From: Selaginella moellendorffii | Taxonomy: Eukaryota > Plantae > Lycopodiophyta | Direction: 5' to 3' | Assembly: GCF_000143415.4 (NCBI RefSeq) | Contig: NW_003314383.1 | Coordinates: forward strand, 1-64,000 | DNA: 64,000 nucleotides | In this document: positions 1 through 64,000 of the stretch, piece by piece | How the letters are laid out: every line of letters starts with the position of its first letter | How positions within the stretch are numbered: the first letter of the stretch is position 1 | Position numbers and translations under genes: made by a program | The notes under the pieces: model-generated | Database searches by the model: none | What the model saw: only the letters and a program-made list of their open reading frames with translations | What the model was told of the DNA's origin: nothing

Positions 1-1556
1 ATTATATCACAAAATAGAATTAATAACTTGTGTTCTCTCCTGGACCAAAATCTGGCTCTTCCTGGCCATCACCACTATACACATGGCTCAAGCAAGAATT
101 TTTCCTCCTGCATCTACTGAGGGAAAGGAAAAGCAAATCAAACTCATATCTAGCATCCAAATCCTCACCCAATATAGAAAGACAACTTTGCACTTAAAAT
201 GAAATTATTCAGAGCACCCCAAAATAGATGAAAACCAAATTTCTTCTTCAACTACCATAGTAGTGTCATAGCCTAGAAATATTGATAGTTTTAAAAGATG
301 ATTTTCTATGAGGGACTGGAAACAGGATCTACTCTCCATTAATGAATGATTGAGATCAAATCCTCAGAAGCTTACCATCACATATTTGCTATCTCTATAT
401 CCTTCACCCCACACCCCACATGCTAAATGCTCATTCTTCTTTGATTTATTGGCTAAAAAGCATTGATTGACTTTGCTCTCATCTGAGCACAGTTTGATAT
501 CACATGCTTTGATATAAAAATCAATTAGAGCCTAGTGAAAAAAGCCTTGATTACAGCTCTACTTTTTTCTTTTAGTTCTTACACAGCATTATAACTGTTA
601 AAACACATACACACAGTGTTCATGTAGAGAAGAGCACTCACAAGAGAGACTTACTGCCCACTACTACTGCCAGTGAGAAGCATTCTCCCAATTGCTAACT
701 TTGAAATGCTAATATAAATTCTAGAATTTAAATCTAATATAAAAATAAATATGGATTCAATTTCAAGAGTTATTATTATATGAATTCAAGAAGTATATAA
801 TCAGTTTTTTTACATGTAGATAGTGTTTTTATAACTTTAAATCAGGCTTAAAATCTATTTTATCCAGATTTATAAACTATTTATATCTAATTTTTAGATG
901 TAAATAATATCTGAATATATCAAGTTTCAAATTTATGTCCTTGTAATCTTACAATTTATAGGCAATTGATAGATTGAAGGTAATGTGTAATAGATATAGA
1001 GTTCATGTATGAATTAAAATGGAGAATCATGCTTTTTTAACATGCTACTCCTCAAGTCTAACCTCACTCTAATTATTGATGAGACCAAGTTCATCAATCT
1101 AACATCATAATCCATGATAATGTGTATTTTCTTTTGAAAAGAAAGAACTCTTTTTAAATTCTAATCTATAATTATATTCCCTCTTTCTGGAGAAAATAGT
1201 TTTTAATTAAAATTGTAAGGAGAAAATTGCCAACAAAGCTTTAATTCTGATCTTTCTAGATATCTTTACCATTATGAATACCTTATAGACTTACATGGCA
1301 GAAACTGTTAAGTTTAAAAGACAAACAATAATCTCAAGTGTTACTATATTTCCATAACTGCACCACCCCATATATAGAGCTTTAGAGTATTGTCCAGATA
1401 AAAAGTTTTTTCTTCCAATACCTGTAATACTTTAGCTACTCCCAAACACCAATAGTACTAATACTTTATTCTTTACTACATGTAAGAAAAGCAAACTTTT
1501 CATAAGCATATAGTTTCCATGAGAAGTGGCCAAGCAGCCATATTGGTAAGACCAGT

Positions 1557-4300
1557 TTACCTTGCAGCCTTCAATCTAAAGCACAATTGGTTATATTTCC
1601 GGTGGCAAACATGGAGTGTGTTGTCTAGTTGCATACACGAATGCCTACCACCAAAAGTGTTGCATTGCCCTTTGAGCATGGAAAACCTTCTGGAGAAGAA
1701 CACATTGTCCTCTGGGCCTGGACAACTTCCTGAAGAAGAACATGCAGCTACACAATGGCAAGCTTGACTACTGATTCCAGCACCTTGCTGATCTTGAAAT
1801 TGTCTTGATTGATTTTCCCTCACTTCTGGCACAAGACAATAAAGTTGTGAACAGTCTCTCTTCGTTTTTTTATAGATAAGCTCTCTTTGCAAAGCAATGC
1901 AAAGCATTAAGAGCTTGCTGGAAACTATGATTATTTACTTTCCAAGAAGGCATGAGATTCATGCTGATTACATCAAGTAACAATCAGGTAGGCCTTTAGT
2001 GTTCTTGCTCACGGGTTGTGATCTCCCTTATCTTGAGTTCAGAGAAGCCTGCAAGCATCACTAGATTGCAAGAACTCAGCCAGCTGTGTATGTCTTTGGA
2101 GACTGCCATTATAAGTACTTTTTCTTTAAATTTAATATAACCTGCACTGCTATGGATTTTGTGAATGACATTTTTAGGACTGATGATCATGCTGTTCTCA
2201 TGGTTTGGTCCATAGTCATAAAAGTTAGGCATGTCCTCCAAAGACCTATGATGAGAACAACCTCTACAATGTACTTGGCAAGCCTACCTTTGAGTGTCTT
2301 CTTGTCTTTGAGTTTCATCCAGTAGAGGCAGTGACTTCAAAGCAGGATTCACTCCTTGTGATAAGTCAATTTACACTAGGAGAGGCAAGTCTGAGGTGTG
2401 GACACTGCTCGGGCATCAGAAATATCTAAGGTTTGTTTCCTGGATATCAGCCACAAAGAAAAAGAGTTATCCTTCTGAATCTTTGGAGGAAAATATTTTC
2501 ACCCCATTTTCTTGAAAAGTGATGAGCTGAACAATCTTTGCACAGGGCCATCAGTTCTCCGCGGTCTTCTTTTAACCTTCACCGGAAACTCACCTTCTTT
2601 CAGTTTTTCCTCCTTTTCATTCAGATATGTAACATTTCTACTGAATGAAACCTTTGAAAGCAATAAAACTATAGCAAATCAATTGCCACGACAATAGATT
2701 GGGAATGAGGAAATAAAAACAGCAAATAGATCTTAAAAATAGAACAATGCATCTTAGATCGTTCCAAAAGATGGTGTTTCTGGCATGAAACAATGGGAAG
2801 CAGTGGTTTTACCCTAAAAACTACAAAGAGGCAGAATTCAAACGGGGCCAACGTTTTGCCAATGATCCTCGCCATCCATATCAAGCATTATAGATTTGAA
2901 TGCTCAGATTGTGAGTATCTGCCATAAGTAAAATTGAAAACTATAATGGAATATATGGCATCAATGCCAAAAATAGCAACTTTAAATAAGGAGGATACCA
3001 TCATTGAAATTGGTTAAAATCAAGATGATGATAAAAAAAAGCTCATTTTTCCATTATTATAAACTATTTAAACATCTTCTAAACTAAGTGATAGAAGTGG
3101 AAGGCTCAAGTGAATCTGTCCCTACAACATGAGAAAGATGAGCATGAAATGAGCTAGAATCATGAAAGTTCACCTTTCTCAAACAGAACCATGATGTTCT
3201 TGCATAGATAGCCAGGTTCATCTAGTTGGAAAGGATAGTATCTATATTTTGTCAAGTAATAACACTTTTATATAGTCCCATACTGCAAAAGCTTACTCAC
3301 AACATAGCAACGTCATTTGGATGTATTCTCAATAATTAGAACTCATTATAATGTTAAAGCATTGATCTTTTTAACTATGTTTTTTATGAGTAAAAAAATT
3401 AGAAATTTTTAATAAATTTTAAGCAAAAAATGTGTTTTAACATCTTGAATGATATTATACTTTATAAAAATATATGTATATTAATTTCTAGCTAAACTAT
3501 AAACTGAATGTTTATAATGTAACTATGATTTAGTTTAATCTCCTTTTCTTGATATTATGACTTCCTTGATATACTTGGGTGGTAAATTGAGTGAAAACAG
3601 TTATATAAGGTTTAAAATTTTCAGTAACAATACATTCATAAGTATATTGAAAGCCAGTTAAAACTACAACTTGAAATTACATTAGAAGAATTTGCATTTC
3701 AAGACAGAAAGTTTTCCTCAAGTGCCTCATAGTCTGAAAGGTGGACGGACACTTTTTTACAGTGCCTACACAGATTTCTAGCCAGCTTGCTAAACGCCTT
3801 GAAGGAGGTCTGGAGAACATCATCATGAAGTGCAGATTGTAAATCTCTTTTCTCACCAATGTTTGATGGAAATCTAGAAGTCTGTAGAATCTGAGAACCA
3901 CAACCAATTCTCTGTAGCGTTTCTGTAGAACTGTTCTCTTCCACAACTGCAGTCGACACTGCTTCCAAGCCATATTAAAGCTGCTCCTAGAAGTAGCATG
4001 ACATGCTTGCCAAGATCCAGGGAGCTTATTTCTATTGGAGGAGACTCAAAGGTGCCTTATTCCTCTGATAAAACATGCGTGATGAAATGATGAACACTAG
4101 CCATAGCAACACATACCATTCACATAAAGAAGCACTGAGTATATGTGTACATCTGAACCGAGACTTCCCTATCATCCCTTTCATCTGGCACATGTTCTTG
4201 AACCTCCTGCTTCAACTCAGCTAGCCTATCCAGCAGGATGTGTGGCATCATATAGCTAAGGAGCTTGTTCACAATCAAGTTCTCTCCACTCCACAGCTGT
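1557..4300 (-). pseudogene. Fragmented protein-like remnants of unknown family (pseudogene or TE-captured pieces)
   Basis: Several minus-strand stretches have protein-like composition (1557-1907 ending at a GT donor, 1996-2241, 3699-3968, ~4150-4300 LWSGENLIVNKLLSYMMPHILLDRLAELKQEV). They are broken by stops and no domain was recognised. Confidence 0.25.
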
Positions 4301-5440
4301 GAAATGAGTCCCTTCTAGTCAAGCTTTTTCAAAGTGGTGGTGCCTCCCAAGAATCTATGAACAATTGCTGTAGGGCACACTTGAAACCAGTAGAAGAAAA
4401 CTCCATCACCAAAAGAAGAATACAAAAAATTAAAAATAGGAAAAGAAAAAAAAGGAACATTTACCTTGTCAAGCATGATAGAAATGTTTGTTTATAGACA
4501 CCCTCGGCCTGTATGGGTTACGAACTTTCAAAGTCTCCTTTAATGTAATCTCAAACCTGGTTCTCGGTGTTGACTATACCAAGTTCATAAGAGAAATTGG
4601 CATCCTTTCTCCTCTTCTTGGCGCTTCTTAGGCAGTAATTGGTGTTCCAGATTCATAAACTCCAACTATAAAAATGTGAGTTGAGATCCAAGTTTAAAAC
4701 TTAGAACATACTAGTTAGGCCATATTTCCAACTGACCATTCAGTAGGCAAGATCTAATACCCCCTGTCTCATCTCTTCAAGCTTCAACTTTGTCACCAGG
4801 CTAGAAGTAATACATACTGGATGATGCTACTCCTTGATAACATCTTGTGAATCTCCACTCCAAGATTAAGATAGCTCCCATGACAATACTAGCTTCCACA
4901 TAAACAAAATGAATTACTGTACTCCTCTTTTCTCTGTAAGACAATGAGTCATTCTTGCACGGTCATAAAGAGGAAGAGAAATTATCTAAATTTGTTAGCA
5001 TTTAGCTATCAGTCATACACAGGATAAATGCTAAATTAGTATACTTTATCTGAAGACTGATATTTTGACAGCTAAGTTATATATATTGTAATTGAGTTAT
5101 TTATTTCACAGATATATATTTCTCTTATCTCTTCTTGATTCATCATATTATATATTTATAGTTAGATAGTTACTAAGGTTCTTAATTTTAGACATATCAA
5201 TTTTCAAATATATATTCAGATAGGATAAATGAAACCTTTATGAAAAGACTAATATTAGTATTGATAGTGTTATAAATTTGTATATACTTTTTGTTATGCT
5301 TTTAACCACTATCCCCACTGTATATTTGGAATCCCCCACCCCTTCCCCCCTAATAATGCATGCTTTGGGATTTCACCTAATCCCAGGAGTTAATCGTTGG
5401 GACAAGTTTGAAAATTTATTGAATATGGAATAGCACTAGC

Positions 5441-5885
5441 TCAAAAATTAGGGTGTAGAAACAACACTAGGGATTTAGAACATACTCTATATTCCATACA
5501 TATGCCCTCGAGTAGATCTAGACATTTACCATAAATAGTAACATCTGGAGTTTCTCTAACAGCCAAGAACTTCTTTACATTGGCTACCCAAGCTAGACAC
5601 TCATCCACACCACCATCACCAAAAAAAGTTGGAGTTTTGAGTTGATCTACTAAGGAAGTCTTACTTGGAAAACCACCATATTCAACCTCAAGTGCCTTAA
5701 CATGCCCATGCATGGTATTCATCATGCCGTGCATCTCATCTTGCATTTCTTACTGATTTTGATTAAGGGCTCATAGCTCATGAATAACATTTTGAATATT
5801 CCAAACCTCCGCAGCTCTATCAGCACCACTATTGACACCACCATCAAAGGATTTCAGTGTTCATCTTGGTTGGCTATACCAACTT
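5441..5885 (-). mobile_element. Degenerate LTR-retrotransposon gag fragment with PBS remnant
   Basis: ORF 5441-5746 contains the gag-like KTPTFFGDGGVDECLAWVANVKKFL. The minus strand near 5870-5890 reads ...TACA-AGT-TGGTATAGCC (LTR end plus decayed PBS). Confidence 0.5.
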
Positions 5886-6699
5886 GTACTAATGTCAAGA
5901 TCTCGTATTAAAAGATAAAATCTAGTTTCCCTAGACTATGCTATGCCTCCTTTTGAGGTTCCTCACCACTCAACCACCCCCAAGCTACCTCAAAAGCTCC
6001 ACTATGCTGCAACTCCACTGTGAGCCCTAGTATAGGTTAAGTTCCTTACCCTAACATACCTTAATATACCCTTAAGCTTCCCTTTGACCCATGTTGACCA
6101 CATGGTCAAAGCTGGCACCTAACAAACACTTGGTGTATATAGATGCAGAACAAGTATAAAGGGAGCTGTGTCTTAGGAGGAAGTCAAGAAAGAGTTCTTA
6201 CTTGTGGTATGATGAAAAGACAACTGCTAATTCTATTTGCACACTTCAGCAAGAGGGAAGCCTGGAAAAGTATATCTGAGTCAAGTACATTATCATTAGA
6301 CTTGCCCATGAGATTGCTCATGGACATGTGAATGCCTTTGTCTTTTGAGGATTGTCTCGACTGTCTTTGGAACTCATGGCCTAAAAGCTGAGGAAGGATG
6401 GAAATCCTACTTTAAAGTCAGAAGGCAGTGACAGATGTCATGGCAACTGGTATAAGCCCTAGTCCCACAAGGATACAAGTTCTATGACAGAATGAGATAT
6501 GGGATTGGAAAAAGGAGAAACCTTATATGAACAAAATAGGGTGGTGGCAACAAATCATTATCTAAGAGATGCTTTGGCTGTAGTCATACAAGTCACAAAG
6601 TGTGTGATTGTCCTCTGGTGCAAAGCTGCAAGTCAAATACCAACTCCAAAGGTGTCAATTCCATAGAGATGTTGAACACCAAGGTTCCAGTAAAGAAGT

Positions 6700-7125
6700 T
6701 GTCCACTATTGTAAAGGTTCATGCTGTATGCACGTGGTGGTATTATCTATATAATGGATTTCCTTTCTAGGTGTTAAGTGATCATAAGCACTTTGTGTTA
6801 CTTTATGCAGCAATGAGTTGAATGCTCAGTAGATGGTTGTGTTGCAAGATTTTCAGGAGAAACTTCAAATTCTTTACAAAGAGGGGAACAAAAAAGTGGT
6901 GGCTGATGCATTGTCTTGATTATGATGTTTGAATGCAACATTCATGGTGGAAACTCCTTATTTATGTTGATAAGGTTGGCACAAGAGAGTGATGTTGAGA
7001 TTCAAGTGTTGAAAGGGACTTTGAAAGAGCCATTCAAGGTGGAAGATGGATGGTTGTTTTACAAAGAAAGCCTTTGTGTCCCTTGGCAGAAAGAGTTGAT
7101 CACAGCAGTAATGTGGGAGTGGAAA
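6700..7125 (+). mobile_element. Ty3/gypsy pol fragment (RNase H C-terminus to integrase lead-in), frameshifted
   Basis: Translates to ...QDFQEKLQILYKEGNKKVVADALS* and FKVEDGWLFYKESLCVP, typical Ty3/gypsy RNase H end and pre-integrase motifs. Confidence 0.8.
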
Positions 7126-8040
7126 TGACTAAATTTTTCATTTTACTTTAGTCACTTAACCACACTTTTAACCATTTAGAGGAATCTCACTCATAGCCTT
7201 TAAAGGTTCACATCCCTACTCATGATATTTATTACCCTAAAGATAGCACTTCTATTTTAGCACTCCATCCTAACAGACCTGAGTGCCCCATGTTTCCAAG
7301 TCTCACCTTGAACACTAAGGTACCATCAACATCTTCATGCTTGTTCTTACAATCTCAATAGTAGTTCAAGACCAACCCATCCCTCTAAAACAAGACTATC
7401 CACTCCATGAGTGGCTAGACTTTCTTACCATTCTCTTGATGTTTCAAGATACAAAGGAACACTGTCCTCCAACATCCTTTCCTTGATCCCCACTAAGTCT
7501 CTCTTCCAACATAATAATGCTTGTTAACACCACCACTAAATCAGGGTCTAGAGACCCCTCCATTAACTCCTATTGACTGGTGGGAACTTTTACATATAAT
7601 CATACCTTTGCTTACTAAGTAAGAAGACCATTCTTCTTCTTTCTGACACATAGAACTTTGGGACAATATTTCAAAACACTATAGCCCAATGGAAGCCTTG
7701 TGCACCACCTTCAACCACCAAGGTGCCTTAGCCATGTGGCAAGAGTGAGGTTTTAATGAGCCACACAAGATATCCAAACCTACACTTGGATTGGGAGCAC
7801 CAACAATTTAATCTTTTGAAGGAGCTACAACTGGCTCTTGAACACTTTATTTAGTTATCCCACTTGTTCATTCATATTTACTCTAGCTTTGGACTCCTCA
7901 GTGTTATATCATCACCCACCACATAAATATAACCTTCTTTTGCCACATTGGTTTCCTTAGAGTCCTTCTACTATCCCATAGGGATTTACCACACCTCCTA
8001 GACTTTTGGAGATGATCTCTTTAGGATTTCACCTCCAGAT
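7120..8040 (-). mobile_element. Old degenerate LTR, family D (same family as the 29252-31119 LTR)
   Basis: Colinear similarity to the 29252 LTR (actaaatttttcattttactttagtcacttaaccacac ... ggatttcacc). Confidence 0.75.
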
Positions 8041-8208
8041 ATATCAGGCCTCAAATATATTAGGCCCTCAGATATATCAGGCCTTAGGTCTGTTTAGCTC
8101 TAGATAAATTTGACACTTCAACCCCTTGAGTTATTAGTGGAATGAGATGGTTATGGTATTGTTCTACTTCAATAGTTGGGTTTTGGGACTTTGACACTTC
8201 AATGTATC

Positions 8209-9348
8209 TGTAGCGCACGTGGTTTTTACCCTTTATCCTATGGTGATTTACCATAGGATAACACCACGAAGCGGAACCTAAACCCTCTTTGTGCCACGTG
8301 ACAGATGCCACGTGTCCAAAGGACCGTGGTGTGGAACCCGAGGTTCAGGGCCTTGGGCCACTGAATGAAGGAACAGTGCCAAACTCCCAAGCATGGAGCC
8401 AAGGAGTGACGGAACCGAACCACGAAGCAACTCCCGAGCGTACAGCCCAAGGAGCGAAGGGACAGGAGCCCGAAGCGACTTGGAACAGTCCTAGAGCAAC
8501 CAGCATCCCAATGCCAGGACCAACATGCAAAACGGAGCCAAATGAAGTCTGGCGCTATTTCGGCATACCGGTGGCCTAACGTGAGGATATGGGTACTCCC
8601 CCAGCTAGCATGGAATGGAACTTGGGCTTAGACCCAAGCCGGACACAGAACAAGGACAGGCACACAAGCGGGAGCTAGACTATGCCTCAGGTTGGTGGGC
8701 CATGCCCGACCTACCCACTATCCTTACTATACATTTGGAACCCCCCACAGCCCCCCCCCCCCCTTCCCCTTGAGGAACACATGCTTTGGGCTTTCACCCC
8801 AAGCCTCCCTTAGTATCAGGAGTTAGTCTCTGGGACAAACTCGAAACTTACTAAATATGGAATGTCCTTAGATTGCGAATTTGGACACGGGACGAACACC
8901 GTTGTGTTCAGGCCGATCTTTACATTCCGTAGATGTGCCAAATGAGCAAATCTGGACACTTTCCATAAATAGCATTTGGGACCGAAATGAGACTAACACA
9001 AAGGGCATGATAGCGAGGGTGTTTGGCAGACACGGTAAGCTATCATGTAGCGATATTGAGGAACCAATCTCAATACGTGAGGGTTCTTGTCAAGCCAGTG
9101 CAAGACAGAGCAAAAGAGAACTAAAAAGCCAGGCCAAGTATGCTTGGCTGAATAGACACTTAGGAATTCCGTCCTTATGCTCATCCGGCCAAGTACAGAT
9201 GCAAAGTCCAGTTTACTAACACTTGAACAAGAGGGGCTGATAAAGGGTCCAGCAATACCGACCTTCTGCCATCGTGGCAGTAAGGTAAGAGTGTCCGTAA
9301 GGACTGGTCGACAAGTAACTTTCGATACCCAAAGTCACATGCGCGACA
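8209..9348 (-). mobile_element. Solo LTR, family F
   Basis: TG...CA ends and a perfect 5-bp TSD GTATC (8204-8208 / 9349-9353). Highly similar to the LTR at 58820-60000, whose adjacent PPT gives the orientation. Confidence 0.9.
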
Positions 9349-9360
9349 GTATCACATCAA

Positions 9361-10315
9361 TACAAGGAACCAACTCCCTAAGGTATTGACGGCTAAAGGA
9401 TCGCCGAAAGCACAACCAAAATGATAAAGAGTTCATCAAGTCTGAGATAGAGTCCAAGATCGAGTCCGAGACCAAGTCTGAGACTGAGTCCGAGACTAAG
9501 TCTGAGATCAAGATTGAGACTGAGTCTGAATACTAATACAAGTTGTGGGGTGAAAGCCCAAAGCATGTGTCTCCCAGTCTGCAGGGGGTTCCAAAAGTAT
9601 AGTAGGGATAGTGAGGTCTGGGAACCAGTCTTGAAGGAACTCTTTAGTGGTGCTTCCGAACTGACTTGAGGTTGAGATTGGGGCTGAGGGTCCTTGGGTG
9701 GGAGTGAGCATGGACTTGAGTGGTGCCGGAGGGGCCACCCAAGGAAGTGCTCAAGAGCAACTCCCACTTTCGGAAGGGAAACCGACTGCAGTGCTCTTGA
9801 TTCATATGGAGTGGTGCCCCACTTGAGTACCTTGTGGCTTATTGGTTCTCGCCCTTCCTAGGGGCTTAGGCCTTCCCTTCAAGATGGAAGTGGGGGAGTA
9901 GGGGTACCCATACTGGGCCGTTAGGCCATGGTGTTTCCCCCTGGTGTCTTGACGTAAGTGTTGCACCTAAGGCTTGGGATTTAAAGGGGTTCTATGATCA
10001 AGTTTTATTATACCAATGAATGTTAGGAATCTGGAGGCTTAGTGTGCTTAGTTGCTTGTGCCTGTGAGGAGTGTAGCTGAACCTTAAATCCAGTCTAACT
10101 TGGGGAGAGGGATTAGGAGAGAATTTGGGAACCCATGGATGGATGGCTAACACTCTATTATTTGTGTAGTGAATTGCTGAGACCAAATAGGATTAAGTAG
10201 AAATTGGTACAATAGGCAGGAACCTTGGTGAGGAAACTTAACTAAAGCCAAGGCCATGGTGGTCGGATAAACAAGGTAAACCAGCAAATTGGAATGGAAA
10301 ACTTTGTAGCTTACA
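9361..10315. mobile_element. Solo LTR, family E
   Basis: Homologous end to end with the interrupted LTR 20563-38454. Ends in CTTACA with a near-TSD ATCAA/ATCAC and carries a decayed GAGTCC/GAGACC hexamer array. Confidence 0.75.
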
Positions 10316-10978
10316 ATCACTCGCCATGCTTTTTTTAGTTGAGAAGTTGATGGAGAATGAAGCCAAAGTTGTGTTGTTGACATGTGAACATTCCCAAATC
10401 TCCTTCATGAGCTCCTAGAGGTTCTCCATGAGCTTGCTCTATTGTTGGTTGTGCTCCTTAAACTCTAATGGCGTTGATTTGACTACTGTAAGCATCTTCT
10501 TGGTGATTGGACAGGGTGCTATTATGCAATAGAGGATTAGGGATGAGGTGAAAGAGAGTCTTGAATGAGCTCATCAATGAATGAGATACTAACCTCATAA
10601 AATATCTTTGACTCAAGCTCTATGGTAGCACAAGTGGTGTCTCTTGGCCACTTTCCTCTAGAGTCCGAGTTTGAGGCCTTACATAAAGGCTAATGTAAAG
10701 AACCAACTCCTCAAGATGTTGTAGGTTAAAAGATCCCCCAAAATCACAATTGGAATGATAAAGAGTTTGTTGAATGATACCAAGTTTTAGACTACATTTA
10801 AAACCAAGTCTGAGACTAAGTTTGAGATCTAAAATTTTGAAGGATCATGACCAAGGCCTTGAAATCCTACTTATTTGGCTCCAAAGTAAGAACCTCCTTG
10901 AATAAGGAATAACTTGAGGTGTTGTTAGCTAAAAGATTCCAAAATCAAGATTAAAACAATAAAGAGTTTGGGGACAAA

Positions 10979-11130
10979 TGTAAGCTCTTATATTTGAACT
11001 TCCTAGGAGGCCACCCAACTCAGTACTACTCAAACTCAAGTACACTTAATGACAACTGTTTCAATACCCTTAAACAATTAGAAAAGCATATGCACTTTTG
11101 TTCATAAGCCCTTTTCCTTTATATTTGATC
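10979..11130 (-). mobile_element. Decayed Cassandra-type LTR remnant with 5S-like core
   Basis: Starts TGTAAGCTC. The reverse complement contains gagtagtactgagttgggtggcctcctaggaagttc, matching the 5S C-box region of the 37121 element. Confidence 0.7.
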
Positions 11131-11169
11131 ATCTCTTAAATCATTCTTTTTTGGTTGCTTACACATAGT

Positions 11170-11570
11170 AGTTTTGAGTGGGTTTTCAAAGATGATCCAT
11201 TATGTTAAGCTTGTGTTAGTACCTTGGTTCATTAAAATTTTACTTATTGAGGTTTAAAAAAGGTTGTAGCATTCATGTGCTATAATATGATGATGAATAT
11301 GTTAGCACTTCAAGTAAGTTGTTGGATGGAAAAGATGTGGAATTGAGGGATTCACATTGCTAGAAATTGTGTTTGTAAAAGTGGCATTGCTATGTTAGGT
11401 GATAAAGAGTGTTTCTTGGGGCTTGATTTTTCATGTCAAATTTTACTATTTTGGCTTTACATTGGATCTTGAAGGTAAATAAAGAAGAGTGTTAGTGTGA
11501 TATGGATAACTAAAGATATGGTTTTCATGATTGAGTCTTGGGTATTCATTTATATTTACAATGTTGGATA
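11170..11570 (+). mobile_element. Fragment of family G fossil Ty3/gypsy RT
   Basis: Similar to 50340-50470 and to the reverse complement of ~63190-63600 (tttacattggatcttgaaggt = FTLDLEG). Confidence 0.6.
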
Positions 11571-13539
11571 TTAGAATTCTATAGATTAAATATGATACCT
11601 TGAGAGGTATATGTCACATGGCTTGGTATTTCTATTTACTTTATAATCTTTGATTTGAACATCCAAGTGAATTTGGTGGATTGCCTTAAAGTTATAAGCA
11701 CCTAGATAACATTGACTAAAGATTTTGTGTTATTCTTCTCATGTAAGGTTCCCTTACTTTACTTTTAACTAGCCCTATTTCAAAATAAATGTTCTTGGTG
11801 ACAATTTTCCAGCTTGGCTTTATATGTTGGAATTAAGCATGATAATTGATAAGCTACCTTAGAAAGGTATTCTTTTTTACTAATGTGAACCTATAATAGA
11901 GGGTAAACATATCTCACAAGTGTTTTTTCTAAAAAGATGATATTCTGTATTAATTGGAAGAAAGAATCATCTGGCATAAGAGGGCATTTCTTTTAGATTT
12001 GCAACTATGAAAAGAAAAAGGGTGTAATTGATGGGACAAGTGTTGCTTCTTTGAGATTAAAACAAGCATTTATTAACAAATAATGACTTCTTAATAGACT
12101 TTGTGCCCATCACATTCTATCCTTCAACAATAGGTGTTTCATATAAGTTCAAGTACTAGCTTAGCATAGTTGCTAGTGCTTTTTGAAGTCAAAAGAATCC
12201 CTCCTTTTCAGAATAGCATCTAGGAAAAAAAGAGTGCCACATGAAAGCTCTAGCAATAAAACTCACAATTTCATATACAATTTACAAACATGGTATAAAA
12301 TTGTTTTTTTATACAAAACTTAGTCAACACAGTTTCCCGTGATAAATTATTTCAATGGCTACGAGAAATTAACACATCACTAGCTGTCATTGAACAAATG
12401 TATGTCATTATTCTTACACGATCAAGGACTTAAACAGATTGAATATTGACATTAAATAAAGATGTCTATTGTGTTTAGTTTATACATTAATGCCCTTGAG
12501 AGTTTAATGTCCTTTCAGCGATTTATATAGCTGACCATTTCACTCTATCATATAAGAATTCAAAGTAGTAAGAAATTCTCTAGATTTCACCTTACCTCTT
12601 CACGAGTTTCTCTTGGAATTGCATCACATTCATTTGGCTAAATTCATCTTGTCTGCCACAATTCTACAAGACAGAGTACTTGATATTTTATGATTAATAA
12701 TTTTTGAAAAAAATTAAAGCTGAATATTTTTAAGTTTAATATAAAATAAAAAGATATGTTTATTTGTATAGCCATTACTATAGAGAATGAAGATTGACTC
12801 TAACACAATGTAACTGTAAATATATGTTGAGTAATAGAAGATAAACTCAAACTCATATCAACTAGATAATAGAGGACCTCTTGTTATAAAAATAAGTTTG
12901 GAAAGTGAACACTGGATGAACTGATGCGAAGTGAATTGTACTCCTGCAAAAAGGATGGAGGGGTCATTGACTTATTGATGCAAGGACTTTCCATTACTTG
13001 CGTGACTTTTTGTTTCCTAAAAGAATTTCTATGTTAAAACCCTCCCTTGCAACAACATCAACATGATATGGTTGATGCCAAGACCACCCAAAAAGTGGAG
13101 GGTGCTAATTCAGAAAAGATTGACAACTTTGATATCATCATCGGCCAATCTTATCACATGCTCAACAGTAAACATTACTACCACGACCTCACCCTTGTCC
13201 TTGAAAATAGATAGCAGCAATGTCAATTTCCATTGAAACAAGAGCATCTCCCATAGGAAGTAGAGTTGAAGCATGTATTACTACAATTGGGAGAGGTGAT
13301 GTCTCATAGTGTTGTGTTAGGCAAAGAGCATCGTCAAGGGTAATTAGAACAAGTCCATAAATCTCAAAATATCTTGACAAAGCACTGGGCATAACATTCT
13401 CAACTTGATCCATTTTGACATATTAGCTCTACATAAAGCAAGAAGCGCTCTAAAAGCAAACACTAAATTGCATAATTGACTCAAAAGGTCATTGACAAAG
13501 CTAATGCAATTGCTAGAACACATTGTCACAATTGTCGGT

Positions 13540-13925
13540 ATATCTATCGCAAATATGATTTTGGGTATCAAAAGATATCTGTCAACCAGTTCTTACGAAC
13601 ACTCTCTTTTTACTATTCTGACAGCAAGAGATCGGTACTACTAGTTCCCCTCAATAGCCCCTCTTGTCCAAGTGTTAATAAATTGGGCTTAACATCTGTA
13701 TTTAGCCAAATGAACATAAGATATGAACTTCTATGTATTTCTTGCTGAGCATACTCAGTTTAGCTTTTAATTCTTCTTTACTTTATCTTGCACTAGCTTG
13801 ACAAGAACCATTATGTATTGAGTATAGCCCCTCAATATTACTATATGATAGCTTACCATATAGGCTAGATACTCTCACTATTATGTCCTATGTGTTAGTT
13901 CCATTCTAGTCCTATAAGGGAAAAT
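13540..13925 (+). mobile_element. Degenerate family F LTR fragment, opposite orientation to the 8209 copy
   Basis: Reverse-complement similarity to ~8950-9345. Confidence 0.65.
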
Positions 13926-15037
13926 GACATTTGGGGATTATATTGAGATTTGAGGTAGCTTTGGGCCATCACAAGCCCCAAAGGAAAAAAAATCTTGAGT
14001 TTTGGAGCTGTGGAGTCTTCAAGCATTCTTTTGATTGATTTCTGAGACTGTTTGTTGGCACTTCCATTGGGCTCTAGTGGCACCAGTAGTGTAAAATCCC
14101 GTGTTGAAACACAGCACCTGTTCTTTTCTTTGCTCATGGTTCGATCTTGTGCTGCTGGAACTGCTGCTGGTAGCTATGCGAAGGTCAGGTTTGAGAGCTG
14201 TTTACCGCAACTGAGTGGCTTCGTGGAGCTTCAACTAGGATTGGCAGCTGGTACAACCTGCTCTTGGCAGAAGAGGCTTTTGGAATTTGTATTTGGCAAC
14301 CTTCTGATCTAGACTGGCCGCTTCATGCTGCATACTTCGCTTCACACCTCATTCATAAAGACAGAGAAGAAGTACGGTGAAGGAGCAGTGAAGATGGTGT
14401 ACACACTCCAGTGCTTCTGGCACATGCTGCTTGGCAGCCATATCCTTTTGCATGTTATGTACTAATCTCTTACACACGTTCTTTCTCCTTTCTCAAAAGG
14501 GATCCAAGTCAGTTCCCTGTCACTACTGTGCACACATTGTTCCAGCTGCTCTCAAAAACGTTGCCCAGAGTCCAAAAAGATTCCACAGGACTTCACAAAA
14601 GCTGGATTGGGCTTCAAGCGCAGGGTTATTTTTTGCTGCACGGATCCTTAAATCATCTTACTCCACATGGTGTTCTTCTTTGGTGCGTGATGGAGCAAGA
14701 GATCCCAGATTTTCTGGAGCTTTTCATAAATGCACTGGGCACCTTTCTGGAAAGACAACAGCACAGCTTCTGTCTGTCTTGACATGGATATTTTTTAGAG
14801 AACAATGAATGCCCAATGGTGTTTCAAATTGGCAATGGAAATCACTCACCAGCATACTTGACTCCTAAGGTCCGATGCTTCATATTCAACAATGGACAGG
14901 TTGGAAGCTGAGCCTAAAGGACAAAACCTGTAAAAGAAAAGCTACAAAGGCTACTAGTATTTCTTTCATAATATTAAAAGTCACTAAGTTATGAAAAGTA
15001 TTGTAAGTCACTAAGTCATTTTCTTCATTCACCAGCT

Positions 15038-15062
15038 AGAGAGAGAGAGAGAGAGAGAGAGA
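15038..15062. repeat. (GA)n microsatellite upstream of the IQ gene
   Basis: Direct reading: about 12 AG units. Confidence 0.95.
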
Positions 15063-15269
15063 ACTTTCTTGGAATGGAACATTGCCCCTCTTTTTCCAGA
15101 AGAGGAGTTCGTTACATTGGACATAAACCATAGTGTTTCGGAGGACCAGTACGTTGGTGTTTCTTTTCCACTAAGGCGATTGTAATTCTCAAACCACGGA
15201 CAGGATTTATAATATCTGGGCATTCCAGGTATTGCCGCATTGTCCTTCTTAAGGTTTCCCTAGGTGGAA

Positions 15270-18200
15270 ATGGAGTTGGACGAAATTATTGCTAGAAGTT
15301 CTATTTGCGAGAGCAGCAGTAGTTTCTTTGGGGGTTGGGCCGAAGGTACAGTCTTCACATTCAACTGCGCAAAGAAAACGATCAACTCATATAGCAACAA
15401 AGTTGAGCGATCCATAGGAATAGGAGGAGCCCAAAACCAAGATGTGGATATATGTAGGATGGAACAGGAAAAGGGGGTGTTTGGAAAACTGAAGCAATGG
15501 ATTGATAAGGACAATGGAAGATGGAAGGAGGACAAAATCAGGTTTATTAAACAGGTCAATGCTCATTCCAAAACAGAAGGAAAGCATGCCAACGCAAAAG
15601 CAATTTTAACGTATCACGGAGACGATGGTTATTACAGATTAAATACTCGTTATACTGATCATAATGGACAAGCTGAGGAGCACCACAACAACATTTTGGT
15701 CAAGATAGTGCCAGAACAGCAAAACATCAAAGGCAGAGAGACAGATAGAGTGACTGATCATTGCTACGGAAAATCAGACTTTGCTCCTGCTACGCGGTTT
15801 CCAGAGATTGATCCGCCAAGGTCGTTCATTTCAATCAAGAAATTGGTTAGCACCAACAAAAATGAAGTCCCAGAGAAAAGGACTAAGACCCCCAGGGAAA
15901 CTCCGAGAATTCCTGAGTATGCTTATCAATGTGCGCGATTTAAGGGGAATTGCGAGCGTCGCAAAAGTCTTAGCCCTGCTAAGAAAGCATATGAGCTTAG
16001 GAACGGGTTTAAAGAAAGAGTAAGTGCCAAGTTGATGGATCAGAAGTCTGATGACATGGCGAAAGAACCTATTCAAGGAAAACTCCTTAAAGTTTATGGA
16101 GGATGTGTGTGCATGGTGAACCAGAGCTCCATGCAAGAGACAATGATTATTTCAGAAAAGAAAACGTTGAAAGTACTTCAGAACATGACGGATGTCCGCA
16201 ATAATGAAGTACCCTCAGAGACTTCTAAACTTCAGATGTCAGTGAAAAAGTGGAATGATGATGGAGTCTATTCATCTCCTATGCGATCTCTCAGAGGTAC
16301 TTCTGAGGACCTCGTTGTTAGAAAGGCCGATAAAGCTGACAGAAACTGTGTATGTGTTCCAACACAGAGTCTTGTATGTGATGCGTGTGTAAGCATTTTA
16401 AGAAAGGCAAACCAGGAAGCTAATGCAAAACGGAGATTCAAACACCGTGGTAACTTTGGTCACAACATGACATACCGTTCCCTATTTGGAAAGAGAGCAA
16501 TATATGATCCTGGTGTGGGGAAGGAGTCACAGGCTATTTTTGTCACAACAGTGAAAAAAAGAAAGCAAGATAAGTCTATGGGCAGCGTCAACAATCCCAC
16601 AGAAACCTTTGAAAGCACCTTTAGCAGCATTGTTGCTGCAGATGATACTTCTCGGCTATCAAAACAGCAGCAGTCATTTGACGAAAGTCAAAGCAATGAG
16701 CATGATATTGTAAACCTGAAAAGTATTGTAAAGCGCTGCAAAATTCCTTCTGAGACCCCATTCCCAAGAAGTGAATCCACTGAACTTTTGATTTCACTTC
16801 AGAAGCAACAAGAAGAAGCTGAAAGGTGTAGCATTCAGATTTTAGAAGAGAGGATGCTTAAGGCTTTTGAGAAAGAAATTGATAAGATGCACAAGAACTC
16901 TCCAATGTTAACGAGAAAAGAAGCCTACCAACAAACTGTGTCCCAAGCTGAACTAGAAAATACCAAGAATGAAGAGTCCACTGGAGCTGCGCTTCGAAAT
17001 GAGCTTGAATTTAAGCTCCAATTTCCAGAACTGGTAAACTTGGACTCTGGGCTGTCAAGGATACATGTCAAACCCGAGGAAATGTTTCCGGAGCTTATCA
17101 GTGTGCCCAGTAATAAGATACGTCCGAAGGACGCAGCCGCAACATTCAAGTCCTCTCAATTTTCAATTCGAGATATTGTGTTGAATAACCAGAAACATCC
17201 TCAAATTCTTTTTCATGTGGAGAATGATCAAGAGCAAAGGGTACCACTCCTGGACCATGCAGATTCTTCAGGTAGTTTGAATTACAGATATTGTCCTCAT
17301 CCACCAAAACGTTCTCAAGGGTCATTCATGCATCCAAAAGACCTGCCTTGTGGAGAGCGTGGTCAATTTTATTATTACCTTCCAAGATGCTATTCAGCTC
17401 CTGAGCAACCTCACCAACAAAGTATTGATACTGCATATCCTTGTCACCATGCATATGCCGAAGACGTCTTTCTGGAACGGTTTTCACATGCACGGAATGA
17501 GCCTTTCAACTATCATAGACACCTCCATTCGTCTCACTGTGGAGATACCAAACGAAATCAATACGTTGCCAAGGCACCACCAAGTTTTCAACATCTGAAT
17601 ACTCAGCATGTAAAAACAAGAAGATTCTCTCATCTCCCTGATTCTTTATGTTATAGTGTGACTTATCCTTTGACTCAGCATGATTCATTTCCACGTTTTC
17701 AACCTGCTTGGTCCTGGAAAAGTGCTTGCACAAACTCTCATCATTGCCTCATTTCAGATAAGCAACTGGCAGTGAAGCATTCTGCAGTTAGAAAAACACC
17801 AATAAATCCTTGCTTGACGCATTTGCTAACTGCAGAGGAAGCCGAAATTATTTTACGTATCAGGCACACGGTTGACCAGGTAAGTTCATAAATGCTTACA
17901 GCTGTCAGCCTACTTGTCTGCATGCAGACCAAACAAGAAAGCACAGGGAACAATAAACAACCAGCGCATTGTAACCCATCGGCAGACTTTCGAGGCTCTT
18001 GCACGAAAACATATCATAAAAGTGTACTCAGGGCTACTGAATGTGATAAAACTAATCGAGAGAAAGGGAAACCTGTTATGACAGTGAATTCTCAGCTGCA
18101 GGTGAAGATTTTTCCTGTATTTAATCTGCAAATTTGGCATTCATACATGCAGAAACCGTATATGAGAGCCATGAACCTTGAGGCTGCTGCATAAAAAATT

Positions 18201-19219
18201 CAGCGACTCTGGAGAGCCTTAAAGGCACGTTTGTTTTTTTCCATTTTTCTTTTCACTTTAATTAGCATGACCCACGGGATCATGCAGCACCAAAAAAAGG
18301 TGAACGATGAAATGCAGAGCATTCATTCTAAAAAACAGAAAGCTGCGAGAAAATTGCAGAAGGCATGGAGAGATTTTGTAAAAAAGAGACCTAGCAGTGC
18401 AAAGGACTGTAGTGGTATGCAATAAATACTTGTAAACGGAAAAACTAACATAACCTTTTCAGGGACTGTAGAACATGGTCAAGAAAAGAAAACTCAGCAA
18501 GGGATTTGCAACGCCAACTTATGGTAATGGCGACACAAAACCTCAACCATTTTCCTATCTTGTTTTCCAACAGAGAAATTTCAAAGCCATAGTTTCCGTG
18601 TTTGAGCAGCCACGGAAGGGGCAAGGGTCCGACGTAGACTGACTTCGAGGAGGCTCCAAGGAATGGTCAAAGAGATAAAGGTTACTCTCACGGGTGACCA
18701 TCACATATCATGGGTGAATCCTGCAGGAAATTTCCCTATTTCTTGACGAAGCTTCGAAAGATGGTACTTCCCCAAGACTACTTTCACAACTTTCAACACA
18801 GCTGGAACAAAAGCGGCAGCAACTCGATACAGCTTTGAACTGTGAGCCCATCTTTGCTGAAACGTAGGTTAATGGTTACAGAAACAGGTCCGGGAATGGC
18901 AGCAAAATTCCTCCTCAAGAGATGCCCAGCAACTCCAATTTGGGTTTGTTAATCAAGTTCCACATTTTGTATTTGTTTTTAATGGCCCTTTTGCAGTGAT
19001 CGAATTGTTGATTGTAGCAGAAACAGTGTACCTGCACTAAAACTAGATTTCAGGCACACTTATGATCACTGGAACTGCCGCACGTGCCCCCAAAACCCTG
19101 ATGAGACCAAGAAAGAGCTCCCGTGCTTGAGAGCTTGTGCAAGATCAAGTTTAGCCCATGAGAAGAAACCCTGGCTGGTGCGTGTGCTCACTCACAAGAA
19201 CTGTTGCCTGTGTGTGTGA
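15270..19219 (+). CDS. Large multi-exon gene encoding a low-complexity protein with C-terminal IQ calmodulin-binding-like motifs; possibly disrupted
   Basis: 2.6 kb exon 15270-17879 ends at CAG|GTAAGT. Short introns then join in frame: exon 17928-18101; exon 18153-18224 (AAA*KIQRLWRALK, GC donor); exon from 18288 (KAARKLQKAWRDFVKKR); further small exons to a TGA at 19217-19219. The 3' exon phases are uncertain. Confidence 0.75.
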
Positions 19220-19860
19220 TGAATTGCACGCAAATGGAGAGGAATTTGTGACAATCAGAAGATCACAAATCAGAGACAAGAATGAGAAAACAAAAACCTT
19301 TGTTAGATTCTCAGTGACATATCAACATTGTGTTAGCATCTTGTTGTGTGGCAGTCTTGCATGTCATACCCCATACATGACATGTCTCATGGAAAAATTA
19401 TTATGCATACAATCACATTTTGATTGCTCATAATAATTTTGTGTGCAATCAAAAACAAAAAAAATCTGCAGATGAGTAAATAAAAAATGCACCTCCCCAT
19501 AGCCTTTCTGAGCAGAGTCAGATAATTCAATAAATCATTATTAACTAAAGATATACTTGTTTTCCTAGCAGATATTTAGGGAAAGACCATGTGTTTGAAT
19601 GTACATAATCATATTACCAAGTTATTAAGTTAAGCATATAAAGGACTTTCTTATTTGATAAATAATTGACTATGGCTTCTTCAAAATTTGCTTGAGTGGA
19701 GTTTTTTTATGTCAAGTTTAGTAAGAGAAATGGAGTTTGGCATTATTTTTAACGAATTAGATGCCAGTTTTAACAACATAGTCAATATAGGTCAAAGGTC
19801 ACATGAGGTATGAATTAGGGTTAAGGATACATAACCTACCCGAGAAGCTCACAGTAGTGG

Positions 19861-20060
19861 TAGAGCTTTTGAAGTAGGTCAAGGGTAGTTAGGTGGTGAG
19901 AACTTACATTGGCATATTAGAGCTTTTGAAGTAGGTCAAGGGTAGTTAGGCGGTGAGTCAAGAGGAGGTGTACCATTATTTAGTTGAGGCTAGGCAACAT
20001 GGTATGAAGCTCAAGCTTAGAATTATTTAGTTAAGGCTAGGCAATATAGTATGGAGCTCA
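19861..20060. repeat. Two short local tandem duplications
   Basis: agagcttttgaagtaggtcaagggtagttagg occurs twice, and attatttagtt(g/a)aggctaggcaa...gctcaa occurs twice. Confidence 0.8.
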
Positions 20061-20086
20061 AATTTAAACCTAAGTTAAATACACAG

Positions 20087-20232
20087 TGTAAGCTCATGAA
20101 TTTAGACTTTTCAGGAGGTCACTCAATCTAGTACTACTCAAACCCAAGGAGGTTTATCCCCAAATATCCCAAGATTCTTAACTGATTGGAAAACAGGGGT
20201 GTACAATTATTAATGAGCCCTTTCCTTGTATA
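20087..20232 (-). mobile_element. Truncated Cassandra-type LTR
   Basis: TGTAAGCTC start, colinear with the LTRs of 21012-21606 including the 5S-like core. Confidence 0.8.
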
Positions 20233-20257
20233 TCCACCAATTAAAAGTGTACTTGCT

Positions 20258-20562
20258 TGTGAGGCACAAATCTCTAAGCCCCAAAGTGGAGTTGAAAGTG
20301 TGCCATATGGCAGTGGTCGAAATGGAAGTCCAACAAGCATAACAAGTTGGGACCAAAAGCTCTGACCTAAAAAGTTGAGAGCGGGAGTGGAACTTCGAAT
20401 GAAGTGCTCAAGGAATAAGTATGAAGCTATTGATGAATAAATCTCTAGAAAGGGACACAAGAAGGATTGACACATGGCATGTGTTGTGACATATAGAAGT
20501 GTCTGGACCAAGTTCGAGAAGGACTCCGAGATGGAGCCTGAGGTTGAGTCCTAGATGGAGAC
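20258..20562 (+). mobile_element. Family D LTR fragment
   Basis: Begins TGTGAGGCACAAATC like the LTRs at 22987 and 28371. Confidence 0.7.
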
Positions 20563-21011
20563 TGTAAGGAGCCAACTCCCCAAGGTGTCATTGGCTAAAG
20601 GATCTCTAAAACCATAACCGAAACGATAAAGAATTTATCACATGAGACCTACTCTAAGATCGAGTCTGAGACCGAGTCTGAGACCAAGTTTGAGACCGAG
20701 TCCGAGACCAAGTTTGTGACCAAGTTCGAGACCAAGTTTGAGACCGAGTTTGAGATCCAAGGTCAAGTCTAAGATCGAGTTCAAGATCAAGTTCGAGACA
20801 GAGTCTGAATACTAATACAGGTCATGGGGTGAAAACCCAAAAAGATTGTCTTCTAGGAGGAAGGGGTTCAGGGGGTTTCAAAAGTATAGTAGGGATAGTG
20901 AGGTCAAGAAACTAGTTTCTCTAATAGTGCTTCCAAACTAATTTAAGGTTGGGACTGGGGGTGAGAGGCCTTGGGTGGGAGTGAGCACAAACTTAGGTGG
21001 TGCTAGAGAGG

Positions 21012-21606
21012 TGTAAGCTCCTGAGTTTCGACTTCCCGAAAATTCACCCAACCCAGTACTATTCAAACCCAAGGATGCTTGACACCCCAAATATCCTAAG
21101 ACCCTTAATTGATTGGAAAAGGGAGTACACTCTTGTTCATGGGCCCTTTCCCTTTATATTTGAACCCCTATATATCGTCTCTTGAGTCATTCCCTTTGGT
21201 TGTTTACAATTCACCATGCTTCCCTGCAAATTCACACTTCGTGAATGGAAGTTGAGAGCCACAGCTCTCCTGAGAGCCTCGCTCTCTTGACACCTTACCC
21301 CTCGGGTTGAGCCTAGCCGAAGCAAGTTGAACCTGCCAAATGTCAATCAACATGTGGTGTGATTCCCCTAGCCAACTAACAAAGTCGGACCCAAGACCTC
21401 TCTGATACCAAATGTAAATTTCTGAGCTTAGACTTTCCAGAAGGTCACCCAGCTTAGTACTATTTAAACTCAAGGATACTTAACCCCAAATATCCCAAGA
21501 CCCTTAACCAATTGGAAAGGGGGTGCATTCTTGTTCATGGGCTCTTTCTCTATATATTTGAACCCTTATGGATTGTCTCTTGAGCTGTTCCTTTTGGTTG
21601 CTTACA
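21012..21606 (-). mobile_element. Cassandra-type TRIM (older copy)
   Basis: LTRs 21012-21208 and 21413-21606 with 5S-like cores. Internal ~200 bp carries the reverse-complement PBS (CTCTGATACCA) and PPT. Colinear with 37121-37712. Confidence 0.9.
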
Positions 21607-24600
21607 CCTTGGCAATAGTTAAGTTCCTTTGCTACATTTCTGCCTATTTTACCAGCTCCTACTTAATTCTCCTTAAGCTATTCACTACATGAATAATAGA
21701 GTGTTAGCCATCTGTCCACGGATTCCCAAATTCTCTCCCAATCCCCCTCCTTGGGTTAGATTGTACTTAAGGTTTAATTACACTCCCTAAAGGCACAAGT
21801 AGCCAAGCACACTAAGCTTCTAGGTTCTTAACATCCCTTAGTACCACAAGACATGATCATAAGACACTCTAAATCATAAGTTTTAGGTGCATCTTTTGCT
21901 TCAAGACCCCAGAGGGAAACACTGTGGCAAAATGGCCTAGTAGAGGTACCCCTACTCCCCCACTTCTATCCCAAAGGGAAGGCCCAAGCCCCTAGGAAAG
22001 AGCAAGGACCAATGAGCCGTATGGTACTCAAATGAGGCACCAATCCACCTGAGCTAGGAGCACTGTAGTTGGTTTCCCCTTTGGGAGTGGGAGCTACACT
22101 TTCTTGGGTGGCCTCTTGTAAGTGATTAAATTTTCCATTCTACTTTAGTCACTTAACCACACCTTTGACCACTTAGAGGGGTCTCACTCACAACCTCCAT
22201 AAGTCCTATTCCAGACTTCAGGCGTGCTATCCCCGAGAATGGCATCCATGCCACTCAACCTTTGCATTTGGTCCAAGTGCTCTATGTATCCGATCTCATG
22301 ATCGACACGCAAAGGTACCATCAATATATTAGCCTATTATGCTAAGGCCATGCCCATTCACCTTTGTCACACTAGTGGTCCAAAACCAACTACATCACAA
22401 TCGTATCCCTCAAAGACTGAGCCCTTTGTCCATGAGTGATCATTCTAGATCCACTCCTTAACATCCTTAGGATGCCCGCAGACATGGGGAATAACTTTCC
22501 CCAATATCCCTTTTATGGTCCGCACCAAGTCCTTTTCTGTCCATAACTTTGTTCGCCAATACTGCCATTGGATCAAGGCCCACAGGCCCCACCACTAAGT
22601 CCCACTGTCTTCTGGGACTTTCTCACCATATGCTAGAGGACTGCTCCTCTTCCTTTTCACAATTTGGGACTTTAGGACAACATTTAGAAACACCATAACC
22701 CTACATGAGCCTCATGTGTACTCTCCCCACCTTTTGCCTTTGGGTGCTCTAGCCATGAGGCTAAAGTGAGGTTCCATTGAGCCACACTAGGCATCCAAGT
22801 AGGTAGTGCCACCCACACTTAGACTGGGAGCACTGACCATTCAATCTTCCAGGGGAACTAGAGCTGGCTTTAAACACTTCACCAAGCTACCCCACTTGTC
22901 GGTTCATATTCACTCTAGCCTTGGACTTCCCAATGGTTATATCATCATCCAACACTTAGGTATAGCCTTTCTGAGCCACATTGGCTTGTGAGACACAAAT
23001 CCCTAATCCCCAAAGTGGAGCCAAAAGAGTGCCACGTGGTAGTGGCTGAAGCAAAAGTGAAACAATCATAACATGTTTGGACTAAAAGCTCCAACTTGAA
23101 GAGTCGAGAGCGGGAGTGGAACTCCCGATGGAGTGCTCAAGGAATGAGCATGAAGTGAGCAATAAAAGAGTCTCTAGATAAGGGACACAAGAGGACCAAC
23201 ACATGACACGTGGTGGAGTCTGAGATGGGACCTGAGATGGACCTGAGATGGAGTTTGAGATGGAGTCCGAATGGAGTCAAAGATGGACACAAGATGGACC
23301 CAAGATGGAGTCCAAGATGGAGTCCGAGATGGACCTGAGATGGAGTCCGAGATGGACTGAGATGGAATCCGAGATGGAGTCGGAGATGGACCCGAGATGG
23401 AGTCTGACATGGACCGAGATGGAGTTTAAGATGGACCCGAGATGGAGTCCGAAATGGACTGAGATGGAGTTCGAGATGGAGTTTGAGAAGGACCTGAGAT
23501 GGAGTTTGAGGTCAAGACCAAGACCGAGACTAAGACAGAGACTGGGACTGAGATCAAGACCAAGGCCAAGGCCGAGCCCGAGTCCAACTCCGAGTCCAAG
23601 TCTGAGTCTGAGTCTGAGTCCGAGTCCGAGTTTGAGTTTGAGTCCGAGTCCGAGTCCGAGTTCGAGTCCAAGGGTGAAAGCCTAAAGCGTTCGTCTCCCA
23701 GACCCAGGGGGGTTTGGTGAGCTCCAAAAGTACAGTAGAGGGAGGACTCTAGTGGAGCCAGTTTGGCCAAGAAAGGCTAATTTGGCCCAAAAAGGCTGTA
23801 CCCAGGTGTTGGGTGATGGGATAACCACTGGGAAGTCCAAGGTTAGAGTGAATATGGACTGACAAGTGGGGTGGTTTGGTGAAGTGTTCAAGAATCGGCT
23901 CTAGTTCCCCTAGGAGATCGAATGGTCAATGCTCCCAGTCCAAGCATGGGTGGCACTACCTACTTGCATACCTAGCGTGGCTCAATTTGGTATCGAAGCT
24001 ATTCCTTAGTTTGACTTTTATTGGTGCTCAAGTATATCACCACTTGTATTGGCATTGAAAGGTCTGAGGAGTGGGCTTATCCTTGAGGAGTAGCAGGTCA
24101 GGAGGACATAGCTCTCGACTATAATTCATGTGTAAACTTGTAGGCAAGGTGGTAGATAGAAAAGGGACAATAAGGGAATGACTTTAGGATCTTGGGAATA
24201 GTATAAAGTTTTCCTTAAAGAGTTGAGGATGTGATCCAAATGAGTGTTTGATTCAGCAAACTGGCTAATGTAGTTGTGGTAAACAAGTATAGTTGGGATC
24301 ACGGGAAAGATAGAGACTCCAAAATAATAAAGGAGTCACAAAATTATCCTCATATAGTTGAGGTTAGTGCTCATGAATTTGAGACCAAAATTAATGACTG
24401 TGGGAAGTCAAATATGGAAAAGGACACAAGTCCTTGAAATGGTAGCCGGGCCTACCCTTAATAAATGCTAGAACAATTCAAGAGATTGGGGGTGTACTTA
24501 AAGGATGAGTTGGAATTCTCATCACATGGACAAATAATCCTAAGAGGCAAAAGTAACCCATATGGAACAAAGAATAATCAAGTGTCGGAATAACACTTGT

Positions 24601-27600
24601 AAGAATGGTCCTTATAGGTAGGACATGAATACAAGAAGTTGTATTCTAACAAGCTGGCACTTCAAAAATGAGACTTTTTAGGTCGTCGAATTAATGAAGT
24701 CCAAAAAGAATAATTCGAGTGGAGTCAAGGAATGGTCCTAGAGGACTAGTGGAAGCATTTGGATTGAGGTGTGTTATACCCCACGAAGGATGAGAAGGAT
24801 TATAAGATCCAAGTGTGAGAACAGTGGGTATCTCATTAATGGTAGAATGTGCTATACTAAAGTTATGAGAAAGGGGTTCCCAAAAGAAAGCAACTTTGAT
24901 ACAAAGTTGTGTGTAAATTACATAGTTCAGTGCTAACAGATAGTTGGCATGAGAAACAATTGTATTGGTCTTGGCAAAGACCTAGACACAAGTAAAAAGT
25001 GTCATAAAGGTAGGTTCGTGGAACTGATGGTGTGGAGACACCGAATGTGCCAAGGTGTGATGCCTTGAGGTTAAGTTGGTGAGTTCATGAGAACCCTTTC
25101 CCAAAGGAATCCTAATGAAAATGGGAATGGCATAGCTTAAGCTGGAAGGCATGCAGTTAGAGTGTGGTGACCCAAAATAATGATGGAGATAGGGAAGCAC
25201 TAGTAATAAGTTGTAGGACTTGACAACTATGAGGCAACTAAGCAAAAATGTGCAAAATAATTGATTAAACTGGTAGAAGGTAACTACCTAAGACTTTTTA
25301 TTGGGATAAAGAAGTTAAACATACCCTTATGGGGGATAAATTATTAATATTGCAATATAGTAGGTCAATATTATAAAGGGAATGTTCATTGCCAAAGAAG
25401 GCTATCATTGGGACATCTAAACACTCTAAAACACTAGGAAGTGGTGTTTGGTGTCGTGAGGGCATTAGATAAGGCCCAAGGGACTAAGTCCCTAGCGAAT
25501 GATGGATAGGAAGTGCAATCCAAACGTTCGAGGTTACAAAGATGGGAGAAGTCCGTCTACCCGAATTGGACAAAACCAAAAAGGGATTTTGGCAAGGTTA
25601 GTCATGGGCATATAAAAGCCCATAAGTAGCAATGTTAATCCCAATGTGTGGGAATATAAAGTGAGTATACCCGGATTAAAGAACCACTCTCTAGGCTATT
25701 AGGTAGGTTCATCTCTATGAATACTTGCTAAGGCATGTTGAAAGTGCAAAGCTATCCTTCTAGTCTGGAGGAGAATGACCGAAGAAAATGTATGAGGCCA
25801 AAAAGCAAGTAGTAAAGTGATAGAACTAAACTATAGGAATCAAAGGGTATAACCAAGGGTGGTTATGCAAGTTGGGAATGGAGAATCAAGTGGGGGCTCA
25901 AGCGGTTTATTATTAACAATCGTGATGCCATGGGGAGTCTAAATATGGAATTATCTATGTTAGACCATATGGTAATTAGAAAGCTTGTAAAAAGGAAAGG
26001 CCTTAATAAGCTAAGAAACAAAGTTCGTTGAAGGTTCCCAAAGGTTCCCAATTCTAGGTGGATAAGTACCTAGAAAGCCAAGTGTAAATGGTTTATAGAG
26101 TGTGTGAAATTAGAGTGGCACAAAAAAAGCGTGGTCTTGAAACTTGTCATGAGGCGAGGCTATCAAGGTTAGGGAAGTAGTTCCCAAGTGTTCAAAGAGA
26201 AGGCTTTGAATGAAAGTTAATGGTTAATGACTTTCACGCTTGTGCATGAACCATATTACAATGGTCGAATGACTTGCTAGGTGAGATTAGCAAGTCAGGG
26301 GAACAAATATCTTAGTTGAAGGTGCTAACTTCAAAAGGGGTGGCCCATAAGGCCAAGTATGGAGGAGTCCATACATGATCACAGACATATCAAGTGAAAG
26401 GACTTGGTAGTGCAGAGGAACTAGGTTCCTAAGCCGTGATCTGTAATACGCTTTAAGTATAAGTTGGTGCACCGGCATGGGGAGTCACGCTAAGCATCCT
26501 GTGTGATGCCATCCGTAAATGCATATACAGAGGTTGGGTTCAAGTCCCGACACTTTAGTGCTTGGGTTTGAGTCCCAACTCACTAGGGCGTAGTAATGGT
26601 TTGGAATATAAGGACACTCATTTTTCGGTGGTCATGGACTTTTAGTAAAGAGACTAGCTTGGGCACACTGCCAAGTGGGGGATGCCCCAGAGTCATGATG
26701 CACGGTTAGATTGTTTAGAGTGAAAGCCTGGCATATCTAACTTGAACACTTTGGTGCAAGTGGCACCTAGGATGTGGTGAATGAGATGGGGACACTCAAT
26801 CTTAGTTGCTATGGACCCTTGGCTAGAAAGGTTGGCTTGGGCATACTGCCAAGTGTGGGGGATGCCCCCAAGGTCATCGTTAACAACTTAAAGGTCTAGA
26901 AGACCTAGTACCTATTGGCTAACTTATTAAGGTGCCAAGATAAAATCACTAGGTGATCTTGTGGCTAAATAAAGATAAGGTCCTTATTTGGGTAAGGAAT
27001 AAGGTTCCTAGTTCAAAGTATTAATTTGAATTAATGATAATGGTGTGATTTGATCAAGGTGACCAAGTGTGAAGAACACTTAAGGGAAATGAGCTATGTC
27101 AATGCGATGGCCTAATGAGTTGGAGGGTCACAAAGTTGGGCCGTGGATGGAGCCCATACTAGAAAATGCTAAAAAGACCTACTAGGGGTGAGCACCCTCT
27201 GGACTTGGCAAAGTGAAGCTTTTGCCATGGAACCAAAAGAATACCTCAAGGATGGAGGTAGTGATCCTATATTGCTTGGTTCAACAATCAATGGATAAGA
27301 GCAAAAGACTAGTGGCTAAGAAGAGAGCTATGGGAATCATAGGACAGAACTCAAATGGCAAAGTTAAGCCAGGAACACTAATGTGTTCGATGCTAACAGA
27401 TTGTGGGAAGGCAATGTGTTTCCAATGATGGATTCCTAATTGCTCTGATTTGGTGAAGGTGGAAGCTCCAAGGGAGGGAGTGGCAAGGTAACCAAATGAT
27501 AAGGCTGTGAACAACCTTAGCACAACTTATGATAATTGGAACTTAGTGCCAAATGTGGCACGAAATAGGAGAGAGGGTGATGGTGCCTTTAAGTAAAGAT

Positions 27601-30254
27601 CTTCCTAGGATAGGGAAGTGGATTTTGCACAATACGTGCAATGCAAGGTGTCAGACACACCTAGGAAATTAACTTTGAGAAGTTAAAATTAAAAGTTCCA
27701 AAGTATGATGGTTATATTGATAAAAGTTGAGACTAATCAAGAATGAGTAGTGGGATTGAGATAAAGAAGGTATCTCTAATGGGTTGCTTCGATTTAGCGA
27801 AAATGGAAGTTCTAAGGGAGGGAGCAATAAAGTAGCCAAATGATAGGGCCGTGAACAACCCTAGCACAAACTATAATTATGGAATTAGAATTTAGTGTTA
27901 AAGGTGGCACAAAATAGAAAAGAGGACGATAGTGCCCTCAAGTAGAGAATTTCTTAGGATGGGAAAGTGGAGTTACACAAAATGTGCAATACAATGTGTT
28001 GGAGACACCTAGGAAATTGACTCTCAGAAGTCAAAATTAAAAGTTCTAAAGTGCAAAGGTTATATCAATGGGAATTGAGACTATTCAAGAATGAGTAGTG
28101 GGATTAAGATAGAGAAGGTGTCTCTAACAGGTTTAGCGAGAACTAAACCAATAAAAGGAGAGAACCACCACAAATGGTCGAATGAGTCTCTAAGTTGGAG
28201 AGATTATGCTCCTTAAAAAATGGACAAGGCATGATGAGCTTCTGGTGTCAAACCATTAACAAATATTGGCTAAATGCCAAGGATGGAAAGGGTAATACAT
28301 GCTAATATTACTTAATAAATTAGTTTATTGTTTGATGAGGACATCAAACTTTGTCTATGAGTGGTGGAGTTGTGAGACACAAATCCCTAAGCCCCAAAGT
28401 GGAGCCGAAAGGGTGCCACATGGTAGTGGCCGAAGCGAAAGCTAAACAAGTGTAACATGTTTGGACTAAAAGCTTCAACTTGAAAAGTCGAGAGCAGGAG
28501 TGAAACTCCTAACAAAGCGCTCCAGGAACAAGCATGAAGTGAGCAATAAGTGAGTCTTTAGAAAAAGAACACAAGAGGACCAACATATGACACGTGGAAG
28601 TGTCCAAGATGGACTTGAGATGGAGTCCAAGATGGACCCAAGATGGAGTCTAAGATGGAGTCCGAGATGGACCTGAGATGGAGTCCGAGATGGACCTGAG
28701 ATAGAGTCCGAGATGGAACCAAGACCAAGACCGAGACCGAGACTGAGACCGAGTGTGAGTCTGAGTCCGAATACGAATACAAGCTGTTGGGTGAAATCCC
28801 AAAGCGATCGTCCCCCTGGGGCAGGGGGGGGCTGCAGGGGGTTCCAAAAGTATAGTAGGGAGAGTGTGGGGGTTGGACCCTAGTGGAGCCAATTTGGCCA
28901 GAAATGGCCAGTTTGGCCCAAAAAGGCTATACCCAGTTGTTGGGTGATAAGATAACCACTTGGAAGTCCAAGGCTAGAGTGAATACGGACTAACAAGCAG
29001 GATAGCTTGATGAAGTGTTCAAGAGCAAGCTTTAGTTCCCCTAGGAGATCGAATGGTCGATGCTCCCAGTCCAAGCATGGGTGGCACTACCTACTTGGAT
29101 ACCTGGCGTGGCTTAATGGAACTTCACTCTAAGCCTATGGCTAGAGCACCCAAAGGAAGAAGGTGGGGAGAGTACCCAGGAGGCTCACATAGGGCCACGA
29201 TGTTTCGAAATGTCATCCCAAAGTCCCAGACTATGGAAAGAAAGAGGAGTGTGTAAGCGACTAATTTTTCCATTCTACTTTAGTCACTTAACCACACCTT
29301 CGACCACTTGGAGGAGTCTCACTCACAACCTCCTTAAGTCCAATTCAGGACTTGGACTTGCTAGCCCCAAGAATGGCATCCATGCCACTCAACACTTGCA
29401 CCTGGTCCAAGTGCTCCACGTGTCCGGTCCCAAGACCGACACCCAAAGGTACCACTGACATCTCGGCCCGTTACGCTAAGGCCATGCCCATTCACCTTTG
29501 CTGCACTAGTGGTCCAATACCACTTGCATCACCATCCCGTCTCTCCAAGACTGGGCCATCGGTCCACGAGTGGTCATCCTAGATCCACTCCTTAGCATCC
29601 TTAGGATGCCCACAGACCTGGGGAATCGCCTTCCCCAAAGTCCCTTTGTCAATTCCTACCAAGTCCCTTTTTGCCCCTGGCCGTGTTTGCCAACACTGCC
29701 ACTGGATCGAGGCCCATAGGCCCGACCACTAAGTCCCATGGTCCTCTGGGACTTCCTCACCACACGACTGTGTCCTTGGTCACTACCCCAGAGGACTGCT
29801 CCTCTTCCTTTCCACAGTCTAGGCCTTTGGGACAACATTTCGGAACACCGTGGCCTTACGCGAGCCACCTGGGTACTCTCCCCGCCTTTCGCCTTTAGGT
29901 GCTCTAGCCATGGGCTTAGAGCGAGGTTCCGTTGAGCCACACCTGGTATCCAAGTAGGTAGTGCCACCCACACTTGGACTGGGAGCATCGGCCAGTCGAT
30001 CTCCCGGGGGAACTAGAGCCGGCTCTTGAACACTTCACCAAGCTACCCCGCTTGTCGGTCCGTGTTCACTCTAGTCTTGGACTTCCCAGTGGGCAGCTCA
30101 TCACCCAACACTGGGTCCGGCCTTCCTGGGCCAAACTGGCCTTTCATGGCCAAACTGGCTCCACTGCAGTCCTCCCCCTACTATACTTTTGGGGCTCACC
30201 AAACCCCCCAGGGTCTGGGAGATGAACGCTTTGGGCTTTCACCCTCTCAGGCTC

Positions 30255-30890
30255 CGGACTCGGACTCGGACTCGGACTCGGACTCGGACTCGGACTCAGA
30301 CTCGGATTCGGACTCGGACTCGGGCTCAGGCTCGGTCTCGGCCTCGGCCTCGGTCTCGGTCTCGGTCCCGATCTCGGTCTCGGTCTCGGTCTCGGTCCCG
30401 GTCTCGGTCCCGGTCTCGGTCTCGACTTCGGACTCCATCTCGGACTCCATCTCGGACTCCATCTCGGGTCCATCTCGGACTCCATCTCGGACTCCATTTC
30501 GGGTCCATCTCGGGTCCACCTCGGACTCCATCTCGGACTCCATCTCGGACTCCATCTCGGACTCCACTTTGGACTCCAACTCGGGTCCATCTTGGGTCCA
30601 CCTCGGACTCCACTTCGGACTCCAACTCGGGTCCATCTCGGACTCCACTTCGGACTCCAACTCGAGTCCATCTCGGACTCCACTTCGGACTCCAACTCGA
30701 GTCCATCTCGGACTCCACTTCGGACTCCAACTCGAGTCCATCTCGGACTCCACTTCGGACTCCAACTCGAGTCCATCTCGGACTCCACTTCGGACTCCAA
30801 CTCGAGTCCATCTCGGACTCCACTTCGGACTCCAACTCGAGTCCATCTCGGACTCCACTTCGGACTCCAACTCGAGTCCATTTCGGACAC
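30255..30890. repeat. Hierarchical tandem array in the 3' LTR of B: GACTCG/GTCTCG hexamers, 12-mers and 35-mers
   Basis: Direct reading. The 35-mer GACTCCACTTCGGACTCCAACTCGAGTCCATCTCG recurs at 35-bp spacing (30641, 30676 ... 30851). Confidence 0.95.
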
Positions 30891-32334
30891 TCCCACGTGT
30901 CATGTGTTGGTCCTTTTGGGTCCCTTTTTGGAGCCTTGCCTTTTGCTCGCTTCGTGCTCGTTCCTTGAGCACTTCGTTGGGAGTTCCACTCCCGCTCTTG
31001 ACTTTTCAAGTCAGAGCTTTTGGTCCAAACGTGTTACGCTCGTTTAGCTCTCGCTTCGGCCACTACCATGTGGCGCCCTTCCGGCTCCACTTTGGGGCCT
31101 AGGGATTTTGTGTCTCACAACTCCACCACCCATAGATGAAGTTCGATGTCCTCATCGAACGGTAAACCATTTTGTAAAGTAACACTCGTATGTGTTACCA
31201 TTTCCATCCTTGGCACCTAGCCAATATTTGTCAATGGTTTGACATTGAAGGCTCACCATGCCTTTTGCATATGCCTCAATGGTTTGACACCAAAGGCTCA
31301 CCATGCCTTGCCTATCCTCTAAGGAGGGTAGTCTCCCCAACTTAGAGACTGATTGGACCACAAGGAGTGGTTCTCTCCTTTTATTGGTTTAGTTCTCGCT
31401 AAACCTCTTAGAGACCCTTCTCTAAGTCAATCCCACTACTCCTTCTCGAGTAGTCTCAATTTCCATCGATATTACCTTTGCACTTTGGAACTTTGAATTT
31501 TGACTTCTTGGAGTCAATTTCCTAGGTGTCTCCGACACCTTGCCTTGCACCTTTTGTGCAACTCCACTTCCCATCCTAGGAAGTTCTCTACTCGAGGGCA
31601 CCATCATCCTCTCTTCTATTTCGTGCCAAAGTTCCAGTTATCATACTTTGTGCTAGGGCTGTTCATGGCCCTATCATTTGGCTACCTTACCGCTCCCTCC
31701 CTTGGAGCTTCCACTTTCGCCAAATCGGAGCATTTCGGAATCCCTCCTAGGAAACACACTTCCTTTCCCACAACTTGTTAGCGTCCAACACATTAGTGTT
31801 CTTCGCCTAACTTTGTCACTTGGATTCCTTCCAAGGGATTCCACGGCCCTATCTTGGCCACTCATCTTTTGCTCCTATCCGTTGATTGTTGCACCAAGCA
31901 ACATCAAATCTCTACCTCCCTCCTTGAGGTATTGTTTCGGTTCCATAGCAAAGACTCTTCTTTGCCAAGTCCAGAGGATGTTCACCCCTAGTACGTCTCT
32001 TTAGCATCTTCTGCTATGGGCTCTATCCATGGCCCAACTTCGTGACCCTCCCATGGGTCTTTTATAGAGACTACTTTCCTCGGACTCACTATGCCATCGC
32101 ACGGACATAGTTTATTTCCCTTAGGTGCTCTTCCCACTTGGTTATCACGACCAAGCCACACCACCTTAAACAGTTCAATTTTAACATTTTCAACCAGAAA
32201 CTTCATTCCTTAGCCAACCAAGGACCTTGTCCTTATCTGGCCATAAGATCACCTAGTGATCTCACCTTGGCACCTTAATAGAGTTGCCAAGAGGTACTTG
32301 GTTTTCTAGACCTCCAAGTTGTTGACTATAACCC

Positions 32335-32790
32335 CGGAGGCATCCCCCACACTTGGCGGTGCACCCAAGCTAGCCCTTACGGCCAAGGGTTCATAGCAAC
32401 TGAGATTAGGTGTCCCCATCTCACTCACCACGACCTTGGTGCCACTTGCACCAAAGTGTTCAAGTTAGATATGCTGAGCTTTCACACTAAGCAATCTAAC
32501 CGTGCATCACGACTCCGAGGCATCCCTCGCTTGGCGGTGTGCCCAAACCAGTCTCCCCACTGAGAGTCCATGACCACCGAAATATGAGTGTCCTCATATT
32601 CCAAACCATCACCACGCCCTAGTGATTTGGGACTCGAACCCAAGCACTAGAGGGTCGGGACTCGAACCCAACCTCCGTATATGCATCTACGGACGGCATC
32701 ACACTAGATGCCTGGCGTGACTCCCCACACCGGTGCACCAACCTATTTTTAAAGCGCGCTACAAATCACAGCTTAGGAACCTAGTTCCTC
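32335..32790 (-). other. Putative structured RNA domain with two tRNA T-arm/B-box motifs inside element B
   Basis: The minus strand carries adjacent hairpins, including GGTTGGG-TTCGAGT-CCCGACC and TTGGG-TTCGAGT-CCCAA, plus a duplicated ~110 nt multi-hairpin unit. A homologue lies at ~26420-26870 in A. Confidence 0.55.
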
Positions 32791-35700
32791 CACACTGCCA
32801 AGTCCTCTCACTTGACATGTCTGTGATCATGCATGGACTCCTCCATGCTCGGCCCCATGGCCCACCCTTTTTGAAGTTATCACCTTCAACTAGGGTCTTT
32901 GTTCCCCCGACGTGCCAATCTCACTTGGCAAGTCCTCCGACCATTGTAACATGGTTCCTGCATAAGCGTGAAAGTCCTTGACCATCGACTTTCGTTCAAA
33001 GCCCTCTCTTTGAACACTCGGGAACTACTTCCCTAACCTTGATAACTTTGCCTCATGGCAAGCTTCAAGACCACGCTTCTGCTGCGCCACTCTGATTTCG
33101 CGCGTTCCATGAACCATTTACACTTGGCCTTTCTAGGTACTACGCTACCTAGAATCGTCTTTGGGAACCTTGAAGGAACTCTGTCCCTCAGCTTGTTAAG
33201 GCCTCCCCTTTCGCAAGCTTTATAGTTGCCATATAGTCTAACATGGACAATTCCATATTTTAGACTCTCCATGGCATCACAGTTGCTAGCAACAACATCC
33301 TCGAGCACCCTCTTGATTCTCCACTCCCAACTTTCATAACCACTGTTGGATATGCCCTTTGATTTCTATGGTTCAATTCCATCCCAATACTACTTGCTTT
33401 TGGCTTCACACCTTTCCTTTGGTCATTCTCCTCCAGACCAGGAGGATAGCTTTGCACTTTCTATCATGCTTTAGCAAGTATTCTTAGGGATGGACCTACC
33501 CAATAGCCTAGGGAGTGGTTCCTCAATCCGGGTATGCTCACCTTATAATCCCACACACTGGGATTACATTGTTGCTTATGGGCCGTTACATGCCCATCAC
33601 TAGCCTTGCCAAAATTCCATTTTTGGCTTTGTCCAATTCGGGTAGACAGTCCTCTCCTGCCTCCGCAACCTTGGACATTTGGATAGCACCTTCTATCCAT
33701 CGTTCGCTAGGGACTTAGTCCCTTGGGCTTTATCCATTGCCCTCGCAACATCAAACACCACCTTCTGGTGTTCTAGAGTGTCCGGATGTCCCAATGATGG
33801 CTTTCTTGACAATGAGTATTTCTTTTTATGACATTGACTTACTATATCGCAACACAAGCAACTTATCCCCCGTAAGGGTATATCCAACTTCCTTATGCTA
33901 TTAAGAAGTCTTGGGTAGCTACCTTCTACCCGTTTAACCAGTTATTTTGCACCTCTTGCTTAGTTGCCTCGTAGTTGTCAAGTCCTACAACTCATTGCTT
34001 GGTGCTTTCACACCTCCATCATTATCTGGGTCACCACACTCCAACTGCATGCTCTGCAGCTTAGGCTATGCTATTCCCATTTCCATTGGGATTCCTTTGG
34101 CAAGGGGTTCTCATGAACCCACCAACATAGCCTCAAGGTATCACACCTTGGCACATTTGGTGTCTCCACACCATCGGCTCCACGAGCCTACCTCTATGAC
34201 ATTTCCCCTTCGTGTCTAAGTCTTTGCCAAGACCAACACCGCTCTTTCTCATGCCAACCATCCGTTAGCACTGCACCATAGAGGTCACACACAACTTTAT
34301 GTCAGAGTTGTTTTCTTCTGGGAACACCTTTCCCATAACTTTAGCATGGCATATTTTGCCATTGATGAGATACCCTCTGTTCTCATCCTTGGATCCTATG
34401 ATCCCCCCCCCATCCTTTGTGGGGTACAACACACATCAGTCCAAATGCTTCTATCAGTCCTTTTAGGACCATCCGCTGACTCTACTTGAGTCATCCAGCA
34501 ATTTTGGACTTGGTTAATCCACAGACCCGTAAGGTCCTACTTGTGAGGCACTAGCTCACTGGAATACACTTCTTGCATTCCTGTCCTACTCAAAAGGACT
34601 ATTTTCACAAGTGTTACTCCGACACTTGATTTTGTTCTCTGGGGGCAACCTTTGCCCCTTAGGACTACTTGTCCATGTGATGAGAATACCAACTCATCCA
34701 CTCAATACACCCCCAACTCCTTGGGTTGTTCCAGCATTTATTAGAGGTAGCCCCGGCTACCATTTCAAGGATTTGAGTCCTCTTCCGTATTTGACCTTCC
34801 ACGGTCATTACCTTTGGTCTCACATTCATGAGCACCAACCTCAACTATATGAGGATAATCTTGTGACTCCTTTATTGTTTTGGAGTCTCTATCTTTCCCG
34901 TGATCCCAACTTTAGTTGTTTACCACAACAACCTTAGCCAATTTGCTGAGACAAATGCTCATCCGGATCACATCCTCAACTCAATGAGGAAAACCTTGCA
35001 CTGTTCCCAAGATCCCAAAGTCGTTCCATTATTGGCCCTTTTCTATCCACCACTCGTCTACAAGTTCACACATGAACTGTAATGGAGAGCCATGTCTTCC
35101 CGACTTGCTACTCCTCAAGGATAGACCCACTCCTTGGACCTTCCGATGCCAACACTAGTGGTGATATACTTGAGCACCAATAAAAGTCGGACTAAGGAAC
35201 AGCTCTGATACCAAATTGTAAGTGACTAATTTTTCCATTCTACTTTAGTCACTTAACCACACCTTCGACCACTTGGAGGAGTCTCACTCACAACCTCCTT
35301 AAGTCCAATTCAGGACTTGGACTTGCTTGGCGAGGGAACTTAGCACAAGCCAAGACGGAGTTGGTCGGATAGGCGAGGTAAGCTGGCAAATTGGAAAGGA
35401 AAAATTTGTGGCTAACACAAAGGTACCACTGACATCTCGGCCCATTACGCTAAGGCCATGCCCATTCACCTTTGCTGCACTAGTGGTCCAATACCACTTG
35501 CATCACCATCCCGTCTCTCCAAAACTGGGCCATCGGTCCACGAGTGGTCATCCTAGATCCACTCCTTAGCATCCTTAGGATGCCCACAGACCTGGGGAAT
35601 CGCCTTCCCCAAAGTCCCTTTGTCAATTCCTACCAAGTCCCTTTTTGCCCCTGGCCGTGTTTGCCAACACTGCCACTGGATCGAGGCCCATAGGCCCGAC

Positions 35701-36229
35701 CACTAAGTCCCATGGTCCTCTGGGACTTCCTCACCACACGACTGTGTCCTTGGTCACTACCCCAGAGGACTGCTCCTCTTCCTTTCCACAGTCTAGGCCT
35801 TTGGGACAACATTTCGGAACACCGTGGCCTTACGCGAGCCACCTGGGTACTCTCCCCGCCTTTCGCCTTTAGGTGCTCTAGCCATGGGCTTAGAGCGAGG
35901 TTCCGTTGAGCCACACCTGGTATCCAAGTAGGTAGTGCCACCCACACTTGGACTGGGAGCATCGGCCAGTCGATCTCCCGGGGGAACTAGAGCCGGCTCT
36001 TGAACACTTCACCAAGCTACCCCGCTTGTCGGTCCGTGTTCACTCTAGTCTTGGACTTCCCAGTGGGCAGCTCATCACCCAACACTGGGTCCGGCCTTCC
36101 TGGGCCAAACTGGCCTTTCCTGGCCAAACTGGCTCCACTGCAGTCCTCCCCCTACTATACTTTTGGGGCTCACCAAACCCCCCAGGGTCTGGGAGACGAA
36201 CGCTTTGGGCTTTCACCCTCTCAGGCTCC

Positions 36230-36740
36230 GGACTCGGACTCGGACTCGGACTCGGACTCGGACTCAGACTCGGATTCGGACTCGGACTCGGGCTCAGGCT
36301 CGGTCTCGGCCTCGGCCTCGGTCTCGGTCTCGGTCCCGATCTCGGTCTTGGTCCCGGTCTCGGTCCCGGTCTCGGTCTCGACTTCGGACTCCATCTCGGA
36401 CTCCATCTCGGACTCCATCTCGGGTCCATCTCGGACTCCATCTCGGACTCCATTTCGGGTCCATCTCGGGTCCACCTCGGACTCCATCTCGGACTCCATC
36501 TCGGACTCCATCTCGGACTCCACTTCGGACTCCAACTCGGGTCCATCTCGGGTCCACCTCGGACTCCACTTCGGATTCCAACTCGGGTCCATCTCGGACT
36601 CCACTTCGGACTCCAACTCGAGTCCATCTCGGACTCCACTTCGGACTCCAACTCGAGTCCATCTCGGACTCCACTTCGGACTCCAACTCGAGTCCATCTC
36701 GGACTCCACTTCGGACTCCAACTCGAGTCCATTTCGGACA
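36230..36740. repeat. Same tandem array in the 5' LTR of B, shorter
   Basis: Same units, roughly three fewer 35-mers. Confidence 0.95.
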
Positions 36741-37120
36741 CTCCCACGTGTCATGTGTTGGTCCTTTTGGGTCCCTTTTTGGAGCCTTGCCTTTTGCTCG
36801 CTTCGTGCTCGTTCCTCGAGCACTTCGTTGGGAGTTCCACTCCCGCTCTTGACTTTTCAAGTCGGAGCTTTTGGTCCAAACGTGTTACGCTCGTTTGGCT
36901 CTCGCTTCGGCCACTATCATGTGGCGCCCTTCCGGCTCCACTTTGGGGCCTAGGGATTTTGTGTCTCACAGAGTGTAGTGACCAAGGATATGGTCATGTG
37001 GTGATGAAGTCCTAGAGGACAATGGGACTTAGTGGTCAAGCCTATAGGTGTTGTCCCAGTGGCAGTGTTGGCGAACATGGCCATGGATAGAAAAGGGACT
37101 TGGTGGGGACTGTAAAAAGG

Positions 37121-37712
37121 TGTAAGCAACCAAAGGGAACGACTTGAGAGACGGTCCATGGGGTTCAAATATAGAGGGAAAGGGCCCATGAATAAGAGTG
37201 CACCCCCTTTTCCAATCGGTTAAGGGTCTTGGGATAGTTGGAGTTAAGCGTCCTTGGGTTTGAATAGTACTGGGCTGGGTGACCTCCCGGGAAGTCCAAA
37301 CTTAGGAGCTTACATTTGGTATCAGAGGGGTCTCGGGTCCGACTCTGTTGGTTGGCTAGGGGAATCGCACCATATGTTAATTGACATCTGGCTGGTCCAG
37401 TTTGCTCCGCTGGGCTCGACCCGAGGGGTAGGGTGTCAAGAGAGCGGGGCTCTTGGGAGAGTTGCGGCTCTCAGCTTCTGTTCACGAGGGCATGAACTTG
37501 CAGGGAAGCGTGGTGGATTGTAAGCAACCAAAGGGAACGACTTGAGAGACGGTCCATGGGGTTCAAATATAGAGGGAAAGGGCCCATGAATAAGAGTGCA
37601 CCCCCTTTTCCAATCGGTTAAGGGTCTTGGGATAGTTGGAGTTAAGCGTCCTTAGGTTTGAATAGTACTGGGCTGGGTGACCTCCCGGGAAGTCCAAACT
37701 TAGGAGCTTACA
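37121..37712 (+). mobile_element. Cassandra-type TRIM, intact and very young
   Basis: 194-bp LTRs 37121-37314 and 37519-37712 with one visible mismatch; PBS TGGTATCAGAG; PPT AGGGAAGCGTGGTGGA; perfect TSD AAAGG. Each LTR carries a 5S rRNA-like segment. Confidence 0.95.
37241..37297 (+). promoter_or_regulatory. 5S rRNA-derived Pol III internal control region in the Cassandra LTR (second copy ~37639-37695)
   Basis: GAGTTAAGCGtccTTGGGtttGAaTAGTACTgGGcTGGGTGACCTCCcGGGAAGTCC matches the A-box to C-box part of plant 5S rRNA as I recall it. Confidence 0.9.
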
Positions 37713-39214
37713 AAAGGATATTGGGGATGGTTGTTCCCCATATCTGTGGGCATCTTAAGGATGTTAAGGAGTGGATCTAGGATGGTCACTCCTAGATGGA
37801 TGGCCTAGTCTTTGAGAGACAGGACTGTGATGCAAGTGTTGTTAGACCACCAATGTGACCAAGGTGAATGAGTATGGCATTAGCGTAACGGGCTGGTATA
37901 TCGGTGGTACCTTGGGGATTGGACATGTGGAGCACTTGGACCAAGTGCAAAGGTTGAGTGGCATGGATGCTATTCTTGGGGATAGCAAACCCGAAGTCTA
38001 AAATAGGATTTATAGAGGTTGTGAATGAGACTCCTCCAAGTGGTTGGAGTGGTTAAATGACTAAAGTAGAATGGAAAAATTGGTCTCTTACAGCGCCCCC
38101 CCCCCCTCCCCTCTGGGGGACGATCACTTTGGGCTTTCACCTAATAGCATGTATTAGTATTCGTACTCGAACTCGCACTTGGACTTGGTCTCGGTCTCGG
38201 TTTTGGACTCAGACTCGGTCTCAGTCTTAGTCTCAATTCCATCTCGGACTCCATCTCGAGTCCATCTCGGGTCCATCTCAGACACCATCTCAGATCCATC
38301 TCGAACTCCATCTTGGGTCCATCTCGGGCTCCATCTCGGGTCTATCTCGGACTCCACTTTTGGGGCCTAGGGATTTTGTGTCTCACACAAGGTAGTGGTG
38401 ATCAAATAGACAAGGTAAGCTAGCAAATTGGAAAAGAAAAATTTATGGCTTACATTGTGTTGCCAAACTGCTGTAAGTAAAAATTTTAGTTGAGAAAAAC
38501 CTCATATGAAATATGCTTAGTGGCTTTTCCATGAGCACTTTTCATGTTTGTTGTGTCACTAACCTTAGTTTGGAAACAAATAAAAGAGAGAAAAACTACT
38601 AAGCATATAAGAACTTCATAAACTGGAAGGATCAAACAGATTGTAATAAGGTCCTTTCTTCTAAGCTTTGTATATCTTAGATTGTTTTAACTTTCAAATA
38701 TCTTGTCATATTTAGTTTTCTTTCTTCTTGACAACCCGAATCAATCATTATCAATAACATTTTTAGAGCTTTCTCGCAGTCACAGCTCTGAGTGTAAACA
38801 TGTATGATAGTGTTCCATTACATGATGAATTGTGATTATTATTTCTTGGCTCCAGCTTCTCCCTCCAACCAGTGGTTGGTGGCACTGGAAAATCATTTTT
38901 ATTTAATACAATTATAATGCATCTGAAAAATACAGGGGAAAAAACTGTGGCAGTGACATGGACTGAAAGTAAGTACACTTTTAATTGGTGGACATACAAC
39001 TTTTAAATTACCAGTTCCTATTACTGAAACAAGTACATTTGACATATGTGGAAATGAAACTGAGAGGAATAAGATCTTTCTGATAACTTTTTGCACGTAA
39101 TCTAATGGTTCACACTCACCATATAACTATAGTTTTAAGCTTGTGATTATTCATGAATGTAATAAAAATTATCACCAAATAAATAATCTATTATTCTTTC
39201 AGTATACTAACTAC

Positions 39215-39240
39215 CCCAGTGGAGCTGGGATCCCATCTAG
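39215..39240 (+). mobile_element. Helitron 3' terminus
   Basis: Hairpin CCCAGT-GGA-GCTGGG, 7-nt spacer, CTAG followed by T. Confidence 0.75.
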
Positions 39241-39599
39241 TACTCCCTTTACTAGATCTGCTATTTGCATTTAGCATCTATGTGTCATATTCCTTTTTTA
39301 GAATATTATTTACTTAATTGGACGGTTACTATTTGATTACTTTCAAACAACTGCCTAAATTAAAACACGTGGCAAAAGGGTTGAAACGTTTCCTTAGACG
39401 TTTAAAATTTTTAGGGCGAGCCCGATTCAATTCTCAGTCACCTGGTTTATTCTCCTTTTCAGTGCCAAAAGAAACAACCAAGCTGGGCTCGGACGAGACT
39501 TTTGACCAATGCTTTTGGCTATCGCAACTTGTGCTGGTATGTAAGCAAATCTGCAAATCGTTTCCTATCTTTTGTGACATTCATGCATCTCTTTGGCCT

Positions 39600-42466
39600 T
39601 GATGTTGGTACTCCCTGTCCTATTCAAGAGTGGCATAGGCTACAAGTTATGTGAGATTTGCAAATCCTTTCTCAAGAGAATTCATATTCTTCTTCTTTGG
39701 CTTTGATTGCAGTAACTACATTTATGAGTTTCTTGCTTTGGATCATCACCACGAAATTAGAGGAGTGCCTCGGCACTTTATGGTCACTGTCTAGCAGCCA
39801 GCCTGCTGCGTCCTTCAAGTACGTTAATGAAGCTATGAATTCATGGACATCTATTTTTCTCTAGCAGTGGCTGTTTAAGCTCTTCCAGTTTTTGAACAAG
39901 ATGCCCACCAGCAACCAAAAGCTCCAAAGATATCAAGAGCATTGGATTGGAAGTGAATCTCATGAGTCTGGCAACACAAAGCTGTCTCGGAAGTATGTCC
40001 TTCATATCTTTTCTTTTTTTATCCTTCTCTCTGTTCATTTTGTGGTTTTGTCCTTGACACAGTTAATGTTCTTTAAGCCTGGCAAGTTGAGCATGGGATT
40101 GATCATGCACTATTACAAGCTTGCTTAAATCTCCAATTTGTAAACTTCAATGACTTGGTTTTTCCAGATTGGGAAGTTTTACCAGAGTGCATAGATTAAG
40201 CTTTAAGCTTGAGAGGGGTGGACAAGCTTTTTTGAAAGTCTCGAGAGCCCAGCCAGAGTGACTTAGATTGTGTCATTGCAGGCAAATTTAGGACAAAAGG
40301 ACTTTGTGTCCTCGCTCATTGCCCGAGCTCCAGGTTAGCGAGAGAAATTTCACTAAAACTGCTTACTAGATGCTCCTAATCTATTTACATAATTAATGGC
40401 ACCAAAGAAAATGCCCTGCCTAGGGTTGGCAATGGCCAGAAATGAATCATAGTTAAGTGGCATCACATCAGCAATCTTTCAAAGTTCTCCAAGGCTTACT
40501 TTCTTAATGCTGGAAGTGTACAAAATATTCACTTCATTCTTTGAGTTGCTTGAAGTTGCCATGAGGCCTCCAATTAAGGCCAATGCAACATGAGCTTTTA
40601 TGGAGAAAAGCTTTAGGACTTTGCCCGAGCTCCAGGTTAGNNNNNNNNNNNNNNNNNNNNNNNNNNNNNNNNNNNNNNNNNNNNNNNNNNNNNNNNNNNN
40701 NNNNNNNNNNNNNNNNNNNNNNNNNNNNNNNNNNNNNNNNGGTTGGCAATGGTCCAGAAATGAATCATAGTTAAGTGGCATCACATCAGCAATCTTTCAA
40801 AGTTCTCCAAGGCTTAACTTCTTAATGCTGGAAGTGTACAAAACATTCACTTCATTCTTTGAGTTGCTTGAAGTTGCCATGAGGCCTCCAACTAAGGCCA
40901 ATGCAACATGAGCTTTTACGGAGATTCGGTATAAGTGAAAATCCGTGATTCCTATCACTATGGATTTCCTCTTTTGTGCCATATGTAACAGGTGGTAAAG
41001 AAAGGATAGAAGCCACCAAAGTCTTTGGCAAAGACCGGACTGGCAAAACTCAACTAAGCCATACGGAGCTAATGGTAAAGTGGCTTTAGCTCCTGGAGCC
41101 AGAAGGTAGGTTTTGGATTTCCAAACTGGACATACATGCATGAGCATCGATACAACCTTTTGATTGGTAGCAGCTGAAATGAAGGCTCGCCACTCATCCA
41201 GGATTTCATCCTTGCGCAAAAATTTATTCTCGGATGTGCACTAACACCCTCGACTCTGCACAAGAACTGGTGTGGGAGAATGTCCACCAAACAGAGCTCT
41301 TGCTTTCTTGGTAAGAATTAACTATCTTTTATTCAGTCTAACAAGGAACTCATTACCGCCTTGTTTGGAGTAGACTTCTTTGGGCGTGGAGAATTTAATA
41401 TGGACAATGCCAGAGGCCTTTTCTTTGCACGGTACAGACTTTGACTTAAACACCAGAATACGAAAAAGTTCAAAGACATCAAAGGCTGTGATGAGGCCAG
41501 GGGGGGAAATAGTTGAGTTCAGCAAGTAAGGTCGACAAGATCCTGTAAGCAGTAAGAAGCAGAAAAAAAGGCTGCAATATCGTAACTAACACTGGAATTA
41601 TCTTTTTGCTCATTGTCAGTTTCCAGCAACAAGTCGGGCTGTATTACTAGGAATGAGATCCTTCCAGTTGAAGGCGTGAAGAACTTACGAGCTCTTATGC
41701 ATTGCATCTTGCTGATGAAAGAAGAAGCCACTTTCGATGTTGTTATGGTTTTCTGAAAAGGATTGGTTTTGTTCATGGAAAATGTGGGAATGGCACCACC
41801 GCAGCACTGGGAGCTCCACTTGGTGCTGGATTTGGAGTCGACCTGGCGATTGTCGTGGGAGCATCTGCAGCACTTGGCAAACCATAAAGGATTTGACGAA
41901 CAAACAATAAACACTCTTTGTTATTTGAAAGTCACCAATCGTTGGTTTATAAACAAGGTTACATGATATTTCTCGCTCTATTTGATTGTGAGCAGATGTG
42001 GAGGCTCCAGTGCCAATCCGGTAAGCAATTGAATCGACATCGAGTGAATGCCAATATATTGAGAATTGTGGCAATATGCAGTGAAAATATGATCACAGTG
42101 GCAGATGTCTCTGGGGAGAAGACCTTCGCATCAAGTAAATTTTGCTCGATCCTTGTGTCTAGATGAGGTAGAGACCCCACATTTTTGGATATTTTGCCCT
42201 AATTTTTATTGCGTGTGTAGAAAATCAGTTGACTATGGTGAGGGTTTTTCTGGCTATAGCCCGTGCACAAACCTCTTCATTTGGACGTGGTTAGTAAGTC
42301 CTTTTTCTTTCTGATGTTTCTTCAGTAGCTCTTTTGTGAACTTTGCACAGGAATATTTGAATGATAGGATGCATCTCCAAAGGATAAAGTATGCACTAAA
42401 ACCAGAACAGGCATTTGACTTATATATTCCTGGACAATGTTTTGGTATGTATGATTTAGTTTCCAT
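39600..42466 (-). pseudogene. Long decayed coding-like region of unknown family
   Basis: Successive minus-strand protein-like frames (42254-42466, 41685-42074, 40797-41219) are broken by stops and frameshifts, with no obvious introns. Spans an assembly gap. Confidence 0.35.
40641..40740. other. Assembly gap of 100 N (others at 56146-56245, 58987-59086, 62108-62207)
   Basis: Direct reading. Confidence 1.
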
Positions 42467-43140
42467 TTTCTAACATTATTTTTCTGTATATGCTTAGTTA
42501 TATGTTAATAAATTAGGCAATTGTATGTAGTGGATATATATATATATAACACAGTTATAAAGTTAAATTATTTTTAAACTTCTAAAAAATTAATTAATAT
42601 TAAAATTCTATACAAGAGGAAAATTAAGAAAAATAATTGCATAGTGATTATATTTACTCAAGAGATGAAGGCTTAAAGATGAAGTTGGAGTAAAGGTATT
42701 TAAGAGAGTTTAGATAGAAACTTTAAAAGTTACCAAAATTATGTGAATTGTGGTTTAGGAGAAACCACCTTCTCTTAAATTGTATATGAGAAAAGAGTAT
42801 GTAATTAATTTGATACTATAATATTAAAATTACAGATATATGGTAAACCTAATAAAAACCATGCTTTAAAGTAAAAGTAAACAAAGTAGTTACTATAGAA
42901 AATGACATATTTCATAACTTAAAATAGAAGAGTAAAATAGCTCTAACTATTTTGTTTTGTAAATTACTTTTATTTAATTAATAAATTTATATTAATACAT
43001 AATCTAGTGATAAATAATATTTCAAAAGAAGAATATGTGACACCTGATGCTTTTATTTCGACTAATGTTTTAAGTTAGGGTCTGGTTTAAAACATTCTTT
43101 TTCCTTTACACGCAAATGAAACTTCATATCTATTTAGGTC

Positions 43141-44243
43141 ATGGATGTGGCACCTGAAGAGCTTCCTGGACTCTATTCTTGGGTTCGTAGTTGATGCTTA
43201 TCTGATAGATCAGCTCAGTGCTGAGCGTTTGCAGGTTGATGGGATTCCATTGTCAAGGCCGAAGAGAAACATCGCTCGGGATTTCAGCGATGGAGGTACT
43301 GTTTGTTGTCATTCCGTGTTGGATTAAAACGATGTTTTCTGCCAGTACTAGCGGCGGAAGTTGTAGCACATTATTGCCCACGGCTTGTGGATATTCACAA
43401 CTACAGTGCTGCCAACAGTCTTGCTCAGAAGATTTACAACTGGAACACTCTCAACAGTAAGCAACTTTCTGGTTATGCACATTTATTTTGTGTGTGCTGC
43501 AGACAAGGGTTTTAGACGTTTAAACTTTTCCTTAACCAAGGAAGACGTCGAGGCAGTGGCAAATGCTGAAAACCAAATGATCGAAAGAATACTTAAGCTT
43601 TTGAAATATAAGGTAAATGTCTTCTGATCCAAATTCGGTTTAGATATTGTCATATTCTGCCAGATTGCCAAGTACAGGCCGATTAAAACAGAGTCAATGA
43701 AGCACGAGCCTAATGGTCATGGTATGATGGAGAAATGGTCAAATAAGTAATCACACAGAAAAATTTCTTTCGGCAGCTTTAGTCAAAACTCAAACTAGAT
43801 TTTGTAGGCAACTACCCCATGAAAAGGTCGCCCCCTAGAATGTATACACCGCCGAGCAGGTATGAGATTTTCGTCTTTCTTTTTATTGTTATACATGTTT
43901 TCTTGCAGGGGTCATGAAAGAAGACTTTCTGGTGTAAGTGTACAGACGACTTTGTACTGGTTCTGTTCTTGATCTGGTTCAGTTTTACAGAGTCCGAAAA
44001 GGACAGATTCTCCAGAGAGACAGGAAAAGGATGGGATGAATGAATCCCAAAAGGATATTCAACTCCAAGAGCTCCGGGAGACAATCGAGGTAACTAAGAT
44101 TGTACAGTAACAGAATGATGAAATACTACAAGCAGTTGTTAGAAGCCAAAGTTATGAAGCTGGAGCAGCTTGTGAGGCTCAAAGACCACAAGATTCAAGT
44201 GCTGACAGGAAAGCCATCAAGACCTACACGACCCTGGTCTTAG
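43141..44243 (+). CDS. SPEF1: Sperm flagellar protein 1 / CLAMP-like (N-terminal CH domain, C-terminal coiled coil)
   Basis: Exons 43141-43182, 43235-43295, 43346-43456 and 43503-43612 splice via GT-AG introns of 52, 50 and 46 nt to MDVAPEELPGLYSWVDGIPLSRPKRNIARDFSDGVLAAEVVAHYCPRLVDIHNYSAANSLAQKIYNWNTLN.... The last exon reads LEAKVMKLEQLVRLKDHKIQVL. Middle exons are less certain. Confidence 0.92.
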
Positions 44244-44329
44244 TAGTTTTGTAAGTTGCCATTGTCATATCTACACATAATTTTTTGCTAGTTCATTCCT
44301 CGCTGCATTGTAGTTGAGCTTGAATGACT

Positions 44330-44956
44330 TCACGTATAGATGTGCCATATTGTTCCTTTATTGATGCACTCCCAAGGGTTTGTTCTCTCATGGCCTTCAA
44401 GTGGGTATTTTTGAATCTGGAGGGGATCCACAAGTATGCCATCTCGCTGGACGTGGCGTTTGAAGGCACATGTCAGAGGGATCTCCGTGCAAGAGAAGCA
44501 ATGAAAGGAATTGCTTACTGGTAAATTTAAAAAACTCTTAATTCTGACCACCCTTGCTGCCACGCTGCAGCATGGCATTGCACTATATGAGTGACATAAG
44601 ACAGAACTCTGTTGATTGCTGGTATCACAATCTGCCCAGAGTCCCTATGAACTGCGAAATATGTTAGAAAATGCTTTACAACTGACCTCTTCCAAAATAA
44701 AACATGAAGCTTTGATCCAGCACTATGCAGCACCATTTTCTTACCATAACATGTTCTTCTGTAATTCAAATGCAATGGATTTGGGCCAGAACTGAAATAA
44801 AATGAAGCGCCATCATTCAGTGAAGAAAATATAATTTATAGCCAAAGTACACTGAAAGAAAATCCGCACATAGTCCCACACATAAAGAGAAAGAGAGAGG
44901 GAGGGGGAGGAGAACCTTGCAATAGCCGATAGATTTGTCTGCTCGTTGCTCAGCAT
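44330..44956 (-). CDS. Putative small multi-exon gene of unknown function, convergent with SPEF1
   Basis: Minus-strand GT-AG intron signals (GTAAGA, GTAAGC donors; TTTCAG, CGCAG acceptors). Pieces MLSNEQTNLSAIA / SGPNPLHLNYRRTCY / HRDSGQIVIPAINR / RDGILVDPLQIQKYPLEGHERTNPWECINKG. One junction is not resolved. Confidence 0.45.
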
Positions 44957-45126
44957 CCTGCTGCTTCTCCTCACTCTCGTTAGCCCTCTCTCCCGCCGTA
45001 AAAAACACAATTAAAATGTATTTATGATTCCAAACGTCAGACATTTTACATTCAAATATCAGCTGTTAGATCTTAGAATCTTGGAAGAATATGTGACACC
45101 TAGATTAAGGGGCTCTTTCCTTTAAA

Positions 45127-45152
45127 CTAGCAGGGAAGCTAGCTCCGCTGGG
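45127..45152 (-). mobile_element. Helitron 3' terminus (decayed hairpin)
   Basis: Minus strand CCCAGCGGAGCTAGCttccctgCTAG|T, the same motif as 50246-50271. Confidence 0.65.
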
Positions 45153-46577
45153 ATAGTTAGATGTTTTATGAATTAATAAATCAGAATTTTCATTATCTTA
45201 TAGAGGGAAAAATTTGCTGAGGCTCTCTAATATGGAAGAGTCTTTTGGTTTGCATTTAATCTTTGGCTCTTTTGCGAGTGCACATTTAGTCCCACATGGT
45301 GGTCCTGGTTCATGTCTGATACGTGTTCGATGTGATTTGTAGAAAGAGCTTGCTTAGTGCTTAACGTTTACTATAAAGAAAAAAGACATAAAAAGGCCCA
45401 GCCAGTAGCAATAGGAAAATTTGATTGCTCACAGCAAGCAAGTTTCTTCAAGAGAAAAGTCTTATTCAATGGTGCCTTTATTCTGCTACATCATGTGAAT
45501 TAAAACACATGTCTACTGAGTGCCAATCCCACCAACAGGAAGAGAGCAACTCTAGGCCCACAAAGTTGCCTCAGGAGACAGGTAGTTGATTTCGTAATTG
45601 TCAGAAAATGAATTCATCCATTTCATCTACTTTGGGAATGACGTGCTACCATTTTTGAACCCTGTTAAGCTTCCATAACCATTATTAGCTTGCTGTGGAT
45701 AATCATCAAATAAAGTTGATGTGTGTTAGGTGAGTGGGTATTTATGATTGCATTATTTAATAAATGAATATATAGTGAAAGTCGTTTTCTCTTGCAAGTT
45801 TCTCATAACTGCGAGACAAATCACATGTAACTATTTTAAGAGCATGCACATAAATAAAGTATATCCACATGATATTTATTTTACTTATGCACATACATAT
45901 GTGGCATGCTCTTCCAGTGCAGTAAACTCCATACCTTTGTTAGCTTGAATCTCCCAGGTTGCTTCAAATGGTGTGTATGCCTGATTAGAATGTTGTTTTC
46001 CACCACAACAGAAAATGAATACACAGTGCCTGGACAATCTTATCAGACAAAGCCACTGGACAATCATCAGAACTGACAATTCTGATCTCTGTTCCTTCGA
46101 CATCAACGATGTCGAATGACATTATGCATCCAGACCTTTTTGTGTTGAAATGTATCAACTTGTTCTTGTTGTGACTCTTGTGTGGCTTGACCACCTGTAA
46201 GAATGGCACCTATTTTACAGTGGCCCTTTACATGAATGGAACTGTAGTATACCGTTCTTCAACTTTTTTCTTTGGTAGTCTGTTTTATGTCTTTTTTTAA
46301 GCCAACGAGGCACCCAATAGCCATGGAAATATTTGAGAACAAGAGAAAGCGAATACTTCCAACACTGATGAGACTTCATTTGCCAAAAAAACATTTCTTT
46401 TTCATCACATTCTGGTGTTATCACATGATGAAAGCCTTTTGCTATGATCTATGCCATCTATTTGAAGGTTTTGAATTTCAACTGTTAGATTATAAGTATA
46501 TTCACAAATAATATTCTAAATATGGAATAAAAGATGGCAGATGCCATATGCCAATAGCACTTTTAAATAAGGGAGTA

Positions 46578-46603
46578 CTAGCAAAAGTCCCAGCTATGCT
46601 GGG
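46578..46603 (-). mobile_element. Helitron 3' terminus, followed on the right by a very AT-rich body
   Basis: Minus strand CCCAGC-ATA-GCTGGGacttttgCTAG|T. Confidence 0.75.
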
Positions 46604-49120
46604 AGCTTTATGTGTTATATTTTCTTTTAAAAATTTTTAATATTTTACATATTTATCATTGATAATCCCTTTTTACCTAATATTTATATTCATGCATTTT
46701 GAGAGTAATATTTAAAATAGAAAGTGATCTATTATATATCATAAACATTATTTCTGTATTTAGTTTTATAAATCTAAAATAATAATATTATTTATTTATA
46801 TTCATGCTTTTATATTTAAAATTAAGGCTTTATAACACTGTTATGAATTCTGAAACTTTATGATGATAAATGAATGGTAATGTTTTACTCTATACTGGGG
46901 TAGAGTAGGGTTTGATGATATATAATCTTGTCTTTATGCTAGAGCTATAATATATCAGAAAATTCATGAATGGTATATAGATAGGTTTAATATCATATAA
47001 TTAAAATTCTGTATATGGTCCATGTACTAATGTTGTCCTAATCATATTTATACCTTATTATGTTTTTCATGTATAAATGCAATGTAGGATAAAGTGGTAG
47101 AAAATTTATGATATTATATAAATCTTAGACTACATCTTAGCCAACCATAAGTTTACTAATAAGAAAATATTTTACACAACAAATATCTAGAACTATTAAC
47201 TCCTCTATTTTAAGTTAGAAAATATCATATTTTTATAGAAATTACTTTTTTTATATTCTAATTTAGATACTTTTTTTCTTTTATTATATTTAGTACTTTT
47301 TAAAATTTATTTAAAAATATTCCTTAAAATTACATTATATTGTTTTTAGAATTATTTTTTGCATATTTGTATTCGATATCCTGTCCCTTCATAAAATTTA
47401 CATTTATGCTTTTTAGAAGTACTATCTAAAGGTTAAGGTATCATATTTTATATCATTAAGATTCTTTGTGTATATGTTTTTATATAGAGAGAATGCTAAA
47501 ATGAATTAAGATTTTTACCTTTATGTTTAATTTATTTTTATATAAATTTACATTGAGGCTAAAATATTTCAATGAAAGTTATGTTTTTATCTTGATATTA
47601 TGGTATTGATGATTCATAATATTGTTTTTTTCCTAAAACCATAACATGTCAGAAAATAAAAAAAAGGTCCATTGATTGCTTTATTAAAAATAAAATTTTA
47701 AGTGATGAGGAATCACATTTTTTAGCCTGGTAGCCTTTTGTATTTGTCTAATATTGTCTCAATGATATTTTATGTATCTGTTTTCCATGTATCAATGCAC
47801 AAATTATTAGTGTAAATAACAGACTTGTTACACATTCATCAATGAATCTACTCATATTGAGTTGTCTATTAGCTTAGATATTGTCTCATATTTGTGCAAT
47901 ATCATAAAGTTAAAAATAATAAGATTATGATAAAAGTATAACTTATTTACAAGATATAATAGCTGGAGCTATTCAACTCTTCTATTTTAGTTATAAAATA
48001 TATCATTTCTATAGTCACTACTTAATTTACTTTTAACTTTATAGTATATCTTTTATTGTGTGTACTATATACCATCTTTGTAAAAACAATTATGTTTAAT
48101 TTTAATAATATAGCATTGAATTAATCAGATACTCTTTGTTCTATAAAGTTTTTATTCTATAGAAGAAAGAGTATATGATTGATTTGATAATACATGTTTA
48201 AACATATTGAACATATTTTTTGTTTTAAATATATCATACATAGTAGACATAATAAAAAAATTCATCAACGAATACCATCTTTGTACAACTAAATGTTTAA
48301 AATCATTTGAACCTAGTGCATTATATTATCTTGGATCAGTTGTCTAATTGCCTTTTATATGTATTACGATATCACTTATGCCTCCTTGAAAATTTGCTAA
48401 TTTTAACACTTCATTCTCTATTTCTTACAATATTGTGAATGCATTAGTATAGGGATTTATCTCTTTTAATAATTTATCAAGACCACCCATTAGTTGCTCA
48501 TTGCATTTAGAATTGTGTTTGTTTTTTGATTTATATCTCCGTTGCTTGAGCAGTATCTAAAATATTTCATTGTGAATAAGCTGCATATTTTTCATTATTT
48601 GTTTGAAACTTCCAATTTTATATATATATATATATAAAATTAGAGCCACCTACTGCAATGATCAATGAGGCTCTTTCATTTAAATATATTGGATGATTAG
48701 TGAAAGATCTCGATTCAACTTTGATCTTTATTTATATATCAATAAATGTTTTACAATTCTTTCTTTACATTTCAACTCCCTCGTTTTCCTTTTCGTTCCA
48801 ACTTGTTTTCATTCTGCAGTTGTTCTCGGCAGCCACTGAAAGTGTTTTCCAGCCATAGACATAAGAGATGTTGATGTCTGGAGAATACAAAAAAGAAAAA
48901 CGCAAGCAAATGAAGTTAGTAATGGTGAAAAGGAAATAGGAACTTACTGCTGGCATTTTCTTTAAAGCCACTCGAACTTTCTTGTTCTCAAGGCTGGGAG
49001 CACTCCTTTTCACACCACTCCTTCACAGCTTGTCGGTCTTAATGCTGCAATTTTTGACAAATCCATGGGTGTTGCAGAACCTGATCGAACCTGAACCTGA
49101 TTGGTCCTTGCTTGTTTGCA

Positions 49121-49505
49121 GCGGAGGATCTCCTTTCTAAGATGTTGGCCGTGGATCCGAAACAGAGGTCGCCCCCTGTCACACGAGATCAAATGCTTCC
49201 ATTGGCTGGTATCCTCCCTTTCCCAGCGTCTTGTATAAAATTGCTCCTAGCCCCCACATTTCGATGGCTGCCATGTAGAGCTCCAATCCTTGTTCTCCAC
49301 CACCTCAGCTGCCATGTACTTCGCTGTTGTGATATCTCCTAAAGGTGCTGATCACCACTTGTCATGCATGTTTGGCTTGGAAAGAATGTTGTCGACCTTG
49401 AGATTCTGGTGAACCACGCCCCTCAAATAAATCTCTTTGAAGGTCTTTACCAGCTGCTTGATGATTCTGGCTGCTTTCTCCTCACCAATATTCTCGCAAA
49501 TATGC
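49121..49505. pseudogene. Ser/Thr protein kinase fragments in both orientations
   Basis: The plus strand 49121-49167 reads AEDLLSKMLAVDPKQR (subdomain XI). The minus strand ~49290-49500 reads EEKAARIIKQLVKTFKEIYLRGVVHQNLKVDNIL...YMAAEV (subdomains VI-VIII, decayed). Confidence 0.75.
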
Positions 49506-49541
49506 TATATTTAAAAGACCAAATAATTATGGAATAACGCC

Positions 49542-50065
49542 TTAAGAAGGGAAGGCAAAATTTCCACCAACGAACACAACCACTGGAGGAAAAATGCCCG
49601 TGCCCTGTCCAAAAGGAGACTCGGACAACACCACAAAGTCAGCAAACTTTCCTGGCGTCAGCAACCCAACCAAATCCTCCAATGCAGCTGCATACACAGC
49701 TGAGGATGTGTACCTGTGAATCCAAAAACAAAAACTGCATTTCAGTTTCTCATCTTACCCTGCCACTACGTCCCATGCAGCAATCCTTTCCTCGGGATGA
49801 CTCCAGCCTGAAGTGTTCTCTCCATGGCTGTGCGGATTCCTCCAAGTGGATTCACTGCTACCACCTTGAGACAAACCATTCATGTAATGCCGAAGAAAAA
49901 GTATTTGACAGGCTTACAGGCCAGTCAGATCCTAGAGCAACCACACTACCATTTCCGAGGAGGGACACCATTGCACTTCACCAGTTTATACCCCTCTTTG
50001 TGGCAAGTCTGTAGCTTTTGCGTTATAGAAGTGTAAAGTAGGGACCATGTATTAGCACCCACTCT
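49542..50065 (-). pseudogene. 3' exons of a LAF3-like amidohydrolase-3 gene, frameshifted, introns retained
   Basis: Three exons: LLGNGSVVALGSDWP | VVAVNPLGGIRTAMER..(frameshift)..WSHPEERIAAWDVVAG | YTSSAVYAAALEDLVGLLTPGKFADFVVLS...FVGGNFAFPS*. These are amidohydrolase-3 C-terminal motifs. Confidence 0.8.
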
Positions 50066-50245
50066 GCAAAAGAGAGTCGATTAGGAAGGATTCTAGCAGT
50101 GTATCACCTTTTCACGTCCGTGTTCACAGAAGATTATCAAAGCTGTAAGTCTCAGTAGCAACCTATAAAATAAACATGCCAAGAGAAAGAAAAAAAGAAA
50201 TAAATTGAACAATTATAATTACAACTACATTTTTTCAATTTTACT

Positions 50246-50271
50246 CCCAGCGGAGCTGGGATCCTTGCTAG
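50246..50271 (+). mobile_element. Helitron 3' terminus
   Basis: Perfect hairpin CCCAGC-GGA-GCTGGG, 7-nt spacer, CTAG|T. The right flank is family G sequence, whose homologue reads GGCA|TTGTTATTT (an A|T target). Confidence 0.85.
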
Positions 50272-52660
50272 TTGTTATTTTGAGTGATAAGGAATTTTCC
50301 TTAGACCTTGATTTTCTATGTAATTTTCCTTGTTAATGTTTTAGATTCACATTGGATCTTGAAGGTGGTTAAAGAAGAGTGTTAGTGCAATGTGGATATT
50401 TGAAGATATGGTCTTTGTGATCGAGCCTTGAATGTTTATTTTGTATTTTACGGATGTTGATGTTGGATGTTAAAAATATATGCATGATGTTCAAGGCTTA
50501 AACATACTATAGGTTTTGAGAATTTGTGTTAAGGTGAAACTATGTGTTGTTAGTAGGGTGAAGTTGGTTAAGTCTTGAAAGTTTGTATTCCTAGACTGAG
50601 AGTTATTCTTTCTCTAAGATGGAAAAATTTCCACAAATTTTCTTACACTTTTCTAATGGCTGATTTGTTGATCACTTTACTTGAAAACCATTCCATTTTC
50701 ATAAGCCAGTACAAACTAGTTAAGGGGTTGGAGTTAACTTTAGTTGACTTAAACCTTAGTAAATAATTTGCATGATGCAACCCAAAATGGATGCTAACTT
50801 TTGGGGCTAAGGCAATTGAGTTGGATAGAGTTTGGAGTTGGTGTAGAAAATGGCCATTGCACTTTTCTAAAAAGGGTGACCCTTGTGTCTTTCTTTTATA
50901 GTGTTATGCTTGGTGGCAAGTTGCACTTTGCATTTTGTTAAACTCTATGAGAGTAGTGAGCTCTCGTTGATCCTGACTTAGTTTTGGTGGCCTTGTGCCT
51001 TGGTTGAGTATGGTGATATCCAATTTAGTTGTTTGAGGTTAAGGTGTTAGTACTCATATTATAGCTTTGTCTATGAGGAAGTTGTGTACCAATATGAATC
51101 CATCTCATGGTCTTCACTCTAGTTTTGACTAAGTGTTGAATATGCGTAGTTAACCTCTTCAAGGCATACTCAAAGCTATTGGTTAAACTCATTAATAAGC
51201 TTATTGCGGTTGAGTTAGATTTGAGTGGTCATTTAGTCTATGCTTGTCCATGTTCCTATATCTTGTACCTGAGATATTACATTTATGTTGGACAAGTATA
51301 TAACTTGATGGCATGAGTTTAGTGTTTGTGTCTTGTGAAAGCAAATTAAAAAGTGATTGTTGGTTGCTTTGCAACTAATGATTACTTATAGACTTCATCA
51401 AAGACTTTTAACACTTGCTTTGCTCAATGAAGATTTATCAATGATGGGCTTGTTTTACCAAATGGTGTTGTGAAAAATTGTGTCGTTAAACTTGCATGGG
51501 TTTTTGATGTTGGCATATTGACTTTACCTCTATTGATATTATTTGGTTGCATTTAGTCCGTGGTGAATTTTTTTAAGTCTTGGATGTGGTGAATCACTTC
51601 TTGATGATGTGTTATCTATAACTGAGTATTGTTGAAAGATTAATCTTGGATACTGAGTAAAGTATTTTCAATTTTGGTTGTTGTTGTTAAAGAGTTTTGA
51701 GTGATGATTTGTTCTTGCTTTCTTTTAGCTTTGTTTTGGTGTTGATAGCATCATTAGTGTTGATGATTTAGTTATAGCTTTGTGTTATTAGCATTCGTGC
51801 ATTTGCTAATTAGCAACTATGTTAGCATTCAAATGAGCTGAGTAACAAGTGTGAGTTAATTGTGTTCAAGACAAGATTATTTAATAGGGGTTGAACTTTA
51901 GTTTTTCCTTGAAAAGTGATTCAATTGTGGCTATACTAGCCTTGCAAGAGGAAAAGTTAGTGATTAATATTGAAATGTTTGAACTCTTATTGGGTTTAAG
52001 TTGGGAAATATTGATTATTGATAATTCTTTTCACACATATTATTAAGTGAATTATGTCTTGTTATAGATAGATTCATAAAGAATTGGTTTGGTAGTCACT
52101 TGTTGAGCATAACTTTATTGTGTTTAGATTTTGAATTGATGCAGAAATGGTATTCATTAGCTATGCATTATGAAGTTTAGCTTATGAATGTGTTGAGGAG
52201 GATATTATGGGTTATACCATAATTTTTTCATTTGCATTGAAATTAGTTCGTGCACAACTTGTAATCATTGTTAGGAAAGACTTGGCCATAGGCTTCTTCA
52301 AGCTTTTGGTTCTTTGAGTTTCATACTCATTATTCCATTTGTTAAGAGTTGTTCGGAAAGGCATTTTTGGCTCATTAGCTTTAATATTGTTAATATTTAC
52401 ATTTAGTAATCGTTGGTGATAATTGACTATCATCTAGGATAATTGATTATCCTTGTTAAAGGATTTGCTTGATTATTGTTAATCTAGAATGATTTGCCAT
52501 TCTTTTGGATAGTGGATTCTTTCTTTGACAATGATTATGCATCTCTTTATTAATGGGATGATTAATGGTCTTTCATGATAGTTAGTTATTCTCTTTGATA
52601 GTTTATGGCTTTCCGCATTACTGTATGTTCCTTATAGTTTGCTCTGAATTGGTCTCTTAG
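50272..52660 (+). mobile_element. Family G internal region (fossil Ty3/gypsy pol)
   Basis: Reverse-complement homologue of ~60830-63385. Confidence 0.8.
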
Positions 52661-52774
52661 GTTTAAAATATTAGTATATTCACCATTTATTGCAAACCAA
52701 GTATAGTACATATAGCATACACATATAATATAGTACATACTTTTTACCCATAGTAATATAATAAAACCTTATAG

Positions 52775-53321
52775 TATGGGGGTTGCAAATGTATAGTAGG
52801 GATAGTGGGTAGGGCATGGCTAACCAACTTAAGGCATAGTCTGCCTCTTGCTTGTGTGCCTGTCCTTGTTCTACGTCCGGCTTGGGTCTAAGCCCAAGTT
52901 TCATACCATGTTAGTTGGTGGAGTACCCATATCCTCGCATTAAGCCACTAGTATGTTGAAATAGCACCAAACTCCATTTAGCTCTGTTTTACATGCTGGT
53001 TCTAGCATTGGGATGCTGGATACTCTAGAATTATTCCAAGTCACTCCGTGCTCCTATCCCTTTGCTCCTTGAGCTGTATGCTTAAGAGTCATTCTGTGCT
53101 TTAGTGTTGTCGCTCCTTGGCTCCACACTTAGGAGTTTGGTTTTGTTCATTCGTTTAGTGCCCTAAGGCCCTAAAATTTAAGTTCCACTCTGCTGTCCTT
53201 TTGACATGTGGCATATATCATGTTGTATATAATACGTGGCACATTAAAGGTTTAGTTTCTGCTTTATGGTTATCCTATAGTAAATCACCATAAGATAAAG
53301 GGTGAAAACCACATGTGTTAC
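52775..53321 (+). mobile_element. Partial family F LTR
   Basis: Reverse-complement similarity to 8209-8745, ending ...ACCACATGTGTTACA. Confidence 0.8.
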
Positions 53322-54229
53322 AATACCACTCTCTTTCCGACCAAATTTAAAACTAATCCAATACAAAGCTACTCTAAGATTATTAGCAAAGTTCCCTAGA
53401 AAAGAATTAAACATTGTAACCCACATCTTCTGATAGCAAGCCTAAACAAAATGGTTTAACACTTGACCATTATCCATCCCATCACTCACCACTTGTAAGA
53501 ATATTATAACTAACATGCATTGATATAAGGACTCTTGATATATAATGTGAACGTGAGTAATGAGATCACACCTTGTTACAAATCATGTATTGGTAAAGAG
53601 AAGATAATTTACATATTTGATCCTTCATCAATTTAAGAAAAGTTTATAAGGAAATAACTATTTAAATAAATAGACTAATCCCTACAATATTTATTAATCC
53701 AACAAAAATCATGTCTAGAAAGTGTCATGCTAAACAACTATAAATCAGCATGCTCACCATTTATAGCAAACCAAAGGGAGGTTTACTTTTTACCCATAGT
53801 AATATAGTAAAACCTTATAGTAACCACCAATAGACTAATATTAATCCTACCAACTCAAAGTGTAACCTAATGTGTGTAACTCATAAGCCCAAGCATAAAC
53901 TCATGTAAATTATAAATCTTAAATCCATCCTATGAGCCCAAGTGAAAGCATATATAATATGGTATAAAATGGCGACTAAAATCTATACCCAAATAACATA
54001 TATGAAGCCATAGCAACTAAACTTATACCCACTCAAATCATCGTTTTTATCTTTACATATGCAATAAGACTAATTGCCTAATCTCATTGGATGGTACTCA
54101 ATCCTCTAATACCAAATAAAGTGCATGTAGTTTTCACCCTATACCCTATGGTGATTTACCATAAGATAATCATAGAGCATAATAAAACCCTTGCCAAGAG
54201 CAATAAAGCAACTTGCTTACCCAGACCAT

Positions 54230-54720
54230 ATCAGCTTCACAGTTAGTCCAAATGCTCCATGTGTCTAGTTTTACTTCTAACACCCAAAGGTACCACTAAC
54301 ATCTCAGCCTGTTATGTTAGGGCTATATCCATTCACCCTTGTTTCATTGGTAGTCTAAGACCACCTACAATATGGTTTTATTCTCTCCAAGACTGGGTCA
54401 TCCATCTATTAGTGATCATCCTATGACCACACTTTAGTATCCTTAGGATATCCCAAGATATAGGGAACACCATTCCCCAATATCCTTTCTTCAATCCCTA
54501 CCAAATCCCTCTTTGTCTATGGCAATCCTCACCAACAGCACCACTAGTCTAATGCCTAAAACCCCATTTATTAAGTCCAAGTAACTTCTGAGACTTCCTC
54601 TCCATGTAACCATCCCTTTGGTCAGTAAGCAAGAGGACCACTCATCTTGCTTTCCATGGTCTAGGATTTTGGGGTGACATTTCAAAACACGCCCAATGTG
54701 AGTCTCATGGGTACTCCCCA
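54230..54720 (-). mobile_element. Degenerate family D LTR fragment
   Basis: Colinear with ~29400-29880. Confidence 0.7.
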
Positions 54721-55909
54721 AGATCAAATCCCTGAAAGAACACATGGGATAAAGTCCATGATACTGGACAACAAATTTTTCAAACATTTGCAAGAAAATT
54801 TCAGTTAAATACAATTTGGGCATGTATTTGGAGTGTCATATACAAAATTTACTTTTTTAATTCTGGTACAGCTTTGATGGGAAAATACTAATTTGTAAGG
54901 CCACAACTTCTTCCACAAGATCCTATGACAATGAATTTCTAAAGGAAATTGAGAGCAAGCATATGAAATGCCACAATTGCTGTGTAAGGTGATAGAGGCC
55001 AAAAAAGCCAAGAAAAGTATGATGTTCTTGTGTTGTTTTAATTGTTCAATATGTTCTTTTATAATTATCTCTCTTTTGCAGAAATTTAGGAGGAGCTAAC
55101 AATTAGTAATCATGGTGTTGAGGCTGATGACTGGCATACATGTGAGGCTTTCTTTTGGCATTGCCTCTTGGGGCAATAGGGTTTGGGAGGATTCCACTCA
55201 TCATCTAGACATTCTTCTGCCATTCTCTTACTCATAGACAAATCTTTTTTTTCTCTCTGATCTTAGTGGCAAATTATCTTGAGAATGATTCTCTACTTTA
55301 TGTGATGTCCTCAAAAAACACTTCATAAAGAGAAAATTCTCACCATTTAATGTCAGTAATGCCTTGTGATTCTTGAGTGTGATCTCAACTTCTCCAGCTA
55401 CCATCTTATCAAACACAACTGACCTCAATCATTTGGCACTTTATGTACATGTCCACCATAACACAAGCTATCATGGTAGTGCTTAAAAGAAAAAATAAAG
55501 CATGCACCTATAATGTATAGAGCAACATAACAGTGCCATTATCACCAACAAATATTGAATTTAGTACTTGCCACATACACAACCTAACCGCCATGCTGCC
55601 TCTCTACTAGGACTCACTTTCTAGAATAATTACTTCTATTGTTTTAAATAAAAATATTTTAGTTGGTTTTCATTGTTAGCTGGAAAATTTAATATAAAAC
55701 TTAGTGACCTAGTTCTGGTGCTAAAGTCTTACATCAGAAATGAACTTTGTATTAAGTATTTAGAAAAGAGGTGGGCTATTCCCTAGGGGATCAAAATCTC
55801 TATAGGTTCTATGAGTGACTGACCCTTCTATATATGTTAAGGTCTACAGAACTATTAATATGTTGTGATAGTCAAATGAAACATGATGTGAAATGATTCA
55901 CATAAGTAC

Positions 55910-57750
55910 CCTTATGTCTTTCTTTTGTGGCATTATGCTTGGTGGCAGGTTGCAACTTGCATTTTGTTAAACTCTATAAGAGTAGTGAGCTCTCACTGAT
56001 CTTGACTTGGTCTTGGTGGCTTTGCGCCTTGGTTGAGGATGGTGATGTAACTTAGTTGTTTTAGGTTGAGATGTTGGTAGTTGTACTATAGTTTAGTCTA
56101 TAAGGAGGTTGTGTACCAATATGAGTCCATCTCATGGTCTTCACTNNNNNNNNNNNNNNNNNNNNNNNNNNNNNNNNNNNNNNNNNNNNNNNNNNNNNNN
56201 NNNNNNNNNNNNNNNNNNNNNNNNNNNNNNNNNNNNNNNNNNNNNTAAGTGGGATGAGATATCTCTTAGTAAGATTGATATTGAGTTTCATTAGTCTTGA
56301 TGTAAATAGTGTTGATGCTTGGGTTGTAGCTTTATATTATTGGCATTTGTGCATTTGTTAGTTAGCAACTGTATTGACATTTAAATGAACTGAGTGGTTA
56401 GTTGAGTTAGTTGTGTTCTAGACGAGATTGTTTAGTAAGGGGGTTGAGCTTTGGCTTTTCCTTGCAAAGTGATTTAGTCATGGACTATGCTAGCTTTACA
56501 AGAGAAAGAGTTAGTGATTGATATAAGAATGTTTGAATCTTTATTAGATTTAAGTTAGAATATATTGATCATTAATGATTCTCTTTGTGCTTGTTATAAA
56601 GTGAGTTACGTCTTGCTATAGAAGATGGATTCATGAAGGATCAATTTAGTGATCATTTGTTAAGTATAGCTTTGTTATGCTTGGCTTTTGAATTGATGCA
56701 AATATACTCTTCATTAGCTTTATATTATGAAGTTTGGCTTATGGATGCGTTGAGGAAGATATTATGGGTTATGCCATAATTTCTTCTTTAACATTGAAGT
56801 TAGTTCATGCAAGACTTGTGATCATTGTTAGGCAAGACTTAGTTATATGCTTCTTCAAGTTTTTGGTTTCTTGGGTTTTCATGTTTATGGTTCATTTGTT
56901 TGAAGTTGTTGGGGAAGGCATTCTAGCTCACAGCTTCCACATTAAAGTTAGTATTTGCATCTGGCAATCATTGGTAATGATTGACTATCATTTAAAATAG
57001 TTGATTATTTTTGTCAAAAGTTTTGCTTGATTATTGTTGATATAAAATGATTTGCTGTTCTTTGACGATGCTTATACATCTCTATTTTTGATGGGATGAT
57101 TGATAATCTTTCATAATGGTTAATTGTGCTATTTTATAGCTTATGGCTTTCCACAATATTATATGTTCTTGTGGTTTGCTTTGGATTGGTCTCTTGGGTT
57201 TGCAATATCGATAGGATGTTGCTGACACTTGTTTAAGCAACTCTAATTTTTTCGTATTATTGACTGGAATTTATTTAGATTGGCCAGTGCGATAGTTTGC
57301 ATAAATGAGTGTTTGTTTACTAACATTCATTCTATTCTGTTGACTATTGTTATAGTTGCTTCTGATAAGTTGGATGTTATTTCCTTCGAGTAATATATTC
57401 GTGAGCATTTTGCTTGCTAGTCGATGATACTTTGTGTTCTTTGAGTTGTCTTTTGTAAGTTGTTTAGCATGCTATCTACAATCTTTGCTAGTTAAATTTT
57501 ATCATTGAGTTTTCTTGATGATACATTGGTTATTGAATTTTGTTAGATAGTAAATCTTATATTTTCCAACTATAGTGATTTTGGTGGTTCCTATATGCTA
57601 ATACTTGTTTATCGGATGATAACTTACTTGGAATACTTTTGTGTTCTAAACTAAGCTTTATTCACTGATAATTAAGTCTTTAAAATGTCATTATCTATCC
57701 ATCTATTGATCTTTGAGTTTGGGCTAGTATAGGTAAATTTGCTTTGGCAC
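55910..57750 (+). mobile_element. Second family G internal fragment (contains an assembly gap)
   Basis: Similar to 50880-52660 and to the reverse complement of ~60490-62780. Confidence 0.8.
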
Positions 57751-57764
57751 TTATGCAGCAAGTG

Positions 57765-58819
57765 AAATGGTGAAAAGGAAGTGTGCTAATGATGCTGAAA
57801 CCTCTAGACAGGTGAATCAAGAGGAAACTCCTACTAGAGATGTTGTGGAAGACGCTGAGGCTGAGGCTAAGTTAGAAGAGGAAGAGCCAAATGTTATAGC
57901 TCTGTAGTGGAAGTTGAGATAAAAATTTGTAAAGGGAAGTTCGTGAATTGAAGAAGGAGAACAAGTAGAGGAAGAAAGAAGCTGAGATAGCTAAACTAGC
58001 TAAACCTAAGCAACCTGATTCTCTTCAAGTTCTGAGGATGATGAAGTTTTACAACCGCCCCCGGTTGCACGAGTTTCAAAGTTTAAGCCTCTAAAACCAC
58101 CCAATTTTAGAGGCATGCAAAACTATCAAGTTTTGGAAGACTAGATCTATGACATGGAAAACTATTTCATTGCGGCAGACATAGATGATTATATGAAAGT
58201 TGCATGCACGCAATCCTTTCTCACCGATCATGCCAAAACTTGGTGGCACCCGTTGTGTGCTGAAAAAGGGCAGACTAGAAGTTGGACCAAGATGTGGTCT
58301 TGTATCCGTAAGGAATACTTGTCGAATAATCTTGGTCTAAGACTTTGTACGGAGCTGCGATAGTTAAAGCAACGAGGGGACCATATGCATTACATTAATG
58401 CATTTGCTCAAAAGTGCATTATGATTGCAAATATGAGTGATGAAGATGTTCAAAGTTATTTTTTGGAAGGTTTAACTTCACTTTCTCGTAATGAGATTTT
58501 GAAGTTTAAGCCAAAGACATACCTAGAGTTTAAGGAGGCAACACAACAAGTTGCCTTTAGTCACTCACTCATGGAATAATATCAATAGCCGTATGCTAGT
58601 ACCTCGGACAAGAATAACAATTCTGGGAATAAACAAAGTGATCAGAAACTGAGGCTGGAAAGAAAGTTCTGCCCTGGAGGCTCACAAGCAACGGTTAACA
58701 AAGGTGGTGGTTGGCAACCACCAACAGATTCTTTTGGTCCTAGGGCCTATGTTCCTCCTCTTAGTGGGAACAAGTAGCAGCAACTTGCGAAACTTGCTCT
58801 TAGACAAACGGGTAGTGTG
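57765..58819 (+). mobile_element. Ty3/gypsy gag pseudogene truncated by a family F insertion
   Basis: KPPNFRG...MENYF...FLTDHAKTWW...LR*LKQRG..YINAF...YFLEGL, a retrotransposon gag pattern with in-frame stops. Confidence 0.85.
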
Positions 58820-61800
58820 TGTAGCGCACGTGGTATTCCCCTTTATCCTATGGTGATTTACCATAGAATAACACCGCGAAGTGGAACCTAAACCCCTCTT
58901 TGTGCCACATGACAGATGCCACATGTCATATGCCACGTGTCCAAAGGAACGTGTTGTGGAGCCCTCGGTTCAGGGCCTTGGGCTACNNNNNNNNNNNNNN
59001 NNNNNNNNNNNNNNNNNNNNNNNNNNNNNNNNNNNNNNNNNNNNNNNNNNNNNNNNNNNNNNNNNNNNNNNNNNNNNNNNNNNNNNACTCCCGAGCATAC
59101 AGCCCAAGGAGCGAAGGGACAGGAGCCTGGAGCGATTTGGAACAGTCCTAGAGCAACCAACATCCTAATGCCAGGACCAGCATGCAAAACAGAGCCAAAC
59201 AGAGTCTGGTGCTATTTCGGCATACCAGTGGTCTAACTCGAGGATATGGGTACTCCACCAGCTAGCATGGTGTGGAGCTTGGGCTTAGACCCAAGCCAGA
59301 TGCAGAACAAGGACAGGCATGCAAGCGGGAGCTAGACTATGCCTCAGGTTGGTCGGCCATGCCCGACCTACCCACTATCTCTACTATACATTTGGAACCC
59401 CCCACAGCCCCCCCCCCCCCCCCTTTGACGAACACACGCTTTGGGCTTTCACCCCAAGCCTCCCTTAGTATCAGGAGTTAGTCACTGGGACAAGCTCGAA
59501 ACTTACTAAATATGGAATGTCCTTAGATTACGAATTTGGACACGGGACGAACACCATTGTGTTCAGGCCGATCTCTACATTCCGTAGATATGCCAAATAA
59601 GCAAATCTGGACACTTTCCATAAATAGCATTTGGGACCGAAATGAGACTAACACAAAGGGCATGATAACGAGGGTGTTTGGCAGACACGGTAAGCTATCA
59701 TCCAGCGATATTGAGGGACTAATCTCAATACCCGAGGGTTCTTGTCAAGCCAGTGCAAGACATAGCAAAAGAGAACTAAGAGCTAGGCCGAGTATGCTCA
59801 GCTAGAAACACATAGGAGTTCCTACTTTATGTCCATCTGGCTAAGTACAGGTGCTAAGCCCAGTAAACTAACACTTGAACAAGAGGGACTAATAAAGGGT
59901 CCAGCAATACTGACCTCCTACCATCGTGGCAGTAAGGTAAGAGTGTCCGTAAGGACTGGCCGACAGGTAACTTTCGATACCTGAAGTCACATTCACGACA
60001 CTCTCCCCCCTAGAGAAGATCGACGTCCTTGTCGATGCATACTCAAGTCTAAAATACCGCCAAGGAAACAACTCTAGAAAAAGTTCACGGTACTCACACT
60101 ATGTAAGAAATGCACCAACTTAAATGAGTTAGGAGGCAACTTCTTTGTCTAACGCGGATGCGCTACCTGCTCAGACACCTTCCGGCCGTCGCCGACAAGG
60201 AAATGACCAACGGAGTCAGCCACCCTTGCTGCTCTAGGTGTCACTCAGCTACAAAAGTGTGATACGCCCCTACCCGCAGAGACATAGAGAGAGAAGCTAG
60301 AGGCCCCAACCCTCCTGAGCAAAGAAACCAAACCCGTCGGTAAGGTTTAGATAGACTACTGTAAATAGGCAAGTAGAGTTGTTTACACGGTCATGCCCTT
60401 TCAACGGAATAAGGAATATTGACAGAGAGGCGGGTTATGTGACCAGTCGACAGTAGCTACCCCATAACTAGAGATTTCAACATGCACACGAAGTGCCGAA
60501 GCCAGTCTGCCTATACTGGCCCAAACTCAAAGATCAATAGATGGACAATATCAAAGTCATAGACAATGATATCTTAGAGATTTAATCATCAGACAATCCT
60601 TAACCGACAAGCACAATGCTCGCGAATGTATCACCCAAAAGAAATAACATCCTAATCTATCAGAACTAATTCGAACAACAATCAACAGAATAGAATGAAT
60701 GTGGTAAGACCAACAAACACTCATTCATGCCAATTACCACATAAGCTAATCTGAATAGATCTCGGTCAACAATACAAAGGTACTCAAGTTGCTTAAGCAA
60801 GTGTTAGCAACATCCTATCGATATCTCAAACCCAAGAGACCAATCCAGAGCAAACCACAAAGAATATGTGGTATTGCAAAAAGCCAAAAGCCATCAAAGA
60901 GAACAACTAACTATCATGAAAGATCATCAATCATCCCCTCAATAAAGAGATGCATAATCATCGTCTAAGAAGGAATCCACCATCCCAAAGAACGGCAAAT
61001 CATTCCATACCAACAATAATCAAGCAAAACCTTTTAACAAGGATAATCAATTATCCGAGATGATAGTCAATCATCACCAATGATTGCTAGATGTAAATAC
61101 TAATTTTAACATTGAAGCTAAGAGTCAAAAATGCCTTCCCTAACAACTTCTAACAAATGGAATATTGAGCATAAAAATTCAAAGAACCAAAAACTTGAAG
61201 AAGCCTATAGCTAAGTCTTTGTTATAATGATCACAAGTCTTGCATGAACTAACTTCAATGCTAAAGAAGAAATCATGGTACAACCCATAATATCCTCCTC
61301 AATACATCCATAATCTAAACTTCATAATACCAAAGCTAATGAAGAGCATTTCTGCATCAATCTAAAAGTTAAGCATAATGGAGCTATGCCCAACAAGTGA
61401 TCACTAAACGATCCTCCATAAATCCATCTACAGCAAGACGTAACTCACTTCATAACAAGCCCAAAAAGAATCATTAATGATCGCTATATCCCGAACACAA
61501 ATCCAGCAAGGACTCAACATTCTAATATCGATCACTAACTCTTCCTCTCGTAAAGTTAGTATAGTCCACGACTAAATCACTTTTCAAGGAAAAGCTAAAG
61601 CTCAACCCTCTACTAAATAATTTCATCTAGAACACAACTAACTCAACTTGCCACTTAGTTCATTTGAACGTCAATATAGTTGCTAATTAGCAAAATGCGC
61701 GAATGCTAATAACACAAAGCTACAGCCAAATCATCAACACTATCTTCATCAAGACTAATGAAACTCGATATCAATCCTACAGAGAGATATCTCATTTCAC

Positions 61801-64000
61801 TCGAATCTCAACATCAATAATGTCCATGACAAAGCATCACTTCAATGTCATCAACACCAGGACAAAGCTAGAAGAAAGCAAGAGTGAATCACCACCCAAA
61901 ACTCTCTAGCAACCAAGCTAACCAAAGTCGAAGACACTTAGTTAGTATCTAAGACCAATCTTTCAATAATACTTAGTTTCAGATAATACATCATCAAGAT
62001 TCACCACATCCAAGACTCAACATAATCCGACACTACGGACTAAACATAACCAAATGATATCGACAACTTGCGCGAGGGCCCCAGTCGGAATAGCACGTGA
62101 AGCGTGANNNNNNNNNNNNNNNNNNNNNNNNNNNNNNNNNNNNNNNNNNNNNNNNNNNNNNNNNNNNNNNNNNNNNNNNNNNNNNNNNNNNNNNNNNNNN
62201 NNNNNNNAAGCAAATCTATCACTGCTAAATCATCATCGAGTGAAGCAAGTGTCAAATAGTCCTCGACGAAATCTATGAGCAATCACTAGTCGTAGAGCAA
62301 CCAACAATCACTCTTTAACTTGTCTTCACAAGACCCAAACACTAAACTGACGTCATCAAGTCATATACTTGTCCAACATGAACGTAATACCTTAGATATA
62401 AGATAAAAGTTCATGGACAAGCACAAACTAAATGACTACTCGAATCCAACTCAACCGCGATAAGCTCACCAATGCATTTAGTCAATAGCTCTGAGCATGC
62501 CTTGAAGAGGCTAGCTATGTGATCAACACTCAGTTGAAACTAAAGTGAAGACCATGAAATGGATTCATATCGGTACACAACCTCCTCATAAACAAAGTTA
62601 TAGTACAGGTACCAACATCTTAACCTAAAACAACTAAGTTGGACATCACCATCCTTAGCCAAGGCACTAGGCCACCAAGACCAAGTCAAGATCAGTGAGA
62701 GCTCACTACTCTCATAGAGTCTAACAAAATGCAAGATGCAACCTGCCACCAAGCAAAACGCTATAAGAAAGGCACAAGGATCACCCTTCTTAGAAAAGTG
62801 CAATGGCCACTTTTCTATACCAACTCCAGACTCTATCCAACTCAATTGCCTTAGCCTCAAAAGTTAGCATCCCTTTCGAGCTACATCATACAAATTATCT
62901 ACTAAGGTTTAAGCCGATTGAAGTCAACTTCAACCCCTTCACTAGTTTGTATTGGCTTTCGAAAATGGAATGGTTTTCAAGCAAAGTGAGCCATTGGAAA
63001 AGTCTAAGAAAATTTGTGGAAAATTTTCCATCCTAGAGAAAGAATGACTCTCAGTCCAGGATTGCAAACTTTTAAGACTCAACCAACTTCCTTCTACAAA
63101 CAACTTCACATAGGTTCACCTCAACACAAATTCTCATTACCCATAATATGCTTAAGCATCAAACATTTTTGCCCATTTTTCCGATATCCAACACTAACAT
63201 CTGCAAAAATGCAAAATGAACATCCAAGGCTTGATCACGAAGACCACATCTTCGAATATCCACCTTTGCACTAACACTCTTCTTCAACCACGTTCAAGAT
63301 CCAATGTGAAGCCAAAACACTAATAAGAAAAATAATATGGAAAATCAAGCTTTAAGGAAAATTCCTCATCACTCGAAATAACAATGCCACTTCCACCAAC
63401 ACTAGTGCTAGTGATGTTAATGCCTCAACTACACACCTTCTCCATCCAACAATTTACTCCAAGTGTTAACGGATCAATCGACAAGTTATAGCAAATGAAT
63501 GTTATAACCCTTTTCCAACACCTTAATGGGCAAACTCAAGGAAACAAGGTACTAACTTAAGCTTGGCATAATGGACCACCAACGAGAATCCAGTCAAAGC
63601 TACTACAATGCTACTTCGTGCAAGTAGACTAGTTTCACCATTAACCACTTTGGGGTTGATCATCGTTTACCCAAGCAACTTCGTAAACACATTGCTCATT
63701 ATACATGGATATGATATAAATATCACAATGACTTGATCATCAATCAAGCAACACTATGAGCAATGCCTATGTCATTACTTCAAAGGTGTATGTGAATATC
63801 AAGTATCAACTCAATTCAACAAAATGCAACATAAATGCCACACCCCACCGATAGAGATTTACAACACCCGACACCACTAACTTTTGTTCACAACACAGAC
63901 AAGCTCATGCCACTTTCTCTCCAACCAAACTCAACACTAATCCAACACCAAGCTACTCAAGGAGCAATAGCAAGGTTTCTCAGAAAGAATTGAGCATTGT
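58820..64000 (-). mobile_element. Family F/G LTR element running off the window: 3' LTR 58820-60000 plus decayed pol-derived internal region
   Basis: TG..CA LTR matching 8209-9348. The adjacent CTCTCCCCCCT is the PPT AGGGGGGAGAG on the minus strand. Minus-strand relics FTLDLERG* (~63290-63310) and TSEGVEVDF (~62920-62946) resemble RT motifs. Confidence 0.85.

Follow-up and report, generated by a model that had tools for sequence, protein, structure and literature searches.

We analyzed a 64,000-nucleotide stretch of Selaginella moellendorffii DNA (the window), in which an LTR of the E family is interrupted by a Cassandra TRIM (Cass1) and an LTR of the D family (D0). Along the plus strand, the order is E forward, AGAGG, Cass1, CCTTG, inverted E, CCTCT, D, CAAGG and the forward end of E. 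A first-pass annotation had reported this order of E, Cassandra, inverted E, D and E, and reading of the sequence together with alignment confirmed that the structure is real and exact. With s1 standing for AGAGG and s2 for CAAGG, the features are as follows.

9361-10315, plus strand: intact E solo LTR, the reference for an uninterrupted target, in which s1 and s2 each occur once; its TSD is ATCAA/ATCAC (4/5 matching)
20563-21006, plus strand: 5' piece of the interrupted E LTR, from alignment to 9361-10315; the TGTAAGG at 20563 is the true LTR start
21007-21011, plus strand: s1 copy 1, AGAGG, adjoining the U5 end of Cass1
21012-21606, minus strand: Cass1, a complete 595-bp Cassandra TRIM, 85% identical to Cass2 end to end, with the same termini
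21012-21208 and 21413-21606 (plus-strand coordinates): true 3' LTR and true 5' LTR of Cass1
21399-21410, minus strand: primer-binding site of Cass1
21607-21611, minus strand: s2 copy as its reverse complement, CCTTG, adjoining the U3 end of Cass1
21612-22111, minus strand: inverted central 500 bp of the E LTR, 78% identical to the reference copy, in which 9730-10253 corresponds to 22116-21607 (minus strand)
22112-22116, minus strand: s1 copy 2 as its reverse complement, CCTCT, adjoining the U5 end of D0
22117-22986, minus strand: left part of D0, on the U5 side, made up of the final ~870 bp of a D-family LTR; its terminus is TGTAAG on the plus strand, and it aligns from the first base with the LTR ends of D2 and D1
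22987-38092, plus strand: D1, a non-coding LTR element of the D family that sits inside D0, with neither ORFs nor Pfam matches in the internal regions
22987-23984: 5' LTR of D1, with the D1 primer-binding site at 23988
28371-29251 and 36976-38092: 3' LTR of D1, carrying D2 and Cass2
29252-36970, minus strand: D2, inside the D1 3' LTR, with the perfect TSD GAGTG
37121-37712, plus strand: Cass2 (592 bp), in the D1 3' LTR, with the perfect TSD AAAGG
38093-38387, minus strand: right part of D0, on the U3 side, made up of the initial ~295 bp of the same D-family LTR; its terminus is CTCACA on the plus strand
38388-38392, plus strand: s2 copy 2, CAAGG, adjoining the U3 end of D0
38393-38454, plus strand: last 62 bp of the E LTR, ending in CTTACA

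The interrupted E element is a solo LTR spanning 20563-38454. Three E copies, at 20563, 9361 and 10694, begin at the identical base. A start at 20258 was considered for the interrupted copy, as 20258-20562 is homologous to the starts of D LTRs, and was rejected because all three E copies start at TGTAAGG; 20258-20562 is a separate D-like LTR fragment adjoining the E start. A tandem-repeat block and the stretch after it are common to E and D LTRs. The solo LTR at 9361-10315 is independent of the interrupted E and not its partner LTR. When the E pieces were aligned to this copy, a check that the first-pass annotation had proposed, the inverted middle piece overlapped with the forward 5' piece by exactly 5 columns (AGAGG; AGGGG in the reference, where it occurs once), and its overlap with the 3' piece was likewise exactly 5 columns (CAAGG, present a single time in the reference). 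Because the intact copy has each 5-mer only once, s1 and s2 are TSDs that are shared crosswise.

Neither Cass1 nor D0 is flanked by both copies of one TSD. Cass1 lies between AGAGG and CCTTG and D0 between CCTCT and CAAGG, so that the copies pair across the two elements and not within either of them. The chance expectation of two reciprocal 5-mer matches is about 1e-6, and the matches are also located at homologous columns of the target. Five base pairs is the TSD length of these families (GAGTG/GAGTG for D2 and AAAGG/AAAGG for Cass2), and all four junctions (21011/21012, 21606/21607, 22116/22117 and 38387/38388) are canonical integrase junctions in which a 5'-TG...CA-3' tip abuts a 5-bp copy. 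Thus, 510 bp of the old E LTR (s1, middle and s2) are inverted and bounded exactly by the tips of Cassandra and D, and the crossed TSDs and exact inversion between two element termini that had been proposed are fully supported by the alignment to 9361-10315 and by the family termini. In the E target, s1 and s2 are 505 bp apart, less than the contour length of the Cassandra cDNA (595 bp), a proposed tether.

Cass1 and Cass2 are both shorter than 1 kb and have LTRs of 194-197 bp, TGTAAG...CTTACA ends and a non-coding interior, as in TRIMs; both carry an initiator-tRNA primer site after the 5' LTR, and the termini of Cass1 match those of Cass2 base for base. At gathering thresholds, Rfam gave no match anywhere in the window. 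In a permissive scan with the Rfam 5S_rRNA model (gathering score 38), the Cass2 LTRs scored 32.4 and 31.1 bits (E 0.003-0.006), and one Cass1 LTR had a weak match of 22.8 bits at 21416-21503; all three scores are below the gathering score, with 34 model positions missing. The part of 5S that clearly stands out in these matches is its 3' half.

The first-pass annotation had treated D at 22117-38387 as one element; instead, D0 is a solo LTR that is split by a 15-kb nest. Its left and right parts are complementary in LTR coordinates, with about 32-58 bp absent at the D1 junction, and both of its ends match the termini of other D-family LTRs. The possibility that the left and right ends derive from different elements was rejected, since they are complementary parts of one LTR. 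No recognisable TSD was found for D1, and the nest contains a CAAT-mediated deletion that ends at the boundary between D1 LTR and primer site. D-family elements have LTRs of 1.4-1.9 kb and interiors of 4.1-4.4 kb without gag or pol. The longest D open frame is 110 aa, even in the young D2 (LTR K2P 0.038), and a Pfam search with eight D-internal frames gave no match. Judging from these frames, D has no coding capacity, and we class the D family as non-autonomous, LARD-like LTR elements. One D2 LTR contains, as a patch, an E-type LTR end of ~86 bp that ends exactly at the tip.

Cassandra and D have several features in common, namely the initiator-tRNA primer site, the CTTACA 3' end and ~40 nt beside the polypurine tract, which align with a score of 24 compared with 12.8 +/- 2.1 for shuffled sequences (0/2000 shuffles reached 24). 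At the breakpoints, the inverted match between Cass1 and D0 is only 6 bp (CTTACA/TGTAAG), and the ungapped identity of the terminal 50 bp is 17/50. This 6-bp terminal microhomology, which had been noted before, is indeed present at the two facing tips; however, the local 2.7 kb contains about 515 comparable 6-bp inverted pairs at spacings of 300-1000 bp, and the whole nest contains 73,588.

The LTRs of Cass1 differ from each other by a K2P distance of 0.226 +/- 0.042. For D1, the three pieces of the 3' LTR were put end to end solely for the distance computation, giving an LTR K2P of 0.165-0.214 with wide errors; because D1 is nested in D0, this date is a minimum age of D0 and only a lower bound. 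Within these bounds, LTR dating is compatible with, and does not contradict, a simultaneous entry of Cass1 and D0.

We suggest, giving the idea an even chance, that the structure arose by coupled, cross-paired integration of two cDNAs, in which all four junctions would have been made by integrase in one episode. According to this model, two linear cDNAs, one of the 595-bp Cassandra TRIM and one of a non-coding LTR element of the D family, would have been present together with their ends paired crosswise. The U5 ends of Cassandra and D would both have been joined at s1 (AGAGG) and the U3 ends of both at s2 (CAAGG), 505 bp off in the E solo LTR, with a 5-bp staggered cut at each insertion; U5/U5 and U3/U3 pairing would be required. 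The product would be X-s1-Cassandra-rc(s2)-rc(middle)-rc(s1)-D-s2-Y, in which 500 bp are flipped and each duplication is split between the elements. D would afterwards have been reduced to a solo LTR, followed by the insertions of D1, D2 and Cass2. In a variant within the same episode, two normal integrations would have exchanged their still-unrepaired junctions. Reasoned from the sequence, the cross-paired topology predicts precisely the order and orientations seen. Because D has no coding capacity, both Cassandra and D would have to borrow proteins. Simultaneity, cross-pairing of the ends and a common integrase or particle for the two cDNAs are what we infer from this arrangement; more tentatively, the locus may be the fossil of a hetero-paired integration, in which the cDNAs of Cassandra and the D LARD were in one particle or pre-integration complex and one integrase synapsed their ends crosswise at sites ~500 bp apart.

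The first-pass annotation had offered two origins, joint integration of the two cDNAs through mixed ends and a later inversion of E at the terminal microhomology. Based on the canonical junctions, the identity of only 6 bp, the common cis signals and the compatible dating, we favour an integrase-made event; the structure stands, and a single old locus does not prove co-integration. In the later inversion, which we regard as less likely, Cassandra would have entered s1 and D would have entered s2, each in minus orientation, and 510 bp would then have been flipped exactly at the facing tips, by end-joining at the 6-bp CTTACA/TGTAAG, template switching or tip cleavage by an integrase-related enzyme. 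Two normal insertions plus an exact flip give a final structure identical to that observed, the 6-bp inverted match exists where it would be needed, and other microhomology events are known here (the CAAT deletion in the nest and an AG deletion in the second locus copy described below). However, both breakpoints would have to hit two element termini to the base, neither junction shows filler, loss or gain, and three events would be needed compared with one for coupled integration. Given the hundreds of other 6-bp inverted pairs of equal quality in the vicinity, an untargeted microhomology inversion choosing both tips is unlikely, and the choice of the tips is unexplained. To our knowledge, no enzyme cuts the tips of integrated LTR retrotransposons, which also counts against this explanation; in its favour, integrase-related cut-and-paste transposases occur in lycophytes (GingerRoot; PMC6839031).

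The 6-bp inverted match is all that the two elements share, which excludes homologous recombination. Mismatched, reciprocally matching TSDs are a known signature of ectopic recombination between inverted copies of one family (maize CEN10; PMC4806543), and a second, oppositely oriented Cassandra is located at 37121-37712; however, the breakpoint elements are of different families with nothing in common beyond the 6 bp, and Cass1 and D0 align with their own families to the last base, so that there are no chimeric elements. An exchange between Cass1 and Cass2 was rejected, as undoing it does not rebuild E and Cass2, having its own perfect TSD, was not a participant. From this evidence, we consider ectopic homologous recombination as effectively refuted. 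An integrase-independent inversion of the E segment by staggered breaks, with full-length linear cDNAs captured by end-joining at both breakpoints, is very improbable. Short inverted duplications flanking inversions are its known signature (reviewed in PMC12368964), and the E-end patch in the D2 LTR shows that capture of cDNA ends is possible in this lineage; against this speak the uniform 5 bp and the intact tips, as two breaks would both need exactly the 5-nt stagger typical of these integrases and two complete cDNAs would have to be captured with no terminal base lost at four junctions. An assembly artefact, in which the 510-bp segment was misoriented between two repeats, is only slightly less improbable. 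The window is from a draft assembly with four 100-N gaps and an unmerged overlap at the gap at 40641-40740; however, every gap is more than 2 kb from every junction, the repeats on either side share only 75-85% identity with their own other copies in the window and are too diverged for assembler confusion, and the artefact would have to break exactly at both tips while keeping both 5-bp copies.

In two-donor concerted integration by retroviral integrase in vitro, like ends can pair. This is a test-tube reaction with identical oligonucleotide donors, unlike the event proposed here, and we found no chromosomal product of this type described in the literature. In the literature searched, we likewise found no earlier case of LTR elements integrating through mixed ends in vivo, an absence that is weak evidence. 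Alternative (hybrid-end or reversed-end) transposition of Ac/Ds and P elements (PMC8225341, PMC1592236) is similar in that the ends of two element copies are synapsed and inserted together, and in that inversions or deletions arise with one TSD copy per breakpoint, in reverse complement. However, these are cut-and-paste DNA transposons with ends that are already chromosomal, whereas here the free cDNA ends of two unrelated retroelements are proposed, and this locus has two target sites and two TSD pairs. In autointegration (Arabidopsis SISYPHUS and Ty1; PMC7197481), integrase also joins cDNA ends to nearby DNA and inverts or deletes the stretch between; in that case, the element integrates into its own cDNA and a dead-end circle results, in contrast to a chromosomal target and two cDNAs. 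Chimeric LTR retrotransposons made by homologous recombination (PMC4806543) similarly have two differing 5-mers per element that pair with those of another element, but the partners are homologous and the products chimeric, whereas the two partners at this locus are not homologous, and both are complete up to the tips. Finally, staggered-break inversions (PMC12368964) share an inverted segment bounded by short inverted duplications, which are variable in length and abutting, whereas at this locus both duplications measure exactly 5 bp and a complete retroelement lies between the two copies of each.

How Cassandra is packaged and which autonomous element it depends on are not known; according to Kojima (2024; PMC10886601), nothing indicates the family responsible. 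If the proposed origin is true, crossed TSDs would be a marker, readable from the genome, that shows which LTR elements, non-autonomous and autonomous, move together, and one-event integration would provide a purely genomic assay of co-mobilisation via 5-bp scars that pair across an inverted target segment. Moreover, integrase would directly produce small exact inversions and, by symmetry, also small deletions with non-matching flanking TSDs, and there would be an integrase-made route to elements with 'mismatched' TSDs, which are now by default ascribed to homologous recombination. If the segment was instead flipped later, LTR tips would be preferred breakpoints, which is likewise no established fact.

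These findings concern a single locus that is about 20% diverged. Look-ups of the exact products of two ORFs spanning the Cass1 junctions matched no other assembly; no ORF crosses the junction between the E middle and D0. The only other copy of the locus, S. moellendorffii GL377679.1 (L001), was reached via an 875-aa ORF, for which Pfam gave no match. No non-inverted or intermediate allele was found, as this copy has the whole nest deleted: it lacks window positions 20462-38865, an AG-mediated deletion of 18.4 kb. In the window, the locus is flanked by a CH-domain gene near 42-44.6 kb.

The E-family solo LTR at 20563-38454 (E) is interrupted by a Cassandra TRIM (Cass1) and a block of D-family elements. 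Direct reading of the bases agreed to the base with the E/Cassandra/D boundaries described in the first-pass annotation; of its "LTR D" at 22117-38387, the termini stood, while the supposed single element proved to be a nest of three D-family elements (D0, D1 and D2) and a second Cassandra TRIM (Cass2).

Features of the interrupted E LTR (coordinates, strand where assigned, description)
20563-21011, +, 5' part of E, from its TGTAAGG start to AGAGG (21007-21011)
21012-21606, -, complete TRIM (Cass1), TGTAAG to CTTACA
21607-22116, -, CCTTG, then 500 bp of inverted E, then CCTCT
22117-38387, D block, from terminus TGTAAG to CTCACA
22117-22986, -, D0 left arm, last ~870 bp of one D-family LTR
22987-38092, +, D1, nested in D0
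29252-36970, D2, carried by the D1 3' LTR, with a perfect duplication
37121-37712, Cass2, carried by the D1 3' LTR, with a perfect duplication
38093-38387, -, D0 right arm, first ~295 bp of the same D-family LTR
38388-38454, +, CAAGG and the final 62 bp of E, ending in CTTACA at 38454

Aligning the three E pieces to the intact copy at 9361-10315, we found two overlaps of exactly five columns each: one between the 5' piece and the inverted middle, where the reference has AGGGG once, and one between the inverted middle and the 3' piece, where it has CAAGG once. The CAAGG site is also single in the patch at 35328-35418, a further E-type fragment. Because both 5-mers are single in uninterrupted E, yet overlapped by exactly five columns here, AGAGG (s1) and CAAGG (s2) are target-site duplications (TSDs), each pair being divided between two different elements, and the crosswise sharing claimed earlier is confirmed by this alignment. 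TSDs in D, Cassandra and E are 5 bp long (D2, GAGTG/GAGTG; Cass2, AAAGG/AAAGG; reference E, ATCAA/ATCAC). The chance of two reciprocal 5-mer matches is about one in a million, a figure in which the homologous target columns are not yet counted. Cass1 and D0 both lie on the minus strand; the two copies of s1 adjoin their U5 tips (21012 and 22117), and the two copies of s2 their U3 tips (21606 and 38387). The polarity at each junction is that of integrase strand transfer, with the element CA-3' joined to the target beside the 5-bp copy.

In the literature searched, we found no report of two different LTR elements that share duplications crosswise. Close analogues are autointegration inversion circles, staggered-break inversions, intasomes assembled on two separate DNA molecules, and Ac/Ds alternative transposition, in which the ends of two elements cooperate and inversions bear reverse-complement duplications. 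The integration and rearrangement chemistry involved is known, and the crossed duplications are a novel form of it.

We suggest that two linear cDNAs, one of Cassandra and one of the D family, may have entered together with their ends paired crosswise at the two sites. With X, M and Y denoting E to the left of, between and to the right of s1 and s2, and rc the reverse complement, such an insertion would convert X-s1-M-s2-Y into X-s1-[Cass]-rc(s2)-rc(M)-rc(s1)-[D]-s2-Y, and the order and orientation of every part observed are those of this product. One integrase-mediated, cross-paired integration of both cDNAs is the most economical explanation, to which we give an even chance on the evidence of a single ancient locus; if it is true, co-mobilisation could be read from genomes. 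Cassandra and D have the same primer site and the same CTTACA end, and the ~40 nt preceding the 3' LTR are alike and in the same position (score 24 versus 12.8 +/- 2.1 for shuffles, with 0 of 2000 reaching 24); the stretch following the primer site is weakly similar, its score being reached by 127 of 2000 shuffles. The interiors of D (4.1-4.4 kb), that of the young D2 included, contain no open frame >110 aa and gave no Pfam hit, and for this reason D is a non-autonomous, LARD-like family. Because both families are non-coding, Cassandra and D have to rely on proteins from elsewhere; Cassandra's partner is described as unknown (PMC10886601).

The dating of the nest allows simultaneous entry of Cass1 and D0, since D0, in which D1 is nested, must be older than D1, and Cass1 is not younger than D1 based on LTR K2P distances (Cass1, 0.226 +/- 0.042; D1, 0.165-0.214; D2, 0.038; Cass2, 0.005).

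The alternatives weighed under the heading ALTERNATIVES were homologous recombination, later inversion, staggered-break inversion and assembly error. Reciprocally mismatched duplications usually arise when two members of one family in inverted orientation undergo homologous recombination (PMC4806543); this source is excluded here, as Cass1 and D0 have in common only the 6-bp tip (17/50 ungapped identities), neither has lost a terminal base, and Cass2 is flanked by a perfect duplication of its own. An assembly error is unlikely, given that the junctions have no gap nearby and the flanking repeats are merely 75-85% identical to other copies. An inversion by staggered breaks that captured two full-length cDNAs would require a 5-nt stagger at both breaks and no loss at any of four joins.

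The first-pass annotation had offered co-integration or a later inversion of E at the terminal match; we place the former first and keep the latter as its main rival, possible but rather doubtful. If two elements had inserted in the ordinary way and the segment between them had later flipped exactly at the 6-bp CTTACA/TGTAAG inverted match, the product would be identical to that observed. Yet 20258-23000 contains 515 inverted pairs of this length at spacings of 300-1000 bp (73,588 in the whole nest), untargeted breakage would rarely be expected to fall at both tips to the base, and we know of no enzyme that cuts integrated LTR tips. The integrase-related cut-and-paste transposases of lycophytes (PMC6839031) are remote candidates for such cutting.

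A search for a non-inverted allele led to the scaffold stretch GL377679.1:450064-472419 (L001), which aligns colinearly, at 93-97% identity, with window 11582-20461 and 38868-44649; the window probably derives from the alternative haplotype or from a recent duplication. This homologous copy carries an 18.4-kb deletion (L001 16014-16021) that joins window 20461 to 38866 with AG microhomology at the junction. The whole E/Cassandra/D nest is lost from it, so it is uninformative on the inversion. The old elements of the nest predate the split of the two copies, which diverge by ~5%. No further assembly was recovered when ORFs that span junctions were looked up by their exact products.

Cass1 and Cass2 are 85% identical end to end with identical termini, and both have LTRs of 194-197 bp and an initiator-tRNA primer site; a 5S rRNA-like segment in the LTRs of both matches the Rfam model at scores under its gathering threshold of 38 (32.4 and 31.1 bits in the two Cass2 LTRs, 22.8 bits in one Cass1 LTR). 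TRIMs have been reported in S. moellendorffii (PMC4717578). Two further Cassandra LTR remnants (20087-20225 and 10979-11163) are both on the minus strand; one is truncated and 32 bp away from the D-like fragment at 20258-20562, and the other, a solo LTR, has the edge of another repeat 2 bp away and flanks that do not match (ACAAA/CATAG). Each of the window's four Cassandra copies is contained in or adjoined by D/E-type LTRs.

The D0 arms are complementary in LTR coordinates, with ~32-58 bp missing at the junction. The D1 5' LTR lacks its final ~689 bp (window 23776-23990 and 22776-22986); CAAT microhomology joins GGCTCAAT to the primer-binding site, and the deletion therefore ends <=3 bp from the LTR tip. 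The inverted D0 left arm matches the missing part, and a 210-bp inverted repeat remains around 22987-23775; the deletion looks as if a long inverted repeat had collapsed in part. In the D2 5' LTR alone, ~75 bp are swapped for the ~86-bp patch (35328-35418), which is the final 86 bp of an E-type LTR, stops exactly at its tip (CTAACA) and looks like a cDNA end captured during repair. Tandem arrays of variable make-up, with ~12-bp and ~35-bp units of the GAGATGGAGYC type, occur in the D LTRs at 30150-30900, 36150-36750 and 23210-23600; they give rise to spurious long ORFs on either strand and, in Rfam, to MIR2933 matches below threshold. The D1 interior has a ~345-bp tandem duplication (27440-28133; 79% identical) that D2 lacks.

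Outside the nest, the sole long ORF of the window (15264-17891, +, 875 aa) has no Pfam domain and is 95% identical to the S. moellendorffii hypothetical protein SELMODRAFT_429460 (725 aa), with just one relative found in a search of 5.8 billion proteins. A ~790-bp insertion in L001 (13789-14579) is absent from the window at ~19028. A 97% identical direct repeat (40424-40606 and 40741-40924) on either side of a 100-N gap (40641-40740) is probably an unmerged assembly overlap because L001 has the sequence once.

E and D LTRs have a tandem-repeat region in common, and a separate D-like LTR fragment (20258-20562) adjoins the start of E; E is an LTR unit in its own right, since three copies start at the same base. 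The flanks of the host E do not match (GAGAC, 20558-20562; TTGTG, 38455-38459), with the truncated D-like LTR on the left and nothing D-like following the right end. A 33-bp inverted repeat (20226-20258 and 38967-38999; 94% identical), which is also present in L001, encloses 512 bp of unique sequence together with the E nest and the D-like fragment. The left copy stops exactly where that fragment starts, and the repeat could represent the terminal repeats of a MITE-like element or a remnant of some other rearrangement.

What the first reader, a model, noticed from the sequence alone, without database searches (positions are those of the whole stretch)
32335..32790. Dense RNA-structure cassette with tandem tRNA T-arms in a young non-coding LTR element
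Seen, on the sense (minus) strand of B, abutting hairpins: GGTGTG-gggagt-CACGCC; GGCATC-tagtgt-GATGCC; TCCGTA-gATGCATa-TACGGA (palindromic loop); GGTTGGG-TTCGAGT-CCCGACC (32653-32673); and CTCTAGTGcTTGGG-TTCGAGT-CCCAAatCACTAGGG (32617-32652). The same order survives in A (~26420-26600). Established: GGTTCGAGTCC is the Pol III B-box/tRNA T-arm; palindromic loops initiate retroviral RNA dimerisation; paired T-loops contact tRNA elbows in RNase P and T-box leaders. Inference: a parasitic retroelement with a tRNA-derived module for Pol III transcription, tRNA mimicry or packaging, parallel to the 5S capture in Cassandra. I know of no LARD described with tandem T-arms, but I cannot search.
Basis: partly seen in the sequence, partly recalled or inferred. 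Interest (0 to 1): 0.8.

Follow-up and report, generated by a model that had tools for sequence, protein, structure and literature searches.

The report
Twin tRNA-arm signal in gene-less retrotransposon
A young, highly repeated plant jumping element with no genes carries two side-by-side hairpins predicted to fold like tRNA arms, inside a stretch whose predicted folding is kept between copies, which likely serves as an RNA tag that gets its transcript exported and packaged by a helper element's machinery.

Summary
Observation confirmed. All five hairpins lie where stated, in the interior of a 7.7-kb non-coding LTR retrotransposon (LARD type: tRNA-Met primer site, 5-bp target duplication, LTRs 0.8% apart outside one patch). 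An older copy has decayed versions. One T-arm arises in 0.4% of null sequences; the two arms share 15 nt and count as one event. Common variants in related DNA contigs avoid the stems or keep pairs, and a duplicated unit beside the arms shows compensatory changes, so the fold looks selected in RNA. Limits: the whole 4-kb interior is structured; only the T-arms resemble tRNA; the palindromic loop is at chance level; conservation of the T-loops themselves is not significant. The Cassandra/Helenus parallel fails: the motif is 2.5 kb inside, not in the LTRs, so Pol III could not make a copyable RNA from it. Best reading (0.55): a cis-acting export/packaging module on the Pol II genomic RNA. The scan noted what appears to be this module before on other DNA of this genome, reporting it also in a coding chromovirus; I could not test that here. 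New variant of a known kind; function unshown.

The parts
35217..36970 (-). 5' LTR of element B (TG...CA), with hairpin-rich tandem arrays
   Evidence: 12 mismatches to the 3' LTR in about 1,550 ungapped columns outside one 200-column block that holds a replaced patch (53 mismatches)
35202..35213 (-). Primer-binding site TGGTATCAGAGC, 3 nt behind the LTR (tRNA-Met type; assignment recalled, same type as given for SM-Galahad in PMC3350952)
31120..35216 (-). Non-coding interior, structured throughout
   Evidence: 48-83 stops per frame, longest open stretch 134 aa; no Pfam hit below E 0.24 in six frames read through with X; no codon periodicity in A/B differences; z-scores
32768..32798 (-). Upstream hairpin H0
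   Evidence: 3 of 4 listed paired variants keep the pair, the fourth faces another variable site
32730..32740 (-). Loose A-box-like word TGGTGCACCGG behind an A-rich linker; not significant
   Evidence: 6 such loose matches on the sense interior, 0 strict
32714..32731 (-). Hairpin H1; its 3' strand can alternatively pair with 32618-32613 and close a five-way junction
   Evidence: the two folds differ by 0.4 kcal/mol as evaluated, but the ensemble of 32606-32745 favours H1
32695..32712 (-). Hairpin H2, variable loop
32674..32693 (-). Hairpin H3 with self-complementary loop
32653..32673 (-). T-arm-like hairpin 1 (also a perfect B-box word), preceded by GAGGT as in some tRNA variable loops
   Evidence: 14 of 113 tRNAs held have that word there
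32617..32652 (-). T-arm-like hairpin 2 on an 8-bp lower helix (minihelix-like, 13 bp)
   Evidence: its 3' side resembles the 3' end of tRNA-Arg(TCT) genes L030, L033, L038, L059
32490..32612 (-). Multibranch unit u1
32310..32434 (-). Paralogous unit u2, 63% identical to u1, pairing kept
31120..31131 (-). Purine-rich tract before the 3' LTR
29252..31119 (-). 3' LTR of B; target duplication CACTC at 29247-29251 and 36971-36975; B sits inside the 3' LTR of copy A
26460..26599 (+). Same cassette in older copy A (interior 23986-28369, 82% identical to B)

Best explanation
The cassette is a predicted-to-fold, likely selected RNA module on the full-length transcript of a gene-less LTR retrotransposon, which likely marks that RNA for nuclear export and for packaging by a helper element's Gag, with the two T-arm hairpins likely acting as tRNA-elbow-like handles for a host or helper protein. 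Shown: anatomy of the element, lack of coding capacity, the hairpins, high repetition, and patterns of variation that fit selection on pairing. Inferred: transcription by Pol II from the 5' LTR; dependence on a helper (follows from LTR retrotransposon biology); origin of the arm from a tRNA 3' fragment followed by tandem duplication; the export/packaging role; the helper being a Galadriel-type chromovirus (shared LTR motif with poly-G LTRs in the window, and unchecked AI notes).
For: Intact LTR/PBS/PPT/TSD and no ORF. Family is very abundant: 9,892, 12,291 and 4,128 contigs of three runs of one sample lie on 401 nt (no copy number). Of the 40 variant rows shown (30 more not shown), 8 sites fall in the 115-nt core: 5 of 39 unpaired and 3 of 76 paired positions, and all 3 keep a pair (U.G to C-G at 32729, U.G to U-A at 32656, G-C to G.U at 32714). 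Listed variant sites: 8 in 146 nt of the core against 30 in the 195 nt upstream, Fisher p 0.005. Paralogous units u1/u2: 27 of 28 pairs canonical in u2 against a null mean of 19.9 (share 0.0002), 5 double changes against 2.1 (share 0.02), with GACA and GATG loops kept. A versus B over the whole interior: 64 pair-breaking single changes against 99.7 +- 8.0 in context-matched shuffles. Stem pairs outside the B-box word are kept, which a DNA-only motif would not need. One contig of run X16 (RNA is a guess) spans the cassette at depth 50. Eight LTR copies in the window, of B's family and of poly-G LTRs, share one motif; poly-G LTRs over 1 kb with a Met primer site are described for SM1-Galahad (PMC3350952, passages). 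Export elements in LTR retrotransposons exist in mouse, and export is unstudied in plants (PMC12786077, passages).
Against: No test here touches function. Paired-versus-unpaired variant contrast in the core is not significant (p 0.12), nor are the T-loops against other loops (0 of 14 against 5 of 25, p 0.14). A versus B in the cassette alone is not significant (8 breaks against 11.9 +- 2.7, p 0.11), shows 0 double changes at pairs of p>0.8, the whole interior has no excess of double changes (14 against 14.5), and the deficit of breaks also appears on the antisense strand and is partly circular. A/B identity at the cassette (85-88%) is within the range of the rest (73-90%). The u1/u2 registers were chosen to maximise pairing, and that evidence concerns the neighbouring units, not the arms. 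Raw RNA reads: 8, 11 and 3 of 9.2 million records laid on 4.4 kb, none in the bins 32617-32910. The covariance model finds no further copy in the window, so sharing with a coding element is untested. Known packaging signals usually lie near the primer site (recalled); this lies 2.5 kb behind it.
Confidence: 0.55

Rival explanations
1. The T-arms are a passive relic of a captured tRNA 3' fragment, duplicated once and kept only as two more stable hairpins in an interior that is selected for general compactness; their T-loop identity does nothing.
For: The whole interior is structured; cassette-specific tests are not significant; both T-loops are mutated in copy A; nothing 5' of the arm resembles tRNA; the LTR arrays use similar CGAGTCC words.
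Against: Core is poorer in common variants than the equally structured stretch upstream (p 0.005); no listed variant in either CG-containing T-loop while the H2 loop carries three alleles; A's changes are of the post-insertion decay type.
Confidence: 0.22
2. The motif works as DNA: two B-boxes bind TFIIIC, either driving a short Pol III RNA or acting as a barrier against silencing.
For: Two exact GGTTCGAGTCC words; loose A box 62 nt upstream behind an A-rich linker; no T4 run on B's sense strand from 33613 to the element's end (share 0.056 in a null for the 1,621 nt behind the A box); Pol III promoters are known in Cassandra and proposed for Helenus (PMC10886601).
Against: A start here would give an RNA without the 5' LTR part and primer site, which could not be copied as this element; no strict A box and 6 loose ones by chance; no terminator behind the arms in B (copy A has T-runs at 26621 and 26640, but one search lists no common variant there); pairing is kept outside the B-box word.
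Confidence: 0.13
3. The arms are substrates of tRNA-handling machinery: modified (m1A58, pseudouridine 55), cut as a minihelix by RNase P/Z, or read as a tRNA-like signal for long-distance movement of the RNA.
For: Both loops are 7-nt GUUCRA hairpins, the form that human TRMT6/61A methylates in mRNA (10.1101/202747, passages); H5 is 13 bp long like an acceptor-T minihelix and is followed by a tRNA-Arg-like end; anticodon and T-loops were most important for graft transport of reporter mRNA (review PMC10226581, passages).
Against: Cutting would destroy the genomic RNA and m1A would hinder its reverse transcription; no CCA and an internal loop in H5; no read pile-up of starts or ends (but cover is almost nil); Rfam Tymo tRNA-like match only E 8.1.
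Confidence: 0.1

Closest known systems
LARDs (large retrotransposon derivatives; e.g. Sukkula, name recalled)
   Same: Over 4 kb, two LTRs, primer site, non-coding core, conserved RNA secondary structure (PMC7215508 passages; bioRxiv 10.64898/2026.03.01.708851 passages)
   Different: No tRNA T-arms are mentioned in those passages; the founding paper (PMC1470764) was not held, so I saw nothing of it
Helenus / TRIMp3 (Kojima 2024, PMC10886601; parts 1-4 of 6 read, supplement searched)
   Same: Non-autonomous LTR element with tRNA-like sequence, B box kept, 5-bp TSD; one family, Helenus-1_SMo, in Selaginella moellendorffii
   Different: Helenus is 311-1263 bp with a single A+B box unit inside each LTR; here 7.7 kb, internal, two T-arms, no strict A box; by eye only a generic variable-loop/T-arm likeness to the Helenus-1_SMo LTR printed
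Cassandra TRIM
   Same: Small-RNA-like sequence in a parasite of LTR machinery; a Cassandra-like element with the same primer site lies at 37121-37712
   Different: 5S, in the LTRs, used as promoter of the genomic RNA; not possible from an internal site
MusD MTE and IAP RTE export elements (PMC12786077, passages)
   Same: Structured internal cis-element on full-length retrotransposon RNA
   Different: Mouse elements working through NXF1; no sequence or structure likeness tested; no T-arms mentioned
SM1/SM2-Galahad, Galadriel chromoviruses (PMC3350952, passages incl. most of section 2.1)
   Same: About 1-kb or longer LTRs with poly-G tracts, Met primer site, 5-bp TSD; candidate helper
   Different: Coding; paper passages describe no RNA module; link to B untested here
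Plant and viral tRNA-like structures (TLS)
   Same: T-arm mimic in a non-tRNA RNA
   Different: No 3' CCA or pseudoknot, internal position, Rfam RF00233 only 12.4 bits against gathering 40

Membership tests
LARD | Two LTRs, primer site, purine tract, TSD | tested here: met
LARD | Longer than 4 kb and non-coding | tested here: met
   7,719 bp
LARD | Conserved, structured core across many copies | tested here: met
   (two full copies plus contig variants only)
LARD | Mobilised in trans by an autonomous partner | not testable with these tools
   no genome held; no partner module in the window
Helenus / TRIMp3 | tRNA-like sequence inside the LTRs | tested here: not met
   B-box words only at 32630-32668 and 26537-26575 in these elements' interiors; model R1 has no LTR hit of note
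Helenus / TRIMp3 | Short element (about 1.3 kb at most) | tested here: not met
   7.7 kb
Helenus / TRIMp3 | Conserved A box (TRGCY..YGG) with B box | tested here: not met
   0 strict, 1 loose A box upstream; 6 loose matches on the strand
tRNA gene or tRNA-SINE head | Cloverleaf with D and anticodon arms recognised by tRNA models | tested here: not met
   ARAGORN 0; Rfam no tRNA hit to E 10; H1-H3 score 35 against shuffles 35.7 +- 2.8 over 113 prokaryotic/phage tRNA 5' parts; no plant tRNA set was at hand
tRNA gene or tRNA-SINE head | Insertion marks (TSD, tail), present in only some copies | tested here: inconclusive
   present in both window copies and covered throughout in DNA contigs; a 7-nt direct repeat flanks H1-H5 but also pairs in both folds; no tail seen
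Retroviral-type dimer initiation site | Self-complementary hexamer in a hairpin loop | tested here: met
   H3 loop, kept in A, but at chance frequency
Retroviral-type dimer initiation site | Dimerises RNA; lies in the 5' leader | not testable with these tools
   position is 2.5 kb behind the primer site; assay needed
Retroelement export element (MTE/RTE-like) | Needed and sufficient for export of full-length RNA | not testable with these tools
   reporter assay needed

The most novel reading that the evidence does not exclude
A plant LTR retrotransposon lineage uses tandem tRNA T-arm mimicry as a passport on its genomic RNA: host tRNA-elbow readers or modifiers license export, packaging and possibly vascular movement towards spore-forming tissue, and gene-less parasites keep the passport. 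It would be a defined, 115-nt cis signal for a step not yet studied directly in plants.
Probability: 0.2. Interest if true: 0.8.

Novelty: new variant of a known kind. Interest (0 to 1): 0.5.

Why it matters
How gene-less plant LTR elements are recognised by their helpers, and how full-length retrotransposon RNA leaves the plant nucleus, are open questions (PMC10886601 says the dependence is not understood; PMC12786077 says export has not been studied directly). A short module with two T-arms, a palindromic loop and covarying neighbours gives discrete mutable targets. If only generic folding matters, it is an ordinary LARD.

Tried and rejected
No whole genome held, so no genome-wide alignment. 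Homologue hunts: tandem T-arm pattern in viral contigs gave 27 loci, none with BLAST likeness to the window; family pattern in metagenome contigs 0; LTR-start pattern 2 loci, both unrelated. No RNA holder is on record in the run listing (no evidence either way). 'Short variant with a second primer site': the X16 contig joins the LTR end to 32917, where TGGCACG begins; I first read this as placing the cassette in a 5' leader, then dropped it, because the joint is at the exact LTR end (as a nested insertion into another copy would give), has no GT-AG ends, about half of DNA depth differs at 32912, and no such loose end is among the 19 shown of 528 in DNA contigs. tRNA-Arg donor: 1 of 1 viral hit and 3 of 30 prokaryote hits were called tRNA-Arg(TCT), others were other tRNAs or none; the pattern was built from the window and no plant tRNA set was available, so this stays a lead. 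Relaxed ARAGORN gave only wrap-around artefacts. Decayed gag or antisense ORF: no Pfam hit, no periodicity. Pfam annotation of the rest of the window was not obtained, so no coding partner was mapped. Literature: 9 searches; none listed an LTR element with internal tandem T-arms; most subscription papers and Repbase are not covered.

Full report
Setting. The finding lies in element B, 36970 to 29252 on the minus strand: 5' LTR 36970-35217, primer site TGGTATCAGAGC three bases behind it, a 4,097-nt interior, a purine-rich tract, 3' LTR 31119-29252, and a CACTC target duplication. The LTRs differ at 12 of about 1,550 columns outside one replaced patch, so B is young. It sits, inverted, in the 3' LTR of an older relative, A, whose interior is 82% identical. 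The interior has 48-83 stops per frame, no Pfam hit and no codon periodicity. This is a LARD by structure. No genome is held. Earlier AI notes call the host a spikemoss; I did not test that, but poly-G LTRs in the window fit the description of SM1-Galahad in Selaginella (PMC3350952, passages).

Observation. All five hairpins are present at the stated places and predicted with probability 0.95-1.0. The 456-nt stretch folds at z -6.4. A canonical T-arm (G-C closed 5-bp stem, TTCRANY loop) appears on 0.4% of 3,000 Markov strands of this make-up and never in 47.5 kb of the window away from A and B. The two arms share 15 nt, so they are one acquisition and one tandem duplication. Controls temper the word 'cassette': the whole interior is structured on both strands, and a palindromic loop is expected about twice among 48 loops and seen once.

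Is the fold selected? Three lines. First, DNA contigs of three runs of one sample and one air metagenome were laid on 32560-32960; thousands of contigs fit, so the family is abundant. Of 70 variant rows 40 were shown. Eight sites fall in the 115-nt core: five in loops or linkers, three in stems, all three keeping a pair. The paired/unpaired contrast is not significant (p 0.12), nor the T-loops alone (p 0.14), but the core has fewer listed variants than the stretch upstream (8 in 146 against 30 in 195 nt, p 0.005). Linkage between variants cannot be seen. Second, the two diverged units 3' of the arms (63% identical) keep 27 of 28 pairs against 19.9 expected, with 5 double changes against 2.1 and fixed GACA and GATG loops; registers were chosen per copy, which flatters the count. 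Third, A against B: fewer pair-breaking changes than context-matched shuffles over the whole interior (64 against 99.7), but not significantly so in the cassette, no excess of double changes, and the same signal on the antisense strand. Together: selection on RNA folding is likely; selection on T-loop identity is suggested, not shown.

How tRNA-like? Only at the arm. ARAGORN finds nothing, Rfam's best is the tymovirus tRNA-like element at E 8.1, and H1-H3 score no better than shuffles against 113 tRNA 5' parts (prokaryotic and phage set). Two local hints point to a tRNA 3' fragment as source: GAGGT before arm 1 (14 of 113 tRNAs have it there) and likeness of arm 2 plus its tail to tRNA-Arg(TCT) 3' ends. 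An alternative fold closes H2-H5 into a five-way junction of nearly equal evaluated energy; the local ensemble prefers the hairpin row.

Pol III? The arms contain exact B-box words, with a loose A box 62 nt upstream, but loose boxes occur six times on this strand and strict ones never; B has no T4 behind the arms. More important, Cassandra and Helenus carry their promoter in the LTR so that the Pol III RNA can be reverse-transcribed (PMC10886601, parts 1-4 of 6 read). A start 2.5 kb behind the primer site cannot make this element's genomic RNA. Membership of TRIMp3 fails on position, size and A box.

Expression. About 12% of three raw RNA runs gave 8, 11 and 3 reads on 4.4 kb, none over 32617-32910; the family is nearly silent there. 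One run guessed to be RNA has a 2,580-nt contig at depth 50 that covers 31400-32917 and then joins an LTR end, best read as read-out from a nested LTR.

Mechanism. A gene-less element must be transcribed from its LTR, leave the nucleus untranslated, dimerise and be packaged by a helper's Gag (established biology). What it keeps under selection should be RNA signals for those steps. I put 0.55 on the module being such a signal, with the T-arms as handles; 0.22 on the arms being passive hairpins; 0.13 on a TFIIIC DNA role; 0.10 on processing, modification or vascular movement (10.1101/202747 and PMC10226581, passages). The step from 'selected fold' to 'export and packaging' is inference. Earlier notes from other pieces of this genome describe a 250-260-nt two-arm module shared by a coding chromovirus's 3' region and its parasite, a duplicated multibranch unit and a hairpin-packed 4.1-kb interior. 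These appear to be the same family (the sequence look-up returned nothing, so identity is by description). They moved me towards export and a Galadriel-type helper; my model found no third copy in this window, so the sharing is untested here.

Novelty. Structured LARD cores and tRNA-bearing TRIMs are known. Nine paper searches listed no LTR element with internal tandem T-arms; the founding LARD paper, Repbase, bioRxiv supplements and most subscription journals were not seen. Verdict: real, probably functional, a new variant of a known kind, interest 0.5.

Noticed in passing
window 37121-37712: Cassandra-like TRIM: 194-bp LTRs 99.5% identical, each with a partial 5S match (E 0.003, 0.006), Met primer site like B's, AAAGG target duplication, inserted in A's 3' LTR; older copies near 20080-20240, 21012-21606 and 10975-11164. 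If the host is a lycophyte this may be little reported.
   Followed up: partly
window 35320-35420: B's 5' LTR carries a replaced patch absent from its 3' LTR that resembles 38406-38454 and 10224-10315: gene conversion or assembly chimera.
   Followed up: partly
window 30230-30900 and 36200-36750: LTR arrays of 6-, 12- and 35-nt units that themselves fold into hairpins (z about -4.5 on the sense strand).
   Followed up: no
window 50272-64000: A second, T-rich family with no long ORF and a poly-G LTR (58820-60000, also 8204-9349) sharing B's LTR motif; no T-arm module found.
   Followed up: partly
run X16 contig on window 32745: A 26-nt A-rich insertion just 5' of the hairpins on the sense strand: the linker tolerates length change.
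   Followed up: no
L001, L004, L007, L009, L012, L013, L018, L021, L022, L024 near 3001-3050: In several phage tRNA clusters a tRNA is followed at once by a short T-arm minihelix without D and anticodon arms, some ending in CCA: degenerate or armless tRNA remnants.
   Followed up: no
window 15264-17891: 875-codon open frame without Pfam hit, followed by IQ-like motifs; probably a host exon.
   Followed up: no
window 29252-33613, minus strand: 4.3 kb of B's sense strand has no run of four T; may reflect avoidance of splice, poly(A) or Pol III stop signals.
   Followed up: partly
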